Shown here: in pieces, positions 1 to 64,000 of the stretch
Layout of the letters: the number at the start of each line of letters is the position of its first letter
How positions within the stretch are numbered: position 1 is the stretch's first letter
NCBI GenBank assembly: GCA_000092065.1
Contig: CP000587.1
Source: Ostreococcus lucimarinus
Taxonomy: Eukaryota
Length of the DNA stretch: 64,000 nucleotides
Strand: one strand, 5' to 3'
Notes under the pieces: model-generated
Database searches by the model: none
Seen by the model: the letters and a program-made list of their open reading frames with translations, nothing else
What the model was told of the DNA's origin: nothing
Program-made: the position numbers and the translations under genes

Positions 1-1262
1 ACCGGTCGCTCGCGCTCGGCGCGCGACGTTCGCAGGTAGAAGACGCCCGTGTCGAAACTCGACACGCGATGGCGCTCGTGACTCGGACGAGCGTGCTGGG
101 CGCCGTCGCAAAAGCCGTGAGACTGCGCATCGATGATGTCTGGACCGTGCTGCAGATGTCGACTTTCCAAGAGCGCACTCCAGTAATGGCATTCCTTCCA
201 CAGCGGTACGATGACTACGAAACTGAGCGCCTCGTTCGCGTTCGCGGCGCGATCGAGCAAATCGTTCGCCTTTTCGACCGCGCGCGACATCGTTTCCGGG
301 ACGAAAGGCGGGTTCATCTCGAACGATCCGCGTTTTGGTGCAAAGTCGTCGCTAAAAAAGCTTCCGAGCGATCCGAAGAACGCGTCGACGTCTGGCGCGC
401 GGTCCTCGTCAAAACCAAATTGCGAACAAAATTGCCCGTACCGAGCGTTGAGCGGCGACGCGAAACACTCGCACGACACGCCCAACTTTTCGTTCAAAAC
501 ATCGAACGCATCCTCGGCGAGCGCGCTTTGGTATCCAGCCCCGCCCAGCGATTCGTATCGCATCAACAATGCGAACACGGCGCACGCGAACTTTTGGTAC
601 TCGTCTGAATCGACGTCCTCCGTCAACGGTTCACAGCCTCGCACTGTTCTGCAATATAAAGCGCGCAGTTTACCGAGATGTGCTTTCGCACACTTCACGT
701 ACGGTTTCTCTGTTCCCAATTGCATCGTCAAGAAAGCACCTTTGTCGCGAACGACGACGGCGTCGCGCGCCTCTCCGCCGTCGTCGCGCGCCTCGGCCCA
801 TCGAGCCGCGCTCTCCTTGGCGACCGCGAGCGCCTCCGCCGCCCCTTCCGCACCGTCTCGCTCGCTCGCCCCGTGTCTAATCAAATCTTTCGCCAAACCG
901 AGCCCCTGCGCCGGCAACACCGGCGCCGCGAGCGCGCCCGAGACGGCGCACCTCGCCAACCAACGCTCAAACAGCAGCAGCGGCGTCCCTCCCTCGTCGG
1001 TCCGCCCCGTCCTCGCCCGCGCGATGCGCTGCAGCGCGCTCCTCGCGCGCTTCACGCCGCGAAACAGCGCGAGCTCGCGCGCAGCCGCCCGACGCGCGTC
1101 GCCGACGTCGGCGCGCTCGCGCACGCCGCGCACGCGCACGCCCGTGGGGGTGTCCGAGCTCCTCCGGTCGTCCACGTCCAAGGCGCGCACGCGCGGGTCC
1201 CATATGCGCCGCTTGACGGCGTCGGTGGGCGCGCGATCCGCTCGACGCGCGCGCTTGGGCAT
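1..1262 (-). CDS. PCIF1-like N6-adenosine methyltransferase family protein (5' part; gene continues beyond window start)
   Basis: Manual minus-strand translation gives an uninterrupted protein-like reading frame from ATG (cat at 1260-1262) to position 1. An in-frame stop lies upstream at 1314-1316. It contains ...ECFASPLNARYGQF... and the catalytic-type motif FEMNPPFVPE (NPPF = (D/N)PP(F/Y/W) amino-MTase motif, as in PCIF1). Absent from the ORF track because the stop lies outside the window. The plus-strand ORFs 69..608, 211..1443 and 678..1388 are Ser/Arg-rich antisense artefacts. Confidence 0.5.
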   Translation of the reverse strand, partial: MPKRARRADRAPTDAVKRRIWDPRVRALDVDDRRSSDTPTGVRVRGVRERADVGDARRAAARELALFRGVKRARSALQRIARARTGRTDEGGTPLLLFERWLARCAVSGALAAPVLPAQGLGLAKDLIRHGASERDGAEGAAEALAVAKESAARWAEARDDGGEARDAVVVRDKGAFLTMQLGTEKPYVKCAKAHLGKLRALYCRTVRGCEPLTEDVDSDEYQKFACAVFALLMRYESLGGAGYQSALAEDAFDVLNEKLGVSCECFASPLNARYGQFCSQFGFDEDRAPDVDAFFGSLGSFFSDDFAPKRGSFEMNPPFVPETMSRAVEKANDLLDRAANANEALSFVVIVPLWKECHYWSALLESRHLQHGPDIIDAQSHGFCDGAQHARPSHERHRVSSFDTGVFYLRTSRAERERP

Positions 1263-1423
1263 CGCGCCGGCGTCGGACGCGGTCGGGTGTGCGGGAGACG
1301 CGCTTTTGAAAGATTACTCATGTCCAGCCGCGAGGAGTGGGTGGTTGGCAGATATTTTTCTCGAGCGGACGCGTTCGATGTTGCTTGATTATATTACGAA
1401 CCGGCTGTTGCTGTTCTACGCGC

Positions 1424-4400
1424 TCAAAGGCCGCCGGCGATGATTCTTGGTAGGATTGCGGTGGCGACACCGAGGGCGTAGTACGCCCAGACCGGAATGT
1501 CGCGCACGTCGACGACGGTGTCGCCCTTGGCGCGACCGTCCATCATGGCTTGCATCTTTTCGCCGTCGTCTGCGGCGGCGAGTTGCTTTTCGACCTTGCT
1601 GGAGATTTCGTCGATGGTAGACTCGTCGATCTCCATGGACGTGGCGTATCGGCGCTTGATGCGGTCCAAATCATCCGCAATCTTGCGCGATTCCTCGAGA
1701 ACCTTGCGTTCTTCGCCGTAAAGCGCCAAGAAATCGGCGAGCTTTTTCTCCGTGGCGCCCAACTTTTCGCGAACGATGATGAGTTGCTTTTCGTTAGTCT
1801 CGATTTGTGACTTGTACGTGGCCACGTCCTTGGTTTCGCTGCGAAGTCTCTGGATTTCCGCTTCGGCCACGTCCGCTCTCTTCTCGGCGCTAGAGACGTC
1901 AACAAGCGCTTGACGCGAGAGCTCGTCGATTTCGGATTCGTGCTTTTGCTGCATGGAGGCATACTTGGATTCGAAATCCGCCGTCAAGCGCGCGATCTCC
2001 GAAGCTCGTTGATTCTGTGCGTTTGCGAGCGCTTTGGTAAGGTCCGCCTGCAATTGAGCGAGCTCATCCTTGAGCTTTTGCATTTCAGCAGCCTTGGAAG
2101 CGTCGACGCTGGAGAGCTTATTTGCCAGCACAGACTTCTCCTCCGCGATGGCGGCGAGCGACTTCTCGAGCTCGGCGACGCGCGCTTGAGCAGCGTCCCT
2201 GGCGGTGGCGAGCGTTGCCAGCTCCTTGGGATCGACGGCGTTCTTCGTGAGAGTCGCGACTTCCTTCTCCAGTTCGCTCGCGCGAGCCAAGGCGGCGTCT
2301 CGAGCGCTGGCGAGCGTTGCCAGCTCCTTGGGATCGACGGCGTTCTTCGTGAGAGTCGCGACTTCCTTCTCCAGTTCGCTCGCGCGAGCCAAGGCGGCGT
2401 CTCGAGCGCTGGCGAGCGCTGCCAGCTCCTTGGGATCGACGGCGTTCTTCGTGAGAGTCGCGACTTCCTTCTCCAGTTCGCTCGCGCGAGCCAAGGCCGC
2501 GTCTCGCGCGTTCGTGAGAGAGGCCACTTCCTGCTCGAGCTTTTCGAGAGCTGCCTTGGCCGAAGCCGCGTCGTTGGAAGCGGACTTCGCGTCAGCGCTC
2601 GCCTTCGTCAGCGCAGCGTTAGTGTCTGCGATCGCCTTCTCGAGCTTGGCCTTTTCAGCTTCGAGCGCGGTCACCTTACCGGCGCTCGTCGTGTCGACCT
2701 TGGCCAATGCTTGCGAGAGCTCGGACTTGTGTTGCGCAACAATACTGCTCAACTCGTCGGCGTGAGCCTTCTTCAAATCTGCAGTCGCTTGTTTGACGAG
2801 CTTTTCGTATTCGGCGACCTCAGCTTCGAAGGCGGCACGAGCCTTGGCGGACTCATCCAAGAACATTTGCTCCAACTTCTTTCGTTGATCCTCGGCTTGG
2901 GCGATGACTTGACTTCGCGCTCGCTCGAGCGCCGTCTTCGAAGACGCTTCGAGTTCCGCACGCTGCGCTTCAGCATCCGTCAACGACTTGGCGAGTTTAT
3001 CCTTTTCGCTTTGAAGTTGCGCTTCGAGGGCGCTAATTTGCGCTTTGAGGTCCGACGCGTCGCTGGCATCCTTCAACGCCGCCACATGATCCTTGTTCAA
3101 TTTATCAATCTCCGCGGCGTGATCCTGTTGCAACTTGTTCAAAGTGGATTCATACGACGCCTTGGAGCTCGTCAACGAATTAGTGAGCTCGTCGACTTGT
3201 TGTTGCAACCCGGGGATGAGAGCCGCTTTGGTGAGAGCATCGGCGAGTTCTTTTTCAGCTTGTGCGGCGTTCTGCTTCTCGGCATCCGCGAGTTTCGCCT
3301 TGAGTGCGTCAATTTCTGCTTGCGCTTTCGTCAACTTGGCTCCGTACTCCGCTTCCACTTGTTCCTTCGCCTTTTGTAATGCGCTCTTTTGCTCAGTCTC
3401 GAGCTTGGAAATCTTCGAAAGCAAAACCGCATCGGCACTCTCTGCGGCTTCCTTTGCCGCGGTGAGATCTCTAGCGTTTTGAGCCTTGAGCGCGGCGACG
3501 TCCGCCTCGTATTGAGCCTTGGCGTCTGCGAGTGCTTTGCTAGCTGCCGCAACATCCGCATCGGTACGTTTGCGAAGCTCTTCGATTTGAGCGGCTAATT
3601 TGGCGTCAAGTTCAGCCTTTTGCTCCGCGAGTCGCGCTGAAATTTGGGCGTCAACATCGGCGAGCGATTGAACAGCTGAAGCCTTCGCCTTTTCGGCATC
3701 AGCCTTGGCCAAGGACAAATTCTGATCATGTTCTGCTTCAAGAGCGGCGATGCGAGCGCTGAGTGCGTCGCGCTCCGACGAGACAGCGGCCACGCCTTCC
3801 TTCGCTTGCGCATCGAACGCGCTTCTGAGCTCGTGCATCTCATCAGCGAAGTGCTTCTCCAACTCGGCAACCTTGTTTGCCGCCGCACTCTTCGCCTCAC
3901 TGAGCTGCGATTCCAATTCCTTGATTTCCTCTTCAGCCTCCTTGAGTTTGGCGTTGAGCGTCGCGATTTCGGCTTCAAATTGTGCCTTGGCATCGGTGCC
4001 CGCCGCGGCCGCCTTCAGTTCAAGAGCCTTAATTTCAGCCTCAAGCTTTTGAACCGTCGACTTGTACTCGCTCTCCGTCGAGCTAAACTTGGCTGTCAGG
4101 GCGTCGAGCTCCTTCTTGGCCGCACTCCCATCTTCAGCCTGGATAGCCGCGGCTTGGATCGCCTCGGCAGTGCGCGACTTTTCCGCCGCTAGTTGGCGCG
4201 CAGCGTCTTCACGCGCCGCAGCAAGTTGGTCTTCAAGGGATTTGGTCGTCTTAGCGAGGTCTGTCTCGAGTTGCGCCATCTTCGCCTTGATGGCTTCAGC
4301 TTGCGCAGCTTCGGCAGACTTCAGCTTGGACTGCGATTCAGCGATTGCCTTCGCGTGATCAGCGTTGATTCTTTCGATCTGCACCTTATGCGCGCGTTCG

Positions 4401-6766
4401 AGTTCATCCATCTTCGTCAACCACGTCTTCTCGACCTCAGCCTCTCGAGAAGCGAGAGCAGATTCAAGCGAAATCTGCGATTGCTTCTTCAATGCGTCGA
4501 TTTCGGCATCGTACGCTTGCGCCTTTTCCTTGGCAGCTTTCTCGGCGATCTCTAACGCATTGATTCTAGACTCGTACGACGAGACGAGCTTTTGCGTCTT
4601 TGAAGTTTCGGAATCAAAGAGCGCTTTCAAGGCGCGGCGTTCCGCCGCCATCGAGCGTGTAGCGTTCGCCAACTGCTTCTCAAGTTCGGCTTCGGCCGCG
4701 ACACGAGTAGCCTTGGCCGTGAACTCGAGTTGCGCCGCGAGTTCTTGCTTGGCGTCTTCCTTCAGCTGACGTACTTTGCTCTTGGTATCCTTTTCCATCT
4801 TTTCAACTTTGACGGCGTGCGCCGCGCCGAGGCGCTCCATCTTGCCTGACCAGAACAAGTTCAGCCTTTCTTCGGCACTTTCAATCTCCTTCTTCAAGTT
4901 GTCGCCCGTGAACATCTTCATTTTTTCGGATTCGGACTTGAGAAGATCGAACACCGCTCGTCGCTCATTCTTGGACATCTTGAGTTGCTTTTGAAGCTCC
5001 GCGATGGCGGCATCCTTTTCAGCCAACAGCTCCGCCGTCATTTCGAGCTCTTCTTCCTTCATCTCGGCGACGAGCTGCATCTTTTCAATCTCGTTGAGGT
5101 GAATTTGTTCAGCCACGGCATCGATAATTTCTTGCTTGGCGGCTACGAGATCTTGCGCAGCTCCTTCTTTGACTAGTTCGAGGCTCCTCGCGTGCGCGGT
5201 TTGCGCGGCGGCAGCGGCGCTCTCGTACGTCGCCTTGAGGACAGCCATCTCGGCGCGAATGGCTTCGACATCCTTGGCGCTCGCCGCCTTGGTTTGCTCG
5301 AGGCTGTCAGCGTGCGCCTTTTGGGCTGCATCAGCGGCACTTCGGTACGTCGCCTCTAAGGTCGCCTTTTCGGCCGCAAAGGCGCTCGCGCCGCGCTTCT
5401 CGGCTTCGGATTCGACTTGCTGCATCTTGGCCTGGTGCTCGCGCATGAGTTGCGCGATGGCTTCGGTATGCCTGGCGTCGAGATCGGCGAGCTTCTTCTT
5501 GGCGTCTTCATTTATTTTCATCTCCGCCTCAGTGATCGCCGCGCGCATCTCAACCTTCCAAGCCGCTTCCTTATCGTTCATGAGAAGCTCGAGCGCTTGA
5601 CGCTCCGCGAGAGCCTCGGCAATGGCGCGCTGCAACTCGCGTTCGGCTTCGAACTGCACTTCAGCCACGGCGGCGACGAGTTCGGCGGCGGATGTTTCTG
5701 CATTCGCAGCCGCCTCTTCGAGCTTGGAAATAAGCGATAACTTCTCGGCTTCAATGGCCGTGACCTTGGCGTGCCAGTCCGCGGCTTGCGCCTCCTTGAC
5801 GGAGATGGCTTTTTGAAGCTTGGAAACTTCAGAGTACATCATCGCTCTTTGGGCCTGGTACAACGCCTTGGCGGCGCGCACTTTGGACAATAGATCCTTA
5901 CGCTCGTCCGCAAATTTGCCTTCCATGCCCGCGACCTCAGTCTCGAGCTTCGAGATCGTTTCCTTGAGCAAAGCCGTGTCGCGCTCGTGCGCCTCGCGCA
6001 TGCGTCGCTTTTCGGCTTCAAACTGCGCCTTGGCTTGTTCGAGAGCCTTGGCCTTGTCGGCGGCGTGTGAGTTATTTTGATCGCGCAACTTTGTGATGTC
6101 CATCTGCAAACGGGCGATTTCACGCTTGTGGCGCTCCTCCACGCGCGACATTTCCATCGCAAACTGAGATTGCTTCTGCTCGAGCTCAGCCATCTCGGCT
6201 TCAAACTCGCGCATCATCACCTCGCGAAGCGCCTCGAGGCGTTCGAAAGACTTGGCCCCCCGAGCCATCGCCTGCGCGTGAACTTGCGCGTCGTACGATC
6301 CTTCAAACATGGACGAATCGGCGAGCGTGCGAACCAACCACGCGGCCGCGCACGTCGCCGCGCACGCCGCGCCCGCGCTGAGCACGCACGTCGCGCTCAC
6401 CTTGTACGCTTGGACGACGACGATGGACAACAGAGACCCGAACGCATACGTCACGCACATCGCCAACGCCCCCGGCGCGCTCGCCATCCCGCCAAATTTA
6501 CTCCACACGTACGCCGACACCAGCGTCGCGAGCGTCGCCGCGGACGCACGAATCGCGCTCGCCCCCGGCGTCGCCGCCCACGTCAATCCGCCCGCCGTCA
6601 CAAACGCGTAATCCGCCGCGCACACCGCCCCTACCACCGCTCCCGCCGTGAGCAGCGCCCGCATCGCGGGCGGCGTCGAATTCGGTCCATCATTCGACGA
6701 TCCCGACGGGACTCCCATCGTCGTCGTCGTCGTCGTCGTCGTCGTTTCGTTCGCCTCGTACGTCAT
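1424..6766 (-). CDS. giant membrane-anchored coiled-coil protein (~1780 aa) with internal 34-aa tandem repeats
   Basis: Track ORF 1424..7075(-). The first 103 codons are Arg/Ala-rich and probably 5' leader, so the likely ATG is at 6766 (MTYEANETTTTTTTTTMGVPS; alternative ATG at 6718). Downstream are several Ala-rich hydrophobic segments (putative TMs), then about 1,500 aa of heptad-rich E/K/A/L sequence, ending in a hydrophobic tail IPVWAYYALGVATAILPRIIAGGL. Three near-identical 34-aa repeats (ARDAALARASELEKEVATLTKNAVDPKELAxLAS) are encoded by a 102-bp tandem repeat. Confidence 0.65.
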   Translation of the reverse strand: MTYEANETTTTTTTTTMGVPSGSSNDGPNSTPPAMRALLTAGAVVGAVCAADYAFVTAGGLTWAATPGASAIRASAATLATLVSAYVWSKFGGMASAPGALAMCVTYAFGSLLSIVVVQAYKVSATCVLSAGAACAATCAAAWLVRTLADSSMFEGSYDAQVHAQAMARGAKSFERLEALREVMMREFEAEMAELEQKQSQFAMEMSRVEERHKREIARLQMDITKLRDQNNSHAADKAKALEQAKAQFEAEKRRMREAHERDTALLKETISKLETEVAGMEGKFADERKDLLSKVRAAKALYQAQRAMMYSEVSKLQKAISVKEAQAADWHAKVTAIEAEKLSLISKLEEAAANAETSAAELVAAVAEVQFEAERELQRAIAEALAERQALELLMNDKEAAWKVEMRAAITEAEMKINEDAKKKLADLDARHTEAIAQLMREHQAKMQQVESEAEKRGASAFAAEKATLEATYRSAADAAQKAHADSLEQTKAASAKDVEAIRAEMAVLKATYESAAAAAQTAHARSLELVKEGAAQDLVAAKQEIIDAVAEQIHLNEIEKMQLVAEMKEEELEMTAELLAEKDAAIAELQKQLKMSKNERRAVFDLLKSESEKMKMFTGDNLKKEIESAEERLNLFWSGKMERLGAAHAVKVEKMEKDTKSKVRQLKEDAKQELAAQLEFTAKATRVAAEAELEKQLANATRSMAAERRALKALFDSETSKTQKLVSSYESRINALEIAEKAAKEKAQAYDAEIDALKKQSQISLESALASREAEVEKTWLTKMDELERAHKVQIERINADHAKAIAESQSKLKSAEAAQAEAIKAKMAQLETDLAKTTKSLEDQLAAAREDAARQLAAEKSRTAEAIQAAAIQAEDGSAAKKELDALTAKFSSTESEYKSTVQKLEAEIKALELKAAAAGTDAKAQFEAEIATLNAKLKEAEEEIKELESQLSEAKSAAANKVAELEKHFADEMHELRSAFDAQAKEGVAAVSSERDALSARIAALEAEHDQNLSLAKADAEKAKASAVQSLADVDAQISARLAEQKAELDAKLAAQIEELRKRTDADVAAASKALADAKAQYEADVAALKAQNARDLTAAKEAAESADAVLLSKISKLETEQKSALQKAKEQVEAEYGAKLTKAQAEIDALKAKLADAEKQNAAQAEKELADALTKAALIPGLQQQVDELTNSLTSSKASYESTLNKLQQDHAAEIDKLNKDHVAALKDASDASDLKAQISALEAQLQSEKDKLAKSLTDAEAQRAELEASSKTALERARSQVIAQAEDQRKKLEQMFLDESAKARAAFEAEVAEYEKLVKQATADLKKAHADELSSIVAQHKSELSQALAKVDTTSAGKVTALEAEKAKLEKAIADTNAALTKASADAKSASNDAASAKAALEKLEQEVASLTNARDAALARASELEKEVATLTKNAVDPKELAALASARDAALARASELEKEVATLTKNAVDPKELATLASARDAALARASELEKEVATLTKNAVDPKELATLATARDAAQARVAELEKSLAAIAEEKSVLANKLSSVDASKAAEMQKLKDELAQLQADLTKALANAQNQRASEIARLTADFESKYASMQQKHESEIDELSRQALVDVSSAEKRADVAEAEIQRLRSETKDVATYKSQIETNEKQLIIVREKLGATEKKLADFLALYGEERKVLEESRKIADDLDRIKRRYATSMEIDESTIDEISSKVEKQLAAADDGEKMQAMMDGRAKGDTVVDVRDIPVWAYYALGVATAILPRIIAGGL
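2212..2517 (-). repeat. 3 x 102-bp near-perfect in-frame tandem repeat inside coiled-coil CDS
   Basis: The string gcgttgccagctccttgggatcgacggcgttcttcgtgagagtcgcgacttccttctccagttcgctcgcgcgagccaaggcggcgtctcgagcgctggcgagc recurs with starts at about 2212, 2314 and 2416 (period 102 bp), with one or two substitutions (T/A residue change). Confidence 0.9.
6721..6745. repeat. (GTC)8 microsatellite encoding the poly-Thr run of the coiled-coil protein N-terminus
   Basis: gtcgtcgtcgtcgtcgtcgtcgtcg seen directly. Confidence 0.9.
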
Positions 6767-7139
6767 CCGCAGCGACCCGTCGCTCGACGCGCGCGTCTCC
6801 GCGCGTCGCCCTCGCGTCGCGCCTCCCCTCGCCCATCCGCCCTCGCCCGGCCTCGCGCGCGCCGCGCCCGCGCGCGCATCGCTCCCGAATCCCATCCCGC
6901 GCGCCGTCGCGCCTCCTCGCACCACGCGCGCGCGCGTCGTCCGTCCCGGCGTCGCCTCGATCGGTGACGTCGCGCGCGTCGTCCGTCGTCCCGCGCGTCC
7001 CGCGCCTCGCACCGCATCGCTCGCCGCGCGCGCGCCCGCGAGCGCGCGCATCGACGTCACACCGCGCGTCGGCATCGTTCACGCGTCGCGCACTCGCGCG
7101 CGTCGACGCCGACGGTCGCCGCGCGCGCGCGATCGCGAT

Positions 7140-7330
7140 TGTCACCCATCGCGCCGCGCATCCAGCGTGGCCGCGGTCGGTCGCGGTCGGTCGATCGATC
7201 GCGCGCGATCGATCCGATCGATCGCGCGTCGATCGCGATCGCGATCGATCGATCGATCGCGCGATCGATCGCGCGCGATCCGATCGCGCGTCGCGCGCGA
7301 ACCCGCGAGAGATTTTTTCGATCGGTTTTA
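7140..7330. repeat. CGATCG/GATCG palindromic simple-repeat block in a divergent promoter region
   Basis: Dense reiteration of gatcgatcgcgcg, cgatcgcgatcgcgatcgatcgatcgatcgcgcgatcgatcgcgcgcgatccgatcgcgcg. It lies between the coiled-coil gene start (minus) and the candidate membrane-protein gene start at 7543 (plus). Confidence 0.8.
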
Positions 7331-7542
7331 TCGCGGCGATCGTCGACGATCGATGGCGATCTCGACGCGCGAAACGCGCGGTCGCGCGCGCCGGCGACCG
7401 ACCGTGCACGGTGGCGCGTGGCGCGTGGCGACGCGCCGAAAACCCGAAAATCCGGAGACGCGACGAGAGATCGCGGCGCGCGCGAGGGCGGCGACGCGAG
7501 ACGACCGACCGAACGACCGACCGAGAGAACGAAAAACGCGGG

Positions 7543-8347
7543 ATGGCGAGCCTGTTCGCGCGATGCACGCCGGGGACGTACGACGCGCTCGAAACGGCGG
7601 CGAAAGGGATGATGCACGCGCAGCTCGCGTGCGCGCTGCTCGGGACGTGCGGGTGGCAAGGGACGGGCTACCTCGCGGGAGTGGCGGCGATGTCGTGCTT
7701 CGGGTTGGTGGCCATCGAAACCGGCAAGAGTGGGCTGCTGAAGGTGCGCGAACGGCGAGGCGAACGGCGAAGCGGGTTTGAACTGAATTGACGCCGCGAG
7801 GCGACGCGACGCGACGCGAACGGGAGACTGACGGCGGCGGATTTCGACGCGCGACGCGCAGTACACGGCGGCGAGCTGCTGGTACACGCTCTGGCTCGAC
7901 ATCATATGGATGGCGTCGTACGCGACGGATAACATCAACAAAAACAACAACTGGAACTCTGGACATAGGCGAGGGAACGAGCTTTGCGTCGGGATGGTCG
8001 TGTTGATTTTCATGCTCAGGTTCCCGCAGTTTTTCGTGTGGCAAAAGCTGTGGCACTTAGGATTCAAGGCGAGTGGCGGTGCCGGGGCTCAACCCTCGAG
8101 ATACGTCGACTTCGCCACGAACCCGGTGGCGCGAGGTCAAGAGATGGGTTCGCCGAGGCCTCAAGGCGACGCGTTCGCGCAACCGCCTCGAGCGACGACA
8201 GCGACGCCGTCGTCCGCCCTCGCGACGGCCCCGGTGTCGCCCTCGCCCGCGCCGCCCGCCCCCGTGGTGAGCGCGCCTTCACCGCCGGCCCCAATCTCCG
8301 CCCCGGCCGTCGTCTCGTTCACTCCGAGTGGACCTGGCAACGTGTAG
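7543..8347 (+). CDS. candidate two-exon gene for a small multi-pass membrane protein (not in ORF track as a unit)
   Basis: Exon 1 is 7543..7743 (MASLFARCTPGTYDALETAAKGMMHAQLACALLGTCGWQGTGYLAGVAAMSCFGLVAIETGKSGLLK), followed by donor AAG|GTGCGCG. The proposed intron is 7744..7861, ending CGCAG. Exon 2 is 7862..8347 (YTAASCWYTLWLDIIWMASYATDNINKNNNWNSGHRRGNELCVGMVVLIFMLRFPQFFVWQKLWHLGFK..., stop 8345-8347). Three hydrophobic helices; the Pro/Ala-rich tail may be partly 3' sequence. This is a model inferred from frame continuity and splice-site resemblance to the other introns in this window. Confidence 0.35.
7744..7861 (+). other. putative intron (GTGCGCG...CGCAG) of the candidate membrane-protein gene
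   Basis: See the 7543..8347 feature. The donor matches the GTGCG-type donors of the five introns supported by protein homology. Confidence 0.3.
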
Positions 8348-9377
8348 GCGACGAGACGTGCCACGCTTACCCACGCGTGTGCGTGAGTATAATCATCCCG
8401 TTTGTGATAATCCAACGGAATAATACAATATATTTTCGAGCGAACGATTCTCTGATCCCGCGTCTGCGTTGCGCCATAAATTGGTTCGCTATAAATTGGT
8501 CTAATTACAATCACGTTTCGTCAAAACGTTCCGCGTCGCCGGCGCTCAACCGCCGCAGTTCAATTCTTCGTCTTCCGCGGTCGGATTCTACGCCGTGGTC
8601 TCTTTAGGTCTGCGATAAAGCATGATGTGCGGCTCCGGGCGATGGCTGCGCACGCGCGGTGTAAAACAAAGTCAGTCGGCGTCGCGCGTCGCGTCCGCGG
8701 CGCCGGCCTCGCGCGTCGAATCGAAACGACAGCCATCGCTCAAACGCATCCAAAATCACCCGCGCGCGCACTCGATACGTACATCGCGTAGTGTACCCAA
8801 CCTCGGGATTGTTGCACGCCCAATCCGCGCCATTCGGTCTGCGCGCGCGTCTTCGTCAGTCCTCCTTCGTCTCGCGGGGGAAAGAATCCCTCCTTCGCGC
8901 GCGCGTCGTCGACCCGTCGCGTCCTCCCCCGTCTCCATCCCTCGCGCGCACCTCGGTCAACAACCGATTCTTCGGCAACAACTTCGCGATATCCGGCGGC
9001 AACACCACGTGTCTGCGGTCGCGCGCGCGCGCCGTCGTCTCGTCAGTCTCGCAACGTTCGTTTCGTCGCGTCTCGTTTCGATCGTTTCCCGCGTCGCCCG
9101 TCGTCGTCGTCGCCGTCGCGCGCGGCGCCGCACCTGTACTCGTACACGTCGTCGTAGTATTTTTCGCTGTACTGAATCTGCGGCATCGCGCGCGCGGCGT
9201 TCGATCGCGCGGGTCGGTGTGCGGGACGTCCGACAGCTCGCTTTGAATTTTCCTTTCCGCCGCTCCGCTTCCGGGTGTGCGACATGGTCGACGTCGGCGC
9301 GTCGTGGTGCCCGGTTTCGTCGCCGCGAACGAGGCACCACCGCGCGACCGGCGTCGCCGGCACTCGCCCGCGCGACG

Positions 9378-10907
9378 ATGGCGACGGCGTCGACGACGCG
9401 GACGCGCGCGACGCGGCGCGCGCCCTGGACGACGACGCTCGCGTGCGTCGCGGTCGCGGTCGCGCGCGCGGCGCGCGCGCGAGCGGCGACGGGACGATCG
9501 CTGGCGATCGCGATGCGACGGCGGACGACGACCGCGACGGCGGGACGGCGACTGTCGCGGGCGGACGCGATCGAGATTCGGTCGTACGGCGCGCGCCTGG
9601 GGAATGGATACGGCTCCGGGCACGAGTTTTCGCTGACGGTGACGCTGCCGGGCGCGCAAAGTTTTGACCTCATCGTCGACACCGGGTCGCCGCTCACGTA
9701 TTTTCCGTGCGTCGGGTGCGACGCGGAGTTGTGCGGGTATCACGAGCATCAATACTACGATTGGCGGTTGTCGAACGATTTTCGGCTGTTGAACGCGTCG
9801 ATGAACGCCGCGGATGCCGCGTTTTGCGACGCGATGCCCGTCGCGCACAACGTCAGCGCCGACGGCGAGTGTTTATTCGGGCTGGGGTACCTGGACGGTG
9901 CGCGAGGAGGCGGGTCCATGATCGAAGATGTGGTCAGCGTCGGGGATGAATTGTCCCCGGCCAAGATGATTTTCGGGTGCGGTGGTGTCGTAGAAGCTGA
10001 TGGGGGGTTTGATCGACAAGACGGCATGGCTGGTTTCAGTCGAGGTAACACCGCGTTTCACACGCAGTTGGCGAAAGCCGGAGTTATCAACGCGCACGTT
10101 TTTGGATTCTGTTCAGAGGGAAGCGGCACGGATACGGCGATGTTATCGCTCGGTCGGTATGATTTCGGTCGAGATCTTGCGCCTCTATCGTATACACGGA
10201 TACTTGGGGCTGATGATCTCGCCGTTCGCACGATGTCGTGGAAACTCGGCGAAGCCATCATCGCGAGCTCGTCGAACGTCTACACCGTTCTTGATAGCGG
10301 CACCACGCTTGTTCTTCTACCCCCCGCTATGCGAGATGATTTTATCACAAAGTTAGTGGCACAAATGGCGGCTACCCATCCAGAACTTGAACTTTTTGAC
10401 GACGAAGATTTGGGGCAAATGTGTTTCTCCTCTGCCACGCCGGTGCTGACGGCGAAGCTTCGCGACGAGTGGTTTCCAAAACTAGCCATCACGTACGACC
10501 CAGATATCACGTTGATCCTTCCATCAGAGAACTACTTGAACAGTCATTTATACATACCACACACTTACTGCTTGGGAATCGACGAATCAGATGACGGGAC
10601 GATTTTACTCGGCCAACAAGCGCTGAGAAACACGTTCATTGAATACGACCTTGAGAATGATCGCGTCGGTGTGGTCGTCGCGCAGTGCGAAAATCTCCGG
10701 AAGAAGTTCGCGCCTGATACTCCTCATAATCCATGGAGGTTTGTCGCCACCATTTTCATCTTGTTATTCACGGCATGCGTTGTTAGCGCGGTGTCGTTCT
10801 GTTTGTACGCCAAGTTTGGGGGGCAAAAGCCGTTCAAGTACCGAGTGTTCCAAGTCTCCGATATACTCGATGAAGAGATAGAGATGGGTAACGTAGTGGA
10901 CACGTAA
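9378..10907 (+). CDS. pepsin-like (A1 family) aspartic peptidase with signal peptide and C-terminal transmembrane anchor
   Basis: Track ORF 8622..10907, but its first 252 codons are Arg-rich artefact. The first plausible ATG is at 9378 (MATASTTRTRATRRAPWTTTLACVAVAVARAARA, signal-like). The two catalytic motifs are LIVDTGSPLTYF and TVLDSGTTLVLLP. A C-terminal hydrophobic segment FVATIFILLFTACVVSAVSFCLY precedes a short basic tail. Confidence 0.8.
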   Translation: MATASTTRTRATRRAPWTTTLACVAVAVARAARARAATGRSLAIAMRRRTTTATAGRRLSRADAIEIRSYGARLGNGYGSGHEFSLTVTLPGAQSFDLIVDTGSPLTYFPCVGCDAELCGYHEHQYYDWRLSNDFRLLNASMNAADAAFCDAMPVAHNVSADGECLFGLGYLDGARGGGSMIEDVVSVGDELSPAKMIFGCGGVVEADGGFDRQDGMAGFSRGNTAFHTQLAKAGVINAHVFGFCSEGSGTDTAMLSLGRYDFGRDLAPLSYTRILGADDLAVRTMSWKLGEAIIASSSNVYTVLDSGTTLVLLPPAMRDDFITKLVAQMAATHPELELFDDEDLGQMCFSSATPVLTAKLRDEWFPKLAITYDPDITLILPSENYLNSHLYIPHTYCLGIDESDDGTILLGQQALRNTFIEYDLENDRVGVVVAQCENLRKKFAPDTPHNPWRFVATIFILLFTACVVSAVSFCLYAKFGGQKPFKYRVFQVSDILDEEIEMGNVVDT

Positions 10908-11062
10908 TATGTCACTTTAGTTAGCGCATACTTACCGCAGTAATAATGAACCGCCGCGTTCTCTCGAAAGCTATTCATCGCCTCTAGTCTCGAGAACTGA
11001 TCACGACAGAACGCGAGCGTAGCTAGGATGAATAGAAATTTATTACACGCGGTGACGTTGGT

Positions 11063-14029
11063 TTACTTTGGCGATAAAGCGGCGGTGACTGTGGTGAGAG
11101 CTTCGTCTAAGGCGGCGTCGAGTTGCGTGGCGTCGCGACCGCCGGCTTGGGCAAATCCCGGTTTCCCACCGCCGCCGCCGCCGCACTTCTTCGCCGCGGC
11201 GCCAAGGACTTGACCGGCTTTAAGACCGCCATCCTTTTGAACTTTGTCGTCAAACAGGGCGACGAGACCGACATTTGCACCATTTGCACTGCCGAGCACG
11301 ATGGCGGCGCCGTCACCGAGCTGCGCCGCGAGGTTTTCGGCGGCGACTTTGAGCGCGGCGGGATCGACGCCGTCGAGACGCGCCACGAGCACCTTCGCCT
11401 CGCCAACTTCGCGAGCTTGAGACACCAAAGCACCAGCCTTGGCGACGGCTAATTCCCCTCTCAGAGACTCTGCGAGCTTCTGCGTCGCGCGCAAGTCTTC
11501 TTGCAAACTCGACACGCGACCCGTGATTTCCTCCGGCGGCACGCGCAATGCGCTGGCGAGCTGCTTCACCACGGCGTCGCGTTGCTGCAAAAGCTCAACC
11601 ACGCCCGCACCCGCGACAGCTTCGATGCGTCGGATGCCGCTCGCGATGCCAGCTTCGCTCAATATTTTGAAGCCTCCGATTTCAGCTGTGTTAGACACGT
11701 GCGTGCCACCGCAAAGTTCCATGGAGATGCCCGGCACGTCGACGACGCGCACGACGTCACCGTACTTTTCGCCAAACATCATCGTCGCTCCTTTGTCCTT
11801 TGCGGCGGCGATGGGCATCTCTTCCGCGGTCAAAGCCGCGCTTTGCGAAATCCATCCGTTAACTAAGTTTTCGACCTCCAAAAGTTGAGCCTCGGTCGGC
11901 GCCTTGGGAGAATTGAAATCAAATCGAAGGCGGTCGAAACCGCACAGCGAACCGGCTTGGGAGACGTCTTCTCCGAGAACCTTCTTGAGCGCGGATTGAA
12001 GCAAGTGCGTGGCGGTGTGATTGCTCTTCGCGCGTCGGCGAGAGTTTTCGTCCACGTTCGCGGTTACCTGGCTGCCCTTCTTGATCGAGCCCTTCGTCAC
12101 GGTGGCCGTGTGTACGATGATGCGACCGCCGCCGGCCTTTTGCACATCCGACACCTCCAGCGTCGCGCCGTCGGCGGTGTGAAGCACGCCGTTATCACCC
12201 ACTTGACCACCACTTTCGGCGTAGAACGGCGTGACATCTAAGACTATATCCACTTTGGCACCCTCCGGCGCTTCCTCCACGGATTCTCCCCCGCAAACGA
12301 TGGCCAACACGTTGGAAACATCGCTCGACGTGCTTTCATACCCAATGAAGGTGCTCTTCGCCCCGAGCTCATCCGCGACTCGCGCCAACGCATTCCCAGC
12401 GGTGACGTCTACAGTTTGATGTGCGGCTTGACTCATCGAACGCTGCTCGGCCATCGCACTCTCAAAACCTTCCAAGTCCACCGTGATACCAGCTTCAGTG
12501 GCGACATCCGCGGTGATGTCAAGCGGGAAGCCATACGTATCGTACAGCGTAAAGGCATCCTTGCCGCTCAACCCCGTCTTTGTCTTCTTCGCCGTCTCGA
12601 TGAGCTCAGCGAGCATCTCTTCGCCACGACCGAGTGTCTTCTGGAAGCTCAATTCCTCGCGCTCGAGCTCGGCGAGAATGCGCGCCGAGTTCTTAGCGAC
12701 TTGCGGATCGCAACCTTCCGACATGGAAATCGCGACTTCGGCGATGGCCGGCGTGAACGCGCTCGCCCCTTCTTCGGGCTTGATCCCGAGCAAACGCCCG
12801 TTTCGCACAACTCGGCGAAGCAATCGTCTAACGATGTACCCACGCCCGATATTCGAGGCGAAAACGCCGTCGGAAATCATGTAACTCACCGCTCGCGTGT
12901 GGTCGCCGATGACTTTGAGCTGCTGCTTTTGCACGTCGTTGCACGCGTTGTAATCGATCCCAGCCATCGACGCCGCTTTATTAATGATGGGCATTATCAA
13001 ATCTGTTTCGTAATTGTTCGGCACGCCTTGAAGAATCTGCGCCATGCGCTCGAGACCCATGCCGGTGTCGATATTCTTATTCTTCAACGGCGTCACGCCG
13101 CCGTCGGCGTCGCGATTGAGTTCCATGAAGACCAAGTTGTAAAACTCGATGAATCGTGAATCATCATCCAAATCCGCACCCTCGAGCCCACGTTCTGGGT
13201 AAAAATCGTAGTACAGCTCCGAGCACGGCCCACACGGGCCCGTGGGACCGGCGGCCCAAAAGTTATCCTTCTCGTCCATGCGCTTAATGCGAGACTCGGG
13301 AACGCCCACGACGTCGCGCCAAATCGCAAACGCCTCGTCATCCTCGCGAAACACGCTCACCCAAACCCGCTCGGGGTTCAACCCAAACTCCCCAGTCGCC
13401 AACTCCCACGCCCACTGGCACGCGTCCTTCTTAAAATAATCCCCGAAACTGAAATTCCCCAACATTTCAAAAAACGTATGATGCCTCGCCGTGACGCCGA
13501 CGTTTTCAATGTCATTCGTCCGCACGCACTTTTGCGTCGTCGTCGCCCTCTCGTGCGCGCGCTCCCGCTGTCCCATGAACACCGGTTTGAATTGCAACAT
13601 TCCCGCAATCGTGAGCAACACCGTGGGATCCTCCGGGACTAACGAACTCGACGGCAGCACCGCGTGTCCGCGCGTCTCGTAAAATTTCAGAAACCTCTGT
13701 CGAATCGCCGCGCCGGAGTTATCCTTCCCTCGCGCGTTCGGGTTCGCGTTCGTCAACCGTTCGCGCTCGGTCGCCGCGCTCATGACGCGCACGGCGATCC
13801 CGCGTCCGTTGGCGCGTTGCGAGCGCGCGCGATGGATCGACGGCGACGCGACGGCGCTCGACGTCGTCGCGAACGCGGGTCGACCGAGCGTCATGGCGAC
13901 GAGGGATCGTCCGATGCGGCTCGGTGCGGCCGCGCCGAGGGACGCCGGGGGGGCGGAAGACGTCGCGCGAGTGCGGGTGACGCGCGTGATCGCCACCGCG
14001 GAGTCTCGGAGCAGGCCGAGACGCGTCAT
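11063..14029 (-). CDS. AARS: alanyl-tRNA synthetase (AlaRS) with organelle-type N-terminal presequence
   Basis: Class II AlaRS catalytic core (FLKFYETRGHAVLPSSSLVPEDPTVLLTIAGMLQFKP, FEMLGNFSFGDYFK), the editing domain (HTATHLLQSALKK ... CGGTHV) and the C-terminal DHHA1-like region are all present. The track start at 14305 is a GTG. The first ATG is at 14029 (MTRLGLLRDSAVAITRVTRTRATSSAPPASLGAAAPSRIGRS..., transit-peptide-like). Confidence 0.9.
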   Translation of the reverse strand: MTRLGLLRDSAVAITRVTRTRATSSAPPASLGAAAPSRIGRSLVAMTLGRPAFATTSSAVASPSIHRARSQRANGRGIAVRVMSAATERERLTNANPNARGKDNSGAAIRQRFLKFYETRGHAVLPSSSLVPEDPTVLLTIAGMLQFKPVFMGQRERAHERATTTQKCVRTNDIENVGVTARHHTFFEMLGNFSFGDYFKKDACQWAWELATGEFGLNPERVWVSVFREDDEAFAIWRDVVGVPESRIKRMDEKDNFWAAGPTGPCGPCSELYYDFYPERGLEGADLDDDSRFIEFYNLVFMELNRDADGGVTPLKNKNIDTGMGLERMAQILQGVPNNYETDLIMPIINKAASMAGIDYNACNDVQKQQLKVIGDHTRAVSYMISDGVFASNIGRGYIVRRLLRRVVRNGRLLGIKPEEGASAFTPAIAEVAISMSEGCDPQVAKNSARILAELEREELSFQKTLGRGEEMLAELIETAKKTKTGLSGKDAFTLYDTYGFPLDITADVATEAGITVDLEGFESAMAEQRSMSQAAHQTVDVTAGNALARVADELGAKSTFIGYESTSSDVSNVLAIVCGGESVEEAPEGAKVDIVLDVTPFYAESGGQVGDNGVLHTADGATLEVSDVQKAGGGRIIVHTATVTKGSIKKGSQVTANVDENSRRRAKSNHTATHLLQSALKKVLGEDVSQAGSLCGFDRLRFDFNSPKAPTEAQLLEVENLVNGWISQSAALTAEEMPIAAAKDKGATMMFGEKYGDVVRVVDVPGISMELCGGTHVSNTAEIGGFKILSEAGIASGIRRIEAVAGAGVVELLQQRDAVVKQLASALRVPPEEITGRVSSLQEDLRATQKLAESLRGELAVAKAGALVSQAREVGEAKVLVARLDGVDPAALKVAAENLAAQLGDGAAIVLGSANGANVGLVALFDDKVQKDGGLKAGQVLGAAAKKCGGGGGGKPGFAQAGGRDATQLDAALDEALTTVTAALSPK

Positions 14030-14136
14030 GGTGTGCGAACGCGCGCGATGACGTGTGCGCTTTATGCGAAGGTTTTGGGACGAGGGACGACGCTCGTCGC
14101 GATTGGTCGACGTGAAATCGATTGCAATACGGCTAG

Positions 14137-15435
14137 TTAATCTGAGAAGTGCGCGATGATGAGCTGTTTTAAAGTCTTCATTCTCTCCACGATCGCGGGA
14201 CTCATCATCGCCGCCGCGTCGCCGCGTAAATTCTTCTTGCCGGCGCTCTGGTGGAAATTCTCCACGATGACGTCGATGAGCTTGAGCAGGGCGGCGGGCT
14301 CGCACCAGAGTAAATCGGTGTTCGAGCCGATTTCCTCGAGCTCGGGACCGGGAGTGAAGGCTTCTTCTAACGCATTTCTTTGATCCTGGGGATCCTCTAA
14401 GGATAGAATGTACTTTAAGATGCGGACTTCCTTCGGTTGCTGGCGAGACGTCGTGTCCTTCATCTTGAAGTACAGGTGCGCCATGACGTCTTTGACTTCC
14501 TCGCTCGTGTACGGGCTCTCCTTCACGCTCATGTGTGCCTTAGAAGCGGTGAGGATTAAGGCGGGCGAAATTTGATTCGCCATCGCCAACTCATCGATTT
14601 TCGCATCCATGGCATCTAAAGAATCACACTGTAAAATATCTTGCAGCGTCTGCGTCGCCTCTTCGATCACCGCTTGGTCCTTCGAAGCCTCATCGTAGGC
14701 CTCACACAAACTCAGCAACAGCGCCGCATCCTTCGCCATCGACTCTTTCGCGTTGTCATCTTCACCTTGCGCCACGGCTTCCAGCTTAAACGTCAAATAC
14801 GTAAAGAATTCTGGCGAAAACTCCGCGCGTCTCGTCGCCACGAACCCTTCCCACATGTCCACCTCCTTCGCCCGCACTTCTTCTAACAGCGCGTGATACC
14901 CATCGACGCGCTCATCCAGCGCCATGAGTTTCCTTCGCAATTTACTCAATCGCATCTCATCGTCCGGATCCTCGCACTGCTGTGCGCGCGTTTTCACGCG
15001 TTCGAACAACCCGTCCCGAAGCTCGCGCCACTTGCCCGAAAACGCCAAGAGCCCAATCCAATCCTTCTCCTCTCTCTTATCGAACACGTCCGTGAGTTTG
15101 TCGTACATCGCGGGCGAGCGGTCGATGATTTGCTCGTTTTCGCCGTAGTATCGCTCGGGCTTGGCGCGAGGCGCGCGAGGCGTCGCGCGGCGACCGCGGT
15201 GAAGCGGCGGCGGCGGTCGGCGCGTCGTGGACGAAGACGTCGACTGCGGCGCGAGAGAGGCGCGCGCATCGCGCGTGAGCGAGGTGGACATCGCGCGCAT
15301 GGAGCGCGCGCGCGTGTAGGGGCGTGCGCGGGCGCGGTGGGCGTCTGCGACGCGCGGTGATGTGACGTCCCGAGGCGCGCGGGCGCTCGAGCGCGCCGGT
15401 TCGACGAATGTCCGTCGAGCGCGTGGAAAAGTCAT
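14137..15435 (-). CDS. conserved hypothetical protein, possibly plastid-targeted (S/T/R-rich N-terminus)
   Basis: Track ORF 14137..15453 begins at TTG. The first ATG is at 15435 (MTFPRARRTF...); alternative ATGs at about 15300 (MRAMSTSLTRD) and 15291. The body is non-repetitive and helical (YYGENEQIIDRSPAMYDKLTDVFDKREEKDWIGLLAFSGKWRELRDGLFERV...). No domain recognised. Confidence 0.55.
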   Translation of the reverse strand: MTFPRARRTFVEPARSSARAPRDVTSPRVADAHRARARPYTRARSMRAMSTSLTRDARASLAPQSTSSSTTRRPPPPLHRGRRATPRAPRAKPERYYGENEQIIDRSPAMYDKLTDVFDKREEKDWIGLLAFSGKWRELRDGLFERVKTRAQQCEDPDDEMRLSKLRRKLMALDERVDGYHALLEEVRAKEVDMWEGFVATRRAEFSPEFFTYLTFKLEAVAQGEDDNAKESMAKDAALLLSLCEAYDEASKDQAVIEEATQTLQDILQCDSLDAMDAKIDELAMANQISPALILTASKAHMSVKESPYTSEEVKDVMAHLYFKMKDTTSRQQPKEVRILKYILSLEDPQDQRNALEEAFTPGPELEEIGSNTDLLWCEPAALLKLIDVIVENFHQSAGKKNLRGDAAAMMSPAIVERMKTLKQLIIAHFSD

Positions 15436-15468
15436 CGAAGATATCGCTATCAAATCACAAGAATCGAA

Positions 15469-16287
15469 TCATAAATAATGCGCGCGATTACCCGAGCGCT
15501 GCTCGGCCGCGCGCCGCGCGGCGTACCTGGCGCCGACGGAATTTTTCCGATGATGCCACTGGAGCGCGAGAGGCAGCGCGCGCGTGAACAAAACGTAAAT
15601 CAAACCCACGCCGCCTCCTGCGAGCATGGCGACGCGTCCCGCATCTATTTTCGAACCTTTGGAAGCTTTACGCGATTTCTTGCCGCGCTTCTTCGACGGT
15701 TTCGACGTTTTCGCCTTGTCGGCCGATCCGCTTCGCCGCGCCGCGCGTTCGCTCGACTTGGCCGCCGCACCATCGAAACACCATCGCTCGCCCGGGGCGA
15801 CGTAATCCCATCCCGCGGCTTCACACATCTCTTTTCCCTTATCCCTCACGTCCCCGATCCACTCCGACAGTTTGGTGCAGATCGTATCGCTCGGTCGACA
15901 CGGCACCAACCGCCGCGACCCGTCCTCCGCGAAGAACTCATCCGCGCACGCCCTGTACACCCCATCGCACGCCGCCGCGCACACCGGCACGCCTTCGCTC
16001 ACCCCTACTCTCGCATCGCACACGCTGCACTCCAGCGCGCCCCACGCGTCTCGGCATCGCTCGCCGAACCCGTTCAGCTGCATGTGCACCGCGCGCACGC
16101 GCGCCGCGTCCGTCTGTTCCTTCCCGCAGCACGTCGACCCGCGATGGGCGTCGCAGAACGTCATCCCCGACCCCTTCGCGGGTTTTTGTCCGTGACGCGC
16201 GAACGGGGCGTGGCGCTCCTTGCTCGCGCACGTCGCGCCGTCCGCGGCGCTCGCGGTTTTCGCCGTCAGCATCACCAACGAAGCCAT
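15469..16287 (-). CDS. Cys-rich type-I membrane protein, tentatively folate-receptor-like domain
   Basis: Track ORF 15469..16446; the upstream 53 codons are Arg-rich. ATG at 16287 (MASLVMLTAKTASA, signal peptide). It has about 16 Cys with a CC doublet (TFCDAHRGSTCCGKEQ), and a C-terminal TM (VAMLAGGGVGLIYVLFTRALPLALQW). The folate-receptor assignment is a weak pattern match only. Confidence 0.4.
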   Translation of the reverse strand: MASLVMLTAKTASAADGATCASKERHAPFARHGQKPAKGSGMTFCDAHRGSTCCGKEQTDAARVRAVHMQLNGFGERCRDAWGALECSVCDARVGVSEGVPVCAAACDGVYRACADEFFAEDGSRRLVPCRPSDTICTKLSEWIGDVRDKGKEMCEAAGWDYVAPGERWCFDGAAAKSSERAARRSGSADKAKTSKPSKKRGKKSRKASKGSKIDAGRVAMLAGGGVGLIYVLFTRALPLALQWHHRKNSVGARYAARRAAEQRSGNRAHYL

Positions 16288-16607
16288 CGCGATCGCGACG
16301 CGCGCGCGCGGCGAGGCTCGACGCGCGCGCGAGGCGCGCATCGCGCGCGAGACGCGCGCGCGTCGACGCGCGCGCGCGCGAGACCGCGCGTCACGACGCG
16401 ACGCGCGCGCGGCGTCGGTGAGTGCGGTCGGACCGACGCGCGGCACACGAGCGCGCGCGCGCGAACGACGGCGTCGCGCGCGGTCGCGAGCGCGCGAACG
16501 CGCGGACGCGAACGCGCGCGAACGCGCGGCGGGCGCGAAGGGCGCGCGCGCGGTCGCGCGCGCGACGGGGAGACGCGAAGGGGGACGACGTCACGAAGGC
16601 GAGGAAG

Positions 16608-17378
16608 ATGCGCGCGGTCGACGCGCGCGCGGTGACGACGACGAAGGCGACGACGACGCGCGAGCGCGCGTCACGCGCGTCGCGCGCGTGGTCGACGCGA
16701 GGGAGGGCGACGAAACCGGCGCGGGACGAGAGAGGAGGGAGGCGAGGACGCGGCGGCGCGCTCGAGGCGGCGGCGGAACGCGCGGAGCGAAGCGAAAACG
16801 AAATCTTTAGCGTCGCTCGAGCGCCGGCGTGCGAACTGCTGTCGAATGAGAATGGGGCGTACACGGTGCGGGGGGAGATGACGCTGCGCGGCGTCGCGGC
16901 GTCGAGCGTGTATAATCTATTGACGGATTACGAGGCTTCGCCGCGGGCGTTTCGAGCGGTGCGGAGCGTGAGGGTGATCGAGTGCGAGGGTGATGCGTGC
17001 GTGGCGAGTAATATTTACATCGAGCAGGAGTGTGAATGGAAGTTTTTTGTTTTCGGAGGGGCGTTTCCGTGCGCGTTTGAGGTTGAGGAACGCGACGAAG
17101 AGATGAAGATGAAGTGTTCGCTCGCGCGGGGTCGGCGAGGCACGGGGTTTTTAAAACAGTTTGAGGGGTCGTGGTCGGTGGAGAATACGAGCGAAGGGGT
17201 GCTAATCGAACACACCCTGATGGTGAAGCCGAAACTGACCCCGCCGTACGCGAGTAAAATTTTTGTACAGCAAGTGGAGCAGATTCTCGAAGACGTGGTG
17301 AACGAAATCGAGACGTGGAACGGCGTCGTCTACGGCAAGCCTCCGCATCGCCAGGGCGTGGACGCCTCGATTATTTAA
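16608..17378 (+). CDS. SRPBCC (START/Bet v1-like, polyketide-cyclase-type) domain protein with transit-peptide-like N-terminus
   Basis: Track ORF 16422..17378. The first plausible ATG is at 16608 (MRAVDARAVTTTKATTTRERASRASRAWSTRGRATKPARD). The domain region is IFSVARAPACELLSNENGAYTVRGEMTLRGVAASSVYNLLTDYEASPRAF...FEGSWSVENTSEGVLIEHTLMVKPKL. Confidence 0.5.
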   Translation: MRAVDARAVTTTKATTTRERASRASRAWSTRGRATKPARDERGGRRGRGGALEAAAERAERSENEIFSVARAPACELLSNENGAYTVRGEMTLRGVAASSVYNLLTDYEASPRAFRAVRSVRVIECEGDACVASNIYIEQECEWKFFVFGGAFPCAFEVEERDEEMKMKCSLARGRRGTGFLKQFEGSWSVENTSEGVLIEHTLMVKPKLTPPYASKIFVQQVEQILEDVVNEIETWNGVVYGKPPHRQGVDASII

Positions 17379-17520
17379 TATTTAATATTCTTGAGTGTTT
17401 GTATCGTTAGTTTCGTCGTCATTGTTTGCTAGAACAATTTATATGTAATTTTTGAGTGCAGCTATACTCTGAGCATCTGGAGCTGGTGTCGTTTACAAGT
17501 ACAGTGCGCGGGGACGGAAT

Positions 17521-19497
17521 CTAAGCGGCGGACGTCAGCACTTCGCTCGCGAAGTACCGCACATCCGCATCGGGGTCGCTTTGAAGACCGACTAGAATAG
17601 GTCTGATTTCGCTCTGGAATTTTGCCACATCAATCGCCTTGATGAGCGGAGAGAGCGCCTTGGCGGCGTTGAAGCGCACGTTGGGCACGGTGTCCGTCGT
17701 AGCATGCTTGATGATTGGCAAGATTTCCCCAAGAATCACTTCTTCGCCGACCGCTGGGGCGAGAAGCGACACCGCTCGTAACACAGTCAAGCGATAGAGG
17801 TAGTGGTGTGACGACATGAGTTCCTTGATGCGTGGAAAAATGTATTCGAGCGCCCAGTCGGCTCCGAAAATCTCCGTCAAGCGGAACAAGTTATTCGCCG
17901 CAGCTTCGCGAATGGAATAAACTGAGTCTTGCAACCATTGCAGACAGAGCGAGTTTAGTAAATCATCACCGCTGTCTGATCCTTCGTCCTTTTGGAACAA
18001 GAAGGTCGTGCCGATCTGTTGCGCTAACACCGGAATGTATTCGATGATAGCTAATCGAACTCGCCAGTGCTTGTCTTCTGCTAATTCTTTGATCGCCGGA
18101 AGAAGCTCAGTAGAAAGCATCTCCACCCCGATTACCGTGTTCACTTGCTCGAGTTTGCTGATGATGTTCAGTCGCACATCCGGAAACTCATCCTTGAGCA
18201 AAATGAAAAACACCGGGAGCAGCTTTTCCACCGTCGTGTCTTTACCCATGGTTGGGGCCAAACCCAATACAGCCTCCGCAAGCGCGGCTCGCACGTGCTG
18301 AGACGAATCATTCGCCAGTTCGTGTACTTTCGGTAAGATCTTTTCCGCGGAGTACACCGCACCCGCGAGTGAGCAAAACTCTGAAATCTTACCGGCGGCG
18401 GAAATTCTAACTTCTCCCTCTGAGTCGCCGAGCAAGGCTACGTACGCGTCAAATAATCCCTTTGCCGCAACCTCTGCGCCTACTACGTCGCACATCTCAT
18501 ATATTTGCTGCGCCACCGCGTATCGAACGCGCCAACTCTTGTCGGCGGCGAGCTTGAGCACTATAGGGACGATCTTGTTCGCACAATCCGTCGCAGAGAG
18601 CAACTTGCCTAAAACCACGCAGTCCTCGACGACGAGCAACCGAACCGAATCTTGATCATCACTCGTGAGCGCCGCGAACATCGTCAGCAACTCGTTCACG
18701 ATGAAATCTCCCGAGCTCACTATGGCAATTTTTCCCAAGTTCTGCGCCGCCGCGCGTCGAACCATGGGCGTCTCGTCGGCGCACAAATCTCTAAACATCC
18801 CGGTCAACGTGTTACGCAACTCCAACTGCGACTCCTCCGAGCGTTCAAACGCGGTCGCGAACAACCCACACGCGCTCACTCGCGCCGTAAACCAATCACC
18901 TTGCGCTAATCTTTCGATCAAAGGCACAAAATATTTCCCAATCCCTCCCGGCGTCATCGCTCGACCCACCGCGCACGCCGTCTCCACCGCCTTGGCCCGC
19001 ACCACCGTCTCCTCTACCGTTATCAGCGTCTCCAACGGCGCCAGGATCACGTGCACGTGTTCCTCCCCGCCGACCGCATCGATCAACGTCGCCAATTCTC
19101 CCGCGATCGCCAGCAGGCACTCATCATCCTCGTCGTCCCGCTCCGCCAAAAACGGCACGAGTTCGCTCCGCGCCCGCTCCGCCCCCAGCGCCTTGGCGAT
19201 CGTCCCCAGCTTCGCGATCGACTTCAATCGCAGCTCCACGTCCTCGCTCTGCGTCGAGCGCGACGAAACGCGTCCTCACCATCGTCAGTCCTCGCGCGCT
19301 TGCCCCGCGCCGCATCGCCGCGTCACCGCGCCGCACTTTAAATCAAATCATCGCCTCGTCCCGATCGCGCGCGCGCCCTCGCGTTATCGCCGCCCGCGCT
19401 CGCGTTCGCGCACCTTGAGGTCATCGATCAGCGCCCCGACGGAGATGGCGTCGTCCTCTTCCGCGTGCGCGGTCGTGGACGGCGCGTCGTGCGACAT
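17521..19497 (-). CDS. PPP2R1: protein phosphatase 2A scaffold subunit A (PR65, HEAT repeats), two exons
   Basis: Track ORF 17521..19239 starts at GTG ([15 protein letters not shown]) and lacks the conserved PR65 N-terminus. Exon 1 is 19414..19497 (ATG 19497; [28 protein letters not shown]), followed by donor GTGCGC. The intron is 19249..19413 (165 nt), ending CAG. Exon 2 is 17521..19248. The splice junction gives ...[11 protein letters not shown]|[18 protein letters not shown], collinear with human [32 protein letters not shown]. Confidence 0.85.
19249..19413 (-). other. intron 1 of PP2A-A gene (GTGCGC...CAG)
   Basis: Inferred from restoration of the conserved PR65 N-terminus. There are stop codons in the CDS frame within the intron. 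Confidence 0.8.
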
Positions 19498-19591
19498 CGT
19501 GCGAGCGTCGCGCGTCGTCGTGTGCGTCGCGCGACCGCCGATCGGTCGATCGGCACTTCACCGCGCGCGCTCGCGGTCGTCGCGCCGCGCG

Positions 19592-20070
19592 ATGAATCAA
19601 CCGAGCCGCGCCGATCGGTTCGTCCTGCCCGAGGGCGAGCGCAAGCTGTCGTACGAGCGCGACACCAAGGTGGAGAACGCGGGGACGTTCGTGCTGCAGC
19701 GCGAGGACCACACGATTGGAAATTTGTTGCGAATGTGCGTGCGAGCGCGCGCGCGAAGCGAAAGACGCGGCGGGATGACGCGCGAATCGCGCGCGAAATG
19801 ACGCGCGGGATGATGCGAGCGCGAACGACTGACGATGACGACGACGGACGGCGCGAGAACTGTAGGGAGCTGCACAAGAACCCCGACGTGGTGTTCGCCG
19901 GGTACAAGAACCCTCACCCGACGGATCATAGAATCGTGCTCAAGGTGCACACGAACGCGAATACGACGCCGGTGCAGGCGCTGAGGGATGCGGTGACTAA
20001 TTTGCGAGCGGAGGTGGGCGATTTGTCGCAACAGTTTGCGGATGAGATTAACGCGCTTCGACGCGAATAA
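19592..20070 (+). CDS. RPB11: RNA polymerase II subunit RPB11 (RNAP_L/RPAC2 family), two exons
   Basis: Not in the ORF track as a unit. Exon 1 is 19592..19725 ([47 protein letters not shown] + 'at'), followed by donor GTGCGTG. The intron is 19726..19865 (140 nt), ending TGTAG. Exon 2 is 19866..20070 (g + [67 protein letters not shown]). The spliced product of 112 aa is collinear with RPB11 (EDHTLGN....[28 protein letters not shown]). Confidence 0.75.
19726..19865 (+). other. intron of RPB11 gene (GTGCGTG...TGTAG)
   Basis: Phase-2 intron. The split codon AT|G regenerates Met, giving [14 protein letters not shown], which aligns with RPAC2/RPB11 GNxLRxMxMKNPxV. Confidence 0.7.
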
Positions 20071-20172
20071 GATTTGGTCGCGACGTCGCGAAAGCGTTTT
20101 GTAAATAGATTTTAGAGTCAAAGAAAGAGTCGGATTACAACATTATTACTCCACCATCGTATTGGTGGATGT

Positions 20173-20173
20173 G

Positions 20174-20205
<32 letters not shown>

Positions 20206-20216
20206 TCAATTCGTAA
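20173..20216. repeat. (TGCG)n microsatellite in the convergent 3' region
   Basis: gtgcgtgcgtgcgtgcgtgcgtgcgtgcgtgcgtc. Confidence 0.9.
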
Positions 20217-20380
20217 ATAGTTGAAAAGTACATAGAAAACAGGAGCGACCAGCGTCTTGTCGTCGCCAAATATACATGTAAATCACGCCGCGTTCCGGTG
20301 AATCCGCGGCGACCTTATTATTCGTTATCATACTTGTTTTGATCGTCATACTTTGTTCGACGACGTTTTCTTCCGAAAAC

Positions 20381-20405
20381 ATCAATCAATCAATCAATCA
20401 ATTCA
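20381..20405. repeat. (TCAA)6 microsatellite in the 3' region
   Basis: atcaatcaatcaatcaatcaatcaa. Confidence 0.9.
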
Positions 20406-20414
20406 TAATCCTCA

Positions 20415-22526
20415 CTAGTAAATTGAGGGATGGGAGCTCGAGGAAGATACCGGCGGAGGACGGCCTTTCCAATTCTCAGAGAGTCGCTTGCCCGAGGTCA
20501 ACATCGATCCAGACGACGTCCTGGACAGAGGTGTATCACCCGATCCGTCGTGTGACATTCTCGAGCTTACGTTGAACTGTGATCTCTTTGAAAGCGATGG
20601 TTGACGCATCATGCTTTGCGGTAAAACCACAGGCGACCCACGTTCGCCGATGAACGACGCCACCGTGCCGTCGAACACTCGATTCACAGCTTCGTCCGTG
20701 ACGCAGAAAGACTTGATTCGCTCCATTTGCAACGTTTCGACCTTTGACAAAAGATCGGTGTGACGGAATAACATGATGTCAAACAACGCGCTCTCTTCGG
20801 ATCCGCGCTGGATACCGAGTTCAGCGAGCGTCGCGTCGCGCTCAAATTTCAGAGTGGAGCGTACGCCTTGCAATTCGTCGGCGACAGTCACGAGCCCGGC
20901 GCTCAAGCACGCGCTGATGAGCTCATCCAAGCTAATCATTCCACGATCGTGTGCCAACCCCATGAAACTTCTTGGCGCGGTTTCGTTTAAGAATTCAGAA
21001 AGCGAGCGAGAAGAATCCGAATTCGCCGTCAGATCCTCGTAACCGGGCGACATGGCGGTGTCATCGATACCGGGCGATCCCTCGGGAGAGTTCTGTGCGG
21101 ACTTGAGTAAGACCGCGCGATCATACTCTGTCTCGTCTACGTCCGCGGGAATGTTAAATCGTTCGAACGCGTCGGCGAGCTTGTTGAAAGATTCGCGCCT
21201 TTCTCTAGAACCGTCGGTAAAACTCCCTTCCTGGTGAGCCTCTCGCGCGTGCAACTCTCGGTACAACTTGTCGAGAACATCATGCGTTTGCGTCGCCTCT
21301 GCGTATCCCCTCGCGCCTCTTATCGTGGAATCTGAGCCAGACGTCGAGCCTCCAGCGTCGGAGTATCGCACCTTGTAAACCTTACCTCGCCGTACCGACA
21401 CGTCGGCGCGCATACCCAGCCATCGTCTCAGCACTTTCACATCCTGCGGTCGCAGCAACTCGGCTAACAACACTGCGGTGTGCTTTTCTAAACTTGCGTG
21501 CATAGTCAGCGCCGATAGTTGCCGTCTCGCTTCCCGTAACATGTGTTTCGGGACTTGAAGTTGCTCCGCTTGCGCCGCTCGCCTGTGCGCGGCATTTTTC
21601 TTTTGCTTGAGGCACGGATGCGCCGCCGCTTGCGCGGCGTTCATGCGATTCACGGGATTCAACCTGAGAAGCGAATGGACTAAATCACGAGTCAACGCAC
21701 TGATGGATTCATCCAAACTGTCGTACTCCGCACGAAGGACTTGAAATACCCCCTCGACTGAGTTCTGAAACGGCATCTTCCCCGAGCTCAACCAGTACAT
21801 AAATATCCCCACGGACCACATGTCCGACGCTTGCGAGTACTCACCACGCTCTTCGACTTCGGGCGCCTGAAACGAAGCCGCTCCCATGGGCGATGCCGAT
21901 GGTAAGCGCATTCCGGTTTCCGGACGAAGCTTTCGCACTCGGCCGAAATCAATGATTTTCAGCGTCACGTTTGCCGTCGCGTCGTCTGGCGCGTGTCGCA
22001 CCATGACGTTTTCCAGCGCCAAGTCTCGAAATACGTAGTCTTTCGCGTGCACGTACGCCACCGCGTTCGCGAGCTGTCTCATCAGATCCAACCGCACCTC
22101 GTGTTTCTTGTCTTCATTCGCGTCTTCGTAATCATTCAGCATCGTCAAATACTCCAACAACGACGTCCCGTCGACGAGCTCCATCACCAAGTGCACCTCT
22201 GCCGACGTTTGATACGCGCCGACGAACGCGACGACGTTCGGATGCGACATCGCGCTCAACGCCTCCACCTCCGCGTACGCCGCGATGCGATGCTCGTCCT
22301 CTCCGAACGCTCCCACGTGCGTTTCCTTCATCGCGCGTCGCGTCCCGTCGCTCGCCTCGACCTCGAACACCGTCCCCTGCTTCCCTCCCCCGATTTTCCT
22401 CCGCGCGACGTAATTCGCGTCCCATCGCTCGTCGATCCGCACCGCGCTCGGCGCCGACGTCGACGCTCGCGCGTCGCCCGCCTCCGCCGTCCCTCGCGCG
22501 CCCGTCGTCGACGCCGCGCACCCCAT
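20415..22526 (-). CDS. Ser/Thr protein kinase (CAMK-like catalytic domain) with N-myristoylation/palmitoylation motif and long C-terminal extension
   Basis: Track ORF 20415..22793; the upstream 89 codons are Arg-rich repeat. ATG at 22526 gives MGCAAS... (MGC N-terminus). Kinase subdomains: RKIGGGKQGTVFEV, AMK, HPNVV, HAKDYVFRDLALENVMV, IIDFG, APE, DMWSVG. About 430 aa of C-terminal non-kinase sequence. Confidence 0.85.
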   Translation of the reverse strand: MGCAASTTGARGTAEAGDARASTSAPSAVRIDERWDANYVARRKIGGGKQGTVFEVEASDGTRRAMKETHVGAFGEDEHRIAAYAEVEALSAMSHPNVVAFVGAYQTSAEVHLVMELVDGTSLLEYLTMLNDYEDANEDKKHEVRLDLMRQLANAVAYVHAKDYVFRDLALENVMVRHAPDDATANVTLKIIDFGRVRKLRPETGMRLPSASPMGAASFQAPEVEERGEYSQASDMWSVGIFMYWLSSGKMPFQNSVEGVFQVLRAEYDSLDESISALTRDLVHSLLRLNPVNRMNAAQAAAHPCLKQKKNAAHRRAAQAEQLQVPKHMLREARRQLSALTMHASLEKHTAVLLAELLRPQDVKVLRRWLGMRADVSVRRGKVYKVRYSDAGGSTSGSDSTIRGARGYAEATQTHDVLDKLYRELHAREAHQEGSFTDGSRERRESFNKLADAFERFNIPADVDETEYDRAVLLKSAQNSPEGSPGIDDTAMSPGYEDLTANSDSSRSLSEFLNETAPRSFMGLAHDRGMISLDELISACLSAGLVTVADELQGVRSTLKFERDATLAELGIQRGSEESALFDIMLFRHTDLLSKVETLQMERIKSFCVTDEAVNRVFDGTVASFIGERGSPVVLPQSMMRQPSLSKRSQFNVSSRMSHDGSGDTPLSRTSSGSMLTSGKRLSENWKGRPPPVSSSSSHPSIY

Positions 22527-22595
22527 CTCCGCGCCGTTCGATGGATTCGCGCGTCGGTCGCTTCGCGCCTCGGTCGCTTCGCGCGCGCGTCCCGT

Positions 22596-22690
22596 CGCGC
22601 GTCGTCGCGCGCCCTCGCGCGTCGTCGCGCGTCGTCGCGCGCCCTCGCGCGTCGTCGCGCGTCGTCGCGCGCCGTTCGCCGCCGCCCGCG
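22596..22690. repeat. about 3 x 30-bp tandem repeat in the 5' leader/promoter of the kinase gene
   Basis: cgtcgtcgcgcgccctcgcgcgtcgtcgcg reiterated. It translates in the artefactual upstream frame as GARRRATTRE x3. Confidence 0.8.
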
Positions 22691-23041
22691 CGCGCGTCCC
22701 CGACCGCGCGCCGCGCGCTGACGCCTCGCGACGCTTCGGCATCGCGCGACGCTTCGCTTCGCGCGAATCTCGCGCGGGCGTGGGTTCGGGCATGCGGCGC
22801 GCGTGGGTTCGGACATTCGGCGTTTATCTCTGTATGCACATACAGTCATACACCGTATACGATCACACACGCGCGCGCATCGCCTTTTCAGCGATCACAC
22901 CGCGGGATCGCGGCCGTTTGAAATCTCGCCGTTTGAAATCTCGCGCACGATGCCCGCGACGACGGATGCGCGCGCGCCGGCGACGGCGGCACACGCCGAC
23001 GCGATCGCTCGCGACGCCGCGCGACGCGGACGCGCGGCGAA

Positions 23042-26000
23042 ATGTCCGCGCCGCGCGCGGGGGTCGCGCGCGGCGCGCGAAACGCCGTGGGCGCGCCGCG
23101 ATGGACGCGCGGACGCGACGGCGACCGGCGAAAACCTCTGGCGACGCGCGCGCGCGCGCGCGACGACGGCCGGCGACGACGCGCGACGGGGACGCGATCG
23201 GCGCTGACGCGCGGGAGCGAGGGCGTTGAGGTGGCGAAACTGCAGCAGCGGCTCGCGGACGAGGGAATCGAGGACGGGGGCGCGGTCGATGGGTGCGTGA
23301 CGGCGATGAGCCGTTTATTTGAATTCGCGGCGCGCGCGCGGGACGCGGGACGCGAGGGCGCGAACGGGGAGGGCGGACGCGCGATCGAGCGGACGAGGAT
23401 GGAGAGGAGGGCGTTTGTGGACGATGGGGGGCGTTCGATGGGGAGACGCGACGCGGGATGACTGACGAGACGACGAGACGCGCGCGCGGCGATAGGACGT
23501 TTGACGAGGCGACGGAGCTGGCGGTGAAGACTATGCAGACGCGATACGGATTGCCGGCGAACGGGCAGTGGGGGGCGCTGGAAAGAATGATGTTTGAGGA
23601 GGTTGGGATTCATACCGATACGCCGAGGTTGGAGGCGTTGGCGCCGGCGAAGATGGGGACGCTGGCGGCGCGCGTGAGCGCGAGCGGCGGCGCGAGAGAG
23701 ACGCTGGCGCCGACGCTCGGCGCGAGAGACGGGGTGATGAGCACGTTCGGTTCCGCGGTCGCCGGCGCGGCGCTCGGTTTATCCGCGGCGTTTGTGATCG
23801 GTGCGGCGGATAACGCGCGTCGAGGGGGAGGCGTGCACGATTTCGTCGAAGACGCGCGAGTCAACTTGCTCGGGTTGGCGGGACTGTTTAAACCGTCGAA
23901 TTTCAAACGCCCGACGCGCGCGACCGCGGCGTACGATGACGACGTGGGTGGCGAGCAATACGAGGACAGACGTGATACGCGACGAAACGATGGTTGGGCG
24001 GACGATGACTGGCGCGGAAACGATCCCAGGCGCGGACCGGACGGCGGCATGCCGCCGGGCGCGAGCGAGGAGTACTACGGATACGACGCCCAGTACCACA
24101 CCTCGCGCACTCGCCGCTTGATGGCGGGCGCCGTATCCGCGGTGGTGGAGAGCGAACGACCGAAGCAGCGTCAAGGAACGTCGCGGCGACCGGGTGGAGG
24201 CGGTGCCAGGGCGCAGCGCGCACTCGCGGGCATGGATTTACAGCGCAAGCAGCAAGAGTTGGTAAACTCTCCCGAGCTCGAAGTTGAAGTCGAAGTCGAA
24301 GTCGGGGCGTCTTCGCGACCGATGGCGACGATGATGCAGCGCGTGCGACAAGGCTGGGATGCGAGCTTAGATGCGGTAGGCAACGTCATTCCGGATGCTA
24401 TCCCGCTCATCGGCAACGGGAGCGATTTCACCGCGCGAGCGCAACGCGAGCGCGACTTGAACGCTCGGCTCGCCGAGGCGCGTTACTACGCCGAGCTGGA
24501 ACAGCAAAAGCGCCTTAAGGCTGAAAAGGCGTTCAAGCAAAGTCATCAAAAGTGGCTCGATGCGCAGGCGGCGACGCGCGAGGTGCGCGCCCAGGCAGCG
24601 GCCACGGCGGCAAAATTGGGCGAACTCGAGGAGCGTCTGTTTAGCGAAGACATCTTCGACGACCACCCGGTGATGAACAAGGTGACGCAGTTGGAGAATT
24701 TGCTCAAGCAAGAAGCCAGAGAAGACAAAACGGCGGAACAACTGAAGAGTGAGCTCACTCAACTCGAAATGAACACCACGAGTCGCGTGAAGGATCTCGA
24801 GGAACAGGTCGCCGAGTTGCAACTCGAGCTCGAGACGCGCCCGGATTTACCGCGAGACATCTCCGCTCGCTTGGAAGCTCTGGAAAGCGCGATGACGAGC
24901 GGCACGTCTTACGATGCGGAATCGGCCACGGCGCGCGCAACTGGCTTGCAACAAAGCATTTCAGACGTGGGGGATGCGCTCGTGGAACTTCGCGACGGCA
25001 TGCGAGACGAGATGTACAAGGTGCAGAGCGAGCTCAACAACATCCATCCGCTCATGGATCACGGCGCTGGAAGAATTGATATTCTCTTCGCTAAACTTAC
25101 CGCGTTGGAGCACTCTGTGGATGCCATCAGCGACGGTGCGGCTTCGCAAATCGGACGCTTGTCTGCACAAATCGAACGACTGGAGAAGGCCCTCGCGGCG
25201 AGCTCGGGCGTCGTCTTCGAACCGTTCCCTGAGATCGAAGATATTGCCATCGAAGATCCGGCTCCGATGGTGGAGGAATTCGTCGAGAAAGAAGACGAAG
25301 TCACCACCGACATGTTTGCCCCGGTCGAGGAAGAACTCGCGGTTGAGGAAGACGTCGCGAGCAGCGTCGACAGCGCCGCGACGGATTTCTTTAGTTTGTT
25401 CCAAGACTCGGCGCAAATCACGCAAGCTATGCCGACGGCTGAACCGCCCCTCGAAATCGCGCCGATGCAAAAGGAAATCGTCAAAGAATCCGGCGTTTTA
25501 CCGCGCATCGCGACTGGGCGCGAGATCATGATCCAAGGTTTCCACTGGGAAAGCCACAACTTGGATTGGTACAAAATTGTGCAAGACAGACTTGGCGAAA
25601 TGAATCAAGCGGGATTTACTCAAGTTTGGTTGCCGCCTCCGGCGGATTCTCTCGCACCGCAAGGCTACTTGCCGCGCAATATGTATTCGTTGAATAGTGC
25701 GTACGGCTCTGAACAGGCTTTGCGAAACCTCATCGCGAACTGCAAGGAGCACGACGTTTTGCCCGTGCTCGACGCCGTGTTGAACCATCGCTGCGCCACG
25801 CACCAGGGCGCTGGGGGCAAGTGGAACCGTTGGGAAGGAACTGGTATGGACTGGGGTGAGTGGGCCATCGATAATAGGAATCCTGACTTCGCAGGTCAGG
25901 GTAACCACCCGACGGGCGATGAGTTCTCGGGGGCGCCCAACATCGATCATACGAATGAACGCGTTCGCAGCGACTTGGCCAAGTGGTTCCAATGGTTGCG

Positions 26001-26697
26001 AAACGACATCGGCTTTGGAGGAGTGCGCTTTGACTTCTCGAAGGGTTACGGCGGACAATTCGCCGGAGAGTACATCAAGGCGATGGATCCCGAGTTCGCG
26101 GTCGGAGAATACTGGGACACGCTCGCGTACGGCGCGGGATTGGAGTACAATCAAGACGCTCATCGTCAACGGATTGTTGACTGGATTGACGCGGCAGGCG
26201 GGAACTGCACCGCGTTTGATTTCACCACAAAAGGTATCCTTCAAGAGGCGTGTGGACGCTCCGAGTTCTGGCGTCTCATCGATAGTGAAGGACGCGCTCC
26301 AGGTGTGATTGGCTTGTGGCCGGCGCGCGCCGTGACGTTCATCGACAACCACGACACCGGCTCCACGCAAGGTCACTGGCCGTTCCCGAACGACAAAGTC
26401 GCCATGGGCTATGCCTACATCCTGACTCACCCCGGCACGCCGTGCGTGATGTGGGATCACTACTTCGATTGGGGTGAAAAGTTGTCGAACAACATCAAGA
26501 CGCTGATGGAAGCGCGTCAAAGTTGCGGCATTCACAGTCGAAGCAAACTTCAAATCATCGCCGCCAACGACGGTTTATACGCCGCTATCGTCGACAACAG
26601 GATGGCAGTCAAGCTTGGCCGCGACCACTGGTCGCCCGCCGGCGACGACTGGACCCACATTTGCGGAGATAATGACTGGAGCGTGTGGCGTCGTTAG
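23042..26697 (+). CDS. AMY: alpha-amylase (GH13, plant/plastid AMY3-like catalytic domain), two exons, with N-terminal transit-like peptide, PG_binding_1-like domain and central coiled coil
   Basis: Exon 1 is 23042..23292 (frame 2): MSAPRAGVARGARNAVGAPRWTRGRDGDRRKPLATRARARDDGRRRRATGTRSALTRGSEGVEVAKLQQRLADEGIEDGGAVDG, followed by donor GTGCGTG. The intron is 23293..23495 (203 nt), ending GATAG. Exon 2 is 23496..26697 (continues TFDEATELAVKTMQTRYGLPANGQWGALERMMF...). The junction reconstitutes one complete PG_binding_1-type fold pattern (G..V..LQ..L...G....vDG.F...T..AV..FQ...GL..nG..G). The C-terminal 400 aa is GH13 alpha-amylase (GFHWES..., VLDAVLNHRCA, GVRFDFSKGY, FIDNHDTG). Track ORF 23458..26697 covers exon 2 only. 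Confidence 0.85.
23293..23495 (+). other. intron 1 of alpha-amylase gene (GTGCGTG...GATAG)
   Basis: It joins two halves of a PG_binding_1-like domain that sit in different frames. Phase-2 split codon gg|g = Gly. Confidence 0.6.
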
Positions 26698-26995
26698 CGA
26701 GCGCTCCGTCTCGACTCAAACAAGAATCGCCGTCCACCGCGGCGCTGTATTTATTGAACATTAGCCGTACGCATCAGCTTTGCGTCACCACATCTCTCGC
26801 GCTGCGAAGCGTCGAGTTTAGCTCACGAGCTGTTGTATCACACTCACACACTCTCCCAACATCCATCCCCTCGAGCGTTCGCCATCCGCCGTCGCGTCTC
26901 GCCGGCGTCGAGCCGTCAACCGAATCGAACTATCGCCACACAACCGCGCGCGCGCGTTCGAGATCGTCCCGAACGCGCATCGGAACAGAGACACG

Positions 26996-28129
26996 ATGCG
27001 CGCCATCGCTTTCGCACCGTCCGCGCGCGCGCGCGCGCCCGCGCGCGCGCGCATTCCCGCTCGACGTCGCGGCAGGGACGAAAATAGCACCGCGCCGAGA
27101 CGCGTTCAAACGACGCTCGTGACGCCGCGGACGCGCGCGCTCGAGCGCGGACGCGTCGCGCGCACCGTCGCGGATGAGTACGCGATGACATCCGAGCGCG
27201 AGGGCGCGAACGAGGGTTTCGGAACGAACGAGGAGATGTCAGACGACGTGCGCGCGTTGACGACGCTCGTCGCCGATAGCGACGGCGGCGCGGCGTTGGG
27301 GGCTGACGCGCGGAAGGACGCGGATGCGATGATAGGGAAACTCGAGAGCGTGGGTGCCGACGCGATGGTGAAGCCGAACGACGATCCGAAGATCTTCGGG
27401 TATTACGATGTGAGTTACGTATCCGTCGGAGAGAAGCAAGTGGGAAATCCCGCGGGCGGACGGTTTCGGTCGCCGTTGGGACGGTTTTTGTTCAAGACGA
27501 TCGGGCTCGAGCAAAATTTGTTCGCACCTAATAAGATTGAGAATCGCGTGGCGTTCACGTTGTTTGGGTGCTTGCCGGGGGAGGTGACACTGGAAGGAAC
27601 GTTTGCGCCGGCGGAGGGCGTCGACGACGGACGTACGGTGAAGGCTTCGTTCGGACCACCGGGAATCTCCGTCGCGGGCGGGCCGAAGTTGCGAATCGGC
27701 CCAAAGTCTAGCGTCGTACTCAGCACGACGTATTTGGACGATCACGTCCGTTTGGGGAAAGGATCGCGCGGGAGCTTGTTCGTGTTCACGAGAAAGTCTG
27801 AGGAGAAGGCGGAGCGTGATCACAGACGGTGGGGCATCGGAGGATTGGCGATCGCCATCATGCTCTTAACCGCGCTCGGTCTCGGTATTTTCGGCGTGCA
27901 CGAGCTTAGAACGACGAGTCATACGCTGTATTCGGTAACGGTCGTGCTTGCGTCGGCGATTTCTCTCGCCATGGCGTACATTTTGCGCGACGGCGGAATC
28001 GTCGCCGAGGACGCCGACCTCGACGACGACGTTGGCGAGTTGAGCGAACAGCAAAAGGCGTTCCTCTCCAGAGGACGCGGCGACGGCGAGAATAAAGGCG
28101 AAAACGTGTTCAGTTCGCAAAAGGCGTAG
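26996..28129 (+). CDS. FBN: fibrillin / plastid-lipid-associated protein (PAP) with transit peptide and unusual C-terminal two-TM extension
   Basis: MRAIAFAPSARARAPARARIPARRRG... transit-like. The PAP_fibrillin body includes the hallmark C-terminal motif YLDDHVRLGKGSRGSLFVFTRK. It is followed by hydrophobic segments WGIGGLAIAIMLLTALGLGIFGV and LYSVTVVLASAISLAMAYIL. Confidence 0.75.
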   Translation: MRAIAFAPSARARAPARARIPARRRGRDENSTAPRRVQTTLVTPRTRALERGRVARTVADEYAMTSEREGANEGFGTNEEMSDDVRALTTLVADSDGGAALGADARKDADAMIGKLESVGADAMVKPNDDPKIFGYYDVSYVSVGEKQVGNPAGGRFRSPLGRFLFKTIGLEQNLFAPNKIENRVAFTLFGCLPGEVTLEGTFAPAEGVDDGRTVKASFGPPGISVAGGPKLRIGPKSSVVLSTTYLDDHVRLGKGSRGSLFVFTRKSEEKAERDHRRWGIGGLAIAIMLLTALGLGIFGVHELRTTSHTLYSVTVVLASAISLAMAYILRDGGIVAEDADLDDDVGELSEQQKAFLSRGRGDGENKGENVFSSQKA

Positions 28130-28202
28130 CTTCCTGGCGATCACGACAACTTTTAATTTTAAATTTAGTTTTGTCGCGCGAGCTGTGCTATTACATTCTT
28201 CA

Positions 28203-29057
28203 TCACTTCGGCTTGATAATATCAAGCGTGTCGCCATCTTCTAATCCGTACGTCTCCGGGGTCTCGTTCCCCCTGACCACGTCACCGTCACATACCACCG
28301 TGAGTTGTTCCGAACCGAGCAAACACGTCATCTCGCACCACTCCGCGCACTCGCGCCAAGCGCCGACGATTTTCGCAAACGTCCACGTCTCACCCACGCG
28401 CCGCTCAAACTTGTCACCATTCGGCAACTGAAAACTCACAGTTATCATATTTCCAGTCTCTTCATTCAAATTCCCCTCGATCACGTCTACGCCACCGTCC
28501 TTGTCGCCGTTATTCACCACCTCTCGCACGTCCTCGTCGTCCTCGTCGTCCTCGTCGTCGTCCACCGCGTGCGCCTCAACCGCTCGCGGCACGTACGCCG
28601 GCGGCGGTCGTTGCGCCAGCGCATCGCAGGCGCTTTTCAACGCTTGCACGCTCTCCAGCGTCGCATCGCTCGACCCCACGCCTCCATCGTCGCTCTTATT
28701 CTTTTTACTCCGCGGAAGCGACGCCGTCGCCTCGGCGAACCGCGCGTCCGCCGCCCTCCTCTTCGTCTCCCTCTTCTTCGCCGACGACGGCGAACCGCGC
28801 GGCGACCCGTCGGTGGCCGTGGCGATCATTTCGCTGATTTTCGCATCGAACGCGCGCGCGTCGTCGTCGTCGTCGTCGTCCGAGGACGCTTTTCCCGAAG
28901 TCAACTTGAGCGCTCCGCGCAACGGTGTCGATTTCTTCGTCCCTGGCGCGCGCGCGCCGGCGAGCGCGTCGTCGTCGTCGCTCCACGACACCTCTAAAGT
29001 CGTGTTCCTTCGCCCGAATAATCCATCGTCGTCGGAGTCGTCGTCGGATTCCGGCAT
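28203..29057 (-). CDS. acidic Ser/Asp-rich protein with C-terminal ubiquitin-like / SUMO-like (Rad60-SLD-type) domain
   Basis: ATG within palindrome ccggcatgccgg at about 29057. It has long D/E/S tracts, then the beta-grasp-like C-terminus MITVSFQLPNGDKFERRVGETWTFAKIVGAWRECAEWCE...LTVVCDGDVVRGNETPETYGLEDGDTLDIIKPK. A TGTAA is present in the 3' region on the minus strand. Confidence 0.55.
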   Translation of the reverse strand: MPESDDDSDDDGLFGRRNTTLEVSWSDDDDALAGARAPGTKKSTPLRGALKLTSGKASSDDDDDDDARAFDAKISEMIATATDGSPRGSPSSAKKRETKRRAADARFAEATASLPRSKKNKSDDGGVGSSDATLESVQALKSACDALAQRPPPAYVPRAVEAHAVDDDEDDEDDEDVREVVNNGDKDGGVDVIEGNLNEETGNMITVSFQLPNGDKFERRVGETWTFAKIVGAWRECAEWCEMTCLLGSEQLTVVCDGDVVRGNETPETYGLEDGDTLDIIKPK

Positions 29058-29173
29058 GCCGAGGCGCGACGTGCGGCGCGAAGCGAGCGTCGACGTCGTA
29101 CGCTTACATTCATTTACAATGACTCTACTTCGACAGTTGTGACAAAACGGTTTTCGCGATCGTTACTAGCGCT

Positions 29174-29653
29174 CTACGACGTCGCCGCGCTCGCGGCGGA
29201 CGACAGAATGATCCCGACGATCATGCCGTACAGCGCCAACGCCTCGGCGAAGATCAAAATCAAAATCACCCCGACGAACAATTTCGGCTGTTGCGCGTTC
29301 GCCCTGACGCCCGCGTCGCCCACGATCCCGATGCACATCCCCGCCGACAGTCCGCTCAGGCCGCACGCCAACCCAGAGCCGAGATGCGCGTATCCCTGGA
29401 ACAGCGTGTACGACGACGCGTCGATGTTCGTGCTGATCACCACCGCGATGATCAACCCGTATATCCCGAGCACGCCCGCCATGACCACCGGGACGATGGA
29501 TTTCATCACCAACTCCGGCCGCATCACCCCCATGGACGCGATGCCGACGCCGGACTTCGCCGTGCCGTACGCCGCGCCCATGCAACTGAACACGAGCGCG
29601 CTCGTCGCGCCCATGAACCCAAAGAACGGCGCGACTTCATCGCTCGTCGACAT
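29174..29653 (-). CDS. VHA-c: V-type H+-ATPase 16-kDa proteolipid subunit c
   Basis: Track ORF 29174..30031; the upstream 126 codons are Arg-rich. ATG at 29653 gives [74 protein letters not shown]...[39 protein letters not shown] (159 aa, four TM, conserved Glu in TM4). Confidence 0.9.
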
Positions 29654-29930
29654 CGCGCGTCGGATGTCGCGTCCCGCCGTTCGCCGCTCGCCCGGTCGTC
29701 GCGTTCGCGCCGTTCGTTCGCGCCGTTCGCCGCGCGTCGAGGTGCGCCGTCGCGCCGTCGCGCCGATCGCCGATCTCGAGATCTTCGCGTCGATCGAGGG
29801 CGTCCACGATGGTACATCTAGGGTTGTGCGACGCACAACCCTAGACATCGCCGATTTTTCGCCCGCGCGCGTCCGACGGTTGGCGCGATGGACGCCATCG
29901 CGTCGCGCGTCGCGTCGACGCGCGCGCGCG

Positions 29931-32900
29931 ATGCGCGCCGACGGCACCGCCGGCGACGGCGCGGTCGTCCTCGCGCGGCGCGACGTCCGCGCGCCCCACG
30001 TCGGCGACGACGACGACGACGGCGCGCGCATCGACGTCGCGTTCGCGACGCGCGACGACGCGGCGGACGGCGACGACGACGGCGCGACGACGCGAACGTC
30101 GCGCGGCGTCGTCGTGAGCTACGCGACGAGCGCGCGCGCGTGCGCGTCGACGCGCGCGGACGCGCGCGGGAGGTTCGAAGCGCGCGCGCTGCGCGTGGAG
30201 GGCGCGACGGGCGAACGCGCGGCGTGGGCGAGCGGGACGCGCGCGACGGGGACGCGGCGACTCGCGGCGGCGTTCGGACGAGAGGCGCGCGTCGCGACGG
30301 ACGACGACGAGGAGGCGGTGGTGTTCGAGGCGAACGTGCTCGCGATGTGCTTCACGCGAGAAGGGGCGATGGCGTGCGCGATGGACGACGGACGCGTGGC
30401 GACGCGAAGCGCGAGCGGCGGCGACGCGGGGACGCGGCGCGCGCGCGAAGGCGAGGCGAAGCGCGCGATCGTGAGCGCGGAGGACGGTGAGGACGGCGCG
30501 TGCGGGGCGGTGGCGGTGTGCTTCGACGGCGAGAGCGTGGTGTACGTCGCGCGGGCGGCGGTGGACGAAGCGGTGGACGCGCTGAGACATCCGGCGCGAG
30601 CGCGCGCGACGAGCTGGCGCGGCGGGACGTTGGCGACGCTGTGCGCGGACGGCGCGCTCAGGCTTTGGATGCGCGCGAACGGGCGGACGGAGTTGACGTG
30701 CACGATTCAAACGCCCAGGGGTGGGCTGGTTCCGGTCGTCGCGTTCGATTGGTTGGAGACGAGCGAGACGAGCGATAGTTTGTACGATCACGCCATCATC
30801 GGCGCCGACGGCGCGAGCGGGATTCACGTGTGGACGCTCTCCGACGTGGACGCCGCGCATCCGCTCAGCGCGCGTCGACCGGTGGTTTCCCATCGTGGAT
30901 CGATGACGTTTGAACGCGCGATGGATTTGACGCTGGCGGATGGAGTGGTGATTCGAGGCAGTTTGACGCAAAGCGACGACGACGTTCGCGTGCTCTTGGC
31001 GTCGAGGAGACTGGGCGTCGTCGTCGCGCGCGCGGCGCGAGATCGCCCGAACGTTTTAGAGAAGTTGTACGGCGTGTCTCTCCGTGGACACGCGACCACG
31101 ATCGTGGACGCGCGCGTGCACCCGACGACGGGCGTGCTCACGACGAAGGACGCGTCCGGAGTGTGTCGAGCGTGGAGACGCGACGCGCGCGGCGAAGTCG
31201 AAATCGCCGACGAAACGACGGACGCCGACGCGGCTGAGGCGATCGAATGCGCGCGAATGGAAAGATGTGGATCCGGCGCATCGGTCGCGGCGCGCGCTCA
31301 CGTCGGAGGTCGCGACGTGGAAGCGTCGAGCGATGGAAAGAGGTTTGCGTTCGTGGATGACGAAGGACGGCGCGTCGTCGGCGCCGTCGCCGGCGATTCG
31401 AAAGTCATCTTGGAACGCGTCGACGCGACTGCGTCAGTTCCGCGAGCTTCAGCCATATTTCGTTGGTTCGACATCGGGGGCGGTGCACACGCGCTCGCGA
31501 CCGCGATGGGGACGGTTTTAGAGGTATACGCGCCGTCACCATCGCTCTACGCGTCCAAGAAGACTCCGTGGCGGCGAATATTGCGCGTCGACGTCGCCGA
31601 ATTCGCCGGGCCGACGCAGAGCGCGATTTCGACTTTGACCTGGAGTCTTCTCGGAGATGTCGTGTACGTCGCCATCGATTGCGTGATACTCACCGTTGGT
31701 TTTGAGGGCGACGACTCGAAGTGTGGCGTCGCGCGGCGCGCCATTAGAGAATCGAAGAATCTACCCTCGTATCATCCGCGCGTGCTCATCGACTGGCTCA
31801 AGCGCGGGGAGCTGGATCGAGCGCGAAAGTCTCTGCGCGCGGTGATGAAGTACCTCGCCGCGAATGATTTTGACTCGCCGTGTCCATCGATTCCCCCGAG
31901 TGAGTTATGGGTCATGGATGACGACGTCGAAGACGTCACGGTGGCGTCGCCGGCACCGACGGCATCGACGGTGGACGTGCCCGAATTCGACATGTCTGCG
32001 TTCGGAGCGTTTGGCGGCGGCGCGCCCGCCGCGGCGACATTCTCGTTCGGAGCGGACTTCGATCAAAACGCAATGACGTCTACATCGCCGTCGACGGTTA
32101 ACGCTCGACGAGCCGGCCATGGTGACGCGTTCACGCAGCGCGAAGCCGAAGACGCGACCGAGTTACTGAGTTCGCTCGCGGATAAACTAGCGCTCGCCCC
32201 AGCGGAACGCGTGCAGTTACTAGGCGTTATCGACGCGCTTCGCAACATTGAGAGAGGAATTGCGACGCTTGGAAGCGCAGTGGATGAACCTGGCCGACGA
32301 TTTGCCGCGCTCTGGCACACGCGACGTTTGCGCCGCGTGAACGATCACGAAGGACCGTGCGGACAAGAGTTGGCTTGGGCGGCTCAGTGCGCGACGACCG
32401 TCGAACTTTTAGACAACGTACTCGATGGCTCGGCAGTGGACAGCCCCAACGCGGATTGGATGACGGTAAAAACGCTTGGCGTGCCGATTTGGTTGCGCGA
32501 TGATGGGACACTGCGAAGTCTGATTGAAGAGTGCGCCAAAGGAGAGTTTGCGAGGACGAAGAATGCCGACGATTGCGCCCTTCTCTTCGTGTGCGTCGAT
32601 CGCGTCAAGGTGCTGGCTGGGTTATATAAGGCGACGCAAAACAAGCCGCTCTACGAGTTTATGTGTCGAGATTTCAGCGAGCAGCGTCATCGCGACGCTG
32701 CGCTGAAGAATGCTTACGCATTACTGTCAAAGCATCGATATTCATTCGCGGCGGCGTTTTTCATTCTCGGCGGTCAACCGCTCGATGCGGCGTCCTTGGT
32801 GTGGAAACACGACCGCGATTTATCGCTCACGCTCGTCATTGCCCGGCTCGCGGCGAAGAAACACGTTGAAGGTACGCATTCAACGGTCGGGTATCTGACG

Positions 32901-35042
32901 AGTGACGTTGTGCCTGTGCTTCAGAATGATATTGCGCCGACGATGTCGGATCCGTGGACTCTCGCCGCGTTGCGTTGGCTCGCCGGCGACTTTAAAGGAT
33001 TTTTTTCATCCATGAATTCATTGATGGAAACGTACGCTGTGGATGCGACGGATTTACTGGTGCATATCGCATCAAGCTCGCGTGAAGAAGACACGGTTTC
33101 GAATGCGAAGACATTGTTGCGGTGCTCATCGGCGACGTTGTTGCATCCGCTGGAAGCGCTCGGCATGCCTTTGGCCGCACTCGAACGATTGCAGTCATGC
33201 GGGCAGGACTCCATTGAAGACGCTTGCAGACTCGCCGTAGGCTCGTTGCTGGCGGGACAAAAGTCAAGTGACGTCACTGACGTTGCACTCGAAGTATTCA
33301 CGCGCAAGCCGTGGAGTTTGAGTTCGGCGACAATGCGTTCAATTTTGCACCGAAGGTTGGACGTTGAACGTTTCGAAGGATTCGACGCGAATGAACGCAC
33401 ACTGAAAGATCTCAACACGTCTACACCCGTGAAATCGTTGCACGTAAAAACACCGTCTGTGCTGCCGACCGAGATTCATACAGTGAGCATTCCTCGCGTG
33501 CCGAGCGGACAAGACTTGACCATCAGTGGATCGCCGACGGAAAAAGTAGCTACGGCGCGAAACGCGTTCAGTAAACTTCGAAGACTAAGCGTGAAGGCGA
33601 AACGTCAGAAAAATTTCGGTATTGGAGAAAGCGCAGGAGATGACTCGCCAACTACGCCAAGATCGCCAGAGTTCGACAGTGGGACGAGGCAAGTTGGAAA
33701 TGATGACGCATCGGCCAAAGCTCGAGTCTTGCGAACGCCCGTCGACGTCGCTTCGTTACAAAACGACGGCTTTTACGACATATGCTTCAATCACGAGGTG
33801 CCCTACGAGTTAGGGTGCGCCAGCGTTCGCCAAGGTTTATCCGTGGTCAATCTTCGAAAGTTGAATGAAAACGATAACGAGTCGCACAAGGATGCGTGGG
33901 CGGTGCTCTTGCAAGCGCAACCGCCCATTTCAGGCTTCAAATCGTCCATGAATTCTTGGCTCCACGTAGAAGATGTGGCGTCTACGCCGGCGTCACCGCG
34001 AGGTGGTCACGGGCGCGAGCACGAGTGGGCGACACATGCAGGATTGGACATGACGTCGCTCACAGGAATCATCCCGCAGTCTCAAAGCGAATCCGTCGGG
34101 CGATCTCGAGCAGCGATTACACGAGAGCCAGCAAACGATGTCGTTGCACGAAGCGTCGCCGCACACCCATCGCGAAGCTTTTTCGCCGTCGGGACTTCGA
34201 TGGGTGGTGTGCAGTTGTGGGATTTTCATGGCGAAAATGCAGATCGATCGGCGGCAGTTCTGTCGCTCGGAGGCAAAAAGTCGACTTCCGGCACGGGAGC
34301 GAGCATGCGCTCGCTCGCGTGGTCCCCGCATGGCGCTCGTCTTGCGGCGTGCGCTTCCGATGGCAACGTCACGTTGTGGCTCGGTGACGCCCCGGACGTA
34401 GAACCGGCTGCGAGTAAAATGTGCGGATTTAAAGGTAGCAAGACCGAAGACGTGCTGTTTCTGTCGACAAACGTCATGGCTGTCGCGAGCTCGACTGGAA
34501 GTTCACTACAAAGGGCGCCCGAGTGCGTCACGCTCTGGGACGCCCTTCAGCCTTTTCACGCCTCGCCTGGGGTCATTCGTGCTCATTCTGGTGGATGTAC
34601 ATCACTCTCTCAGTTTCCATCACTCGTCGCTCCTCACGGCGTGCCCTGGCCTTTCCTCATCACCGGCGGTTACAACGGCGACGTCGCTGCTCACGATTTG
34701 CGAATGCTCGGCGGCGACGCCGAATCCACCGTGCTGTGGCGCTCATTCCCGCCACAAACGTCTACCATCACCTCCATAGCCGCAATTCACCACGAAACTA
34801 CCCCGCTCGTCGTCATCGCCGACCAGTCCGGCGATTTACTCGCCCGTTCTGCCCTCGACGGCGCCGAGCTGCAGCGCGTCAAATCCGCGCACGCGCCGCA
34901 GAAATTTCTCACCCCTCGCGGCGGCGGCGCCTTCGCCTCTCTCGGCGCTTCCAAAATCATCCCCATTCACGCCGGTATCTTAAGTGCCGGCGGTGACGGC
35001 ATCGTCCGTTGCTTCCGTCTAGACAAATCTCGCGTCGCCTAA
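29931..35042 (+). CDS. Rav1/DMXL (rabconnectin-3)-like WD40 protein, putative RAVE-complex V-ATPase assembly regulator
   Basis: Track ORF 29139..35042; its 5' third overlaps the V-ATPase c gene antisense and is an artefact. A plausible ATG is at 29931 ([14 protein letters not shown]...). N-terminal beta-propeller-like segments ([25 protein letters not shown]). The central region resembles Rav1p_C ([18 protein letters not shown]...[38 protein letters not shown]...[37 protein letters not shown]). C-terminal WD40 repeats ([44 protein letters not shown]). The family call is from memory of conserved motifs; the start is uncertain. Confidence 0.55.
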
Positions 35043-35126
35043 CGACGCGAGCATAGTCGCGTTGTCACCGCACCCACAGCGCAGTTCCCCGCCACGATCG
35101 CCCGCACATTCACGCGCGTCTCCACC

Positions 35127-35391
35127 ATGAGCGCCGCCGCCAAGAACAGCGCCGCGTACTGGCGCATCGCCGGCATGAGTTACCTCAAATACGCCAACGC
35201 GTGCGGCGAAGTCGTGCGTCAAAGCCTCAAGGAACCGTTCTTGACCCAGGTGCGAACGATCGATCGGCGTGCGCGCGAAACATCGACTAACGACGCGCGC
35301 GACGCGGATTCAACAGGCCAAGGCGCGCGAAACGGTGTATTACAAGATGACGAAGTACGCCGAAGGCAAGGCCGGGCAATCGGGTGCGTGA
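35127..35391 (+). CDS. ATP5E: mitochondrial F1-ATP synthase epsilon subunit (ATP5E/ATP15), two exons
   Basis: Exon 1 is 35127..35249 (MSAAAKNSAAYWRIAGMSYLKYANACGEVVRQSLKEPFLTQ), followed by donor GTGCGAA. The intron is 35250..35316 (67 nt), ending CAACAG. Exon 2 is 35317..35391 (AKARETVYYKMTKYAEGKAGQSGA*). The 65-aa product is collinear with plant/animal epsilon (AYWRxAGxSYxxYSxICAxxVRxxLKEP...). The track shows only read-through ORF 35127..35420. Confidence 0.7.
35250..35316 (+). other. intron of ATP5E gene
   Basis: GTGCGAACG...TTCAACAG. Phase 0. Confidence 0.6.
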
Positions 35392-35904
35392 ACGATCGAC
35401 GACGGCGGGAAGAAGACTAGGGCTTGAATTTCGCGAGCGGGACGCGCGAGGCGTCGCGAGACGCGCGGGACAAAATTTCACGAATCGGGATCGCGCGCGA
35501 CGCGCGCGACGGTGAAAAACGATAGTTTGACGACGACTGACGACGGATCGCTCGCATCGCGCGCAGTGATCACGGAAGTGTTGCCGAAGTAGACGCCTCG
35601 CGCGCCGCGAGCGCGTTCGCCTTCGTTCCTCCTTTGTAGTGTGTACTTGACTATTGATAGCCCAACAGCCTCGACTTTCACAGCCCAACACCCACCCTGA
35701 CGTAATTTCGTCACGTTCGAGCAAATGAAGTCGTCAAGCAAATGAAGCCGCTCGTCCTCGAGTGATCCTCGAAGAGTCCTCGTCCTCGAATAATCGTCCA
35801 CGAACATGTATCCATCAAATCTTCGTCGCGGAAGCATCCGACGGCGGATCTGTAATCACGAAAAAAAAACGTTATCGCTATTTACATCTTCTACTTCGCC
35901 TGGT

Positions 35905-36294
35905 CTATCGCGACAATTCGTTTCGCTTGCAGCTCGTCAACAAGTCGGCGTACGGCTGGCACTTGGCCAAGTCGTCTGGAGAGTTTGAGATGCACTCGCC
36001 GAACGCCTTCGCCGCCTGCGCGCACGGGTTCGGTTGTTGCGGCGCTTCTGACGACGGTACGCTTTCCGTGGCGTAACCCGAGCCGCCGGAGCTGCCTAAT
36101 AAGCTCGCCGTGGCGGCGCGGCCGAGCGAGCTGCCGACGCCCCAACCGAAGCCTTGGTAGATCATACCGGCTAATCCGCCGACGAGCGAGCCACCGGACT
36201 GTTGCTGTTGCCTCGCGGGGGGTGGCGCGCCACCGAAACGACCTCGGTTGCCCGGAGGCGGGGCGCCGAAACCGCCGGAACGTCTTCGACCCAT
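35905..36294 (-). CDS. CHCH-domain protein (twin Cx9C), CHCHD2/CHCHD10/Mix17-like mitochondrial IMS protein
   Basis: ATG at 36294. Gly-rich N-terminal half (GGLAGMIYQGFGWGVGSSLG). Twin Cx9C motifs: CAQAAKAFGEC ... CQPYADLLTSC. Confidence 0.65.
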   Translation of the reverse strand: MGRRRSGGFGAPPPGNRGRFGGAPPPARQQQQSGGSLVGGLAGMIYQGFGWGVGSSLGRAATASLLGSSGGSGYATESVPSSEAPQQPNPCAQAAKAFGECISNSPDDLAKCQPYADLLTSCKRNELSR

Positions 36295-36412
36295 CTTGTT
36301 CGTGCGCTTCGTTGTGAGGGGGTCGAAGGCACCTTTGCGGACGTCTTTGCGTCGGGTCGGTTTGATTTAAATGCGGTGCGTGTGATTTACTACAGTGGCC
36401 TAAAACAAACGA

Positions 36413-38950
36413 CTAAGCGAAGGCTTGAGCGGTGGTTTCACCGCCACCTTCGTTCGAGAAGAATGGGGCTGGGAAATCGTCCGCCGAGGTGTCTTCGGCG
36501 ACGTCTTCGATGCCAGAGCCGAATTCGACGTCAAACGTGCGCGCCATAGTTTCATTGGCTGTCGTCACGGAAATCAGCTCCTGGTCGTCGTCGTAATCAA
36601 AGTTCACGGTGTCGCCCGAAGATGCAAATCCGTCGAGCATGCATTCGGCGAGATTGTTCTCCAATAAACCTCGCACGCATCGACGCATTGGTCGGGCGCC
36701 AAAGCGAGGCGAAAAACCATTGGAGTATAAAAGTGATTTGAATGAATCGGTGAAATCGAGCGTGATCCCACGAGCGAGCGCACGCTTGGAAACCGATGCG
36801 AGCATGAGATCCGCGATGGCGCTGACCTCGGGTCGTTCCAGCGGTCTGAAGATGATAATTTCATCGAGGCGGTTCAAAAACTCAGGACGGTACTCCTTGC
36901 CCAACTCTCGCTTGACTTGCGTTTGAAGTTTTTTGTACTTTTCCTCATCTTCGCCTTCGCCGCTCATGGATTCTAAGATCTCACGACTGCCAATGTTACT
37001 TGTCATGACGAGCATGGCGTTCGTGAAATCCACCGTTCTACCTTTGCTATCGGTCAAGCGACCGTCTTCCAAGACTTGGAGCAAAATGTTAAAGACGTCT
37101 GGGTGCGCCTTTTCAATTTCGTCCAACAACACGAGCGAGTGCGGGTTCGTGCGCACAGCCTCCGTGAGCTGTCCACCCTCACCAAATCCAATGTATCCAG
37201 GCGGCGGACCGATCAATCTACTCACCGAATGCGATTCCATGTATTCGCTCATGTCTATGCGCACCATCGCCTTTTCGGCGCCGAAGTATGTCTGAGCCAC
37301 CGCCTTGGCGAGTTCAGTCTTACCAACGCCCGTGGGACCACTAAATATAATGCTCGCCACCGGTTTCGACGCATCTGCCAGCCCAGCCCGCGCGCGGCGA
37401 ATGGCTTGTGAGATCGAACGCACGGCTTCGACTTGGCCGATGACGCGCTTGCCGAGCTCTTGTTCAAAGTTCATCAACGAAAGCGACTCATCTGCGCTCA
37501 ACTGTTGCACGGGCACGCCCGTCCACTGCGCCACGACTTCGGTGATGTGACTCTCGTCAACCAACGTACTATCACCGGGCGTGAGTTGCACCAAAGCGCC
37601 GGCTTCATCGATGACATCGATAGCTTTGTCTGGTAAGAATCTGTCGTTGATGTATCGCGTGGAGAGCGAGACGGCGGCGCGCAACGCCTCGTCGGTGAAG
37701 GACACGCCGTGGTGCTCTTGGTAAGTGTCCTTCAAACCGCGCAAAATTGTGAGCGTTTGCTCTGGACTGGGTTCGATGACGCGCACGGGTTGGAATCTAC
37801 GTTCCAAAGCCGCATCCTTTTCGATGTGTTTCCTGTACTCGTCAATCGTCGTCGCCCCGATGCACTGCAACTCGCCTCTTGCGAGCGCGGGCTTCATCAA
37901 GTTACCGGCATCCATACCACCATCTTCTCCGGTACCACCGGCGCCAACGAGCATGTGAATCTCATCGACGAATAAAATAATATCTCCCGCTTGTTTAACC
38001 TCCTCCATGACATTCTTCATCTTTTCCTCGAACTCGCCGCGGTATTTCGTGTCGGCGAGCAAGAGACCAATTTGCAAGCTCACGACGCGTTTTTCCTTCA
38101 AGCTCTCGGGAACGTCGCCTTTAGCGATCATCATCGCTAAACCTTCGGCGATGGCCGTCTTCCCAACCCCGGGTTCGCCCACCAAACACGGATTCGACTT
38201 GCGTCGTCGCACCAAAATCCGCATCACTCGCGTCACCTCTTCGTCCCGGCCGAGCACTGGATCTAATTTACCCTCGCGCGCCTCCGCCGTCAAATCGATA
38301 GAGCAATCCGCCAACGTCTGCTTCTTCGTGTTCCGCGTCTTCTTACCCGCCCCCACGAGTTCTCGCTCATTCGCTCCAGTGATCTCCTTCCTGAGCACCT
38401 TCAAATCGCACCCCTCCAGCGCCGCCATCGTCGCGCGCGCCCCGCTCGCCGGTTCGTCAATCATCGCGAGCGCGAGCTCCTTGCTCCCAACCTCGCTCCC
38501 ACTCGCACTCGCGCGTTCAAAAACCTTTTTCAGCTCATCGCTAAGCGCCAGCAACCCCTCGGCGCTCGGTTTATTAAACGGATTCATCAGTTCCAGTTCG
38601 CTCACCCCCGCGCGTTCGCCGAGCGCGCGTCGCGTCGCCTCCTCCGTCACCCCGTGCTTGTGCAATGCCTTGCTCGTCCGATCGCGATTCCGCGTCAGCG
38701 CGAGCAGGACGTGTTCAGAACCGCATTCAGCGCTTCGAAATTTCTTCGCGAGGTCCATCGCGTCCTTGACGGCGACGACGGCGTCGCCGTCGAATGTTTC
38801 AAAGAATCCACACCGCGTCACTTTTCGCGGTCTCGACGCCTTCGCGACGCCACGCGCGCTCGTTTTCGCGCGAGACTCGCGCAGGGCGTCGAAGAACGAC
38901 CCACCGCGCGATCGGCGCGCCGTGCGCGCGTCGAGCGCGGCGCATCGCAT
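36413..38950 (-). CDS. CLPD: Clp/Hsp100 ATPase, ClpA/ClpD-type (two AAA+ modules, no long M-domain), plastid-targeted
   Basis: Track ORF 36413..39355 starts at GTG, and its first ~110 codons are antisense to the ECH CDS. In-frame ATGs lie at 39226, 39061, 39034 and 38950. I report 38950 ([43 protein letters not shown], 48-aa transit-like) because it does not overlap the ECH CDS. Two Clp_N repeats, then NBD1 ([16 protein letters not shown], Walker B ILFVDEIH), a short linker without UVR/coiled coil, then NBD2 ([17 protein letters not shown], sensor [14 protein letters not shown]). Confidence 0.85.
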
Positions 38951-39032
38951 CGCGCCGCGCGTGGTTTTATGACGCAAGTCGACGTCACGACTGCGGTGCG
39001 CGACACATCGCGCCTTCACGCGCGCGCGACGC

Positions 39033-39869
39033 ATGCGACGCCCCACGTGCGCGGTCGACATCGACGCCGATGGCGTCGGCGTGCTTACGCTGTCGCGCCC
39101 GCACCGCGCGAACGCGCTGAACGAAGAAATGTGGACCGACTTTGCCGAGTGTGTGAAGTTTGTGGGACAGTCGAACGCGCGATGCGTCGTCGTGCGCGGC
39201 GATGGTCGGCACTTCTGCGCCGGCATCGACGTCGCGGATGAGGCGACGTTGAAATCGACCCTCGGCGACGTCGGCGACGTCGGCGCGGCAACGTGCGAGG
39301 GACGCCGGCGGGAGAGTTTGTTGAGGAATATTAAGAGGTTGCAAGACGCGTTCACGGCGCTCGAGCGGGACGTGGAGTGTCCGACGATCGCGTGCGTGCG
39401 AGGGGCGTGCTACGGAGCGGGGGTAGATATGATCACGGCGTGTGATTTGAGGGTGTGCTGCGGGAAATCGGCGCGGTTTTGCGTCAAGGAGGTGGATTTG
39501 GGCATCACCGCCGACGTCGGCACGCTTCAGCGCTTGCCGTCGATTATTGGCTTCGGTAGGGCGGTGGAACTGGCGATGACCGCCAGGGAGATGGACGCGA
39601 AAGAGGCGCTCGCGATTGGATTGGTGAGCGAGATTTGTGACGACGTTGAAGCACGCGCGATGGCTCTCGCGAAAATGTTGGCGAAGAAGTCGCCTCTCGC
39701 GCTTAGAGGCACGAAACGAACACTCCTGCGGCAGCGCGACGACCCAAACGTCGCGCGCGGGCTCGACTACGTCGCAACGCACAACGCTGCCATGCTGATG
39801 AGCAACGATTTAAACGAAAGTTTGCGCGCTAGATTCGAGAAACGCGAACCGATATTCGCTAAGCTCTAG
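39033..39869 (+). CDS. DCI1: enoyl-CoA hydratase/isomerase (crotonase) family, dienoyl-CoA isomerase (ECH1/DCI1)-like with C-terminal PTS1 (-AKL)
   Basis: MRRPTCAVDIDADGVGVLTLSRPHRANALNEEMWTDF...FCAGIDV...ACVRGACYGAGVDMITACDLRVC... It ends ...EKREPIFAKL* (AKL is a peroxisomal PTS1 variant). Confidence 0.8.
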   Translation: MRRPTCAVDIDADGVGVLTLSRPHRANALNEEMWTDFAECVKFVGQSNARCVVVRGDGRHFCAGIDVADEATLKSTLGDVGDVGAATCEGRRRESLLRNIKRLQDAFTALERDVECPTIACVRGACYGAGVDMITACDLRVCCGKSARFCVKEVDLGITADVGTLQRLPSIIGFGRAVELAMTAREMDAKEALAIGLVSEICDDVEARAMALAKMLAKKSPLALRGTKRTLLRQRDDPNVARGLDYVATHNAAMLMSNDLNESLRARFEKREPIFAKL

Positions 39870-39913
39870 CTGTTGTACAACAAATTCGCTAGTCAGTTCA
39901 AGTATTCGAGTCG

Positions 39914-40537
39914 CTAATCGAGACGCTCGCCTCGTCCTTCAACCGCCCCTCGCACGGGCGTCAGCAATCCATTCGCGCTCAAACTAATTGTCGCTGGGTC
40001 CCGCACCAAGTCGAACGCCAACAACTCTAAATCGTCGTCCACATAGCATTTGCCGTCTGCCCGTGTCTCGAGCGAAGACCAACTCCTCGTCGACGCGCCG
40101 ACCAGTCCCCCTCCCTCGTAAATCTCCCGTATCGCCCGCCCGCTCTCCGTATCCAAGATCTTGACGTATCCCATCAGCGTCCTATCTCCATCGCACCAAT
40201 ACACATCCACGACTCGACAGCACGCGCGCGTCTCGTCGTCGGCGTCCCGGAACTCGGCCTCGTCCGTAGCCGCCGGGTGTTCCAACTTCCCGTACGCTCG
40301 ACCGCGCCGCACGCGCGCCGCGACGTACGCCGCGACTTCCCTGTGCAGTATGGGTTTCGGATACACCCGTCCGTTGCGATTCACGCGATCGCACCGTGCG
40401 AGAACGCCGTGTAAATACAGCTCGCCTTTGTTGTTCGCCAACGACCGCGCGAGCGCGTCGACGCGCGATCGGCGCTCGATCTCGGCCTCGTCCGCGAGCG
40501 CGCGCTCGACGGTGTGCACGGACACGCACACGCCCAT
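39914..40537 (-). CDS. HK97-family (peptidase S78/U35-like) prohead serine protease homolog
   Basis: Track ORF 39914..40624 starts at TTG. The first ATG is at 40537 (MGVCVSVHTVERAL..., 207 aa). Composition is non-repetitive. Blocks resemble S78: ELYLHGVLARCDRVNRNGRVYPKPIL (vs GYAxVFN...GxF), GKLEHPA (vs LWxHD), CDGDRTLMGYVKILDTESGRAIREIYEGGGLVGASTRSW (vs DExGL.....L..T..G.....l...G...g.SiGF), DDDLELLAFDLVRDPATIS (vs L.EVSlVt.PA). The identification is from memory of family conservation, not a database hit. Confidence 0.45.
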   Translation of the reverse strand: MGVCVSVHTVERALADEAEIERRSRVDALARSLANNKGELYLHGVLARCDRVNRNGRVYPKPILHREVAAYVAARVRRGRAYGKLEHPAATDEAEFRDADDETRACCRVVDVYWCDGDRTLMGYVKILDTESGRAIREIYEGGGLVGASTRSWSSLETRADGKCYVDDDLELLAFDLVRDPATISLSANGLLTPVRGAVEGRGERLD

Positions 40538-40714
40538 CGCGCGCCGAGGTTCGGCGTCGAACGCGCGACTTCGCGCGTCGCCGTCTGCGGATAAAGCGCG
40601 CGCGTCCCGCTCTGAGCGGGACAACCCGACGTCTCGGCGCGAGCCTCGTCGCGAGGCGTGCGATCGCGCGCGACTGAAGAGTGCTCGCGCGCCGTCCTCG
40701 GGGCGTCGCGCGCG

Positions 40715-43117
40715 ATGTCCTCGCTCGAGGCGATTCGCTACGCGCGCGGAAACCTCGAGCTGCTCGATCAGCTCGCGCTGCCGCTGGAGACGAAATACAT
40801 CGACGTGCGCGACTGCAACGCGTGCTGGCGATGTATCAAAGATATGAACGTGCGAGGAGCGCCGGCGATCGCGATCGCAGCGGCGCTGGCGCTGGCGGTG
40901 GAGCTAGAGGCGAAGCGAGGGACGCTGACGACGTGCGAGGCGGCGGAGGCGTTCGTGCGCGAGCGGTTTGATCACATGTACACGTCGAGACCGACGGCGG
41001 TGAACTTGGGGGAGGCGAAAAATAGGATACAAGCACTCGCAAAGCGATTGAGTGAAAGCGGAGACGTGTCAGGGATGATTGAAGGGGTGATTGAAGGATG
41101 CGAGGCGATGCACGCCGAGGACGTGGCGTCGTGCAGAGCCATCGGAGACAAGGGTGCTGCGGCGCTGTTGCGCGCGTGCGGCGCTAAAGATGGAGAAAAT
41201 ATCAAAGTGATGACGTGCTGTAACACTGGATCGCTCGCGACGGCGGGCTACGGTACTGCGTTGGGGGTGATTCGTGCTCTTTGGGAGTCGGGGCGACTCG
41301 AGCGGGCGTATTGCTTGGAGACGCGGCCGTACAATCAAGGGTCGAGGTTGACCGCGTACGAGCTGGTGTACGAAAAAATTCCAGGGACGTTGATTTGTGA
41401 TAATATGGCGGCGGCGCTCATGGCACGAGGAGACGTGGACGCGATCGTCGTGGGTGCGGATAGAGTCGCCGCAAACGGCGACTTTGCTAACAAAATCGGC
41501 ACCTATTCGCTCGCGGTGAACGCGAAGCATCACGGAGTGCCCATGTTCACCGCAGCACCGGTGACGACGTTAGATCCCGAGACGGCGACTGGGGCAGATA
41601 TTCACATCGAAGAACGACCGGGCGAAGAAGTGACGCACTCGCTCGGTAAGCGTGTGGCGGCGGAAGGAATAGACGTGTGGAACCCATCCTTCGACGTGAC
41701 CCCTGCGGCGCTCCTCACGGGTGTCATCACGGAGCACGGTGTGATTGAAAAGAACGCCAGTGGATTGTTTCCCGTTGCAGACTTCGTAGCTCAAGCAAAG
41801 GGAGGTACATTGACGGTCGCAAAGCCGAGCGGTCCACCGGGATTCATCGCACTTAATTGCGAAACCGTACTCGATTACGCAGCGTCAAAGGAAAACGTTG
41901 CCAAAGTTTTGGGAGGCGCCTCGACGCGCGCGTCGTGGTCGGCGAAAGAAATCGGTGACGGTAACATCAACTTTGTCTACATCGTCACCGGTGCGTCTGC
42001 AAATAAATCCGTCATCGTGAAGCAAGGTTTGCCATTCGTACGCTGTGTTGGCGAAAGTTGGCCCCTCACGCAGGAGCGCGTTCGATATGAAGCCGAGGCG
42101 CTCATTCAAGCGCACAAATTTTGCCCCGAGCACGTCCCGGAAGTGTACGTGTACGACGCTACGATGGCAACTATCGTCATGCGATACCTAGAACCACCGC
42201 ACATCATCCTCCGAGGCGGTATTATTGAAGGTAAAGTGTACCCAAAGTTGGCCGAACACGTCGGCGAATACTTGGCGACGACACTCTACAAGTCGTCCGC
42301 GTTGGCCGTCGGCGGTGCCGAACTTCGACGCGCACGTCAAGCTTTCGGGCAAAACGAGGATATGTGCGAGCTCACTGAACAAGTCATCTTCACCGAACCG
42401 TACGGTAAGGCTGATAACAATCATTGGACGACGCCACAGCTCGACGACATCGTCGGCGAGATTCAATCCGACGCCGCACTCAAGCGCGCCATCAACGCGC
42501 TGAAGGAAAAATTTATGACTGAAGCGCAAGCGCTGCTGCACGGCGACTTGCACACCGGCTCTTTGATGTGCACGGAGACGACAACATTCGCGATCGACAA
42601 CGAGTTCGCGTTTTATGGGCCGATGGGATTCGACATTGGCGCATTTTTAGCAAACCTACTGTTAGCCTACTTCTCTCAAAACGGTTGGGCGAAGTGCAAC
42701 GGAGAAGATCGCGGCGCACAACGCGACTGGCTCTTGAGCGCTTTTGCGTCTACGTGGGGTATATTCGAAAAACGTTTCTTAGAACAGTGGAACGAACAAG
42801 GAGTGCGCGACGACTGTGGTGGTTTGTCGCCCGCAATTTTGTACGGTAAAGATGTGAAGAGCGGCGCGAGCGCTCTCGAGGAACATCAACGCACGTTCAT
42901 GCGAAAGATATGGGCCGATACTCTCGGTTTCGCGGGTGCTAAAATGATTCGTCGCATCATCGGCATCGCGCACGTCGCTGATTTGGATAAGATACCAGAC
43001 GCCAACGTACGCGCCCAGTGCGAACGCGCGGCGTTAAAGTGCGGTCGCGAGCTCATGCTCAACGCGACGACGCTCACGCCCGAGTCGATCGTCGACGTCG
43101 TGAAAAGCTGCGAGTAG
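40715..43117 (+). CDS. mtnA-mtnK: fused methylthioribose-1-phosphate isomerase (MtnA, eIF2B-like) + methylthioribose kinase (MtnK) bifunctional methionine-salvage protein
   Basis: Track ORF 40658..43117 starts at GTG. ATG at 40715 gives MSSLEAIRYARGNLELLDQLALPLETKYIDVRDCNACWRCIKDMNVRGAPAIAIAAALALAV (canonical MtnA N-terminus), through ...TRPYNQGSRLTAYEL...GADRVAANGD...FDVTPAALLTGVITEHGV. Then a linker at about aa 375-395. Then the MtnK-type kinase (SAKEIGDGNINFVYIV..., LHGDLHTGSLM, APH-like), ending ...VVKSCE*. Confidence 0.8.
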   Translation: MSSLEAIRYARGNLELLDQLALPLETKYIDVRDCNACWRCIKDMNVRGAPAIAIAAALALAVELEAKRGTLTTCEAAEAFVRERFDHMYTSRPTAVNLGEAKNRIQALAKRLSESGDVSGMIEGVIEGCEAMHAEDVASCRAIGDKGAAALLRACGAKDGENIKVMTCCNTGSLATAGYGTALGVIRALWESGRLERAYCLETRPYNQGSRLTAYELVYEKIPGTLICDNMAAALMARGDVDAIVVGADRVAANGDFANKIGTYSLAVNAKHHGVPMFTAAPVTTLDPETATGADIHIEERPGEEVTHSLGKRVAAEGIDVWNPSFDVTPAALLTGVITEHGVIEKNASGLFPVADFVAQAKGGTLTVAKPSGPPGFIALNCETVLDYAASKENVAKVLGGASTRASWSAKEIGDGNINFVYIVTGASANKSVIVKQGLPFVRCVGESWPLTQERVRYEAEALIQAHKFCPEHVPEVYVYDATMATIVMRYLEPPHIILRGGIIEGKVYPKLAEHVGEYLATTLYKSSALAVGGAELRRARQAFGQNEDMCELTEQVIFTEPYGKADNNHWTTPQLDDIVGEIQSDAALKRAINALKEKFMTEAQALLHGDLHTGSLMCTETTTFAIDNEFAFYGPMGFDIGAFLANLLLAYFSQNGWAKCNGEDRGAQRDWLLSAFASTWGIFEKRFLEQWNEQGVRDDCGGLSPAILYGKDVKSGASALEEHQRTFMRKIWADTLGFAGAKMIRRIIGIAHVADLDKIPDANVRAQCERAALKCGRELMLNATTLTPESIVDVVKSCE

Positions 43118-43202
43118 TCGCGAGTTGGCTTATATTAGTGCAGTATAAATACAACAACTACAACGAAATAACAACACGCGCGCGTATGCTTTCTATACAT
43201 GA

Positions 43203-45947
43203 CTACCTCGTCTTGCGTTTGTCCAACCACTTTGTGGCCGACGACTTCGTAGACGATCGCGCATCTTCGCGGCGCACATCCTTTGCCTCGACTTTTGGCC
43301 CGTAAGGGATGTGTGATCGAGTGATTTGCATCAAACCAAAAGCAGAAATCGGCATGAATGATATTTTTCCTCGATCACGTGTCGCCGCATCCGCGAACTC
43401 CGCCTCAATCTGTCTATATATTTGATCTCGCGTTTTGGGATTGCCCGCGTTGACAAAGTCAATCACGATGATTCCCGAAATATTCCTCCGCCTAATTTCC
43501 GCCGCTGCGGTGCGAGCAGCCATGACATTGATTTCCGCCACACTCATACGGCTCGAGCCGGTGTTTACATCGATCGCTGTCAGCGCTTCTGTGGATTGAA
43601 TCACGAGCTGCGCCGACTGCGTATCTGGAATCGTCACGCGTTCGCTAAACGTCCTCGCGCGTCGGATCAAGTTTTGCATTTTCACTTGAGACCCCACGCG
43701 GACGACGGTTTGCATTTCTTCGGTATCCGCGCGCAGCGTCGACACGCTCTTTGTGATTTCTTCAAGTTCTTCCGGCTTGCTGTCGTTCGGCATGACGATG
43801 CTGTGAATGTTCGTGCTCGCGAGCTCGCGAAGAACCATTCCTTTGAAATTTGTGTTGTCGCGCCACAATAATCGCGGCACCAAAGGCTGCTGCCGCTTCC
43901 GCGACTTCGTGACGGATTTCGCAGCACTGATGCACATAGACTTCCACCGACGCGTGAGTTCGCTTACCTCGCGCGTGACCACGTCCGGAGGCGCGCTCGC
44001 GCTCGCGGAGCGCATGATGAGATGCGCGCCGCCGCCGTGAAACCCGGTGAAAAGAGGCGCTTCATTCTTATCTTTTATCTTCTCGAGGCCATATCGCCAC
44101 GTTTGCTTCAAAGTATTCTCGCCCCACTGCGCGAGCGAGTCGCGCGTCACGACGCTCAATTTCTTACTGGCGTGCGCGCTTACCCCATTCGCCGTGCCTT
44201 TGAAAACCGTAAACCGTCCGGTGAGGCTCGGCTCCGCCGTCGCGATCGCGCCTTTGTGTTCCCGTGAATCTCGAATGATTTCAAGAATCACGGCATCGCC
44301 GATGTTATACATTCCAAAGGCTTGCTTACCAGCGCGCGCAAGCTGGTCGTTCATATCCGAATGCATCATGGAGCTGATGAGCTTCATCTCGACGTCTTCG
44401 TCTTCATCCGGTAGAGACACTTCCGACGCCTCGATGACGACTTTGTCGCTCTCTTGGCCTTTCCACCAAGCCGCCGGCTGTGACAGACCGTCGCGCAGTA
44501 ACACCGTCTTTGTAAACTTGCCATTCTTCGTCGCCACGCCGACGAGCAGTGATTTCATGTTCGGCACCTTGCTCACCACCGTACCGAGATAGACGTCGCC
44601 GACGCGCATCGCTTGGTCGCCTTCTTCTTCGTCGCGAACGTTTTCCAAAATCTCCACCGCCTCACCGTCCTCCGTCAGAACCGCGCAGTCGTCGCTCGGG
44701 AACCAAATCTCCGTCTTCACGTTCCGATCGTCTCTCGCGCGCAGAGACTTGCTCGCACCGCCGGTGTAGTACTGAAGCACTTGTTTCAGCGCCGGTTCGT
44801 TCATGCGAAACGTATCCGTCAGAGACGTAAACTCTCGCTTCTCTTCGGTCCACACGTCGACAACCTCCACCATGAACGCGTAGCTCGGAAGCATTAGCGC
44901 GCTCGTCCCACTTCTCCACACGTAGGTCGGCCCCGTGCTCTCGGCGACGTCGTCAATCACCGCGAAATTATACTCGCACACCACGCACTCCTCGCCGACC
45001 ACGCGACTCGTCGGCACCTCCAAACAAACCGTCGCGCTCCACCAATCGTTCCCTTCGGGCGCGCACCGAATCGACCCTCCCAGCACTCGCCACGTCCCGA
45101 GCTCGGCCGTCGACCCGACGAGCACGACGCGCTGCCCGAACCGCGTTCGTTTCCGCACTCGAAACGTCGTCACGCATCGTCCCGGCGTCCCGATCAGCGC
45201 GAACGCCCCTCCGTCCCCCCTCGCGAGCCCTGGTCCGCTCCCCGACGTCGACGTCATTCTCGCCCCCTCCTCCTCGCTCCGACTCGCCCGTTCCTCTTCC
45301 TCGAACCGATTCGCCCTTCGTCCCGCGCGTCTCTCCTCCCCCGCGCCCGTCCCGCGCGATCGTCCGCTCTCCAGCACCACCGCCATGTCCGCCCGCGCCG
45401 TCGCGCGCGCCTCCTCCGACGCCTCGCGCCCCTCCCCCGCTTCCTCACCCGTCGCCCGCGTCCATCGCGCGTCCATCGCGTCCATCGCGCGCCGATCCAT
45501 CGCGCGCCAGCGCGGCATCGTCGTCCCGAACCGTCGCGCCCCCGTCCTCGTCGCGCGCGTCCGCCTCGCGCCGCTCGCGCGCGCGCCGCGCACGCGCGCC
45601 ATCGCGTCCACCGGCATCGGCGCTCGCGCGCGCGCGTCGGCGTCGCGGTGCGTCGCGGTGCGTCGCGATTCGATCCGTCGTCGCGCTCGCGAAATATCTT
45701 TGTCGTCGTTCGAATCGAATCGAATCGAATCGCGCGCGCGCGCGGCCCGCGCGTCCGTCGCGCGTCCATCGCGTCGCTCGATTCGCGATCGTCGTCGACG
45801 TCGCGATCGGTCGCGATCGGTCGCCGGGTCGTCGCGCGTCCGTGAACGCGTCGATTCGGATTCGTCCCGCGCGGGACGCGATGGCGCGACGGCGCGAACG
45901 ACGGATGGCGCGGCACACGACGACGACGGCGACGACGACGACCGCAT
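43203..45947 (-). CDS. RNE: RNase E/G-family endoribonuclease (plastid-type) with N-terminal CBM20 starch-binding-like domain
   Basis: ATG at 45947 (MRSSSSPSSSCAAPSVVRAVAPSRPARDESES, transit-like), then about 200 aa of R/D/E-rich low complexity; an alternative ATG lies at 45257 (MTSTSGSG). CBM20-like: RFGQRVVLVGSTAELGTWRVLGGSIRCAPEGNDWWSATVCLEVPTSRVVGEECVVCEYNFAVIDD...YVWRSG. S1 domain: GDVYLGTVVSKVPNMKSLLVGV. Catalytic core: IDVNTGSSRMSVAEINVMAARTAAAEIRRRNISGIIVIDFVNAGNPKTRDQIYRQIEAEF...ISAFGLMQITR (cf. E. coli IDINSAR...GGLIVIDFIDM...ISRFGLLEMSR). Confidence 0.75.
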   Translation of the reverse strand: MRSSSSPSSSCAAPSVVRAVAPSRPARDESESTRSRTRDDPATDRDRSRRRRRSRIERRDGRATDARAARARDSIRFDSNDDKDISRARRRIESRRTATHRDADARARAPMPVDAMARVRGARASGARRTRATRTGARRFGTTMPRWRAMDRRAMDAMDARWTRATGEEAGEGREASEEARATARADMAVVLESGRSRGTGAGEERRAGRRANRFEEEERASRSEEEGARMTSTSGSGPGLARGDGGAFALIGTPGRCVTTFRVRKRTRFGQRVVLVGSTAELGTWRVLGGSIRCAPEGNDWWSATVCLEVPTSRVVGEECVVCEYNFAVIDDVAESTGPTYVWRSGTSALMLPSYAFMVEVVDVWTEEKREFTSLTDTFRMNEPALKQVLQYYTGGASKSLRARDDRNVKTEIWFPSDDCAVLTEDGEAVEILENVRDEEEGDQAMRVGDVYLGTVVSKVPNMKSLLVGVATKNGKFTKTVLLRDGLSQPAAWWKGQESDKVVIEASEVSLPDEDEDVEMKLISSMMHSDMNDQLARAGKQAFGMYNIGDAVILEIIRDSREHKGAIATAEPSLTGRFTVFKGTANGVSAHASKKLSVVTRDSLAQWGENTLKQTWRYGLEKIKDKNEAPLFTGFHGGGAHLIMRSASASAPPDVVTREVSELTRRWKSMCISAAKSVTKSRKRQQPLVPRLLWRDNTNFKGMVLRELASTNIHSIVMPNDSKPEELEEITKSVSTLRADTEEMQTVVRVGSQVKMQNLIRRARTFSERVTIPDTQSAQLVIQSTEALTAIDVNTGSSRMSVAEINVMAARTAAAEIRRRNISGIIVIDFVNAGNPKTRDQIYRQIEAEFADAATRDRGKISFMPISAFGLMQITRSHIPYGPKVEAKDVRREDARSSTKSSATKWLDKRKTR

Positions 45948-47454
45948 GGGGTGCGCGAGCTCGAAAACGGGCGACGCGACGGCGCCGGCGCGCGACGACG
46001 GCGCGCGCGACGACGGCGCGGCGACGACGAGGACGCGAGACGGGGACGATGGATCGGCGCGCGCGGCGACGGACGGCGACGGCGACGGCGCGAGCGGGAC
46101 GACGGCGGACGCGATGGCGGACGGGTCGAGCGCGATGCTCGCGCGCGCGGTGACGACGTACGAGGACGCGACGACGGCGGCGATGCACGCGGCGGCGGCG
46201 AGGGTGCGCGAGCGATGGGGGACGACGAGGGACGCGGGCGCGGCGTGGCGGTTTTGGCTGGCGGAGGAGACGACGGTGAGCGCGCTGACGACGCCGCTGG
46301 GCGGGAGCTCGATCGAGGTCGGCGCGAGGGATGACTTGTCGGTGATGATGTGCGCGCACGACGCGCTGGAGGCGCCGGTGGGGGGGTGGGAGGGGCGAGT
46401 CGCGTGCTGCCCGCGAGCGTTCGCGGTGGACGCGCACCTGACGGTGGACGGGAAGAGGTTTGAAGACGCGCACGCGTGCGCGGGGGAGCCGGATTACGAT
46501 CGCGAACGCGCGATCGAGGCGGGACTCGACGATGCGGGGCTTTACGCGAGCGAGGCGCGTGAGGCGGCGCGACGGGTGTTGAGGCGCGAACGCGACGGCG
46601 GCGGCAAACCGTGGTGCACCGTCTTCGGCTCGCGCTTCTCCGAGGGTAATCACTTCGTGCATTTACCGTTGATCGCGGATTACCTCGACGGGGCGATTTT
46701 GGATCCGTTTAGTAAATCGTACGCGCACTCGCTGATGTGGCGTTGGGCGGAGGTGTGCGAGAAAATCGGCCCGGGCGAGCACGAGGTGACGCTGCGATGC
46801 GCGCCGCTCGGCGTGTTCGTTCCCGCCGCCGGCGCGTGTCGTTTGGTCGGGTACGACGAAGCGAAGCACGGCAGTGATAAGGGATTCAAAGCGTTCTTAC
46901 AATCGCTCGATACTGAGTACGAGACGTCGGCGAGCGCGGCCGGGATGAGTGCGACGTTTACCATCAAGTTGCACCCGAATCATTGCGCCGGCAAGAAGAT
47001 TGAGCGGCGAGCGCAAGAGTGGGCGCCGGATTGGCCCGCGGATGAAATCGCGGAGTGCTACACCACGGCGCTACAGTTAGCGAATACCGGCCCACCAGGT
47101 GCGATGGCGGCACAGATGACCCCGGGCGCGACGTGTTGCCACGTCGTTTTACCCACCACAGATGGACACAGCGGCATCGCCGAAGTCAAGGACCGCGACG
47201 GTCGAACGCTGTACCACGAATTCCACGCGTGGGGCTTGTTCCGAGGCGTCGACGGCGAGCTGGAAGCGCGTACTGGCGCTCAAATCAAGTTCCGCTGCGT
47301 TAAGTCGTGCGTGAACGGCGAACCGACCGGGGTGTGGATGGCGAAGGACTACGATCCACGTCCGTGCAACGGGCTTTTGCTGAAGAACAAATTTATCGAT
47401 CAGGCCATCGCTCGCGACGATGAGCACATAAAGATCCCGAGTGGCGTGGCCTAG
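45946..47454 (+). CDS. N-myristoylated/palmitoylated (MGCASSK) protein of unknown function
   Basis: Track ORF 44935..47454; its first ~337 codons are antisense to the RNase E CDS and low complexity. ATG at 45946 gives MGCASSKTGDATAPARDDG... The body after about 46190 is non-repetitive (WRFWLAEETTVSALTTPLGGSSIEVGARDDLSVMMCAHDALEAP...GNHFVHLPLIADYLDG...). No family recognised. The start is inferred. Confidence 0.45.
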   Translation: MGCASSKTGDATAPARDDGARDDGAATTRTRDGDDGSARAATDGDGDGASGTTADAMADGSSAMLARAVTTYEDATTAAMHAAAARVRERWGTTRDAGAAWRFWLAEETTVSALTTPLGGSSIEVGARDDLSVMMCAHDALEAPVGGWEGRVACCPRAFAVDAHLTVDGKRFEDAHACAGEPDYDRERAIEAGLDDAGLYASEAREAARRVLRRERDGGGKPWCTVFGSRFSEGNHFVHLPLIADYLDGAILDPFSKSYAHSLMWRWAEVCEKIGPGEHEVTLRCAPLGVFVPAAGACRLVGYDEAKHGSDKGFKAFLQSLDTEYETSASAAGMSATFTIKLHPNHCAGKKIERRAQEWAPDWPADEIAECYTTALQLANTGPPGAMAAQMTPGATCCHVVLPTTDGHSGIAEVKDRDGRTLYHEFHAWGLFRGVDGELEARTGAQIKFRCVKSCVNGEPTGVWMAKDYDPRPCNGLLLKNKFIDQAIARDDEHIKIPSGVA

Positions 47455-47509
47455 GTACTCATCTCCATCTAATATTGACTTAATCCTACAAACGTGGACG
47501 CGTCGTCGT

Positions 47510-48664
47510 CTAACTGTTGTTTTCCGTCGCTCCGTACGAATCGTCATTGAATTCCGCGAAGAGCCAATTCTCGTACTGCTTGGACTTCTTCCCCGATCCA
47601 TACATCATGACTGCGTTTACGACGAGAGACGCGATGCCAAGGAACGCGACGCCTGCACCCACGGTCGTGGACAGCGCGAGAACGTCGAACTTACGCCCAA
47701 CTCCATCCACTGCAAAGCGAATCCTCGGCCCGTAGCCCTTGACCAAAAGCCTCACGTCTTTGGAATTTCCCGTTTGGTTGTACGTCACGCCTTGCATCGG
47801 TGCCGGTTCGCCCACGTTATGCGCAGAGACCCAACGGATATTATAGCCTTTCGACAGTGTGTTTATCTCCGAATCGGTGACTTGACGCACCTTATACGGC
47901 GTCTTCGGCGCGCACGATTCGATGCCTCGATCGAGATCGCAGTCAAACTGCACGTCCAAGCGACCGTCCCAACCTTTCTTCGCGATATCTTCCACGCGCA
48001 TTCCGCCGCTCGCGAGCAAATCATTCAAGGTCCATAAATTCCATCCCATCGTAGGCTCAGTACCGTTCAAGTTCGTCCACAGTAAGTTCCCGTCGCCCTT
48101 TTTATTTGGGATTCCTGGAAACTCGACGCTGATTCGAGTAAAGACGGTGAAATTTCCCACATTTTCCAGCACGTTCACACGGTCGTCCTCTGGTTCACCA
48201 GGACACCAGCCCTCGATTTCGCACCGCTTTTCTCCCGAGCTTCCGCCCGCGTCCACGCACGCTCCCGTCATCCGCCCGCTCGCGCTAAACGCCCCCGCTC
48301 GACAAATCGACGCGTCCTCCGTGCACGCCTCGTCGTCGTCCATTCCCGGGCACCGTCCTCTCGCTTGCAGCGTCGTCATCAGCGCCGTCGCCACAAAAAA
48401 TCCACTCGGTTCATATATCACCAAATCATTCGCGTCGTACACCGTCTCCAGCCCCGTCGCCGCGTCTCGCAGCACCGCCTGGCCTTTGATTTTCAAACCA
48501 ATGTTCCCAACCGCCTGCGACCGCAGCTGGTAGCCGTGCTTGAGGTACACCAGATACCATCCGACGTAGCTCAGAACGACGCCGACGATGGCGTAATACA
48601 GCGCGCCGAGTCGCCACGAGCGAATGACGACGCTCTTTTGCGTCGTGTACGACAGTCCCACCAT
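47510..48664 (-). CDS. P2X: P2X purinoceptor-like ATP-gated cation channel
   Basis: ATG at 48664. TM1 region YTTQKSVVIRSWRLGALYYAIVGVVLSYVGWYLVYLKHGYQ (cf. P2X YETxKSVVVKSW...). Ten extracellular Cys. Signature GWDGRLDVQFDCDLD (P2X GxxGxxxxxxxCDLD), NFTVFTRISVEF, K..Y.IRWV. TM2 VGAGVAFLGIASLVVNAVMMY. Confidence 0.85.
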   Translation of the reverse strand: MVGLSYTTQKSVVIRSWRLGALYYAIVGVVLSYVGWYLVYLKHGYQLRSQAVGNIGLKIKGQAVLRDAATGLETVYDANDLVIYEPSGFFVATALMTTLQARGRCPGMDDDEACTEDASICRAGAFSASGRMTGACVDAGGSSGEKRCEIEGWCPGEPEDDRVNVLENVGNFTVFTRISVEFPGIPNKKGDGNLLWTNLNGTEPTMGWNLWTLNDLLASGGMRVEDIAKKGWDGRLDVQFDCDLDRGIESCAPKTPYKVRQVTDSEINTLSKGYNIRWVSAHNVGEPAPMQGVTYNQTGNSKDVRLLVKGYGPRIRFAVDGVGRKFDVLALSTTVGAGVAFLGIASLVVNAVMMYGSGKKSKQYENWLFAEFNDDSYGATENNS

Positions 48665-48899
48665 GGTTCAACACCCAGGCGAAGGCGTTCCGACGCGTCG
48701 CCGGTCGCGTCGCGTCGCTCGCGTCGCGTCGCGCGGGCGTCGCGCTTCGAGCGCGCGCGTCCGAGCGCGCTCGGCGCCGTCGCGTCGGCGCTCGGTCGAG
48801 CGCGTCGCTGTGCGGACGCGAGCTCGCTCGCTCGGCACCGCGCTCGACGCGCGTCTCCGCACTCGACGCCGCGTCGCCGTCGCCGCGCTCGGCGTCGTC

Positions 48900-50699
48900 A
48901 TGGCGCCGTCGACGCCCGCGGCGCGCGTGCCGACGATGCGCCGCGCGCGCGAGGACGAACCGGTGACGAACCTGTCCGTCGCCGCGCTCGGCGCGCTGTT
49001 TCTCGCGAACATCGCGCTCGTGATCCTGGGCCTGATTCTCATCGTCGTCGGACGACGCGCGGGAGGCGTCGGAAGCGTCTTCGCGCACGGCGGACTGGAC
49101 GATCCGCTGTTTGAGAACCCAGGGACGTCGGCGAGCGTGATCGGGACGCTGCTGTGCGCGCTGGCGAGCTATGGGTTGGCTGGGTTGTATCACCGAAACA
49201 AGACGTACTTGTTGTCGTATCACGTGTTGAGCATATTCATGCTCGTCGGGATCATTTACGCGTGCGCGGTGATGAACATATATAAAAGCGCGAGCGCGGA
49301 CATGGTGAGGAATTATTGGCACACGTTTCAACAGAACACGAACATCACGGGGATCACGCGCGTCGGTCGGCCGACGCGGTTGGACCACGCGGTGTGGATA
49401 ATGCGAGTGGAGGAAGCGCGCGCGGAGGCGAGGTTGTTTTTGAGAACGGTGGCGTCGTGCATGGGGGCGTCGATATTCTTCATTCTCACCGCGCTCGGGT
49501 GTACTGCGTACATTATGGGATTGAAGTACACGGGGGTGTACGTCGGGATAACCACAAACGTGGCGGGCGTGGCGTTCGCGCTGACGCTCTTTGTACTGTG
49601 TTACTACGTCGCCAAGTCTACATACAACGTTCCAGATGCAGTGTCGATGAAATTTGACGTCGCGTTCATGCACGACGTCGGTGTAAGCGTGCCCCCAGAG
49701 GCGACGACTTTGTTCAACACGCTGAGAAAGTCGCCGGATTTAATCTTTCAGACAGCCGATCCATCAAACGGTCGTCGCCGACTGTTGCAGAGCGGCGATA
49801 ACTCGACACAGTCTCCGCCGACGCCGCCATCGCCTTCACCGCCGCCGCCGCCATCGCCTTCACCGCCTCCTCCTCCGGACGCCGACTGGCAGGCGCAGTC
49901 GGTGTGGGTGTTTGAGGAGCGTCACGTGCGAGTCGATAACGTGCAGTACAACTTGACTTTCAAGTTGGCGTTGGCAGGAATCAGTGGCGATGATCTTGAT
50001 GAGTCTTTCAGCGCGTGGGCGGCGAAAAAGATTGCCGATTTCGGTGAAATCACGCCAGACAAGGTTTACGTGTCTGAACTCAAGGCGGGTGCAGAGCACA
50101 AAATTGGTGGCGTCTGGGCGCCGCGATTTCTCGCCGCCACTGCGTTCATTATCGCATTCTTTAACGTCTATGGCCTGGTGGCCATTTACAAGGACGACAG
50201 GTTCTTGATGGCGACGCACTTCTGCTTCTCTTTTACTGGCATCCTGTTGATGATCATCGCGGCGGCGCTCGTGAGCAAACACGCCGATGCGACGTCGCGA
50301 CTCATCAGCAACAACTGGCATTCGATACAGAACAAAGTAATTGGTGCAGGCGTAGAACCTGTCGATGCCGGTGCTTTCGCGCGAGCGCACTTCAAGGCTG
50401 CCGCGGCGCTCGGCATCACCGTCATCGTCTTACAGGTCACGTCCATAGTCGCCACGCTGTTAAACTTTTTCAGCAACGAACCGTCTTACACGCTTCTTAC
50501 GCCGGGAAAAAGCGGCTCTAACAGCAACGGTGCGACGATTGGTAGATTTGCAGGCGTCGAGCTCGATTCCTTCGACGAAGAATACGGCAAGCGAGGCAGC
50601 TTGAGTCAACAACGCGGGCACACTCGACGAGGCAGCGACGGCTTGGTGCCGTTGGGCAATCTCGCCACGCCGCCGAGTAAACACTTTTCGATAGATTGA
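48900..50699 (+). CDS. 8-TM membrane protein with two tetraspanin-like 4-TM halves joined by a Pro/Ser-rich linker
   Basis: Track ORF 48624..50699 overlaps the P2X start. A plausible ATG is at 48900 (MAPSTPAARVPTMRRAREDEPVTNLSVAALGALFLANIALVILGLILIVV); alternative at 48936. Each half has 4 hydrophobic helices (..CALASYGLAGLY.., ..LSIFMLVGIIYACAV..; second half ..FLAATAFIIAFFNVYGLVAIY.., ..FSFTGILLMIIAAALV..). The linker is SPPTPPSPSPPPPPSPSPPPPP. Confidence 0.45.
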   Translation: MAPSTPAARVPTMRRAREDEPVTNLSVAALGALFLANIALVILGLILIVVGRRAGGVGSVFAHGGLDDPLFENPGTSASVIGTLLCALASYGLAGLYHRNKTYLLSYHVLSIFMLVGIIYACAVMNIYKSASADMVRNYWHTFQQNTNITGITRVGRPTRLDHAVWIMRVEEARAEARLFLRTVASCMGASIFFILTALGCTAYIMGLKYTGVYVGITTNVAGVAFALTLFVLCYYVAKSTYNVPDAVSMKFDVAFMHDVGVSVPPEATTLFNTLRKSPDLIFQTADPSNGRRRLLQSGDNSTQSPPTPPSPSPPPPPSPSPPPPPDADWQAQSVWVFEERHVRVDNVQYNLTFKLALAGISGDDLDESFSAWAAKKIADFGEITPDKVYVSELKAGAEHKIGGVWAPRFLAATAFIIAFFNVYGLVAIYKDDRFLMATHFCFSFTGILLMIIAAALVSKHADATSRLISNNWHSIQNKVIGAGVEPVDAGAFARAHFKAAAALGITVIVLQVTSIVATLLNFFSNEPSYTLLTPGKSGSNSNGATIGRFAGVELDSFDEEYGKRGSLSQQRGHTRRGSDGLVPLGNLATPPSKHFSID

Positions 50700-50822
50700 A
50701 CGAGACATTCGTCGTGGAATCGGTCGCGCTCACCGCACATGCACATGAATAGCACATAGCCGCGCGCCGCTGCTGTAAAGATTAAACGTCTGGTACAGTA
50801 TAAACTATCATACAGGAGTGCG

Positions 50823-51686
50823 TCACGAATCGCGAACGTACGCGTCGAAACCATCCATCGCGGTGAGACCTCGGACGGCACCTCTATCGTCGAACGGTGT
50901 CCAAGACGCATCGTCGGGCGCGAAGATGCGCACCGTACGCCCGCTGCCATCCACCGCGCTGAAGTTGAACCTCGCTATCGTTCGCGTCATCGCGTCCAAC
51001 GCCTTTCCCGCCGACTTCGGCGACCGGTGCAGCACAGCGGCGTCCTCGAAAACACACAAAACACCACCGCGCGCGTCGATCGGCACGAAATTCCCCTTTC
51101 GCACCGATTTTGACAATATCCCTTGATTCTCAAAATCAACCTCGAAAGTCTCCGTCGTCGATTCCTCGTCCTCGTCGGCGTCCACGAGCGCGTGCTCGAA
51201 CCATTTCCCTCCGCTCGCCTCTTCCTCCTCCTCCTCCGCCGCCAAAATCGCGTGCGCGACGTACGCCCCCGCCATGTACCCATCCCTGTGCCACATCACG
51301 TTCGTCCCTCGATGCGGCGCGAACACCCCCGCGTCGCCCGCCGCCGTCGCCGCCGTCGTCGTCCCGAAGAGCGCTCGAAAGATCCTCTCGTGGATGAACG
51401 TCTCCAGCGCCGCGCGCGCCTCCGCGCGCTCGCCCGCGCGCGGCGTCATCGCGCACCCCTCGGCGTTCGCCGTCCACGCGCGCGGCGTCCCCATCGTCGC
51501 GCGCAGCGCGTCGAACGCCTCTCTCTCTCTCTCGCGCGCGCCCGTCCCTCGCGCGCGCACGCGCGCGAGCGGCGGCGCGCGCGTCGAGCGGCGGCGCCTG
51601 TAGCACACCACGTCGACCCCATCGCTCGTCGCGCGCGCGCACGCGTCGACGTCGTCGCCGAACGCCGCGCGCGTCGTCGTCGGCAT
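50823..51686 (-). CDS. possible 2OG-Fe(II) oxygenase superfamily protein (HxD...H...R pattern)
   Basis: Track ORF 50823..52499; the upstream ~270 codons are Ser/Ala/Arg low complexity. ATG at 51686 (MPTTTRAAFGDDVD...); alternative MGTPRAWTAN. Candidate facial triad/2OG ligands: VMWHRDGYMAG ... AVLHRSPKSAGKALDAMTRTIARFNF. Weak call. Confidence 0.35.
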   Translation of the reverse strand: MPTTTRAAFGDDVDACARATSDGVDVVCYRRRRSTRAPPLARVRARGTGAREREREAFDALRATMGTPRAWTANAEGCAMTPRAGERAEARAALETFIHERIFRALFGTTTAATAAGDAGVFAPHRGTNVMWHRDGYMAGAYVAHAILAAEEEEEEASGGKWFEHALVDADEDEESTTETFEVDFENQGILSKSVRKGNFVPIDARGGVLCVFEDAAVLHRSPKSAGKALDAMTRTIARFNFSAVDGSGRTVRIFAPDDASWTPFDDRGAVRGLTAMDGFDAYVRDS

Positions 51687-51711
51687 CGAGTTCGTTACAG
51701 CGCGTCGCGCG

Positions 51712-53025
51712 ATGCCGCGCGCGGCGGCGCTCGCGCGCGCGCGCGCGTCGTCGACCGTCGCGACGGACGCGCGACGTAGGCGTCGAGCGCTTCGACGCGC
51801 GTCGCGCGCGCCGTCGCGCGTCGACGACGACGCGGACGCGTTCGCGACGCTCGACGACGCGCGACGACGCGACGAAGCGCTCGACGCGTACGTCGCGCGC
51901 GTCGTCGAGGCGCGCGCGCCGCGCGCGAGCGACGTCGGAGCGATGATCGTCGCGAGCGCGAGGGCCGGGATCGAGCGCGGACGGGCGAGGCGGGGCGAGG
52001 CGGTGAGCCGCGAGGCGAGGATGGCGGCGGCGAAGGCGCGAGGCGACGCGGCGACGGCGTTCAACGCGGCGATCTCGGCGTATAATCGCATGGGAATGTC
52101 GGAATCGTGCGTGGCGTTGATGGAAATGATGCGCGATGCGCTCGACGTGGCGCCGGACGTGGTGACGTACGCGCTGTGCGCGAGCGCGTTGACGAGGGAG
52201 GGGAGACTTCGCGACGCGGAGGCGACGCTCGAGCGCGCCTCGGAAGCGTTGCGAAGAGGAACGCGGCCAAATAGGAAACAGAAGAAACGCGCGAAGAATG
52301 ATGATGAATGGTCGATGGTCGTGTTGAGAGATAGCGACGGGATCGCGGCCGTTGTTAAGCCGGCGGGCGTGCTGACGCATCCCGTCGAAGGCGGCGGGAG
52401 TGAGCTCACGCTCATGGACGCCGCGCTCTCGCGCTTTGACGGACAGCTGAGCGATTTAAACGGCTTGGATAAGCGCGGAATTGTGAGTAGATTAGACAAA
52501 CCGACGTCTGGGGTGGTGTTGCTGGCGAAAAATAACGCCTCTCACGCCGAACTCTTGACGCAATTCTATCAGCGGTGTGTGGTGAAACAGTACTGTGCTT
52601 TGCTCGACGGGACGCTCCCCGCCTCCGGCTCGGAGAGCACCCCGCTCGACGGAAGATCGGCGACGAGTGAGTACGAAGTGATGGAAACGTTCATCGGACC
52701 GTCGTGGTCATATTCTCTCGTGCGCGTCGAGCCCAAGAGCGGTCGAAAACATCAGATACGGCGGCACATGGCTTTGCTCGGTGCGCCGCTCGTCGGCGAT
52801 CCGCTGTACAGGACTGCTCGCACGAAGCAGATCAATCCGAACCCGCCCGAGTGTGTGTTGAAGGCGCTGTCGGTGGGAAAACCCGGAACGATATTCTGGC
52901 TTCACGCCAGTGCCGTAGAATATAGCGGTATGCCAAACGGAGAGCGAATTGTCGTCTCCGCACCGTTGCCGAGCGCGTTTGAGACGCTCCTGGCGAGTCT
53001 TCGCGCTGGCGCGCGAGACGAGTAG
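51712..53025 (+). CDS. RluA-family pseudouridine synthase with N-terminal PPR-like helical repeats (organellar)
   Basis: ATG at 51712. R/A-rich presequence. PPR-like segments: AFNAAISAYNRMGMSESCVALMEMMRDALDVAPDVVTYALCASALTREGRL. Catalytic RluA motif: GIVSRLDKPTSGVVLLAKN (Asp in RLDxxTSG). Then HQIRRHMALLGAPLVGDPLY. TGTAA in the 3' region. Confidence 0.75.
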   Translation: MPRAAALARARASSTVATDARRRRRALRRASRAPSRVDDDADAFATLDDARRRDEALDAYVARVVEARAPRASDVGAMIVASARAGIERGRARRGEAVSREARMAAAKARGDAATAFNAAISAYNRMGMSESCVALMEMMRDALDVAPDVVTYALCASALTREGRLRDAEATLERASEALRRGTRPNRKQKKRAKNDDEWSMVVLRDSDGIAAVVKPAGVLTHPVEGGGSELTLMDAALSRFDGQLSDLNGLDKRGIVSRLDKPTSGVVLLAKNNASHAELLTQFYQRCVVKQYCALLDGTLPASGSESTPLDGRSATSEYEVMETFIGPSWSYSLVRVEPKSGRKHQIRRHMALLGAPLVGDPLYRTARTKQINPNPPECVLKALSVGKPGTIFWLHASAVEYSGMPNGERIVVSAPLPSAFETLLASLRAGARDE

Positions 53026-53122
53026 GATAGATTTTGGAAAACGAATCAGATTATATTAACGGTGTAATTGTTGACCTCACTGCGACGAGTTAAGCCTCTA
53101 GTTTTGTTCTATCGCGCGTTGC

Positions 53123-55131
53123 TTAGTTGCCGTAGCCCGAGTTGTCCATCGGCGAACCGCCAGCTGCGGGCTCTTCATCCTCCGGGATTTCGCACACCAC
53201 CACGTCGGAAGTAAGGAAGATCTTCGCGACGGAGCAAGCGTTCTCCAAAGAGCAACGAATGACCTTGGTCGGATCGAGCACACCACCCTTCATGAGATCC
53301 TCATACTCCCCAGTCGCCGCGTTGTAACCAAAGTTCGGGTCCTTAGAGGACATGACTTTCTCGCACGCGACGGAACCGTTCACACCGGCGTTGTGCGCGA
53401 CGAGACGGATCGGGTAGGACAAAGCACGCTTGATGATGTCCGCACCGACTCGTTGCTCGTCGTTCTCCAAGGTTGCCTTGATTTCATCGACAGCCGCCGC
53501 AAGCTTCAAGAAGGTGCAACCACCGCCAATGACGATGCCTTCTTCGACGGCGGATTTCGTGGCGTTCAACGCATCCTCGACACGAAGTTTCTTCTCCTTG
53601 AGCTCAGTCTCAGTTTGAGCACCGACTTGGATAATGGCAACACCACCCGAAAGACGCGCCGCACGTTCGTTGAGCTTCTCCTTCTCGTAGTCTGCTTCGG
53701 TGGCTTCGACGAGGCGGTTAATTTGTTTGACGCGAGCAGCCACTTCGGCGGCGGTGTCGCCGGCGCCAACAATGGTGGTAGACTCCTTGCCGAGTTCGAC
53801 GCGCGCGGCGTTACCGAGCACTTCGACGCCGCACTTGTCCAAGCTCAAGCCGAGCTCTTCCTTGACGACGGTACCACCGGTGAGGATGGCGATATCTTCA
53901 AGGTATTGGCTCTTACGCTCGCCGAAACCTGGCGCCTTGATGGCGGTGATCTTGAGCGAACCGCGAAGTTTGTTCACGACGAGCGTCGCGAGGGCTTCTT
54001 GTTCGATGTCTTCGGCGATGATCATGAGCGGGAAACCTTGCTGAATTGCGGCTTCAAGGATGCCAATCATGTCGCGAGCAGTGCTAATCTTCTTGTCAAC
54101 GAGCAGCAACTTACATTGATCGTACACGCACGTCATGCGCTCGGGATCCGTGACGAAGTACGGAGAGATGTAACCGCGATCGAATTGCATCCCTTCGACG
54201 ACGATCAGGTTGTTGTCGACGGATCGCGCCTCCTCGAGAGAGATCACACCCTTGCGACCAACCTTGGCCATGGCGGCGGCGATCATTTCACCAACTTCCA
54301 TGTTACCGCCGGCGGAGATGGAGGCAACCTTCGCAAGTTCCTCGTCGGCGACGTCCTTGGAGAGCCCTTTAAGAACTTCAACGAGCGCCTTAACCGTCTT
54401 GTCCATACCGCGCGTGAGCTGCACGGGGTTAGTACCAGCCATGACAATCTTCATACCCTCCGCAATCATCGCCGCAGAGAGCACGGTGGCCGTCGTGGTG
54501 CCGTCGCCTGCTTGGTCGTTCGTCTTTTGCGACGCTTGTCTCACGAGCTTCGCACCGACGTTTTCAACCGGGTCTTCGAGGTCAACCTCCTTGGCCACGG
54601 TCACACCATCGTTCACAATCTTCGGAGAACCGAACTTGGACTCCAAAACGACGTTACGACCCTTCGGTCCGAGCGTCACGCCCACGACGCTCGCGAGTTT
54701 ATCGACGCCCTTTTGCATCTTCTTCAACGCCGACCCGTCGTTTTTGTTGAAGTACAAATTCTTCGCCGCGGCAACCACGCTCAACGGCGCGCGCGTTCGC
54801 GCGCCACCAGCGCGTCGCACATTGACGGCGATCGTTTTACCTACGCATTCATACGATTCACGGCGTCGTCATCGTCAGTCTCTCGCGCCTTCGCCTTTGC
54901 GCGCGCGTCCCGCAGTCCAAACCTTCTCCAGGCGATAGAATCATCCTTCGAATGCTTCCAATCGTCGCCCTCGCGTCTGATCCTTCGCCGCGCCGCGCAT
55001 CCGACGCCCTCAAATCATGAAGTTACTCATCACGTTCCATTCGCATCGCATCGCGTCGCGCGGGTCGGTCGCAACGCACCGTCAGCGACGCGCGTTCGCG
55101 CGGAAAAAGTGGCGGCCGTGGCGCTGCGCAT
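53123..55131 (-). CDS. CPN60B: chloroplast chaperonin Cpn60 (GroEL family, beta-type), two exons
   Basis: Track ORF 53123..54820 starts at GTG with a stop 17 codons upstream, so it has no initiator Met. Exon 1 is 55080..55131 (ATG 55131; [17 protein letters not shown] + g), followed by donor GTGCGTTG. The intron is 54841..55079 (239 nt), ending CGTAG. Exon 2 is 53123..54840 (gt completes Gly; [101 protein letters not shown]...). The phases match (1+2). The resulting 44-aa presequence is transit-peptide-like. Equatorial/apical GroEL motifs ([20 protein letters not shown]-terminal Gly/Met-poor tail ...[12 protein letters not shown]). Confidence 0.85.
54841..55079 (-). other. intron 1 of Cpn60 gene (GTGCGTTG...CGTAG)
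   Basis: Inferred from the need for an ATG-initiated transit peptide, plus phase and splice-motif consistency with the other introns in the window. Confidence 0.55.
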
Positions 55132-55588
55132 CGAAAAACGCAGCCGCGCGTCGTCGTCAGTCCTCGCTCGCGTCACGAATCGTCACGAATCGGTCGTGAA
55201 AATATTTATTCATCGATCGTTTGTCCTCGCCTTCGTCGCGCGCGCGTCGTCGCGTCGCGCGCGCCGCGTCCCGCGCCCGCGAGGGATGTCGCCGCCAGGG
55301 TCGGGCGGGCGTCGTCATCGCGTCACGCGACGCGTCTCCGACCTCCGCCCGGCGTCGTGGCGCGGCGCATTCGCGAGAAAGAATATCTTTTCGTGCGTGT
55401 ATGCGTACCTCATCGTCGTCGTGGCGAACATCGTCGTGTGCGTCGTCGATGAATGGCGACGCGATGGGGCGCCCTTCGCGAAAACCTTAACTTGAAATAA
55501 AAATGGGTTCGGACATTTGAGACGTATTTAAGAAGTGGTATCACGTGGCCATGGGCGACGGGATCGACACGGCGCGCGCGAGGCGCGG

Positions 55589-57763
55589 CTACGGACGCGC
55601 GGTGGCGAGGACGTCGTCGTCGATCTCTCCTGTCAACACGCGATGGATGTGACGCTCTTTCTCGCGACCGAGCTCGGCGAGTGGGGAATCGGGGATGGAC
55701 CAGATGCGGACGGCGCCGTCGGCGGAGGCGGAGACGAGCGCGCGGGCGTCGGGAGCGAAGGCGACGGCGACAACGCGGGCGCAGTGGCGAGGGGTGATGG
55801 CCGTGAGGTCGCCGGATTCGTAATCGAATACCTTTACGATGCGGTCGGTACCGGCGATGGCGATGGAGGCACCGTGGGGGTGGGCGATGGAGAGAGTCGC
55901 GAGCTCGGCGTCGGCGGGATCGTCGACGACGCGAAGCGTGGAGGCGTCCGCGGGGTCCCACCAGGTTATCTTGCGGTCGGTTCCCGTGGTAACGATTTGT
56001 TTCTCGTCGGGATGTACGCCTATGGCTTTAAAGTACGTCGAACCGAAGAAAGAGACTTGGCGCGTGCGGCGAAGGATGTCCCAGACGACGCACGAGCCGT
56101 CGTCAGAGGCGGTGACGGCGGAGGCGTCGTCGTTGAACAGGGCAATGTCGTTCACGGACGATCGGTGTTCTTTCATGGACGCCTCGAGCGTGATGATGCT
56201 GCCGTTAATCACGTTCCACAGTCGCACATTACCCTCTGAACCACCACTGATGATTCCAGAAGAGTCTTTCATCCCTCGCAGCGCGGTCACTTTATCGTGC
56301 GCGTTGGCGGCGACGAAGAACAACTCGCCAGTCTCGCGATCGTGCGCTCGAATCTTCCCATCGTCCCAGCCGCTGAGCAAGGTATCGCCATCGGGCATGA
56401 AGCTCACGCACAAACATTTCGACGTGCAAGGTTTGACGTCAATCTTCAGCAACAGTTTTGCCGTATCGGTTGCCCACACGCGAACCTCCGAGCCGCCGCC
56501 CGTGGCAAAGTATTGGCTTTGCTTTCGAGGGAAAGCCACGCTCGTGATCCCGAACGCGTGCGAAGACTGTTCGCAGATAATTTCGGGAAGAATCAAGCAC
56601 TTGGATGTCAAGGGATGTTGGGCACAGTATTCCAAGCGCAGCACCTCTCCGCTCGAAGTGCCGCAATAGACGTCAAACGTCTGCGAAGCGTCGCGGTAAC
56701 ATTCAGCACCTATATATCCATTCCTCAAACTCAGGAGAGCTTCGTGCACGTACTTGCGCTTCGCGTAGTCACTCTTGCACTTTTTTGGATACTCCAAGCC
56801 TTTGACATTGGATTGAGGCGACCTCGCGACGGCTACACTCGTCACCGCCCCGTCGCCTACGGTGCGGCAGGCTTCAAATTGAAGTACGCAAGAACCGTCT
56901 TCGCGCCTCATCAGCGACAAACTTCCATCGCCTGCACCCGCGAGCAAACCATTACGTACTATTGTGAGCGAAGAAACGCCTCGCGATATGTACTTTTTCA
57001 GCGTGAAAGACTCTTTGATGACGCGATTGGGAATGGATACGCACAGCACATCCGCGCTCGCCGTTCCCAAATACGCGTACTCGTCGTTCTCATCGACCGC
57101 TATCGATAAGATATCCCTCTTAAGAATACCCAGCTTAATAGGTTCGAGTTGTAGTCGCTTCGTCATAGCGTCGTACTCCCACGCGCTCACGGCTAATTCG
57201 CCAGCGGTCAAGAAGTGCGTGCTAGAATGGCGCAAGAACGCCACCGTTCTGACTTTACCGTCCAAAGGTGCTGGAGAGCCGCAGAGTGCGTTTCCATTAG
57301 AAACATTCCACATGACGACCCTACGATCATTATCACCACCGATACTGGCGAGCGCGCTCTCATCCGTGCTAAACGCCAACGCGACGACTTCTCCGATGTG
57401 CAAGGAGAGGCGCCTCGCGACGGCGTACGTCGTCCCGACGGCCTCGTTGCAAGCTTCCCAGAGTATGATTTCCGCGACGCCACTGGAAATGCTCTCGCCA
57501 GAAGCGATGAAACGACCCGATGAAGACACTGCCAACGCTGTGACTTCTCCGGCGTGACCGTGGAGAAAAGTAATGTGTGACGTTTGGTGTTCCCGCGTGG
57601 GCGCTCCCTCCCTCGCCTTGGAGTCAGTGCGGGGGCGAGAGATGGCTATGGTTGCGCCGAGGGGGTAGACTCGAGACTCGCCGTCGGGATGAAGATGAAA
57701 GCCATTACGCACGGATCCAGCGAAACCGACCGCGGCATCGAGAGTGAGCTCCGGGAGGGACAT
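55589..57763 (-). CDS. CFAP52: WD40-repeat cilia/flagella-associated protein CFAP52 (WDR16)-like
   Basis: ATG at 57763. N-terminus MSLPELTLDAAVGFAGSVRNGFHLHPDGESRVYPLGATIAI (cf. CFAP52 LEAVIGFNGHV..HPD..HLIYPLG.TV). Further collinear blocks: ILWE, VVMWNVSNGNALCGSPA, LSGWDDGKIRAHDRETGELFFVAANAHDKVTAL, ISGGSEGNVRLWNV, LEASMKEHRSSVNDIAL, VTASDDGSCVVWDILR, IVTTGTDRKITWWD, RIVKVFDYESGDLT, SASADGAVRIWSIP. Confidence 0.75.
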   Translation of the reverse strand: MSLPELTLDAAVGFAGSVRNGFHLHPDGESRVYPLGATIAISRPRTDSKAREGAPTREHQTSHITFLHGHAGEVTALAVSSSGRFIASGESISSGVAEIILWEACNEAVGTTYAVARRLSLHIGEVVALAFSTDESALASIGGDNDRRVVMWNVSNGNALCGSPAPLDGKVRTVAFLRHSSTHFLTAGELAVSAWEYDAMTKRLQLEPIKLGILKRDILSIAVDENDEYAYLGTASADVLCVSIPNRVIKESFTLKKYISRGVSSLTIVRNGLLAGAGDGSLSLMRREDGSCVLQFEACRTVGDGAVTSVAVARSPQSNVKGLEYPKKCKSDYAKRKYVHEALLSLRNGYIGAECYRDASQTFDVYCGTSSGEVLRLEYCAQHPLTSKCLILPEIICEQSSHAFGITSVAFPRKQSQYFATGGGSEVRVWATDTAKLLLKIDVKPCTSKCLCVSFMPDGDTLLSGWDDGKIRAHDRETGELFFVAANAHDKVTALRGMKDSSGIISGGSEGNVRLWNVINGSIITLEASMKEHRSSVNDIALFNDDASAVTASDDGSCVVWDILRRTRQVSFFGSTYFKAIGVHPDEKQIVTTGTDRKITWWDPADASTLRVVDDPADAELATLSIAHPHGASIAIAGTDRIVKVFDYESGDLTAITPRHCARVVAVAFAPDARALVSASADGAVRIWSIPDSPLAELGREKERHIHRVLTGEIDDDVLATARP

Positions 57764-57839
57764 GTTGTGAGGTAGTCTAATTTTAGCGGTCTGGCGGTGT
57801 GTGTCCTTCGTATGGAAATTGGAAAATCAACAATTCTAA

Positions 57840-60800
57840 CTAATTCGTCATCTCCTCGCCTTCTCCTCGTAATTCTCGCCTGTGAACGATTTCTTCGGAG
57901 AATGCGCACGTTGCATCCAACAATGTCGCCGCGGCGTAGGCGATTCGCACGACTGGGAAGTCCTCTTGCGGGTTCAAGTACTCTCGGAATTGGTCTCGTT
58001 GAAGGGAGCCCTTCCAGATGGAAATGTCTCCGACGTCCTCGGGGGCGTTTTCGTCGTTATTCCAGCTATCATCGACTTCCTCGTCTTCGTCCTCGTCCTC
58101 GTCGTCGTCTTCCTCGCTATCGAGTTGTTGACGACGACGTTCTTCCACGGCTTCAGCGATGATTTCCTTCGGCAACAAAGCTGCGAGTTTTCGACGAGCG
58201 AGCTTCCACGAACTCATATCCTTACCCGTGTGCTTCAAAACGAGCGCCTCGAGCGTGGCCTTCGAGAGTTCATCCGGCGCTTCCGGTTGCTTTTCACGCT
58301 CAATCTTTTCACGCTCAGCCGCAAGCTTGAACTCTTTGATTTGGCATTCAAAGTATTTCTCCTCGAGGTGAAGAAGACTTTCGGCAACGTACGAGTTATG
58401 GGCATTCTTCAACTTGTTGCGGAACGTTCTCCAGTCAACGTCGGTTTCCAGACCAATTCGCTCAGCGTTGATGCACATAGTGTCCATGCACTTTCTCGCA
58501 GCGGTGATGACTGCACCTTCGTCGCAAGCGAGATCAGCAGCGGGACGCGTGGCGACGTACGCGTCGTTGGACGGAGCCGTGCGAGATCTCGCAGAACGAC
58601 GTTCACCACCCTCAAGCTGCGCCGCAAATCGCGCATCACGTTCTTCTTGAGTTTCTGCCAATAGTTTGAACGCGTCAGCGATGGTAACCTTGCGCTTCTC
58701 GAGCTGCTTTTTCAAACCGAGTTCGCGAACACCTTTTTCGCACAGCGCATCCACCAAAGCGTCGACGGCTTCCTGCGAGTTGTACACGCCCCATTCGCCC
58801 GAGAACGACTGCACGTACACGGCATCTTTACGTCCGCCAAAATTCCACCAGTAAGTCGCGAGATGTCGATCCATACCGAGAGGTCTCGCTCGAACCTGGC
58901 ACGCCGCGTCTTCCGCCGCGCGCTTAATCTCGCGATCCCGACTGCGCTTCTCCTCCAGCTCGAGCTTCCGTCGGGCCTCTTCTTCGACAGCTTCTTTCTT
59001 GCGCTTGATCTCCGACTCAGTCGCTTTTTGCATGCGGACTTCCTTCGAACGATCGCTCTCGTATTCTTCGCGTTCGCGATCGAGTTCTGCTTGAACCTTG
59101 GCGACTTCGTTCTTCCAAGCCATGAGCGTGTGTCTGTCATCCGGATGGCCCTTGTACTCGCGAAGGCGTTCCGGCAGCTCAAACATAGGCTCAGACGCAT
59201 CCTCCATCGTGACATCTTCCTTGACTTCGTCGTCCTTGGTTTCTTTTGCGTCTTCTTCGATCTTGACATCGCCCTCTGGGTTTGCGCCCACCTTGGCCGC
59301 CTCAGCCGCCGCTTTCGCGGCGCGTTTCTCCTCGGCGATTCGTTCACGCTCTCGTTTTCGCTCTTCTTTCTCAGCCTTTTCAACGATACGTCGGTTTGCG
59401 ACAGCTTTAAGTCTGGCCTCGTGGCGTTCGCTTCGGAAAATGTCCGCTTGCTGCATGCGTGACGAGATGATGTCGCGGCACACGTCGCCTTGAAGTGCCA
59501 AATCGGCCAAAGCTCGAAGTAAAACGAGATGATCGGCGTTTGAAAGTTTGTCCCACGTACTCTTTGCAAGTTTGGTGGCGACCTCGACCGCTTTTTTTCC
59601 GTGTGCTTCTTCACCCCCGTGCAAGATGAGTTTGCGGGCCACCTCCGGCCAGTTGAGATTGTTCACGATGCGGTTCAAACGCGCCACGAAACGCCCAGGA
59701 CCACTCGCCGCGGGAGTCAATGCTTCGTAAATGATGCTCAAGTATAGCTCGGCGAGCGTCGATCGAGACTTGGGGGTATTCTCAAACATCGCGTTCACGC
59801 CTTCGACATTGGTCAATCCTTGCGGCGCTTGAATTCCAGCGCCAAAAACGCTGATAAACTCGGCGACGAAAGCTTCTTCCGCGAGGACTTGCCCGTTTGC
59901 CAACGGAACCGGAGCTGGAATTGGTTTGAGCAAGGTTTCTAGAGGTACACCCGTCTCCTTTGACTCCTCCGCGAGCTCGACGGCTAAAATGTCGTCGTCT
60001 AAAGGATAGCGCGCAGCCTTTTCCTTGGCCGCCTTTTCCTCCGCCTTGGCCTTGTCTCGTTCGGCTTTTTCAGTTTCGCGCTGTTTCGCTCGCTCAGCCT
60101 TTTCTTCTTCTTTCAAGCGGTTCTTCTCCTCAATCAGACGAGCGCGTTCGGCGTCGCGTTCTCCCTTGGCCATGAGCCTGAGTTTTTCCCGTTCAATCTG
60201 ATTTTCAATCGCGGCCAACTTTTGCCCGAAGAGCTGCGTCATTTTCTCGTCGAGGGCGGTGATTTTCTCATTCACAGCCTTGATCGCGTCTTCACCTTCG
60301 ACTGAGGCCTTTTCTTTCATCAATTGAATTCGATCTCGAGTGATTTCGTGGACGATTTCTGCGCGCTCGACGGTGCCTTCCGCCAACCTGAGCTGTTGCT
60401 GAGCCTTGCTGACGGCGCTCGTGAGCTGTTCGCGCTTTTTGTTCAACTTCGTCGACGCTTCGCGAATTTCCTTCTTGCGTTGCGACACGTACACGTCCTG
60501 CGCTCTCTTCACACGAGCGCGCTCGGTTTCCACAGATTTCCTCCACGCGATTAAAAACTTGCGATCATCCGGTCCCGTGTACACGCGGTACTCCTTATCC
60601 AGGACGTCGCTCGGCGCCTCTGGCTCGCACAAGATGTCTTCGGCACTTTTCGACTGCACGACGCTATCCGTCGAAGGATTGGCTTCGAACTCTTCCAACG
60701 CCTTGCTAGCCCTTTCAAGCGCGTTCTTCGCCTTCTCCACCTGCTGCTTGGCCTTTTTCAAGTCGCCCGCGTTCTGCTTGAGCTTTTCCGTCCACGCCAA

Positions 60801-61481
60801 AAGCATGGCCTTTTCGTCGCCGTCCATCGACTCTAAAATCGCGGAGAACCCTCCTCGCACGCGCGGTGCTTTCGCCTTTCTCTCTCTCGGTTCCTTCTCG
60901 CTCTCCGCCTTGCGCTTGGTTCCCGCGGGCAGTCCGACGTGCGCGCGCAACGCCCACTTGTTTTTCGTCCCCGGCATCCGCACGAAGCACTGATCGTGCG
61001 ACAACCCACTGGCCAACACCGTCTTATTCTTCCCCACGTTCACTCCAGCCTTGGTGCCCATCTCGTAAAGTTCGTTCGCGTCCATCAATTTCGGCCACGC
61101 CGCCTCGAGCATTTTAAACACCTCCGCCTTCAGCGTCCCCGCCTTGAACCGCGCTCGATCGGCATCGATGGAAAACGCGCTCGCCTCTACCGCGGGCAAA
61201 CCTTCAACGTCCGCCCCCTCGATCCCACCGACCTGCGCGCCGCGCTCCGTCGATCGCGACGCCCGTCTTCGTCCGCGCGAGACTTCAAAGTCGTCGTCGT
61301 CGTCGTCGTCGTCCCCGTCGCCGTCCTCTCCATCTTCCTCCTCCTCCTCCTCGTCCGAGTCTTCGACGTTCGCGTCGTCATCATCTTTCGCGCCGTCGTC
61401 GCCCGCTCGCGCCCGCGCCGCGTCCCCCCCTCGCGCGTCGTCGTCGTCGTCGTCGCGTCGCGCATCTCTCGCGAGCGTCAT
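57840..61481 (-). CDS. DDT/WHIM(WSD)-domain chromatin protein (ISWI-partner-like) with acidic N-terminus and long charged coiled-coil regions
   Basis: Track ORF 57840..61676; a plausible ATG is at about 61481 (MTLARDARRDDDDDDARGG...). It has D/E tracts and a WHIM/WSD-type motif LGMDRHLATYWWNFGGRKDAVYVQSFSGEWGVYNSQEAVDALVDAL (cf. LGxDRxxxRYWxF). Extensive E/K/R-rich helices. C-terminus ...FREYLNPQEDFPVVRIAYAAATLLDATCAFSEEIVHRRELRGEGEEMTN*. The start is uncertain. Confidence 0.55.
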   Translation of the reverse strand: MTLARDARRDDDDDDARGGDAARARAGDDGAKDDDDANVEDSDEEEEEEDGEDGDGDDDDDDDDFEVSRGRRRASRSTERGAQVGGIEGADVEGLPAVEASAFSIDADRARFKAGTLKAEVFKMLEAAWPKLMDANELYEMGTKAGVNVGKNKTVLASGLSHDQCFVRMPGTKNKWALRAHVGLPAGTKRKAESEKEPRERKAKAPRVRGGFSAILESMDGDEKAMLLAWTEKLKQNAGDLKKAKQQVEKAKNALERASKALEEFEANPSTDSVVQSKSAEDILCEPEAPSDVLDKEYRVYTGPDDRKFLIAWRKSVETERARVKRAQDVYVSQRKKEIREASTKLNKKREQLTSAVSKAQQQLRLAEGTVERAEIVHEITRDRIQLMKEKASVEGEDAIKAVNEKITALDEKMTQLFGQKLAAIENQIEREKLRLMAKGERDAERARLIEEKNRLKEEEKAERAKQRETEKAERDKAKAEEKAAKEKAARYPLDDDILAVELAEESKETGVPLETLLKPIPAPVPLANGQVLAEEAFVAEFISVFGAGIQAPQGLTNVEGVNAMFENTPKSRSTLAELYLSIIYEALTPAASGPGRFVARLNRIVNNLNWPEVARKLILHGGEEAHGKKAVEVATKLAKSTWDKLSNADHLVLLRALADLALQGDVCRDIISSRMQQADIFRSERHEARLKAVANRRIVEKAEKEERKRERERIAEEKRAAKAAAEAAKVGANPEGDVKIEEDAKETKDDEVKEDVTMEDASEPMFELPERLREYKGHPDDRHTLMAWKNEVAKVQAELDREREEYESDRSKEVRMQKATESEIKRKKEAVEEEARRKLELEEKRSRDREIKRAAEDAACQVRARPLGMDRHLATYWWNFGGRKDAVYVQSFSGEWGVYNSQEAVDALVDALCEKGVRELGLKKQLEKRKVTIADAFKLLAETQEERDARFAAQLEGGERRSARSRTAPSNDAYVATRPAADLACDEGAVITAARKCMDTMCINAERIGLETDVDWRTFRNKLKNAHNSYVAESLLHLEEKYFECQIKEFKLAAEREKIEREKQPEAPDELSKATLEALVLKHTGKDMSSWKLARRKLAALLPKEIIAEAVEERRRQQLDSEEDDDEDEDEDEEVDDSWNNDENAPEDVGDISIWKGSLQRDQFREYLNPQEDFPVVRIAYAAATLLDATCAFSEEIVHRRELRGEGEEMTN

Positions 61482-61751
61482 CGCGCGTCCCTCGCGATCG
61501 CGCGCGTCGTTCCCGCGATCGCGCGCGTCGCTCGCTCGCGTTCCGCCGCGCGCGGACGATCGAGACCGACGCGCGCGCTCGCGCGTGTCGCGCCTCGGCG
61601 CGGCGTCGTGTGTCGCCGCGCGCGTCGCGCGTCGCCGCGCGCGGTCGTCGCGGTCGTGTTTCCAAATTCTACACACGGACCATTCGCGAGGGTTTAGGGT
61701 TTAGACGCGCGCGCGCCGATCGCGATCGACGTCACGCCACGACTCGACGCG

Positions 61752-62435
61752 ATGCGCGCGGCGACGACGACCCTCGCGCCCGCGCGCGCGACGACGCGCA
61801 GGACGCGAACGACGCGGACCGATGCGCGACGCGCGGTGACGCGCGCGGCGACGAAAGCGACGACGGACGTGACGACGACGACGCGGCGGGAACTCGCGGC
61901 GAAGACGCTCGCGGCGATGGCGCTCACGGCGACGCCGACGATCGGCGCGTTCGCGGGACCGGCGCACGCGCTGAGCGGGATGAACGCGGTGAAGGACACG
62001 CGCGAGGGGTACGAGTTCCTGTACCCGGTGGGATGGCAAGAGATTCAGGTGGACGGGCAGGCGGCGGTGTACAAGGATATCATCGAACCCCTGGAGAGCG
62101 TGGCGTTGAACGTGTACCCGACGCAACGGGAGAGCGTGAAGGACATCGGAACGGCGGATGAGGTGGCGAAGACGCTGGTCGGGAAGGCGCTCACCGCGCC
62201 GGGGGCGCAGGCGAAGGTGCTGGCGACGAGCGAACGCACGGATAAGGACGGACACCTGTATTACCAGTTTGAGTTTGTCACGAAGACGCAGAGCTACGAG
62301 AGACACGCGCTGACGGTGGTGACGGTGACGCAAGGAAAGTTCTACACGCTCACCACGGGCTCGAGCGAGAAGCGCTGGAAGAAGATGAAGGAACGCCTTC
62401 TCGCGACGGTTGGCTCGTTCAGCGTCTACTATTAA
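61752..62435 (+). CDS. PPD: PsbP-domain thylakoid-lumen protein (PsbP-like/PPD) with bipartite transit peptide (Tat RR motif)
   Basis: ATG at 61752. S/T/R-rich stromal-targeting part, then TRRELAAKTLAAMALTATPTIGAFAGPAHA (twin-Arg + hydrophobic + AxA). PsbP fold motifs: EGYEFLYPVGWQEIQVDGQAAVYKDIIEPLESVALNVYPT ... DGHLYYQFEFV ... RHALTVVTVTQGKFYTLTTGSSEKRWKKMKERL...SFSV. Confidence 0.8.
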   Translation: MRAATTTLAPARATTRRTRTTRTDARRAVTRAATKATTDVTTTTRRELAAKTLAAMALTATPTIGAFAGPAHALSGMNAVKDTREGYEFLYPVGWQEIQVDGQAAVYKDIIEPLESVALNVYPTQRESVKDIGTADEVAKTLVGKALTAPGAQAKVLATSERTDKDGHLYYQFEFVTKTQSYERHALTVVTVTQGKFYTLTTGSSEKRWKKMKERLLATVGSFSVYY

Positions 62436-62544
62436 ACGCGTAGGCGTCGCCGCGAACGAGCGCTTCTATCGCGAGCCGCAGCTTCCTTTGAAATTATTGA
62501 TATGAAATAATACAAACACAAACAAAATCAACCATCGCGAACCA

Positions 62545-64000
62545 TCATACACTGCGCGGTTTCGGCGCGCGCTTACCACCGCCGCGTCGCGGAGCGCATT
62601 CGGGCGCGGCGCGAACGACTTCGCCCCCCTTCGTCGCGATGTCGTTGATCTTCACCCCGAGATTCCTCTCGAAACGCTCGAGCACGAACGCCTCTTGCGG
62701 CTCCGCGATGGTAACCACCACACCAGGGCTTCCCATGCGCCCAGTTCGCCCGGCGCGGTGCACGTAATGGGTCTCGTCCGTCGGCAGCTCGAGGTTAAAG
62801 ACGGCGTCGCAGTCGTCCACGTCCAATCCGCGCGCGGCGAGGTCGGAGACCACGAGCGCGCGAAACTCGCCGCGACGGAACTTGGCGAGTTCTTTTTGTC
62901 GTTCCATTTTATCCATTCCCCCGTGCAAGACACCCACTGGCATGCGCCGCGCGCTGAGTTTAGCCTGGACCTCTTCCAAGCGTCGACCAAAGTTGCAAAA
63001 AATCAACGCACGTTGCACGTCGGTGGCGTGAATGGCGCGACGAAGTTCGTCCACTTTGTGTCGGCGCTCAGAAATCACAGAGCAGTGCGTGATGTGCGGA
63101 GGGAGGCTGACGACGCCCTGCATGCGCTCCTGCCGCGCCGCCGCCGACGCGCTCTTCTCGTCTCTCGCGTCGGCGACGTCCGCTTCCTCTACTTCCTCGT
63201 CCTCCCCGGGCGTCGTCAAAGCCGTCGGCGACGGCTTGTCGTACGTCGCGACGATGTGCGTCAGGTTTGGCGCGAGATACGAGTACGCATCGAGCGTTTC
63301 TTGCTTCAACGTCGCGCTCACGATGACCGTCTGTCGTCCGCCCGGCACCGCTTTGCCCGTGTGTTCGCTGATTCTCGCCATGTCTCTTCGAAAGTTACTC
63401 GCCAACAGATCGTCCGCCTCATCGACGACCAACGTTTTCACCCCGTGCGTTTGTAAAATGCCCGTGCGCGAGAGCTCGGCCAATCTTCCCGGCGTCCCGA
63501 CGACGATGAGCGGGCGCTTTCGTCGAATCGCCTCCTCCTGCCTCTTCGCGTTCGCCCCTCCGATCGCCTGCTGCGTGATCTCCCGCCCCAGATCTCCCAA
63601 CAACCGCTCAACCTGTCGCACGATCTGCATCGCCAACTCCTGCGACGGCGCGACGACGAGCGCTCGCACGCCGTTCCCCGCGTCTCTCCGCACCGTCCCC
63701 GTCTCGTCGTCCACGATGTCGCAAATCACCGGCAGCAGATACGCCAGCGTCTTCCCGCTCCCCGTGTGCGACTGCATCGCCACGTTCTCCCCCCGCGCGA
63801 TCGCCGGCATCGCCGCGCGCTGCGCGATCGACGGCGTCTCGACGCCCGCGCGCTCGAGCGCGCGCGTCAGCCGCGCGCCCACCCCCAGATCCCTAAACGT
63901 CGTCCGCGCCGCCGCCTCCGCGCCGTCCGTCGTCGCGCTCGCCCGTCCCGCGTCCCGCGCGAGTCCACGCGCGTTCGTTCGCGCCGCGCCGTCGCGCGTC
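62545..64000 (-). CDS. DEAD-box ATP-dependent RNA helicase (3' part; gene continues beyond window end)
   Basis: Track ORF 62545..63882 starts at GTG. The frame stays open upstream to position 64000 (…TTDGAEAAARTTFRDLGVGARLTRALERAGVETPSIAQRAAMPAI = Q-motif region). Motif I SHTGSGKTLAYLLP, Ia PSQELA, II DEADDLL, III SAT, V ARGLD, VI HRAGRTGRMG. Confidence 0.85.
   Translation of the reverse strand, partial: TRDGAARTNARGLARDAGRASATTDGAEAAARTTFRDLGVGARLTRALERAGVETPSIAQRAAMPAIARGENVAMQSHTGSGKTLAYLLPVICDIVDDETGTVRRDAGNGVRALVVAPSQELAMQIVRQVERLLGDLGREITQQAIGGANAKRQEEAIRRKRPLIVVGTPGRLAELSRTGILQTHGVKTLVVDEADDLLASNFRRDMARISEHTGKAVPGGRQTVIVSATLKQETLDAYSYLAPNLTHIVATYDKPSPTALTTPGEDEEVEEADVADARDEKSASAAARQERMQGVVSLPPHITHCSVISERRHKVDELRRAIHATDVQRALIFCNFGRRLEEVQAKLSARRMPVGVLHGGMDKMERQKELAKFRRGEFRALVVSDLAARGLDVDDCDAVFNLELPTDETHYVHRAGRTGRMGSPGVVVTIAEPQEAFVLERFERNLGVKINDIATKGGEVVRAAPECAPRRGGGKRAPKPRSV

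Follow-up and report, generated by a model that had tools for sequence, protein, structure and literature searches.

The described proteins closest to the one reported here are long rods and coiled coils, several of them attached to membranes. Scy and FilP are cytoskeletal coiled coils of actinobacteria with hendecad-based rods, and the rod of Scy is longer than 1,000 residues and composed almost entirely of hendecads (PMC9858780). In MFP1 a transit peptide, a twin-arginine Tat signal and one short transmembrane segment precede the coiled coil (PMC10801857), and MITH1 is a coiled-coil membrane anchor of the Chlamydomonas pyrenoid, with an amphipathic helix at the membrane and Rubisco along its rod (bioRxiv 10.64898/2026.06.09.731149). 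PICC and PICL are presented in PMC3581476 as plant tail-anchored long coiled-coil proteins.

We describe here a gene from a window of 64,000 nucleotides (the whole stretch of DNA that was analysed) encoding a giant protein built as an alpha-helical rod flanked by hydrophobic segments, a description already given in the initial annotation and borne out by sequence, AlphaFold2 models and orthologues. In Ostreococcus- or Micromonas-type cells one plastid and one mitochondrion share about 1 µm, and to our knowledge very few structural proteins have been described that shape, space or partition the plastid or mitochondrion in such cells.

The gene and its orthologues

The coding sequence is a single uninterrupted reading frame (Table 1). 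Its earliest ATG, at 7075, comes two codons after a stop codon, and the second ATG (M9) is at position 7051. The initial annotation had the protein begin at 6766, which proved wrong. The Met at that position (Met104) is Leu in the sister species L009 and Phe in L010/P0016, and sits within a conserved [LY]R.TY[ED] motif; because it is not conserved and the frame stays open to 7075, we place the translation start upstream of 6766. Relative to L009 the frame has a dN/dS of 0.16 (dS of about 1.5), with regional values of 0.11 for the N-proximal rod, 0.15 for the C-proximal rod and 0.08 for the C-terminus, including the C-terminal domain. Between the window and strain L003 the indels within the frame are confined to the Thr tract and the 102-bp repeat, frame-breaking indels between strains are found only upstream of 7138 with none inside the frame, and the frame is intact in short-read assemblies from several strains and species. 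Judged from sequence, 1424-7075 is a functional gene, encoded in the nucleus of a compact, GC-rich marine picoeukaryote of the green lineage. Two other reading frames were rejected as genes: the minus-strand ORF at 7057-8067, whose frame is broken by inter-strain indels of 1, 2, 8, 10 and 38 bp, and the plus-strand ORF at 211-1443, which is antisense to a PCIF1_WW gene.

A HMMER search against 1.84 billion representatives returned 24 matches, all of them eukaryote-like orthologues. Identity to the window protein is 28-58%, synteny extends to the adjacent AlaRS and PCIF1_WW genes, and all modules are common to the full-length orthologues P0022, L010, L012 and L013. Full-length orthologues occur in several marine picoeukaryote lineages with GC contents of 57-71%, and these look like Mamiellales from their gene content, GC spread and marine sources. 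By these alignments the protein belongs to a conserved, lineage-restricted and undescribed small family with one fixed architecture, namely a basic, acid-poor presequence, four hydrophobic helices, a near-unbroken helix of about 1,400-1,700 residues, a conserved C-terminal domain of about 100 residues and a hydrophobic tail.

The initial annotation considered the protein not assignable to a known family, and our searches agree. Whether queried with the whole protein, with either end or with the orthologues, Pfam gave nothing but generic coiled-coil matches, all below threshold; NCBIfam gave no match above its cutoffs, profiles of the N- and C-terminal regions run against PDB sequences found generic coiled coils or nothing, and Foldseek returned 0 matches in the PDB for the AlphaFold2 model of the C-terminus. 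Homologues of this protein are easily missed: in word-index searches the full-length sequence recovered its own 90% cluster only, and profile searches failed to return some sequences of the alignments they were built from. The lack of an NCBI- or UniRef-named member is therefore no proof that the gene is absent from reference genomes.

Table 1. Features of the rod-protein gene, in window coordinates, with the evidence for each
Feature	Position	Residues	Strand	Evidence
Complete CDS, 1,883 codons plus TGA stop (1424-1426)	1424-7075	1-1883	minus	ORF listing, translation
N-terminal extension, presequence-like (organellar)	6767-7075	1-103	minus	composition, GC3, indel comparison
Polar linker with [LY]R.TY[ED] motif and Thr9 tract	6671-6766	104-135	minus	orthologue alignment, repeat finding
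Four conserved hydrophobic helices, weak to moderate	6320-6670		minus	Kyte-Doolittle, AlphaFold2, orthologues
Alpha-helical rod, hydrophobic periodicity 3.62-3.66 residues, hendecad type	1529-6289	263-1849	minus	periodicity, AlphaFold2
N-proximal rod half, best conserved, with SFERLEALREVMMREF motif	4376-6310	256-900	minus	orthologue alignments
Older diverged tandem duplication, about 38 aa, ...ATLEATYRSAADAAQKAHADSLE / ...AVLKATYESAAAAAQTAHARSLE	5177-5371		minus	sequence, orthologues
Three in-frame 102-bp units, 34 aa each	2408-2509, 2306-2407, 2204-2305		minus	TRF, unit alignment
Partial fourth unit, diverged, ARDAAQARVAELEKSL, beside the array	2156-2203		minus	conserved in sister species
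Conserved C-terminal domain LADFLALYGEERKVLEESRKIADDLDRIKRRYA..., then flexible linker	1499-1789	1763-1859	minus	orthologues, AlphaFold2
C-terminal hydrophobic tail IPVWAYYALGVATAILPRIIAGGL	1427-1498		minus	orthologue consensus

The predicted anchors and the rod

Ahead of the first hydrophobic helix, all full-length orthologues carry a long presequence of 100-150 residues in which Arg, Ala, Ser and Thr are abundant and acidic residues scarce. In the window protein the first 60 residues include 22% Arg, no Lys and 3% Asp+Glu; those of L010, L013 and P0042 have a like composition and a sequence that is not conserved, and across orthologues the ranges are 12-22% Arg and 2-5% Asp+Glu. A GC3 of 0.83-0.86 runs on from the transmembrane region into the extension, which contains no indels relative to L003. 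By its composition and position the extension resembles an organellar presequence, and we infer targeting from these two properties. Its dN/dS of about 1 relative to L009 fits a transit peptide, and equally fits weak constraint. The presence of such a presequence before the first hydrophobic helix favours an organelle over the Golgi or the nuclear envelope. A conserved [VT]RA-type site is a candidate place for N-terminal processing. In the polar linker, the Thr9 tract is encoded by an (ACG)9 microsatellite at 6718-6745, and its length between strains is T9 or T10.

The four hydrophobic helices (residues 136-160, 170-194, 201-224 and 228-252) correspond to the Ala-rich N-terminal helices recognised at the outset, with Kyte-Doolittle peaks of 1.8-2.2. 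They are kept in the orthologues at 25-63% identity, and the region includes the motif LTYAFGSLLSIVVVQAxK(T/V)S; the hydropathy of helix 2 is 1.1-1.6 among orthologues. AlphaFold2 predicts four helices with pLDDT below 50, at which their packing is not readable, and we take them as a predicted membrane anchor. At the other end, the C-terminal domain is modelled by AlphaFold2 as a helix, a break, a second helix and a disordered linker. The hydrophobic tail, which the initial annotation had also picked out, is nearly invariant (IPVWAYYALGVATAILPRIIAGG) and is the most conserved segment of the protein, with 56-73% identity as against about 30% in the rod and a consensus of [IV]P.W[AG]YYA[LV]G..A..LLPR[IL][IF].GG in all orthologues. 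At most seven residues trail its hydrophobic core; the protein ends ...LPRIIAGGL*, and orthologues end in AGGL or GGGM. Tail hydropathy is 1.4, below the classical transmembrane threshold of 1.6, so that membrane insertion at either end is a prediction.

Between these ends lies a helical region of about 1,590 residues with four prolines and about 20 glycines; orthologue rods contain one to seven prolines across lengths of 1,425-1,729 residues, and at each end of the rod the AlphaFold2 monomer models show an uninterrupted helix at a pLDDT of about 90. The initial annotation counted about 1,780 codons of heptad-like sequence, a figure that covers the entire protein as read from 6766 and not the helical region alone, and the heptad-like character itself is contradicted by the periodicity. 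Hydrophobic autocorrelation of the rod peaks at lags 11, 18, 22, 29 and 40, with no peaks at the heptad lags 14, 21 and 28 (the window protein scores 0.03 and -0.03 at lags 21 and 28, and P0022 -0.06 and -0.07), and the Welch spectrum peaks at 3.62 residues in the window protein and 3.66 in the orthologue, compared with 3.50 in the tropomyosin control. A canonical left-handed heptad coiled coil has a periodicity of 3.5 with lags of 7, 14, 21 and 28, which is not the pattern found, whereas the value of about 3.64-3.67 held across long helical stretches that marks a hendecad (11/3) rod is seen in two orthologues just 28% identical. By this measure the rod is of the hendecad type, with a stripe that repeats every 3.64 residues or so, and it may form a helical bundle.

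The hydrophobic stripe is narrow, with L, I, F, Y and H within 50 degrees, E, K and Q flanking it, and A, S, D and G opposite; large hydrophobics account for about 20% of rod residues. A single-alpha-helix (ER/K) domain was considered and rejected, as the composition (E 11.5%, K 9% and A 22%) and the clear stripe do not fit it.

The two halves of the rod differ in how they align. Residues 256-900 align almost without gaps to orthologues of merely 28-38% identity, and the C-proximal half has many indels and repeats. An antiparallel hairpin would bring a gapless half against an indel-tolerant one and fall out of register, which favours parallel pairing and disfavours an SMC-like hairpin with both ends in one membrane patch. 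One copy of the older duplication of about 38 residues is absent from the distant orthologues L012 and L013.

The 34-residue triplication

TRF reports 3.0 copies of a 102-bp unit at 2202-2510 (98% matches, score 590), encoding ARDAALARASELEKEVATLTKNAVDPKELAxLAx, and each unit holds one of the four prolines of the rod. The array had first been described as a perfect 3 x 102-bp repeat at 2212-2517. Three in-frame tandem units are indeed present there, but they are near-perfect, with differences at 1-4 of 102 nucleotides (units 2 and 3 differ at one), and in the phase of the reading frame the array spans 2204-2509. The duplication had also been called recent, and with this the orthologues concur: L009 has a single diverged unit at the array position, and the triplication is therefore evolutionarily young. 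The part of the rod that contains it is the least conserved one and tolerates indels. Orthologues bear in-frame tandem repeats of their own at other positions, and such independent repeats point to repeated growth of the rod by this kind of expansion. Each unit would add a helical segment of about 30 residues and a proline break, or about 5 nm, so that the young triplication and the independent repeats of the orthologues suggest a rod whose length changes in steps of that size.

Copy number was compared among 12 sequences of the species, comprising the window and 11 assemblies. Three copies are found in the window, in one JGI short-read contig (L008) and in all five long-contig assemblies (L002 and L016-L019), which indicates that the three are not a larger array collapsed; L007 has two copies, and L001, L003 and L004 have one. 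The proposal that the locus is length-polymorphic thus stands in part, as one, two and three copies do occur among these sequences, but the short forms are restricted to short-read de Bruijn assemblies, with junctions such as would arise from collapse. Repeat-number polymorphism in the species is plausible. We lean slightly towards the other explanation, in which three units are fixed in the species and the one- and two-copy versions are short-read assembly collapses, not alleles. Apart from the sequences that agree on three units, the one-copy forms join the head of unit 1 to the tail of unit 3, and in L003 and L004 they come from MEGAHIT contigs whose names carry k141. In L007 unit 1 is succeeded by an exact copy of unit 3, and the unit-2 type is missing, an arrangement that is exactly as collapse predicts given that units 2 and 3 differ by one nucleotide. 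However, identical junctions are expected from unequal crossing-over, and the units share no 140-mer, so that by our reasoning a k=141 graph could in principle separate them. The unit-specific substitutions in L002 also show that the array is evolving within the population, and the five long-contig assemblies are near-consecutive in accession and probably from one project, and hence not independent of one another. Should the number of units prove variable, the locus would be an easy marker for telling strains apart.

Candidate roles and comparison with known systems

As the best explanation we tentatively propose that the protein is an organelle-associated, membrane-anchored structural tether or scaffold. 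The presequence would deliver it to an organelle, either plastid or mitochondrion, and the four-helix bundle would fix one end in a membrane. Two or more rods would associate in parallel, their residues in register, into a coiled coil that runs nearly straight, without supercoiling, for about 215-260 nm (roughly 240 nm), and the invariant tail would fix the far end, in a membrane or to a specific membrane partner. The role of such a molecule would be structural, that of a tether, a spacer or an element of a membrane skeleton, and not that of an enzyme or a vesicle-capturing golgin.

An unlikely alternative is a cytosolic tether between organelles or endomembranes, with the N-terminal anchor in one membrane and the tail inserted post-translationally into another. 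The tail does resemble a short, moderately hydrophobic tail anchor, a few residues from the C-terminus and with one Arg near the end, and with four predicted helices the rod would emerge on the side of the membrane that also holds the N-terminus. The probable hosts of this gene, cells of Mamiellales with one plastid and one mitochondrion each, need to position these organelles. The transmembrane golgins (giantin, golgin-84 and CASP) share with the rod protein a giant coiled-coil rod and a C-terminal hydrophobic segment, and KASH proteins (nesprins, and WIP and SINE of plants), which position organelles, share a long rod and a membrane segment at the C-terminus. Golgins, however, are cytosolic and have no presequence or N-terminal membrane domain, whereas here a presequence and four helices precede the rod, and the periodicity differs from the heptad type usual for golgins. 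No golgin domain (Golgin_A5/golgin-84, CASP, GRIP or GRAB) scored above the Pfam threshold in the protein, its ends or the orthologues, the sole match being to Golgin_A5 in one fragment (E=0.098, 12.6 bits against a 31.7-bit cutoff), and Pfam gave no match to KASH, spectrin or CH domains in the protein. KASH proteins carry a lumenal peptide of about 9-30 residues after the transmembrane segment, with a PPPX or VIPT-like end; the rod protein ends soon after its hydrophobic helix, with at most seven residues beyond the hydrophobic core and hence no KASH-type lumenal peptide. A basic presequence of 100-150 residues would also be unusual for a signal-anchored protein of the outer membrane or ER. 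The golgin- or nesprin-like logic offered in the initial annotation falls with the absence of KASH, golgin and GRIP domains, the presequence and the hendecad periodicity.

Less probable again is that the protein is not a coiled coil, and is instead a very long amphipathic helix that, held by an anchor at each end, covers a membrane or else a lipid or starch body, after the manner of the 11-residue repeats of perilipin, apolipoprotein, synuclein and LEA proteins. A periodicity of about 3.64 is exactly that of 11-mer lipid-binding helices, and both the Ala-, Glu- and Lys-rich composition and the His and aromatic residues within the stripe agree with it. However, 11-mer lipid-binding proteins combine a family domain with a wide apolar face, and the narrow stripe here, with its modest share of large hydrophobics and alanine opposite, is more like a coiled-coil seam. 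Pfam returned no LEA_4, perilipin or apolipoprotein match at reporting thresholds from E 0.01 to 1, and the N-proximal rod is conserved in its specific sequence and without gaps, unlike degenerate 11-mer arrays. That the frame is mere non-coding or antisense noise, a caution raised in the initial annotation and a fair one where GC-rich sequence yields spurious long ORFs on both strands (such as 1910-3379 on the plus strand and 7057-8067 on the minus strand), is refuted by the low dN/dS in its own frame, by the identical architecture of even the most diverged orthologues and by its unbroken state across strains and species, in contrast to the upstream ORF that inter-strain indels disrupt.

As an organelle-associated tether or scaffold the protein would be a concrete candidate for tagging, conserved and lineage-restricted, with a length that is a sizeable fraction of the cell and predicted anchors at both ends. 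A further step, which we regard as doubtful, is a membrane skeleton or 'ruler' inside or on the organelle and specific to the smallest free-living eukaryotes, in which the tail of one molecule docks into the four-helix bundle of the next to form head-to-tail polymers. These could set the geometry or segregation of the plastid or mitochondrion, as an eukaryotic organellar counterpart of Scy and FilP with an independent origin, and the conserved histidines in the hydrophobic seam might confer sensitivity to pH or metals.

Among the other known systems, the protein departs from classical tail-anchored proteins, in which the C-terminal transmembrane segment is the sole membrane segment, by its four further N-terminal hydrophobic helices. 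MFP1 is about 700 residues long. The C-terminal part of MFP1 is described as coiled coil with no mention of an anchor there; the rod protein differs in its four helices, its far greater rod length and its invariant tail. The likeness lies in the plastid presequence, N-terminal membrane anchor and long coiled coil of MFP1, which projects to organise components (PMC10801857). PICC and PICL, as characterised in PMC3581476, likewise combine a long coiled coil with a hydrophobic C-terminus, but like the golgins they are cytosolic and are described without an N-terminal membrane domain or presequence; the rod protein has both, and hendecad periodicity as well. MITH1 is also an extended coiled coil bound to a membrane at its N-terminus, and it organises the space beside thylakoid membranes (bioRxiv 10.64898/2026.06.09.731149); compared by description, the rod protein differs in its integral-type helices and its second anchor.

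Scy and FilP resemble the rod protein in having a very long, Ala-rich rod with a periodicity of about 3.64-3.67, presumed to be nearly straight, and a structural role (PMC9858780). They have no sequence relationship to it, and a DivIVA-like N-terminal motif was not found in Pfam scans of the protein and its orthologues; the rod protein is eukaryotic and nuclear-encoded, with hydrophobic anchors predicted at both ends. Alanine forms the core of the dimeric rods of Scy and FilP, whereas in the rod protein it occupies the face opposite the stripe. The protein would be among the few long eukaryotic rods with hendecad instead of heptad periodicity, and as such useful to the structural biology of coiled coils.

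The rod gene and its surroundings

Comparison of the rod gene, a long minus-strand reading frame encoding a protein rich in alanine (A 21.9%, E 11.5%, L 9.3%, K 9.2%), with its orthologue in a sister species (L009) gives a dN/dS of 0.16 overall at a dS of about 1.5, with regional values of 0.11 in the N-proximal rod, 0.15 in the C-proximal rod, 0.08 at the C-terminus and 0.27 in the hydrophobic region. Strains of the same species are 98-99.8% identical, and indels that break the frame separate them only upstream of 7138; inside the ORF, length changes are limited to 3 bp in a threonine tract and 204 bp in the tandem repeat. The low dN/dS and the restriction to in-frame indels refute a non-coding reading, and on these comparisons the ORF is a real gene. 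The initial annotation had placed the start at 6766 (Met104), but this residue sits within a conserved [LY]R.TY[ED] motif and is replaced by Leu in L009 and by Phe in a further orthologue (L010) and a catalogue fragment (P0016), so that translation starts upstream, at 7075 or 7051.

The segment gained in this way has a distinctive composition. The first 60 residues of the window protein, of the orthologues L010 and L013, and of the catalogue match P0042 contain 12-22% Arg, 0-2% Lys, 2-5% Asp plus Glu, 15-23% Ser plus Thr and 17-23% Ala; the rod, for comparison, has 5% Arg, 11% Lys and 19% Asp plus Glu. This character is kept across orthologues but the sequence is not, as is the case for organellar targeting peptides, and we therefore infer that the presequence is one. 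The threonine tract that follows is a second, small length-variable site, with ten residues in the same-species contig L003 and in catalogue protein P0008, and a Ser/Thr-rich but different sequence in L009. Two C-terminal orthologue fragments, P0060 (labelled 'merc'), which matches the species of L009, and P0055 ('lgn'), stem from collections that are neither genome nor metagenome assemblies. If 'merc' is a transcriptome-derived catalogue, P0060 would provide expression evidence for the family.

The window DNA is eukaryotic and compact, with a GC content of about 60%, and its neighbour genes, including an alanyl-tRNA synthetase (AlaRS), an alpha-amylase with an Alpha-amyl_C2 C-terminal domain, an RNase E/G with a CBM20 domain and a ClpB-type ATPase, point to the green lineage. 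The order AlaRS, aspartyl protease, rod gene, PCIF1_WW gene is repeated in the same-species assemblies, and a 2.06-Mb contig (L006) again carries the rod gene orthologue near AlaRS and PCIF1_WW. For the divergent protease ORF, gene callers on other assemblies report 509 residues versus 761 codons here. It lies about 1.5 kb from the rod gene, an interval that seems long for a compact genome and of which part may represent either a small gene missed by annotation or a 5' extension. Two other ORFs in the region were rejected as coding (table).

Features of the rod gene and its immediate surroundings (window positions)
Feature	Position	Strand	Remarks
PCIF1_WW-domain gene	3-1262	minus	directly downstream of rod gene; cut by window edge; Pfam E=6.6e-56
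ORF, 410 codons	211-1443	plus	rejected; antisense shadow of PCIF1_WW gene
Rod gene	1424-7075	minus	single unbroken ORF; 1,883 codons; TGA stop
Diverged partial fourth unit	2156-2203	minus	after the array; ARDAAQARVAELEKSL
102-bp repeat (Tandem Repeats Finder)	2202-2510		3.0 copies; 98% matches; score 590
34-residue units, reading-frame phase	2408-2509, 2306-2407, 2204-2305	minus	three units
Older ~38-residue tandem duplication	5177-5371	minus	ATLEATYRSAADAAQKAHADSLE / AVLKATYESAAAAAQTAHARSLE
(ACG)9 microsatellite	6718-6745	minus	codons 111-119; Thr9; just before hydrophobic region
ORF, 336 codons	7057-8067	minus	metagenome-caller annotation; rejected as non-coding; between-strain indels break frame
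TCGA/CGAT-rich low-complexity block	7138-7450		intergenic, upstream of rod gene; between-strain indels of 1, 2, 8, 10, 38 bp
Short-period repeats (TRF)	7177-7300		upstream of rod gene; periods 4, 20, 23, 47, 58
TAXi-type aspartyl protease ORF	8622-10907	plus	761 codons

A family of fixed architecture

Queried with the whole protein, the word-index search recovered no more than the protein's own 90% cluster (16 members, all of the window species). HMMER, run exhaustively against 1.84 billion representatives with the N-terminal 1,200-residue portion as query, returned 24 proteins. These include N-terminal fragments with 54-58% (P0016) and 32-37% (P0020) identity to the window protein, a C-terminal part with 38% identity (P0021), and a full-length distant orthologue of 1,667 aa (P0022) that is 28% identical over residues 124-1111 and 40% over the last 93. 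None of the matches is a named, NCBI- or UniRef-sourced member, and because word-index searches demonstrably miss true members we do not claim absence from reference genomes. Scanning of JGI metagenome contigs yielded complete genes (L009 to L014) from at least three further lineages. The orthologue contigs, among them one from Tara Oceans at 64% GC and the 2.06-Mb contig at 69-71% GC, have GC contents of 57%, 61%, 64-66% and 69-71%, and these values, together with the sizes of the contigs, the marine sources and green-lineage neighbours, would place the family in the Mamiellales.

Every full-length member has the same layout: a presequence, then four hydrophobic helices and a long rod, and finally a conserved C-terminal domain and a tail with the consensus [IV]P.W[AG]YYA[LV]G..A..LLPR[IL][IF].GG. 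Measured as identity to two distant orthologues, conservation is about 14% in the presequence, which is not conserved, and about 30-38% over residues 150-900, which align nearly without gaps apart from the ~38-residue duplication near 551-600; it is lower over residues 900-1750, where indels are many, lowest of all in the 102-bp repeat region, and highest in the tail, at 56% (73% over all orthologues). The initial annotation considered the protein not assignable to a known family, and this view holds, in that searches of Pfam, NCBIfam and PDB sequences gave no significant match and Foldseek with the AlphaFold2 model of the C-terminal end gave no match. Judged by its sequence, the rod protein belongs to a small family that is so far undescribed and whose architecture is fixed.

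Tandem repeats and rod length

The 102-bp repeat had been described as perfect; the units are indeed nearly identical, differing pairwise at one to four nucleotides. Each 34-residue unit holds one of the four prolines of the rod, such that each adds one helical segment of about 30 residues and a break. Copy number was compared in 12 same-species sequences (the window and 11 assemblies). Three units are present in the window, in five long-contig assemblies (L002 and L016-L019, with scattered single-base indels and near-consecutive ENA accessions) and in one JGI contig (L008); two are present in another JGI contig (L007), and one in an NCBI metagenome-type contig (L001) and two MEGAHIT k141 contigs (L003 and L004). 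The long-contig assemblies indicate that three copies are not collapsed from a larger array. The one- and two-unit forms come only from short-read assemblies. In the former, the head of unit 1 is joined to the tail of unit 3, and in the latter the unit after unit 1 is identical to unit 3, the unit-2-type copy being absent. Assembly collapse and unequal crossing-over predict these same junctions, and we thus regard genuine copy-number polymorphism as slightly short of an even prospect.

A single diverged unit occupies this position in L009 (SRDAAVAKISDLEKQLLDAKQSSVDPKEVATLKT), and the triplication therefore arose after the split from that species, which agrees with the earlier proposal that the array is recent; the alternative offered with it, homogenization, is incomplete, since the L002 units carry private substitutions. 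Orthologues have in-frame tandem repeats of their own at other rod positions, with 33 bp x 3.1 in L009 (gene nt 1505-1606), 192 bp x 2.8 in L010 (gene nt 4964-5492) and about 87 aa x 3 in P0021 (residues ~30-290). The window protein shows far less similarity between the two copies of the older ~38-residue duplication than P0016 and L010 do, and L012 and L013 lack one copy, a pattern that suggests repeated duplication or gene conversion. Rod length usually changes by stepwise tandem duplication.

Rod periodicity, proposed organization and known systems

The rod had been described as heptad-like, but its periodicity is hendecad-like. Autocorrelation of large hydrophobic residues (shuffle SD ~0.026) is 0.17, 0.23, 0.16 and 0.03 at lags 7, 11, 18 and 21 in the window protein and 0.15, 0.28, 0.17 and -0.06 in P0022; at lags 22, 28 and 29 it is 0.15, -0.03 and 0.16, and 0.18, -0.07 and 0.18, respectively. 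In averaged periodograms the maximum lies at 3.62 for the window protein and at 3.66 for P0022, versus 3.50 for a tropomyosin control, whose autocorrelation peaks at lags 7, 14, 21 and 28. Periodicity near 3.64 corresponds to almost no supercoiling. The hydrophobic stripe is narrow, with 61-91% of L, I, F and Y within 50 degrees, flanks of E, K and Q, and an opposite face of A, S, D and G; 62% of rod alanines lie more than 100 degrees away. In both orthologues (28% identical), 71-76% of histidines lie on the stripe (e.g. His536, His628, His753 and His1712 in codon numbering of the window ORF), often as H-x3-[ILM] and sometimes paired 11 residues apart. Four of the 21 rod histidines are invariant in five orthologues, and at some other positions histidine alternates with Y, F or W; the stripe histidines could confer pH or metal sensitivity on the seam. 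Only one to seven prolines occur over the 1,425-1,729 residues from the fourth helix to the tail, the rod length computed at 0.15 nm per residue is about 214-259 nm, and AlphaFold2 predicts continuous helices at both rod ends (pLDDT ~90).

We propose that the presequence would deliver the protein to an organelle, where the four helices would form a membrane anchor, their even number leaving the rod on the side of the membrane that the N-terminus occupies. The rod may self-associate in parallel and in register, as suggested by its tolerance of C-proximal indels and repeats, and specific binding sites are probable in the N-proximal 650 residues, which are moderately conserved and align without gaps. 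The distal end would be held by the invariant tail, in a membrane or through a specific partner, and the resulting element of about 240 nm may act as a tether, spacer or membrane skeleton. We consider a tether between organelles with the rod in the cytosol unlikely; a coat of 11-mer amphipathic helices lying on a surface, for which the hendecad stripe might be invoked, is more improbable still. An SMC-like hairpin would not tolerate C-proximal indels and repeats.

The rod protein is unusual in its architecture, in a hendecad periodicity that extends over some 1,500 residues, and in its invariant tail, and is a good candidate for tagging. Its proposed logic of a membrane-anchored, long coiled-coil organizer is shared with MFP1, MITH1, transmembrane golgins and KASH proteins, yet the defining features of golgins and KASH proteins are absent, as are those of Scy and FilP and, judged by their descriptions, of MFP1 and MITH1. 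The structural resemblance is to the bacterial proteins Scy and FilP, the best-described long rods with ~3.64-type periodicity, in which alanine fills the core (PMC9858780). Alanine lies outside the core of the rod protein, unlike in Scy/FilP. We would class the rod protein among membrane-anchored rod proteins, as a new form restricted to its lineage.

Follow-up and report, generated by a model that had tools for sequence, protein, structure and literature searches.

The locus analyzed here raises the question of where two divergently transcribed genes actually begin, and whether the short sequence between their start codons could serve both of them as a promoter. It lies in a 64,000-nucleotide stretch of the Ostreococcus lucimarinus contig CP000587.1 (hereafter the window). 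In the open reading frame (ORF) track of this region, the gene for the PP2A scaffold subunit A (PP2A-A) looks truncated at its N-terminus, and the first coding exon of the gene for RPB11 is hidden within a spurious antisense ORF of 378 amino acids.

The answer, which we hold with high confidence, is that nothing unusual marks this part of the O. lucimarinus nuclear genome: two single-copy housekeeping genes, for PP2A-A (PR65 type with 15 HEAT repeats) and for RPB11, diverge from each other, each with one short U2-type intron close to its 5' end. Because these introns are short and lie near the 5' ends of both genes, the first coding exon is in both cases missing from a bacterial-style ORF list.

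Base-by-base examination of the minus strand yielded a PP2A-A gene with two coding exons, an ATG at 19497 and a product of 603 amino acids, consisting of the following features.

19414-19497, minus strand: coding part of exon 1, 84 nt or 28 codons (MSHD...), encoding helix A of HEAT repeat 1.
19249-19413, minus strand: intron 1, 165 nt, GTGCGC...GACGCAG, phase 0, with in-frame stop codons inside, checked base by base.
17521-19248, minus strand: exon 2, encoding residues 29-603 and the stop codon, a long ORF with Pfam matches, collinear with Arabidopsis and human PR65.
17493-17497, minus strand: TGTAA, probably the polyadenylation signal, 24 nt past the stop codon.

No further in-frame ATG lies between 19497 and the in-frame stop upstream of it. 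An earlier note on this DNA, made from the sequence alone, had placed the 84-nt exon and the 165-nt intron exactly. It had also held that the GTG-initiated ORF lacks the conserved PR65 N-terminus and that exon 1 restores it. Indeed, the first helix of HEAT repeat 1 is absent from that ORF and appears only once exon 1 is joined to exon 2, and in the alignment of the spliced product with PR65 the C-terminal segment of exon 1 sits over the N-terminal helix of the human protein.

The spliced protein is built almost wholly of tandem HEAT repeats (Pfam HEAT, E = 2e-46; PPP2R1A-like_HEAT, E = 3.7e-36) and is collinear with PR65 from end to end. In particular, residues 19-601 align with residues 10-579 of the 587-residue Arabidopsis A subunit (E = 4e-208), and residues 12-600 with residues 4-584 of human PR65 (E about 5e-170 to 1e-169). 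The last 11 residues encoded by exon 1 are conserved across five Ostreococcus lineages; over the last 33 nt of the exon, the window and contig L007 differ at 8 nucleotides with a single amino acid change. Given its 54-59% identity to characterized orthologs, the protein would be expected to bind the PP2A catalytic and regulatory B subunits.

On the plus strand, the same base-by-base analysis gave an RPB11 gene with two coding exons, an ATG at 19592 and a product of 115 amino acids.

19592-19734, plus strand: coding part of exon 1, 143 nt, encoding residues 1-47 and two bases of codon 48.
19735-19865, plus strand: intron, 131 nt, GTGCGTG...CTGTAG, phase 2.
19866-20070, plus strand: exon 2, completing codon 48 and running on through residue 115 and the stop codon.
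20100-20126, plus strand: probable polyadenylation signal TGTAA (20100-20104) and probable transcript end near 20126, where three of four transcript-like contigs stop.

UGUAA is the polyadenylation signal of green algae, as in Chlamydomonas. The start of exon 1, MNQPSR..., matches the first residues of RPB11 from plants and human, and residues 1-110 align without gaps with the solved plant and human proteins (E = 3e-36 to 2e-28). The RPB11-like dimerization domain spans most of the protein, whose 115 residues compare with a class norm of about 115-120, and the Pfam match to RNA_pol_L_2 (PF13656, E = 1.4e-27, residues 32-103 of 115) crosses the splice junction. RPB11 is a better match for the product than either the Pol I/III paralog RPAC2 (AC19) or the archaeal Rpo11: the product scores 127 bits with plant RPB11 (E = 3e-36) and 102 with human RPB11-a, 56 with RPAC2, and at most 49 with archaeal subunit L. 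Both gene identities given in the earlier note are supported.

The note had further described RPB11 as an unannotated gene. The spliced product is already on record, residue for residue over all 115 positions, as XP_001418684.1 (ABO96977.1) of O. lucimarinus CCE9901, which appears as an RBP11-like dimerization domain protein in UniProt (A4S056) and at NCBI only as 'predicted protein'. Since the product spliced at 19734/19866 is identical to this record, the public annotation uses the same intron. Of the original description, the gene identity and the two-exon structure stand; the intron is 131 rather than 140 nt long, its donor lies at 19734/19735 rather than 19726, and the protein has 115 rather than 112 residues.

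Both introns are short, G+C-rich and near the 5' end of the gene, with a GTGCG donor, a YAG acceptor, and a branch-like GACTGAC motif about 35 nt ahead of the acceptor. In each case, removal of the GT...AG segment restores a single open frame collinear with the orthologs, and we assign both to the U2-type GT-AG class. The candidate branch sites are as follows.

19283-19290, minus strand: GACTGACG, branch-point-like motif of the PP2A-A intron, with the putative branch A about 36 nt before the acceptor.
19827-19834, plus strand: GACTGACG, branch-point-like motif of the RPB11 intron, with the putative branch A about 33 nt before the acceptor.

In the PP2A-A intron, GACTGACG is the only internal block kept across four Ostreococcus lineages; the equivalent site of the RPB11 intron reads GACTGACC in O. 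tauri and GACTGACG in contig L030. The octamer is weakly enriched in the window (9 occurrences, about 4 expected). The composite pattern GTGCG...RCTGAC...YAG occurs 25 times in this G+C-rich window against about 15 in simulated sequences (simulation maximum, 25), which is not significant; as the splice-signal pattern alone is not above chance, it was left out of the evidence. The two introns also share an 11-mer, GACTGACGATG. An introner or repeat origin for them was considered and rejected, the 11-mer being all that they share besides low-complexity, G+C-rich chance matches. Similarly rejected was an intronic snoRNA or other known RNA: a search of Rfam at E <= 1 over 17000-20500 matched neither intron, and the intron interiors are unconserved between clades. 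One sub-threshold match to SNORD26 in the same search falls inside coding exon 2.

Evidence for splicing comes from four transcript-like Logan contigs (L001-L004; runs SRR28369019, SRR28369095, SRR28369099, and SRR28369223), whose RNA origin we infer from their structure and ends. They are 99.7-100% identical to the window and lack exactly 19735-19865. Three of them end at 20126, 22 nt past TGTAA, and three begin 16-28 nt upstream of the ATG of the outermost gene. All four keep the PP2A-A intron (19249-19413) and read through the spacer between the genes. In relatives, the peptide LRMELHKNPD is contiguous in the MMETSP and MERC transcripts P0078 and P0003, and the RPB11 intron has the same position in O. 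tauri and in contigs L007, L020, and L030. We conclude that the RPB11 intron is removed from RNA. It is very improbable that the four contigs instead represent DNA of a natural O. lucimarinus population without this intron, and hence carry no information about RNA. Precise intron loss does occur in the genus, as the TARA metagenome DNA scaffold L030 keeps the RPB11 intron and has an uninterrupted PP2A-A with the predicted DDLK/SEDV join, and the four contigs do include intergenic DNA and an unspliced PP2A-A intron. However, their shared end and similar starts argue against such an origin, and the RPB11 intron is kept in all 11 metagenome DNA contigs of the O. lucimarinus type, which come from many oceans. 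Even under that explanation, the RPB11 junction would stand: the missing segment would mark an exact loss of the intron, and the transcripts of relatives would confirm the join.

With the RPB11 intron taken as spliced, the retention of the PP2A-A intron in the same contigs has to be weighed. The position and phase of this intron are the same, and its interior divergent, in O. tauri (163 nt), L007 (163 nt), L020, Bathycoccus (134 nt), and the Micromonas-like P0084, and one Ostreococcus clade (L030 and L006) has lost it precisely at the DNA level. We think it unlikely that most O. lucimarinus transcripts keep the intron because its splicing is regulated or inefficient. If they did, much of the RNA from the locus would be non-productive, owing to an in-frame stop nine codons into the intron. 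In favor of retention, all four transcript-like contigs keep the intron while the RPB11 intron is removed, and the searches made recovered no spliced O. lucimarinus sequence: a degenerate pattern for the spliced junction had no match among JGI metagenome contigs, and residues 1-89, used as a homology query, returned only the intronless clade. The reach of these searches was limited, however. An exact look-up of the 603-residue protein in the cluster collection was negative, and so was that of the 568-residue ORF product, recorded in 869 blocks; hence the absence of the former carries no weight. Against retention, exon 1 is under clear purifying selection, the intron position is kept across three genera, and the homologous intron of Bathycoccus is spliced, its transcript-like contig L025 being equal to the genomic L027 minus the intron. 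Furthermore, a de Bruijn-graph assembler can lose a short junction path where unspliced, antisense or pre-mRNA reads cover the intron, so these contigs are no measure of splicing efficiency. In our model, the PP2A-A intron is probably spliced in O. lucimarinus as well.

The remaining part of the question concerns the spacer.

19498-19591, no strand assigned: spacer between the two start codons, 94 bp, 77.7% G+C, into which both 5' UTRs and whatever promoter elements the genes share have to fit; its promoter function is putative.

The two ATGs, at 19497 on the minus and 19592 on the plus strand, are head to head at a distance well below the 1 kb used to define such pairs, and the spacing of 94 bp claimed in the earlier note was exact in the base-by-base check. 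Other apparent divergent pairs in the window have ATG-to-ATG gaps of about 150 and 180 bp, making this the tightest. The spacer is invariant in 11 metagenome contigs of the O. lucimarinus type, and its sequence cannot be aligned from one clade to another. Five Ostreococcus lineages and Bathycoccus have PP2A-A and RPB11 in divergent order, with spacers of 74 to 235 bp, and two Micromonas-like contigs have them in tandem; the tandem order implies that a shared divergent promoter is no conserved requirement. No conserved block was found in a MAFFT alignment of five spacers from Ostreococcus clades. The hexamer CGATCG, which looked recurrent as a candidate spacer motif, was dropped, as it occurs at the chance rate (96 observed, 102 expected).

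The earlier note saw here a minimal bidirectional promoter. One shared by PP2A-A and RPB11 is plausible, but the claim is weakened by the unconserved spacer sequence, by the tandem order in Micromonas-like contigs, and by the continuity of the transcript-like contigs across the spacer, which hints that the 5' ends overlap and that the spacer is not a clean promoter island. In our reading, the 94 bp would drive transcription both ways, probably with a contribution from adjacent transcribed sequence, and the 5' ends of the two transcripts would probably abut or overlap. A less likely reading is that there is no single shared promoter but two interleaved ones, the start site and upstream elements of each gene lying inside the 5' UTR, first exon or first intron of the other, with head-to-head overlap of the transcripts. 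Besides the unbroken contigs, this would suit the transcript-like contigs of relatives (L019 and L025), which begin 39-47 nt before the PP2A-A ATG, so that two such UTRs would fill 94 bp, and the presence in each gene of an intron at most 143 nt from the ATG. On the other hand, contig continuity could stem from low-level read-through or DNA carry-over, and a long 5' UTR for RPB11 is disfavored, since a transcript starting before position 19445 would include an in-frame ATG ahead of the one at 19592. We consider it highly doubtful that such overlap, with each promoter inside the 5' UTR, first exon or first intron of the other gene, is combined with substantial retention of the PP2A-A first intron in natural populations. 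If both held, divergent transcription would be coupled to splicing in an extremely compact eukaryotic genome. In the Ostreococcus clade that lacks the PP2A-A intron, the spacer is longer (205-235 bp), which would fit a promoter-proximal function for this intron.

The layout of the PP2A-A/RPB11 locus is ordinary and already known, and is usual in a genome as compact as this published one. Beyond annotation hygiene its significance is slight: a bacterial-style ORF track mis-reads intron-bearing genes of picoeukaryotes. Public annotation is uneven, with truncated PP2A-A models in two O. tauri assemblies, and the corrected coordinates are directly usable. In the RCC4221 v2 record, an N-gap shortens PP2A-A to 163 amino acids, and the 655 nt of this annotated 5' model, being 78 + 163 + 414 nt, fit the two-exon structure; in the RCC1115 record, the protein is modeled at only 478 amino acids from an internal ATG. 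The PP2A-A intron kept in transcript-like contigs offers a small lead for work on retained introns, or on divergent transcripts that overlap, in Mamiellales.

Among known systems, PP2A-A shares the collinear HEAT-repeat architecture of human PPP2R1A (PDB 1B3U and 2IE3) and the Arabidopsis A subunit (PDB 9J5I), from which it differs in an insertion of about 10 residues, common to other Mamiellales sequences, and in a longer acidic N-terminal tail. RPB11, the partner of RPB3 in RNA polymerase II (POLR2J/NRPB11), aligns gap-free with its plant (8HIL and 7EU0), human and yeast counterparts and differs from them in nothing notable. The closest counterpart of the whole locus, on chromosome 7 of O. 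tauri (CAID01000007.2 and KZ155778.1), shares the head-to-head order and the ATG-to-ATG distance of exactly 94 bp, and has the PP2A-A exon 1 with its 163-nt intron and an RPB11 intron (112 nt) at the same positions; its spacer and introns cannot be aligned with those of O. lucimarinus, and the last codon of its PP2A-A exon 1 encodes Thr instead of Lys. Introns are present in about 15% of Bathycoccus genes (PMC3491373). Divergent pairs are the rule in Ostreococcus, as the catalog of 2288 head-to-head pairs with 3884 transcripts in O. tauri, about half of its genes, demonstrates (PMC4035068). The PP2A-A/RPB11 pair resembles these bidirectional pairs in its divergent orientation and in a spacer far under the usual 1-kb limit, and differs from other pairs of compact genomes in having a 5' intron in each gene, a less common feature.

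Both genes were rebuilt base by base from positions 17300..20300 of the window, which gave the following features:

19414..19497, minus strand: exon 1 of PP2A-A, the PP2A scaffold subunit A or PR65 (84 nt, 28 residues; ATG at 19497)
19249..19413, minus strand: PP2A-A intron (165 nt; begins GTGCGC, ends GACGCAG, contains in-frame stops)
19498..19591: spacer between the two ATGs (94 bp; 77.7% G+C)
19592..19734, plus strand: exon 1 of RPB11, an RNA polymerase II subunit (143 nt; ATG at 19592)
19735..19865, plus strand: RPB11 intron (131 nt; GTGCGTG...CTGTAG)

Joining 19414 to 19248 keeps the PP2A-A frame through to the stop codon at 17521..17523 and yields a product of 603 aa, and joining 19734 to 19866 yields an RPB11 product of 115 aa that ends at 20070. 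The PP2A-A coordinates of the earlier note, made from sequence alone, were reproduced exactly, and its RPB11 figures (112 aa, a 140-nt intron and a donor at 19726) were slightly off; with these corrected, the observation is real and both gene models are right.

The 603-aa product matches the Pfam families HEAT (2e-46) and PPP2R1A-like_HEAT (3.7e-36), and the 115-aa product matches RNA_pol_L_2 (1.4e-27, residues 32-103). The alignment of the spliced products that the note had proposed was run against solved structures and assigned them to PR65 and RPB11. PP2A-A aligns over residues 19-601 with the A subunit of Arabidopsis (E 4e-208), and its match to human PR65 starts at residue 10-12 and runs to 600 (E about 1e-169), the conserved first helix of PR65 being covered by exon 1, so that the GTG-initiated ORF is indeed truncated at the N-terminus. 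Residues 1-110 of RPB11 align without gaps with the plant, human and yeast proteins (127 bits and E 3e-36 for the best plant chain, 102 bits for human RPB11-a, 56 bits for the Pol I/III paralogue RPAC2), and its exon junction (..GNLLRM|) falls mid-way in a perfectly collinear stretch.

Splicing of RPB11 is seen in four independently assembled, transcript-like Logan contigs (from SRR28369095, SRR28369223, SRR28369099 and SRR28369019). All four contain the exact 115-aa ORF and are 99.7-100% identical to window positions 16488/16592..20126/20199, with 19735..19865 precisely absent. Three of the four start 16-28 nt ahead of the ATG (16608) of the next gene leftward, and three of the four stop at 20126, 22 nt past a TGTAA at 20100..20104. 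Both introns are present in each of eleven metagenome DNA contigs from this population type (2.7-2.8 kb, 99.7-100% identity). From these contig ends and the retention of the intron in DNA, we infer that the four contigs are RNA-derived. In agreement with the 19734|19866 join, LRMELHKNPD is contiguous in transcript-derived proteins of relatives (MMETSP P0078 and MERC P0003); thus the locus proved neither unexpressed nor differently spliced. The product is identical over its full length to XP_001418684.1 / ABO96977.1 / UniProt A4S056 of O. lucimarinus CCE9901, which identifies the window as O. lucimarinus-type nuclear DNA; since this public model has the same intron, RPB11 is unannotated, as had been claimed, only in a bacterial-style ORF track.

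The predicted PP2A-A intron has strong comparative support. At exactly the same codon boundary, O. tauri, two further Ostreococcus lineages (L007 and L020) and an O. lucimarinus-type contig (L005) have an intron, 163 to about 210 nt long. Among the Ostreococcus lineages, the flanking end of exon 1 (ATCTCCGTCGGGGCGCTGATCGATGAYYTMAAG) is conserved, as is exon 2; inside the intron conservation extends to the GTGCG donor, the YAG and a GACTGACG block some 30-40 nt ahead of the acceptor, and the remainder is unalignable. Over the last 33 nt of exon 1 the window and L007 show eight nucleotide differences, and these alter one amino acid only, conservatively, the substitution pattern that marks a translated exon. 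In relatives, prokaryote-style gene calls continue across the intron at this position, as in P0080 and the Micromonas-like P0084 (..LIDELK-VGAP...TAQ-NENLQLRL). In Bathycoccus the intron at this site measures 134 nt in genomic contigs (L026/L027), and a 2448-nt JGI contig of Bathycoccus (L025) equals the genomic sequence minus exactly these 134 nt. Finally, in one Ostreococcus clade PP2A-A is uninterrupted on a TARA metagenome scaffold (L030), which is DNA, as it retains the RPB11 intron; this precise loss leaves exactly the join predicted for the window. Loss of the first intron with the RPB11 intron kept is located at L030 1003..1329 and L006 319..696, and this clade has ATG-ATG spacers of 205-235 bp, versus 74-187 bp in intron-bearing clades.

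The four Logan contigs that lack the RPB11 intron retain that of PP2A-A, and continue unbroken over the 94-bp spacer (19249..19591 included) and over three genes that lie on both strands. RNA reads would therefore cover the spacer and an unspliced PP2A-A 5' region, the sole item meriting follow-up. This could reflect a retained intron or pre-mRNA, RNA from antisense transcription or read-through, or an assembler dropping the short junction path. No spliced PP2A-A junction turned up when JGI metagenome contigs were scanned with a degenerate pattern, and an N-terminal homology search matched the intronless clade only. The 603-aa protein is absent from the cluster collection, which carries no weight, as the collection reports the same for the 568-aa ORF product, which occurs in 869 blocks.

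On its other side PP2A-A converges with an SRPBCC/Polyketide_cyc gene (16608..17378, plus), with 142 nt between stop codons. Their putative TGTAA signals (17444..17448, plus; 17493..17497, minus) are about 45 nt apart, so the two 3' UTRs probably abut or overlap, which would explain RNA assemblies fusing these genes. A perfect (GTGC)8.5 microsatellite (20173..20206) lies in the convergent 3' region of RPB11 and a protein-kinase gene (20415..22793, minus), and a perfect (ATCA)5.5 at 20381..20402. Between the divergent genes that end at about 15435 (minus) and start at 16608 (plus) lies about 1.1 kb (15469..16600) of very G+C-rich sequence; all its frames are rich in Arg/Ala, and both strands carry long overlapping ORFs. 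For a spacer in this genome it is exceptionally long, and it may hide exons or introns.

The head-to-head geometry fits the usual definition of a bidirectional promoter, and a putative one in the 94-bp spacer is reasonable. The genes are divergent in five Ostreococcus lineages (spacers of 94, 94, 74, 187 and 205-235 bp) and in Bathycoccus (about 232 bp), and the flanking SRPBCC/Polyketide_cyc gene is syntenic as well. On two Micromonas-like contigs (L028 1655..4612, L029 901..3756) RPB11 adjoins PP2A-A in tandem on the same strand, with its intron after ..VIVKV, not after ..LLRM. Hence the adjacency is old and a shared divergent promoter not obligatory; the arrangement suggests that the small RPB11 gene underwent a local inversion after divergence from Ostreococcus and Bathycoccus. 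Transcript-like contigs of relatives start 39-47 nt ahead of the PP2A-A ATG; two such UTRs would fill 94 bp, and the 5' ends of the two transcripts likely abut or overlap. Comparison of spacers across clades revealed no common alignable block, and CGATCG, considered as a recurrent motif, occurs at chance frequency. The L020 spacer (2314..2500) holds CTAGGGTTTAGATTAGGGTT, similar to the plant telo-box (AAACCCTA) and absent from the window's spacer. The ATG-ATG distance is identical in O. lucimarinus (19498..19591) and O. tauri (L023 3407..3500) despite unalignable spacers, which may be coincidence.

Only a minority of genes in these genomes carry introns (in Bathycoccus, about 15% of genes, or 0.15 introns per gene once the outlier region is set aside; PMC3491373), so two neighbouring genes with one intron each are no more than mildly unusual. 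Rfam has no family matching either intron, and mutual comparison rejected them as repeat copies. A published survey of O. tauri lists 2288 bidirectional transcript pairs made up of 3884 transcripts, roughly half its genes (PMC4035068), and in other apparent divergent pairs of the window about 150 and about 180 bp separate the ATGs. The arrangement is thus a typical, already known head-to-head pair of a compact, published genome. In O. tauri RCC1115 (L024 1435..2871) the PP2A-A model is 478 aa from an internal ATG, without exon 1 and about 125 residues; in RCC4221 v2 (L023, CAID01000007.2) an N run at ~2730..2750 cuts the annotated product to 163 aa. Like the window, the O. tauri locus has PP2A-A and RPB11 head to head with 94 bp between ATGs, and its annotated PP2A-A 5' model (163 aa, 655 nt) fits a 78-nt exon 1, a 163-nt intron and 414 nt of exon 2, the same structure as in the window.

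Follow-up and report, generated by a model that had tools for sequence, protein, structure and literature searches.

Assembly of the V-ATPase from V1 and Vo is promoted by proteins of the Rav1/DMXL/LOKI family, which bind Skp1, the V1 subunits E/G and C and the Vo subunit a. The targets of RAVE are V1 subunits, subunit C and Vo subunit a, and the proteolipid c is not among them (PMC9280200). In the plant lineage, work on RAVE has only just begun via Arabidopsis LOKI (2026 preprint), and V-ATPase activity is reduced in Arabidopsis LOKI/Rav1 mutants. Yeast Rav1 (RAVE; PDB 9cop chain x) consists of 1357 aa and has no C-terminal WD40 domain, whereas Arabidopsis LOKI (At2g46560; 2513 aa) and human DMXL1/2 (rabconnectin-3 alpha; about 3030 aa) possess such a region. 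Regarding gene arrangement, 2288 bidirectional pairs that hold 3884 transcripts were described for Ostreococcus tauri (PMC4035068). Land plants possess the telo-box, a short interstitial telomere motif with the 9-mer consensus AAACCCTAA; its copies are concentrated between -60 and +140 relative to the transcription start, in genes that are TATA-poor and housekeeping-like (PMC2576244; PMC1794593).

These systems are the closest counterparts of a locus from Ostreococcus lucimarinus, which we analysed within a stretch of 64,000 nucleotides (CP000587.1), in the following called the window. A gene for the V-ATPase proteolipid subunit c on the minus strand stands head-to-head with a Rav1/DMXL/LOKI-type gene on the plus strand, which is followed by the gene for the mitochondrial ATP synthase epsilon subunit (ATP5E). 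A preliminary description had named these three genes together with their strands and start codons, and Pfam matches as well as an exact RefSeq match for subunit c prove it right. We consider it probable that they are three ordinary nuclear housekeeping genes in a passively inherited gene order, as densely spaced as genes elsewhere in this genome.

The gene for the 16-kDa proteolipid subunit c (29174..29653, minus strand; ATG at 29653, stop at 29174) is a single exon encoding 159 aa. Its product is identical to XP_001418919.1/ABO97212.1 from O. lucimarinus CCE9901. A Pfam profile search located PF00137 in two stretches (E = 5.9e-32), in agreement with the two tandem ATP-synt_C hairpins (four transmembrane helices) of a subunit c. 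The translation contains the TM4 motif FAEALALYG, including the Glu that we take to be the essential proton-binding residue of the family. Sequence identity amounts to 83-97% with the proteins of Bathycoccus-like and Ostreococcus-like contigs and to about 85-88% with land-plant c subunits.

The Rav1/DMXL/LOKI-type gene (29931..35042, plus strand; ATG at 29931, stop at 35042) is intronless and encodes 1703 aa. A profile scan of this reading frame for Rav1p_C and WD40 domains yielded a strong match to the Rav1p_C alpha-solenoid (PF12234; aa 609-976, 31755..32858; E = 6.3e-44, 150.8 bits vs a cut-off of 27) and weak matches to WD40 families at the C-terminus (aa about 1398-1522, 34122..34496). 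In the latter region several WD40 beta-propeller families were found with E-values from 3e-7 to 2e-3, only ANAPC4_WD40 passing its curated cut-off; the propeller probably extends on to the C-terminus. This C-terminal region is the best conserved part among Rav1 orthologues (76% identity to O. tauri). The orthologue from O. tauri, P0040, is already annotated as 'RAVE complex protein Rav1 C-terminal'. The originally tentative assignment to the Rav1/DMXL family, which hinged on such homology, hence stands.

Comparison with known structures points in the same direction. The top PDB sequence match of the 1703-aa protein is yeast Rav1 (9cop_x), with E = 9.7e-16 for the single sequence and 4.9e-42 for the profile, and WD-repeat proteins are also among the PDB matches. 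An AlphaFold2 model of residues 1-1200, calculated from an 8-sequence alignment, has a mean pLDDT of 47, the solenoid alone being confident: residues about 730-1060 are all-helical with pLDDT values of 70-90, and the N-terminal half is beta-rich at pLDDT below 50. Foldseek ranks 9cop_x first for this model (E = 2.8e-16; runner-up 1.8e-5), with an alignment of 1069 columns and a TM-score of only 0.27. The central Rav1p_C alpha-solenoid and, in the low-confidence part of the model, a beta-rich N-terminal half are shared with yeast Rav1, but the algal protein is longer and carries the C-terminal WD40 region, in which it resembles LOKI and DMXL; both of these are in turn far longer. The two N-terminal WD40 propellers of the family are undetectable by Pfam and poorly modelled in the algal protein, a Pfam search of residues 1-623 giving no family match. 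On these similarities the protein is a member of the family and a candidate for the scaffold of a RAVE-like complex that would assemble the V-ATPase. Since it is compact, the algal orthologue may suit as a convenient model.

The start of this protein was placed at 29931 because other Ostreococcus clades have an N-terminus that can be aligned with it (VVLARRD / R-I-DVAF); the first ~130 residues are of low complexity and poorly conserved. SNPs in the coding sequence, distributed 4/2/2 over the codon positions, are too few to show whether the N-terminus is coding and did not enter this decision. An in-frame ATG at 29664 was discarded as an alternative start: it lies 11 nt from the ATG of the c gene, is missing in the population contig L006, and the length of the spacer does not keep the frame. 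A further ATG, out of frame, is located between the telo-box pair described below and the Rav1 start (29888..29890, plus strand). All population contigs have it, and the Arg-rich ORF of 200 codons that begins there (29888-30490) extends across the Rav1 start. Whether this ATG falls into the Rav1 5' UTR depends on the Rav1 transcription start site.

Between the two start codons lies a divergent spacer of 277 nt (29654..29930), in agreement with the ~280 bp given earlier, in which the promoters and 5' UTRs of the two genes presumably lie. Among the population contigs the distance from ATG to ATG is 278, 279, 280 or 281 nt. Since this variation by 1-3 nt does not keep the frame, the spacer is non-coding. 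SNP sites number 26 in the 277-nt spacer vs 2 in the 480-nt coding sequence of c and 12 in 1570 nt of Rav1 coding sequence. As the preliminary description had objected, a 1967-aa ORF starting with GTG (29139-35042) wrongly runs through the proteolipid gene, to which its first 264 codons are antisense; this ORF is an artefact. That it might represent the real protein and the proteolipid ORF its opposite-strand shadow has a negligible probability: the reading frame is indeed open from 29139, but the proteolipid fits its Pfam family strongly and has an identical RefSeq counterpart, Pfam assigns no family to the 264-aa extension, which is also unconserved in other species, and the frame is broken by the differences in spacer length.

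At the other end of the Rav1 gene, ATP5E starts 84 nt past the stop codon, as claimed before (spacer 35043..35126; ATG at 35127). Exon 1 (35127..35249, plus strand; 41 codons) and exon 2 (35317..35391, plus strand; 24 codons and the stop) are separated by a GT-AG intron of 67 nt with a CTAAC branch motif (35250..35316). The spliced product of 65 aa matches PF04627 over its full length (1-49/49; E = 2.2e-20), but the unspliced ORF only over 1-32/49. The end at 35391 is therefore correct only because the intron is removed. The position of this intron is the same in all 9 related loci examined. After splicing, the protein is a full-length mitochondrial F1 epsilon subunit like ATP5E and yeast Atp15, with nothing unusual about it. 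ATP5E is functionally unrelated to c and Rav1; the common ground is the 'rotary ATPase' theme only, and a meaning of its position beside V-ATPase-related genes was dismissed as a coincidence of names. Probably a separate promoter, located within or close to the 84-nt spacer, drives the gene.

We regard it as very improbable that Rav1 and ATP5E are instead expressed from one bicistronic transcript. Polycistronic mRNAs are reported in green algae and the gap of 84 nt is short, but unrelated tandem and convergent neighbours in the window are separated by 73-118 nt (ORF coordinates; 73-277 nt for the local spacers overall), so short spacers are the local norm. Furthermore, leaky scanning past an ORF of 1703 codons with many AUGs is implausible, and ATP5E has a conserved intron and a start context of its own.

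In every Ostreococcus-like locus with enough flanking sequence (L009-L011, L017, L018, L021 and L023-L027), c lies upstream of Rav1 on the minus strand and ATP5E downstream on the plus strand. The trio is also present in the Bathycoccus-like loci L029, L032 and L097/98; L030 and L028/L036, likewise Bathycoccus-like, show one side of it each at a contig end. The arrangement of c, Rav1 and ATP5E goes back to the ancestor that Ostreococcus and Bathycoccus share. Conservation of the divergent pair is found across the Ostreococcus clades and the Bathycoccus-like contigs, even where Rav1 identity is as low as about 34%, but not at the c locus of Micromonas commoda (CP001323.1), where a 106-aa gene and a RING-finger gene are the neighbours and Rav1 is not. 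At Rav1 loci of the high-GC Micromonas-like type and at about 60 further eukaryotic ones, c and epsilon are both missing from the flanks, which were covered for up to 8 kb. The trio is embedded in a collinear block, at least 11 genes long and common to Ostreococcus and the Bathycoccus-like contigs, in which the order of alpha-amylase, fibrillin, Rad60-SLD, CHCH, ClpB, ECH, Peptidase_S77-like and IF-2B/APH genes is kept. Since the loci of the trio also keep the whole block, conservation of the pair is inseparable from conservation of the block; the pair is kept only where the whole block is.

The geometry of the pair is normal as well, since about half of the O. tauri genes are found in head-to-head pairs. 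In being divergent and in having a spacer (277 nt) that stays far below 1 kb, the c/Rav1 pair resembles those of O. tauri. The pair from O. lucimarinus differs from them in that its partners belong to one pathway, which is uncommon. The genome has ~7,650 genes, about 13-14 of which encode V-ATPase subunits. On these numbers the a priori chance of a V-ATPase subunit gene as neighbour of Rav1 is roughly 0.3-0.4%, which makes chance alone uncomfortable as an explanation; the adjacency is, however, a single post hoc observation and a single evolutionary event. Most likely the pairing originated by chance and persists because the genome is compact and little rearranged, not because of selection for togetherness.

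All three genes are already annotated, and public genome records show their adjacency, which therefore adds little by itself. New is an inverted pair of telo-box-like motifs in the c/Rav1 spacer (29817..29845). It forms a perfect 14+1+14 palindrome, TCTAGGGTTGTGCG-A-CGCACAACCCTAGA, with the motifs CTAGGGTT and AACCCTAG. This 29-nt palindrome occurs once in the window and not at all in shuffled sequence. Its cores agree with the telomere repeat AAACCCTA(A) and are invariant in 9 population sequences (the window and L001-L008), in which the inner bases vary. A hairpin was rejected, since substitutions in the inner part of the arms are uncompensated, whereas the cores are fixed. A telomere-repeat motif is present in the c/Rav1 spacer of 8 of 9 lineages and is the sole specific word common to them; the hexamer ACCCTA is enriched 27.6-fold in this spacer. 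Perfect telomere-repeat units stand at the homologous site in L009, L024, L027, L029 and L030. The Bathycoccus-like clade L032/L097 keeps the gene pair without a telo-box, which makes the motif dispensable. No telo-box cluster was found upstream of Rav1 loci outside the Bathycoccaceae, the Micromonas-like ones included, where c is not adjacent.

These spacer motifs have the telomere-repeat sequence in common with the land-plant telo-box, and their setting is similar, a few tens of nt upstream of an ATG in TATA-less promoters of the housekeeping type. In contrast to the 9-mer consensus of land plants, the window contains a diverged inverted pair, located in the spacer of two divergent genes whose products have no ribosomal or translational role. 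The copies from Mamiellophyceae are putative elements in this comparison. Telo-boxes at conserved promoter positions in prasinophytes would place the origin of this land-plant cis-element as early as the base of the green lineage.

We take the telo-box cluster for a probable core-promoter element of the TATA-less, housekeeping type near the Rav1 transcription start; V-ATPase c, on the opposite strand, may be served by it too. The inverted pair would then plausibly be a core-promoter element shared by both genes, and some co-expression of c and Rav1 would be a plausible by-product of the arrangement. The functionally coherent co-regulation of the two genes that the preliminary description suggested is a weakly supported proposal. 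Telo-boxes are inverted, and often palindromic, in the window, L024, L027, L011 and L030; this is the expected look of a truly bidirectional element and counts against passive synteny.

We think it unlikely, though worth weighing, that a bidirectional telo-box ties Rav1 expression to that of c, the V-ATPase subunit of highest abundance, and that the pair has been held by selection since the ancestor of the Bathycoccaceae. Both proteins act in one pathway (PMC9280200; Arabidopsis LOKI/Rav1 mutants), and the persistence of the pair at low Rav1 identity, the small a priori chance of the adjacency and the enriched, often inverted spacer word would all fit such selection. But the whole block is conserved equally, Micromonas commoda and the Micromonas-like loci do not have the pair and it does not recur in the other Rav1 loci, Rav1 loci outside the Bathycoccaceae are devoid of the telo-box cluster, and one Bathycoccus-like clade manages without the motif. 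Stoichiometry also speaks against it, as a pump contains about 10 copies of the proteolipid c and Rav1 acts in catalytic amounts. Moreover, the contacts of RAVE are to V1, subunit C and subunit a and do not include c (PMC9280200). Still more doubtful is the wider proposal that the inverted telo-box module is an ancestral bidirectional core promoter of the green lineage which couples c and Rav1 in Bathycoccaceae. If true, the telo-box system of plants would predate land plants and act both ways, and the pair would be a selected regulatory unit. With a pump subunit head-to-head with an assembly factor in a transformable organism, the locus offers an easy test of the co-regulation of neighbours in ultra-compact genomes.

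The distances of the motif bear on a further possibility, to which we give a limited but somewhat greater chance than to selected co-regulation, namely that the telo-box serves one gene only and the other has an independent core promoter in the spacer, the genes being simply back-to-back. In 5 of 6 Ostreococcus lineages the last telo-box precedes the first in-frame Rav1 ATG by 43-87 nt, vs 70-440 nt to the ATG of c. Because its distance to Rav1 is fixed, Rav1 would be the most likely target in Ostreococcus. A second clean telo-box of the window, GGGTTTAGGGTTTAG, is situated 47 nt upstream of the ATG of a PsbP-like gene in another divergent spacer and fits the position window known from plants (PMC2576244). 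Against a single target stand the inverted copies, which suggest activity in two directions, and the Bathycoccus-like loci, in which the telo-box is placed about midway, 260-390 nt from each ATG. The Micromonas-like Rav1 genes, moreover, have no such motif, but c of M. commoda contains one TTAGGGTT at codons 3-5, a weak observation with about 5% expectation by chance. L027, L020 and L024 contain perfect (CCCTAAA)n runs, and so does the window at 61690-61705.

The stretch derives from Ostreococcus lucimarinus CCE9901. Its V-ATPase proteolipid subunit c gene (29174-29653, minus strand) encodes a protein of 159 aa that is identical to XP_001418919.1/ABO97212.1 and contains two ATP-synt_C stretches (PF00137, E 5.9e-32). 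The large divergent gene on the plus strand extends from the ATG at 29931 to the stop at 35042 and encodes 1703 aa. Its tentative assignment to the Rav1/DMXL family in the preliminary description is borne out by a scan for Rav1p_C and WD40, since the centre of the protein (aa 609-976) is a Rav1p_C domain (PF12234, E 6.3e-44); WD40-propeller matches at aa 1398-1522 are weak. Among all solved structures, yeast Rav1 from the RAVE complex (9cop chain x) is the closest, with E 9.7e-16 for the single sequence and 4.9e-42 for a profile of seven orthologues. Residues 1-1200 gave an AlphaFold2 model of poor overall quality (mean pLDDT 47), confident solely over the helical region 730-1060. A Foldseek search with this model returned 9cop_x as top match (E 2.8e-16), the runner-up being weaker by eleven orders of magnitude. 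In O. tauri the orthologue, with 57% identity, carries the annotations 'RAVE complex protein Rav1 C-terminal' and 'regulator of V-ATPase assembly complex subunit RAV1/DMX'. From N- to C-terminus the protein comprises a beta-rich half, the Rav1p_C solenoid and WD40 repeats, a layout that places it, as a compact form, with Arabidopsis LOKI/DMXL and not with the yeast type; LOKI is 2513 aa long, and the 1357-aa yeast Rav1 lacks a C-terminal WD40 domain (bioRxiv 10.64898/2026.04.27.721045).

N-terminal homology supports 29931 as the start of Rav1, because the proteins of four other Ostreococcus clades start a few residues from the Met encoded there and have the motifs VVLAR(R/G)D and R-(I/V)-DV-x-F in common. 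In the metagenome contig L008, a 28-nt gap relative to 30133-30160, in the GC-rich low-complexity N-terminal part, shifts the frame, and Rav1 is therefore called as 1615 aa; a 12-nt indel lies close by (30228-30239). The gap reflects either misassembly of CG repeats or genuine tolerance of such changes in a poorly conserved N-terminus.

The 1967-aa ORF at 29139-35042 does exist (GTG start); its first 264 codons, however, are artefactual, as had been proposed. They run antisense to V-ATPase c, have no family match and are not conserved in other species. Moreover, the distance between the c and Rav1 ATGs is 278, 279, 280 or 281 nt depending on the population contig, and thus no frame is kept across the spacer.

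ATP5E, the gene for mitochondrial ATP synthase epsilon, is simply the next gene after Rav1, with its ATG at 35127 and the expected 84 nt from the Rav1 stop. The unspliced ORF (97 aa) covers only positions 1-32 of 49 of PF04627. Removal of a 67-nt GT-AG intron with a CTAAC branch motif (35250-35316) gives a 65-aa product covering positions 1-49 of 49 (E 2.2e-20), and the previously given gene end at 35391 is then exact. The intron position is the same in every related lineage examined. Directly after exon 2, GCTAGGGTCGACG recurs in several Ostreococcus clades (L018 7110, L019 5574, L022 4547, L023 13473, L024 13598, L027 6970, L020 5837), probably in the 3' UTR. Every population contig has a called gene for a 119-aa ORF situated between ATP5E and CHCH (35478-35837, minus strand), but it has no Pfam match.

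To assess conservation of the gene order, 98 related loci were collected. In every Ostreococcus-like locus with enough flank (GC 0.56-0.64, Rav1 identity 50-57%), Rav1 lies between V-ATPase c (upstream, minus) and ATP5E (downstream, plus), and likewise in Bathycoccus-like loci (GC 0.48-0.51, Rav1 identity ~34%). However, the divergent arrangement is kept only within a larger block, in the order alpha-amylase, fibrillin, Rad60-SLD, c, Rav1, ATP5E, CHCH, ClpB, enoyl-CoA hydratase, Peptidase_S77-like and IF-2B/APH. Since this wider order is kept too, conservation of the pair is conservation of the block, and the pair does not stand out within it. In Micromonas commoda (CP001323.1) the pairing is absent, c being flanked by a 106-aa gene and a RING-finger gene, and neither c nor epsilon was found within up to 8 kb of Rav1 in the high-GC Micromonas-like loci or in ~60 others from eukaryotes. 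Absence of the pairing outside the Ostreococcus- and Bathycoccus-like loci therefore indicates one origin without recurrence.

Some features of these loci deserve mention. The 200-230-aa block gene (39914-40537, minus strand; L009 15722-16351; L029 13313-14014) matches Peptidase_S77, with E 1.6e-7 in the Bathycoccus-like copy; this phage prohead core protease family is odd for an algal nuclear gene. In one Bathycoccus-like clade (L029 116-740, L030 3-370), codon 46 of V-ATPase c is followed by an intron, which is missing from another such clade (L032 1376-1825) and from Ostreococcus. The M. commoda protein (L095 8001-8631) has a hydrophobic 21-aa N-terminal extension (MNVRVALLVACLAACVTGAQA...) that Ostreococcus c lacks.

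The head-to-head geometry is normal for the O. lucimarinus genome. Spacers in the neighbourhood measure 73-277 nt by ORF coordinates, and in O. tauri 2288 head-to-head pairs hold 3884 transcripts, about half of all genes (PMC4035068). Less expected than the geometry is the functional match of the two neighbours. With ~7,650 genes in the genome, 13-14 of them for V-ATPase subunits, the chance of such a subunit gene adjoining Rav1 is ~0.3-0.4%, a figure whose weight is limited by the adjacency being one post hoc observation.

Among nine population sequences (this one and L001-L008), the 277-nt spacer (29654-29930) is a SNP hotspot and the most variable stretch, with 26 SNP sites, mostly at 29803-29862; the 480-nt c CDS has 2 and 1570 nt of the Rav1 CDS have 12. 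Within it lies a perfect 14+1+14 palindrome (29817-29845; TCTAGGGTTGTGCG-A-CGCACAACCCTAGA), which occurs once in the window and not at all in shuffles. A hairpin as its conserved unit is ruled out: the inner arm bases vary among population contigs without compensation, while the outer cores CTAGGGTT and AACCCTAG are invariant, and hence the motif pair is what is conserved. In the Ostreococcus-like L021 (6697-7826) the spacer is ~1.1 kb long with repeated 'GAAACTTGCTACAAGTTGTAGCAA' palindromic units, which suggests insertion of a small repeat element.

Judged by its sequence, the spacer motif is telomere repeat, corresponding to the land-plant telo-box (AAACCCTAA). At the homologous place, O. 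tauri-like contigs have CAACCCTATACCCTAATTCCCAAACCCTAG, the L024 clade AACCCTAAACCCTAGGTGAGGGTTTAGGGTTTAG, the related clade L027, L020 about 3.5 copies of CCCTAAA followed by an inverted copy, and the Bathycoccus-like L030 CTAGGGTTACAAACCCTAAATATTAAACCCTAAAC. In an unbiased hexamer count, 8 of the 9 lineage representatives had ACCCTA/TAGGGT in their spacer, where it is enriched 27.6-fold (4.24 per kb vs 0.15 per kb in whole loci); the remaining widely shared hexamers are generic and CG-rich, with ratios of 1-3. The only other AACCCTA within the 64 kb is part of a clean tandem GGGTTTAGGGTTTAG (61690-61705), which precedes the start codon of a PsbP-domain gene (61752) by 47 nt. It, too, sits between divergent genes, the second being a WSD/DDT-domain gene on the minus strand whose ATG is at about 61481. 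In Arabidopsis and rice, the telo-box clusters between ~-60 and +140 relative to the transcription start in TATA-poor, housekeeping-like genes (PMC2576244; PMC1794593). We found no description of it in Ostreococcus promoters in the literature, as far as our incomplete coverage extends; the prasinophyte telo-box is a modestly new detail. At the M. commoda c locus (L095), TTTTAGGGTTT lies ~125 nt upstream of a ribosomal protein L37e gene.

Evidence on which gene the telo-box serves is mixed. In 5 of 6 Ostreococcus lineages, 43-87 nt separate the last copy from the first in-frame Rav1 ATG downstream of it, and 70-440 nt separate it from the c ATG; the fixed distance on the Rav1 side points to Rav1. 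Bidirectional activity is suggested by the inverted orientation of copies. Rav1 genes not adjoining c have no telo-box cluster, and codons 3-5 of M. commoda c contain one TTAGGGTT, which is weak evidence (~5% by chance). In the Bathycoccus-like clade L032/L097 the pair is present without any telo-box copy. The cluster is probably a core-promoter element close to or at the start of Rav1 and may serve c as well; some co-expression of the two genes may follow from this role. Proteolipid c and Rav1 are required in very different amounts. The targets of RAVE are V1, subunit C and the a subunit of Vo, not the proteolipid (PMC9280200). Of the preliminary description, the identities and geometry stand, but an adjacency maintained by selection for co-regulation is not supported, and the arrangement is an ordinary feature of a compact genome.

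Downstream of the telo-box, all population contigs share an out-of-frame ATG (29888), 43 nt before the Rav1 ATG. It opens an Arg-rich ORF of 200 codons (29888-30490, plus strand) that overlaps the Rav1 start. If located in the 5' UTR, it would be an overlapping upstream ORF and, speculatively, could damp Rav1 translation if transcribed.

Follow-up and report, generated by a model that had tools for sequence, protein, structure and literature searches.

An Ostreococcus lucimarinus gene of the known MtnAK type encodes a predicted bifunctional methionine-salvage enzyme

A single open reading frame of Ostreococcus lucimarinus joins a complete S-methyl-5-thioribose-1-phosphate isomerase (MtnA) to a complete S-methyl-5-thioribose kinase (MtnK), a combination within one ORF that lies far beyond chance. 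We hold with high confidence that its product belongs to the known MtnAK type and is a bifunctional methionine-salvage enzyme, probably located in the cytosol. In this pathway, MtnN cleaves methylthioadenosine to yield 5-methylthioribose (MTR). MtnK then uses ATP to convert MTR to MTR-1-phosphate (MTR-1-P), from which MtnA makes methylthioribulose-1-phosphate (MTRu-1-P) by isomerisation. The domain positions confirmed that the order within the protein, isomerase and then kinase, is the reverse of the pathway order, as a first-pass annotation of the same DNA had pointed out. A fusion reported in 2009 from the sister species is its orthologue, and in that respect the gene is already known.

The open reading frame and its surroundings

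The gene was analysed within a stretch of 64,000 nucleotides of contig CP000587.1, hereafter the window. The ORF listing of the window gives a single open frame around the gene, at 40658-43117 on the plus strand. From the first ATG of this frame, at 40715, 800 sense codons and a stop follow with no internal stop; 34 codons 5′ of this ATG lies an in-frame stop (nt 40613-40615). The coding sequence and its parts are as follows.

40715..43117, plus strand: complete MtnAK coding sequence, 800 codons plus the TGA stop, intron-less (one ORF; product identical to P0001)
40715..41752, plus strand: MtnA domain, aa 1-346, S-methyl-5-thioribose-1-phosphate isomerase, eIF2B-like fold (TIGR00512, Pfam IF-2B, 4ldq alignment)
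41753..41845, plus strand: inter-domain segment, aa 347-377, a short MtnA C-terminal tail helix and then a variable flexible linker (conservation, model, dN/dS)
41846..43114, plus strand: MtnK domain, aa 378-800, S-methyl-5-thioribose kinase, APH/protein-kinase-like fold (TIGR01767; 2pyw and 2olc alignments)

The first-pass annotation had described one uninterrupted 800-aa ORF at 40715-43117, and its frame, coordinates and quoted peptides were all recovered: MSSLEAIRY starts at aa 1, FDVTPAALLTGVITEHGV occupies 326-343, SAKEIGDGNINFVYIV 409-424, and LHGDLHTGSLM 608-618. The frame reads through the junction of the two domains, where neither a stop nor a frameshift occurs. An 800-aa product that is 100% the same (P0001) was called as a single gene by independent metagenome gene callers.

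A GTG start at 40658, which would give 819 aa as in a prokaryote-style call (P0133), was rejected given that this is a eukaryotic nuclear gene; it is also disfavoured by the alignment with human MRI1, in which residue 3 of the ATG-initiated protein already pairs with MRI1 residue 2. In the same alignment, the protein begins right at the conserved MtnA N-terminus without any N-terminal extension, so that it would carry no targeting peptide and is probably cytosolic.

The gene order ECH / Peptidase_S77 / MtnAK / RNase E-G recurs unchanged on two independent metagenome contigs, of which one belongs to a species with only 86% identity, and the gene caller reports a single MtnAK gene on both. The neighbouring ECH-family protein is an exact match to XP_001418689.1 of O. 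lucimarinus CCE9901, and a P2X receptor encoded in the window is an exact match to XP_001418924.1 of the same strain; these matches assign the window to CCE9901 or to a strain nearly identical with it. The other large ORFs of the window are of the kind usual in a eukaryotic nuclear genome (AlaRS, PP2A-A, TCP-1, RAVE, alpha-amylase and a DEAD-box helicase). Among the 21 large ORFs scanned in the window, no other methionine-salvage gene, MtnN included, was found.

The N-terminal half belongs to MtnA

The first-pass annotation had proposed that a complete MtnA domain precedes a complete MtnK domain, and the domain scan bore this out, returning Pfam IF-2B and APH as well as the equivalog models of both enzymes. 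In the N-terminal half, IF-2B matches aa 46-345 (E 1.1e-75), and the NCBIfam equivalog TIGR00512 (salvage_mtnA) matches aa 5-345 over profile positions 1-334 of 335, passing its cut-off of 279 with 446.6 bits. With human MRI1 (4ldq), the alignment runs from one end of this half to the other (E 6e-108). Among PDB entries, the half matches genuine MtnA enzymes best, at E 1e-107, and the solved MtnA structures that it matches strongly and over the full length are 4ldq, 2a0u and 2yrf.

Two residues of the active site were located by alignment of their motifs.

41219..41221, plus strand: codon of Cys169, the MtnA active-site cysteine, equivalent to human MRI1 Cys168 (TCCNTG/THCNTG motif alignment)
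41459..41461, plus strand: codon of Asp249, the MtnA proton donor, equivalent to human MRI1 Asp248 (VGADR motif alignment)

Both are invariant across an alignment of 55 fused homologues. Their catalytic roles are those assigned to C160/D240 in B. subtilis and C168/D248 in the human enzyme by structural work on these two MtnA proteins.

Because the Pfam family bears the name IF-2B, the N-terminal half might be thought to be another member of the eIF2B family, either a translation-factor subunit or a ribose-1,5-bisphosphate isomerase. Weak matches to eIF2B alpha, beta and delta structures (E about 1e-10) go in the same direction, as do names in the databases: one Chlorella entry is still called 'translation initiation factor fusion', and the Micromonas genes earlier carried the annotation 'translation initiation factor fusion with methylthioribose kinase', a mis-annotation according to Salim et al. 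(PMC2759508), who likewise argue for MtnA. The specific models separate these families clearly. While TIGR00512 is passed, the ribose-1,5-bisphosphate isomerase model TIGR00511 fails (172 against a cut-off of 314), and so do those of IF-2B alpha (53 against 339) and delta (48 against 249). With these scores far below their cut-offs, the N-terminal half is MtnA and not a translation factor; the rank of the MtnA enzymes among the PDB matches and the presence of the catalytic Cys and Asp agree with this assignment, and we consider membership of another eIF2B family very unlikely.

The C-terminal half and its ligand residues

The Pfam APH match covers aa 410-654 (E 1.2e-10), and the equivalog TIGR01767 (MTRK) covers aa 379-788 over profile positions 3-391 of 401, passing its cut-off of 275 with 471.3 bits. 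The half aligns to residues 6-401 of Arabidopsis MTK (2pyw; E 1e-117) and to B. subtilis MtnK (2olc; E 5e-72). The signatures of the family are all present, namely the Gly-rich loop GDGN(L/I)N, the ATP-binding Lys, the HGDLH catalytic loop, the DxE metal motif and the substrate-binding Arg. The central residue of the catalytic loop is encoded as follows.

42545..42547, plus strand: codon of Asp611, the catalytic/substrate-binding Asp of the HGDLH motif of MtnK, equivalent to B. subtilis Asp233 (alignment)

The other ligand residues are also kept: Asn419 corresponds to N44 of the B. subtilis enzyme, Lys436 to K61, Asp628 and Glu630 to D250 and E252, and Arg747 to R340. The roles of these reference residues are those assigned by structural work on B. 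subtilis MtnK. All six (N419, K436, D611, D628, E630 and R747) are invariant across the 55 fused homologues.

One of the two domains could nevertheless be a catalytically dead remnant, with a regulatory or scaffolding role, which would leave the protein monofunctional. Nothing specific speaks for such a loss, which can be considered for fused paralogues in general. It is opposed by the invariance, in the 55 fused homologues, of all residues known for catalysis and ligand binding in either domain, and by the strong purifying selection on both domains: compared with an orthologue of 86% identity (L002), dN/dS is 0.10 for the MtnA domain and 0.06 for the MtnK domain. A dead domain is thus exceedingly improbable, and with all catalytic and ligand residues intact, both enzyme activities of MtnAK are predicted.

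The inter-domain segment and the integrity of the fusion

Over the 55 homologues, conservation is 0.30-0.39 in aa 347-377, as against 0.61-0.69 in the two domains, and the poorly conserved stretch proper is aa 360-377. The segment between the domain cores is present in all 55, with lengths of 31 to 75 aa. The AlphaFold2 model computed from the alignment of these 55 sequences (mean pLDDT 90.6) consists of two well-folded domains with a coil at 363-383. Its pLDDT falls below 50 in two stretches only, at 368-370 in the linker and at 172-174 inside the MtnA domain. The linker of ~20 aa proposed from a first reading was therefore right; overall, we put the variable linker at about 20-30 aa. Since the pTM is 0.61, the relative orientation of the domains and of their active sites is not readable from the model, which thus offers no structural support for channelling.

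An apparent fusion could also arise by artefact, either from adjacent, separate mtnA and mtnK genes whose spacer happens to be open in frame, or from a mis-join in the assembly; in prokaryotes, mtnA and mtnK do lie side by side as separate genes, for example in the locus L016 described below. A codon-level comparison of orthologues speaks against this explanation. Relative to L002, linker dN/dS is 0.20, at a dS of about 1.3 that is near-saturated, and relative to an orthologue of 65% identity (L003), the only difference in length at the junction is a clean 3-nt indel. With the frame kept in both and a dN/dS of 0.20, the spacer evolves as translated sequence under purifying selection and is not an accidentally open intergenic stretch. 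Moreover, no Met is found close to the start of the MtnK half, and the region matching the N-terminus of Arabidopsis MTK starts directly after the linker. The architecture also recurs in other algae and, overall, in over 100 clusters drawn from numerous assemblies, with both domains found in ORFs from transcriptome assemblies of other species (P0045, P0067, P0084 and P0111). For the Tetrahymena thermophila fusion, an EST clone has two end reads that match both protein termini and thus spans the fusion (PMC2759508). An artefactual fusion is largely refuted by these data, and we leave it only a minute probability.

Distribution of the fusion and the Arabidopsis kinase

A homologue search with MtnAK returned 2100 matches at E <= 1e-20. 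Both Pfam domains are carried by 119 of the best 120 of these 2100, the exception being P0092, with 681 aa and a coverage of 71% of the query; full-length fused members among the same 120 have about 790-880 aa. Outside the 90% cluster of MtnAK itself, the nearest fused relatives among the matches listed are 86% identical.

Fused proteins were found in the algae Bathycoccus prasinos, Chloropicon, Chlorella, Micractinium, Trebouxia, Coccomyxa, Volvox, Gonium and Bryopsis, in charophytes (Chlorokybus, Chara and Closterium among the sources) and in the non-seed land plants Marchantia, Riccia, Calypogeia, Selaginella, Diphasiastrum and Ceratopteris. The MtnAK fusion is general in green algae and non-seed land plants. 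The view that plants keep the two steps on separate proteins accordingly stands for Arabidopsis, the one seed plant examined, and fails for chlorophytes, charophytes, liverworts, lycophytes and ferns, in which they are fused. The idea of a link with compact genomes had to be dropped, since contigs of 2-200 Mb from Chara, Ceratopteris and Diphasiastrum also carry the fusion, which is thus unrelated to genome compaction.

Arabidopsis MTK (2pyw) is a 420-aa standalone protein. With the kinase halves of the fused proteins of ferns and lycophytes it shares 64-65% identity, but with the B. subtilis enzyme only 37%. In neighbour-joining trees, it falls inside the fused streptophyte proteins, grouping with embryophytes in 64/100 bootstraps and with embryophytes plus Chara and Closterium in 74/100. 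For this one seed plant, the trees and identities are moderate evidence and suggest that a secondary split occurred on the lineage to Arabidopsis, rather than that its separate kinase reflects the ancestral state.

The prokaryotic side was approached by a scan of 185,579 bacterial and archaeal genomes, one per species, in which both search patterns came from the MtnA half. Among the best 80 loci, 79 matched the MtnA half only and a single one (L016, from a Deltaproteobacteria MAG) matched both halves; it has separate mtnK and mtnA ORFs in the order K-then-A, in different frames and with overlapping ends. No A-then-K fusion was seen among these 80 best bacterial and archaeal loci, which is a weak test with patterns drawn from MtnA only. 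A prokaryotic origin of the fusion is likewise unsupported, the sole both-halves locus among the best 80 being this pair of separate K-then-A ORFs.

Predicted function and evolutionary reading

The bifunctional enzyme would act from its C-terminal half to its N-terminal half. The MtnK domain would phosphorylate 5-methylthioribose, the product of MtnN, to MTR-1-P with ATP, and the MtnA domain would isomerise this intermediate to MTRu-1-P. The two domains would fold independently and be tethered by the flexible linker of about 20 aa. The benefit of the fusion likely lies in obligatory 1:1 co-expression and co-localisation. Channelling of MTR to MTRu-1-P, which the first-pass annotation had favoured, is hypothetical and plausible.

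Separate MtnA and MtnK proteins both form homodimers, and a higher-order assembly of the fused protein is accordingly conceivable. More tentatively, and with slightly less than even confidence, we propose that the A-then-K fusion is ancestral to all Viridiplantae and shared with ciliates and stramenopiles, that it is independent of the bacterial K-then-A operon, that it was secondarily split towards Arabidopsis, presumably in the seed-plant ancestor, and that such an assembly of the fused protein might channel MTR-1-P. In the literature, we found no description of the fission event or of a channelling MtnAK assembly. A fusion extending from green algae to ferns, set against the standalone Arabidopsis kinase, makes a tidy example of fusion followed by apparent fission, one that will not surprise a specialist.

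The presence of MtnAK implies that Ostreococcus uses the MtnN plus MtnK branch of salvage, like plants and many bacteria, and not the MtnP phosphorylase branch. The annotation should read bifunctional MTR-1-P isomerase / MTR kinase (MtnAK), instead of 'translation initiation factor fusion' or 'methylthioribose kinase' alone. Beyond this correct annotation, the finding matters little.

Comparison with known systems

The gene mtnAK was named and described in T. thermophila, with an N-terminal MtnA and a C-terminal MtnK, by Salim, Negritto and Cavalcanti (2009, PLoS Genet, PMC2759508), who also recorded its presence in Ostreococcus tauri, Micromonas pusilla, Micromonas sp. RCC299 and Phaeodactylum tricornutum. 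The 'Rosetta-stone link' seen in the first-pass annotation is therefore not new, Ostreococcus and Micromonas having been named in 2009. The fusion was taken up again by Nakano et al. in 2013 (PMC3698126) and in the 2018 review of Sekowska, Ashida and Danchin (PMC6302742), and all three publications treat MtnAK as a predicted enzyme, without enzymatic characterisation. We found no relevant description in the literature of the fusion in non-seed plants, or in green algae beyond those of Salim et al. (2009). The Tetrahymena protein (XP_001031773, 779 aa) and that of O. lucimarinus (800 aa) have the same domains, the same order and the same predicted role in converting MTR to MTRu-1-P. The difference from the published MtnAK proteins is one of species only, O. 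lucimarinus not being individually named in PMC2759508.

Other salvage enzymes of the same pathway are likewise fused, as MtnBD in Tetrahymena and MtnBC/DEP1 in Arabidopsis, but these are different enzymes; MtnBD gained an additional activity, and nothing of that kind is indicated for MtnAK. Bacterial pairs, such as ykrT/ykrS of B. subtilis and the locus L016, encode the same two enzymes in linked and presumably co-expressed genes; they differ from MtnAK in being separate ORFs that follow the pathway order, K then A. Arabidopsis MTK shares 47% identity with the K domain of MtnAK and has the same catalytic residues, but is a separate polypeptide. Similarly, the separate MtnA proteins of plants and humans (MTI1 and MRI1; 4ldq) are orthologous to the MtnA half and have the same residues, in a standalone protein.

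A Peptidase_S77 ORF adjoining MtnAK

The 800-aa ORF MtnAK, which joins the methionine-salvage isomerase MtnA to the kinase MtnK, is adjoined in head-to-head orientation by an ORF matching the family of prohead core serine proteases of the T4 gp21 type.

39914-40624, minus strand: Peptidase_S77 ORF, 207-236 aa (Pfam PF03420, E 5e-18)

Its position is kept in two related metagenome contigs that share the gene order ECH / Peptidase_S77 / MtnAK / RNase E-G. The homologue search returned just 17 clusters of relatives, including the ORF's own cluster and some short fragments; the remaining ones comprise proteins of about 200-270 aa from metagenome contigs, 56-64% identical and presumably originating from sister picoalgae, and a single match at 29%. 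A phage capsid-maturation protease fold has apparently become fixed in a picoeukaryote nuclear genome.

Gene models at and around MtnAK

The O. lucimarinus proteins neighbouring MtnAK have NCBI and UniProt accessions. For the cluster of the 800-aa MtnAK protein, of which 40 out of 112 members were covered, none of the 15 members listed had an NCBI source. The reference gene model here may accordingly depart from the simple ORF, through another start or a spurious intron. Two further ORFs with domain matches lie downstream.

43203-45947, minus strand: CBM20 + RNase E/G ORF, 914 aa (domain matches)
47510-48664, minus strand: P2X ATP-gated channel homologue, 384 aa (PF00864, E 2.9e-83)

The first carries a starch-binding CBM20 domain at aa 260-333 and an RNase E/G catalytic domain at aa 574-878. 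Since its exact sequence was not found in the protein collection, its gene model or start is uncertain; at L002, the locus whose MtnAK orthologue is 86% identical, the gene caller divides the counterpart in two, with CBM_20 on a gene of 459 aa and RNase_E_G on one of 251 aa. The P2X homologue is identical to O. lucimarinus XP_001418924.1 (exact match), and algal P2X receptors are already known for Ostreococcus tauri.

Five long ORFs, one of them of 1883 aa, gave no Pfam match at E <= 1e-5 and are probably lineage-specific Ostreococcus proteins.

211-1443, plus strand: long ORF
1424-7075, minus strand: long ORF
15478-16635, plus strand: long ORF
26996-28129, plus strand: long ORF
50823-52499, minus strand: long ORF

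Prokaryotic relatives of MtnA

Among the matches listed from the scan of bacterial and archaeal genomes, the closest prokaryotic MtnA homologues (loci L004-L015, 48-55% identity) belong to Silvanigrellales/Oligoflexia and unclassified Pseudomonadota MAGs. This group, which may bear on where eukaryotic MtnA came from, is set apart from the Acidobacteriota and Firmicutes matches listed, whose identity is 44-50%.
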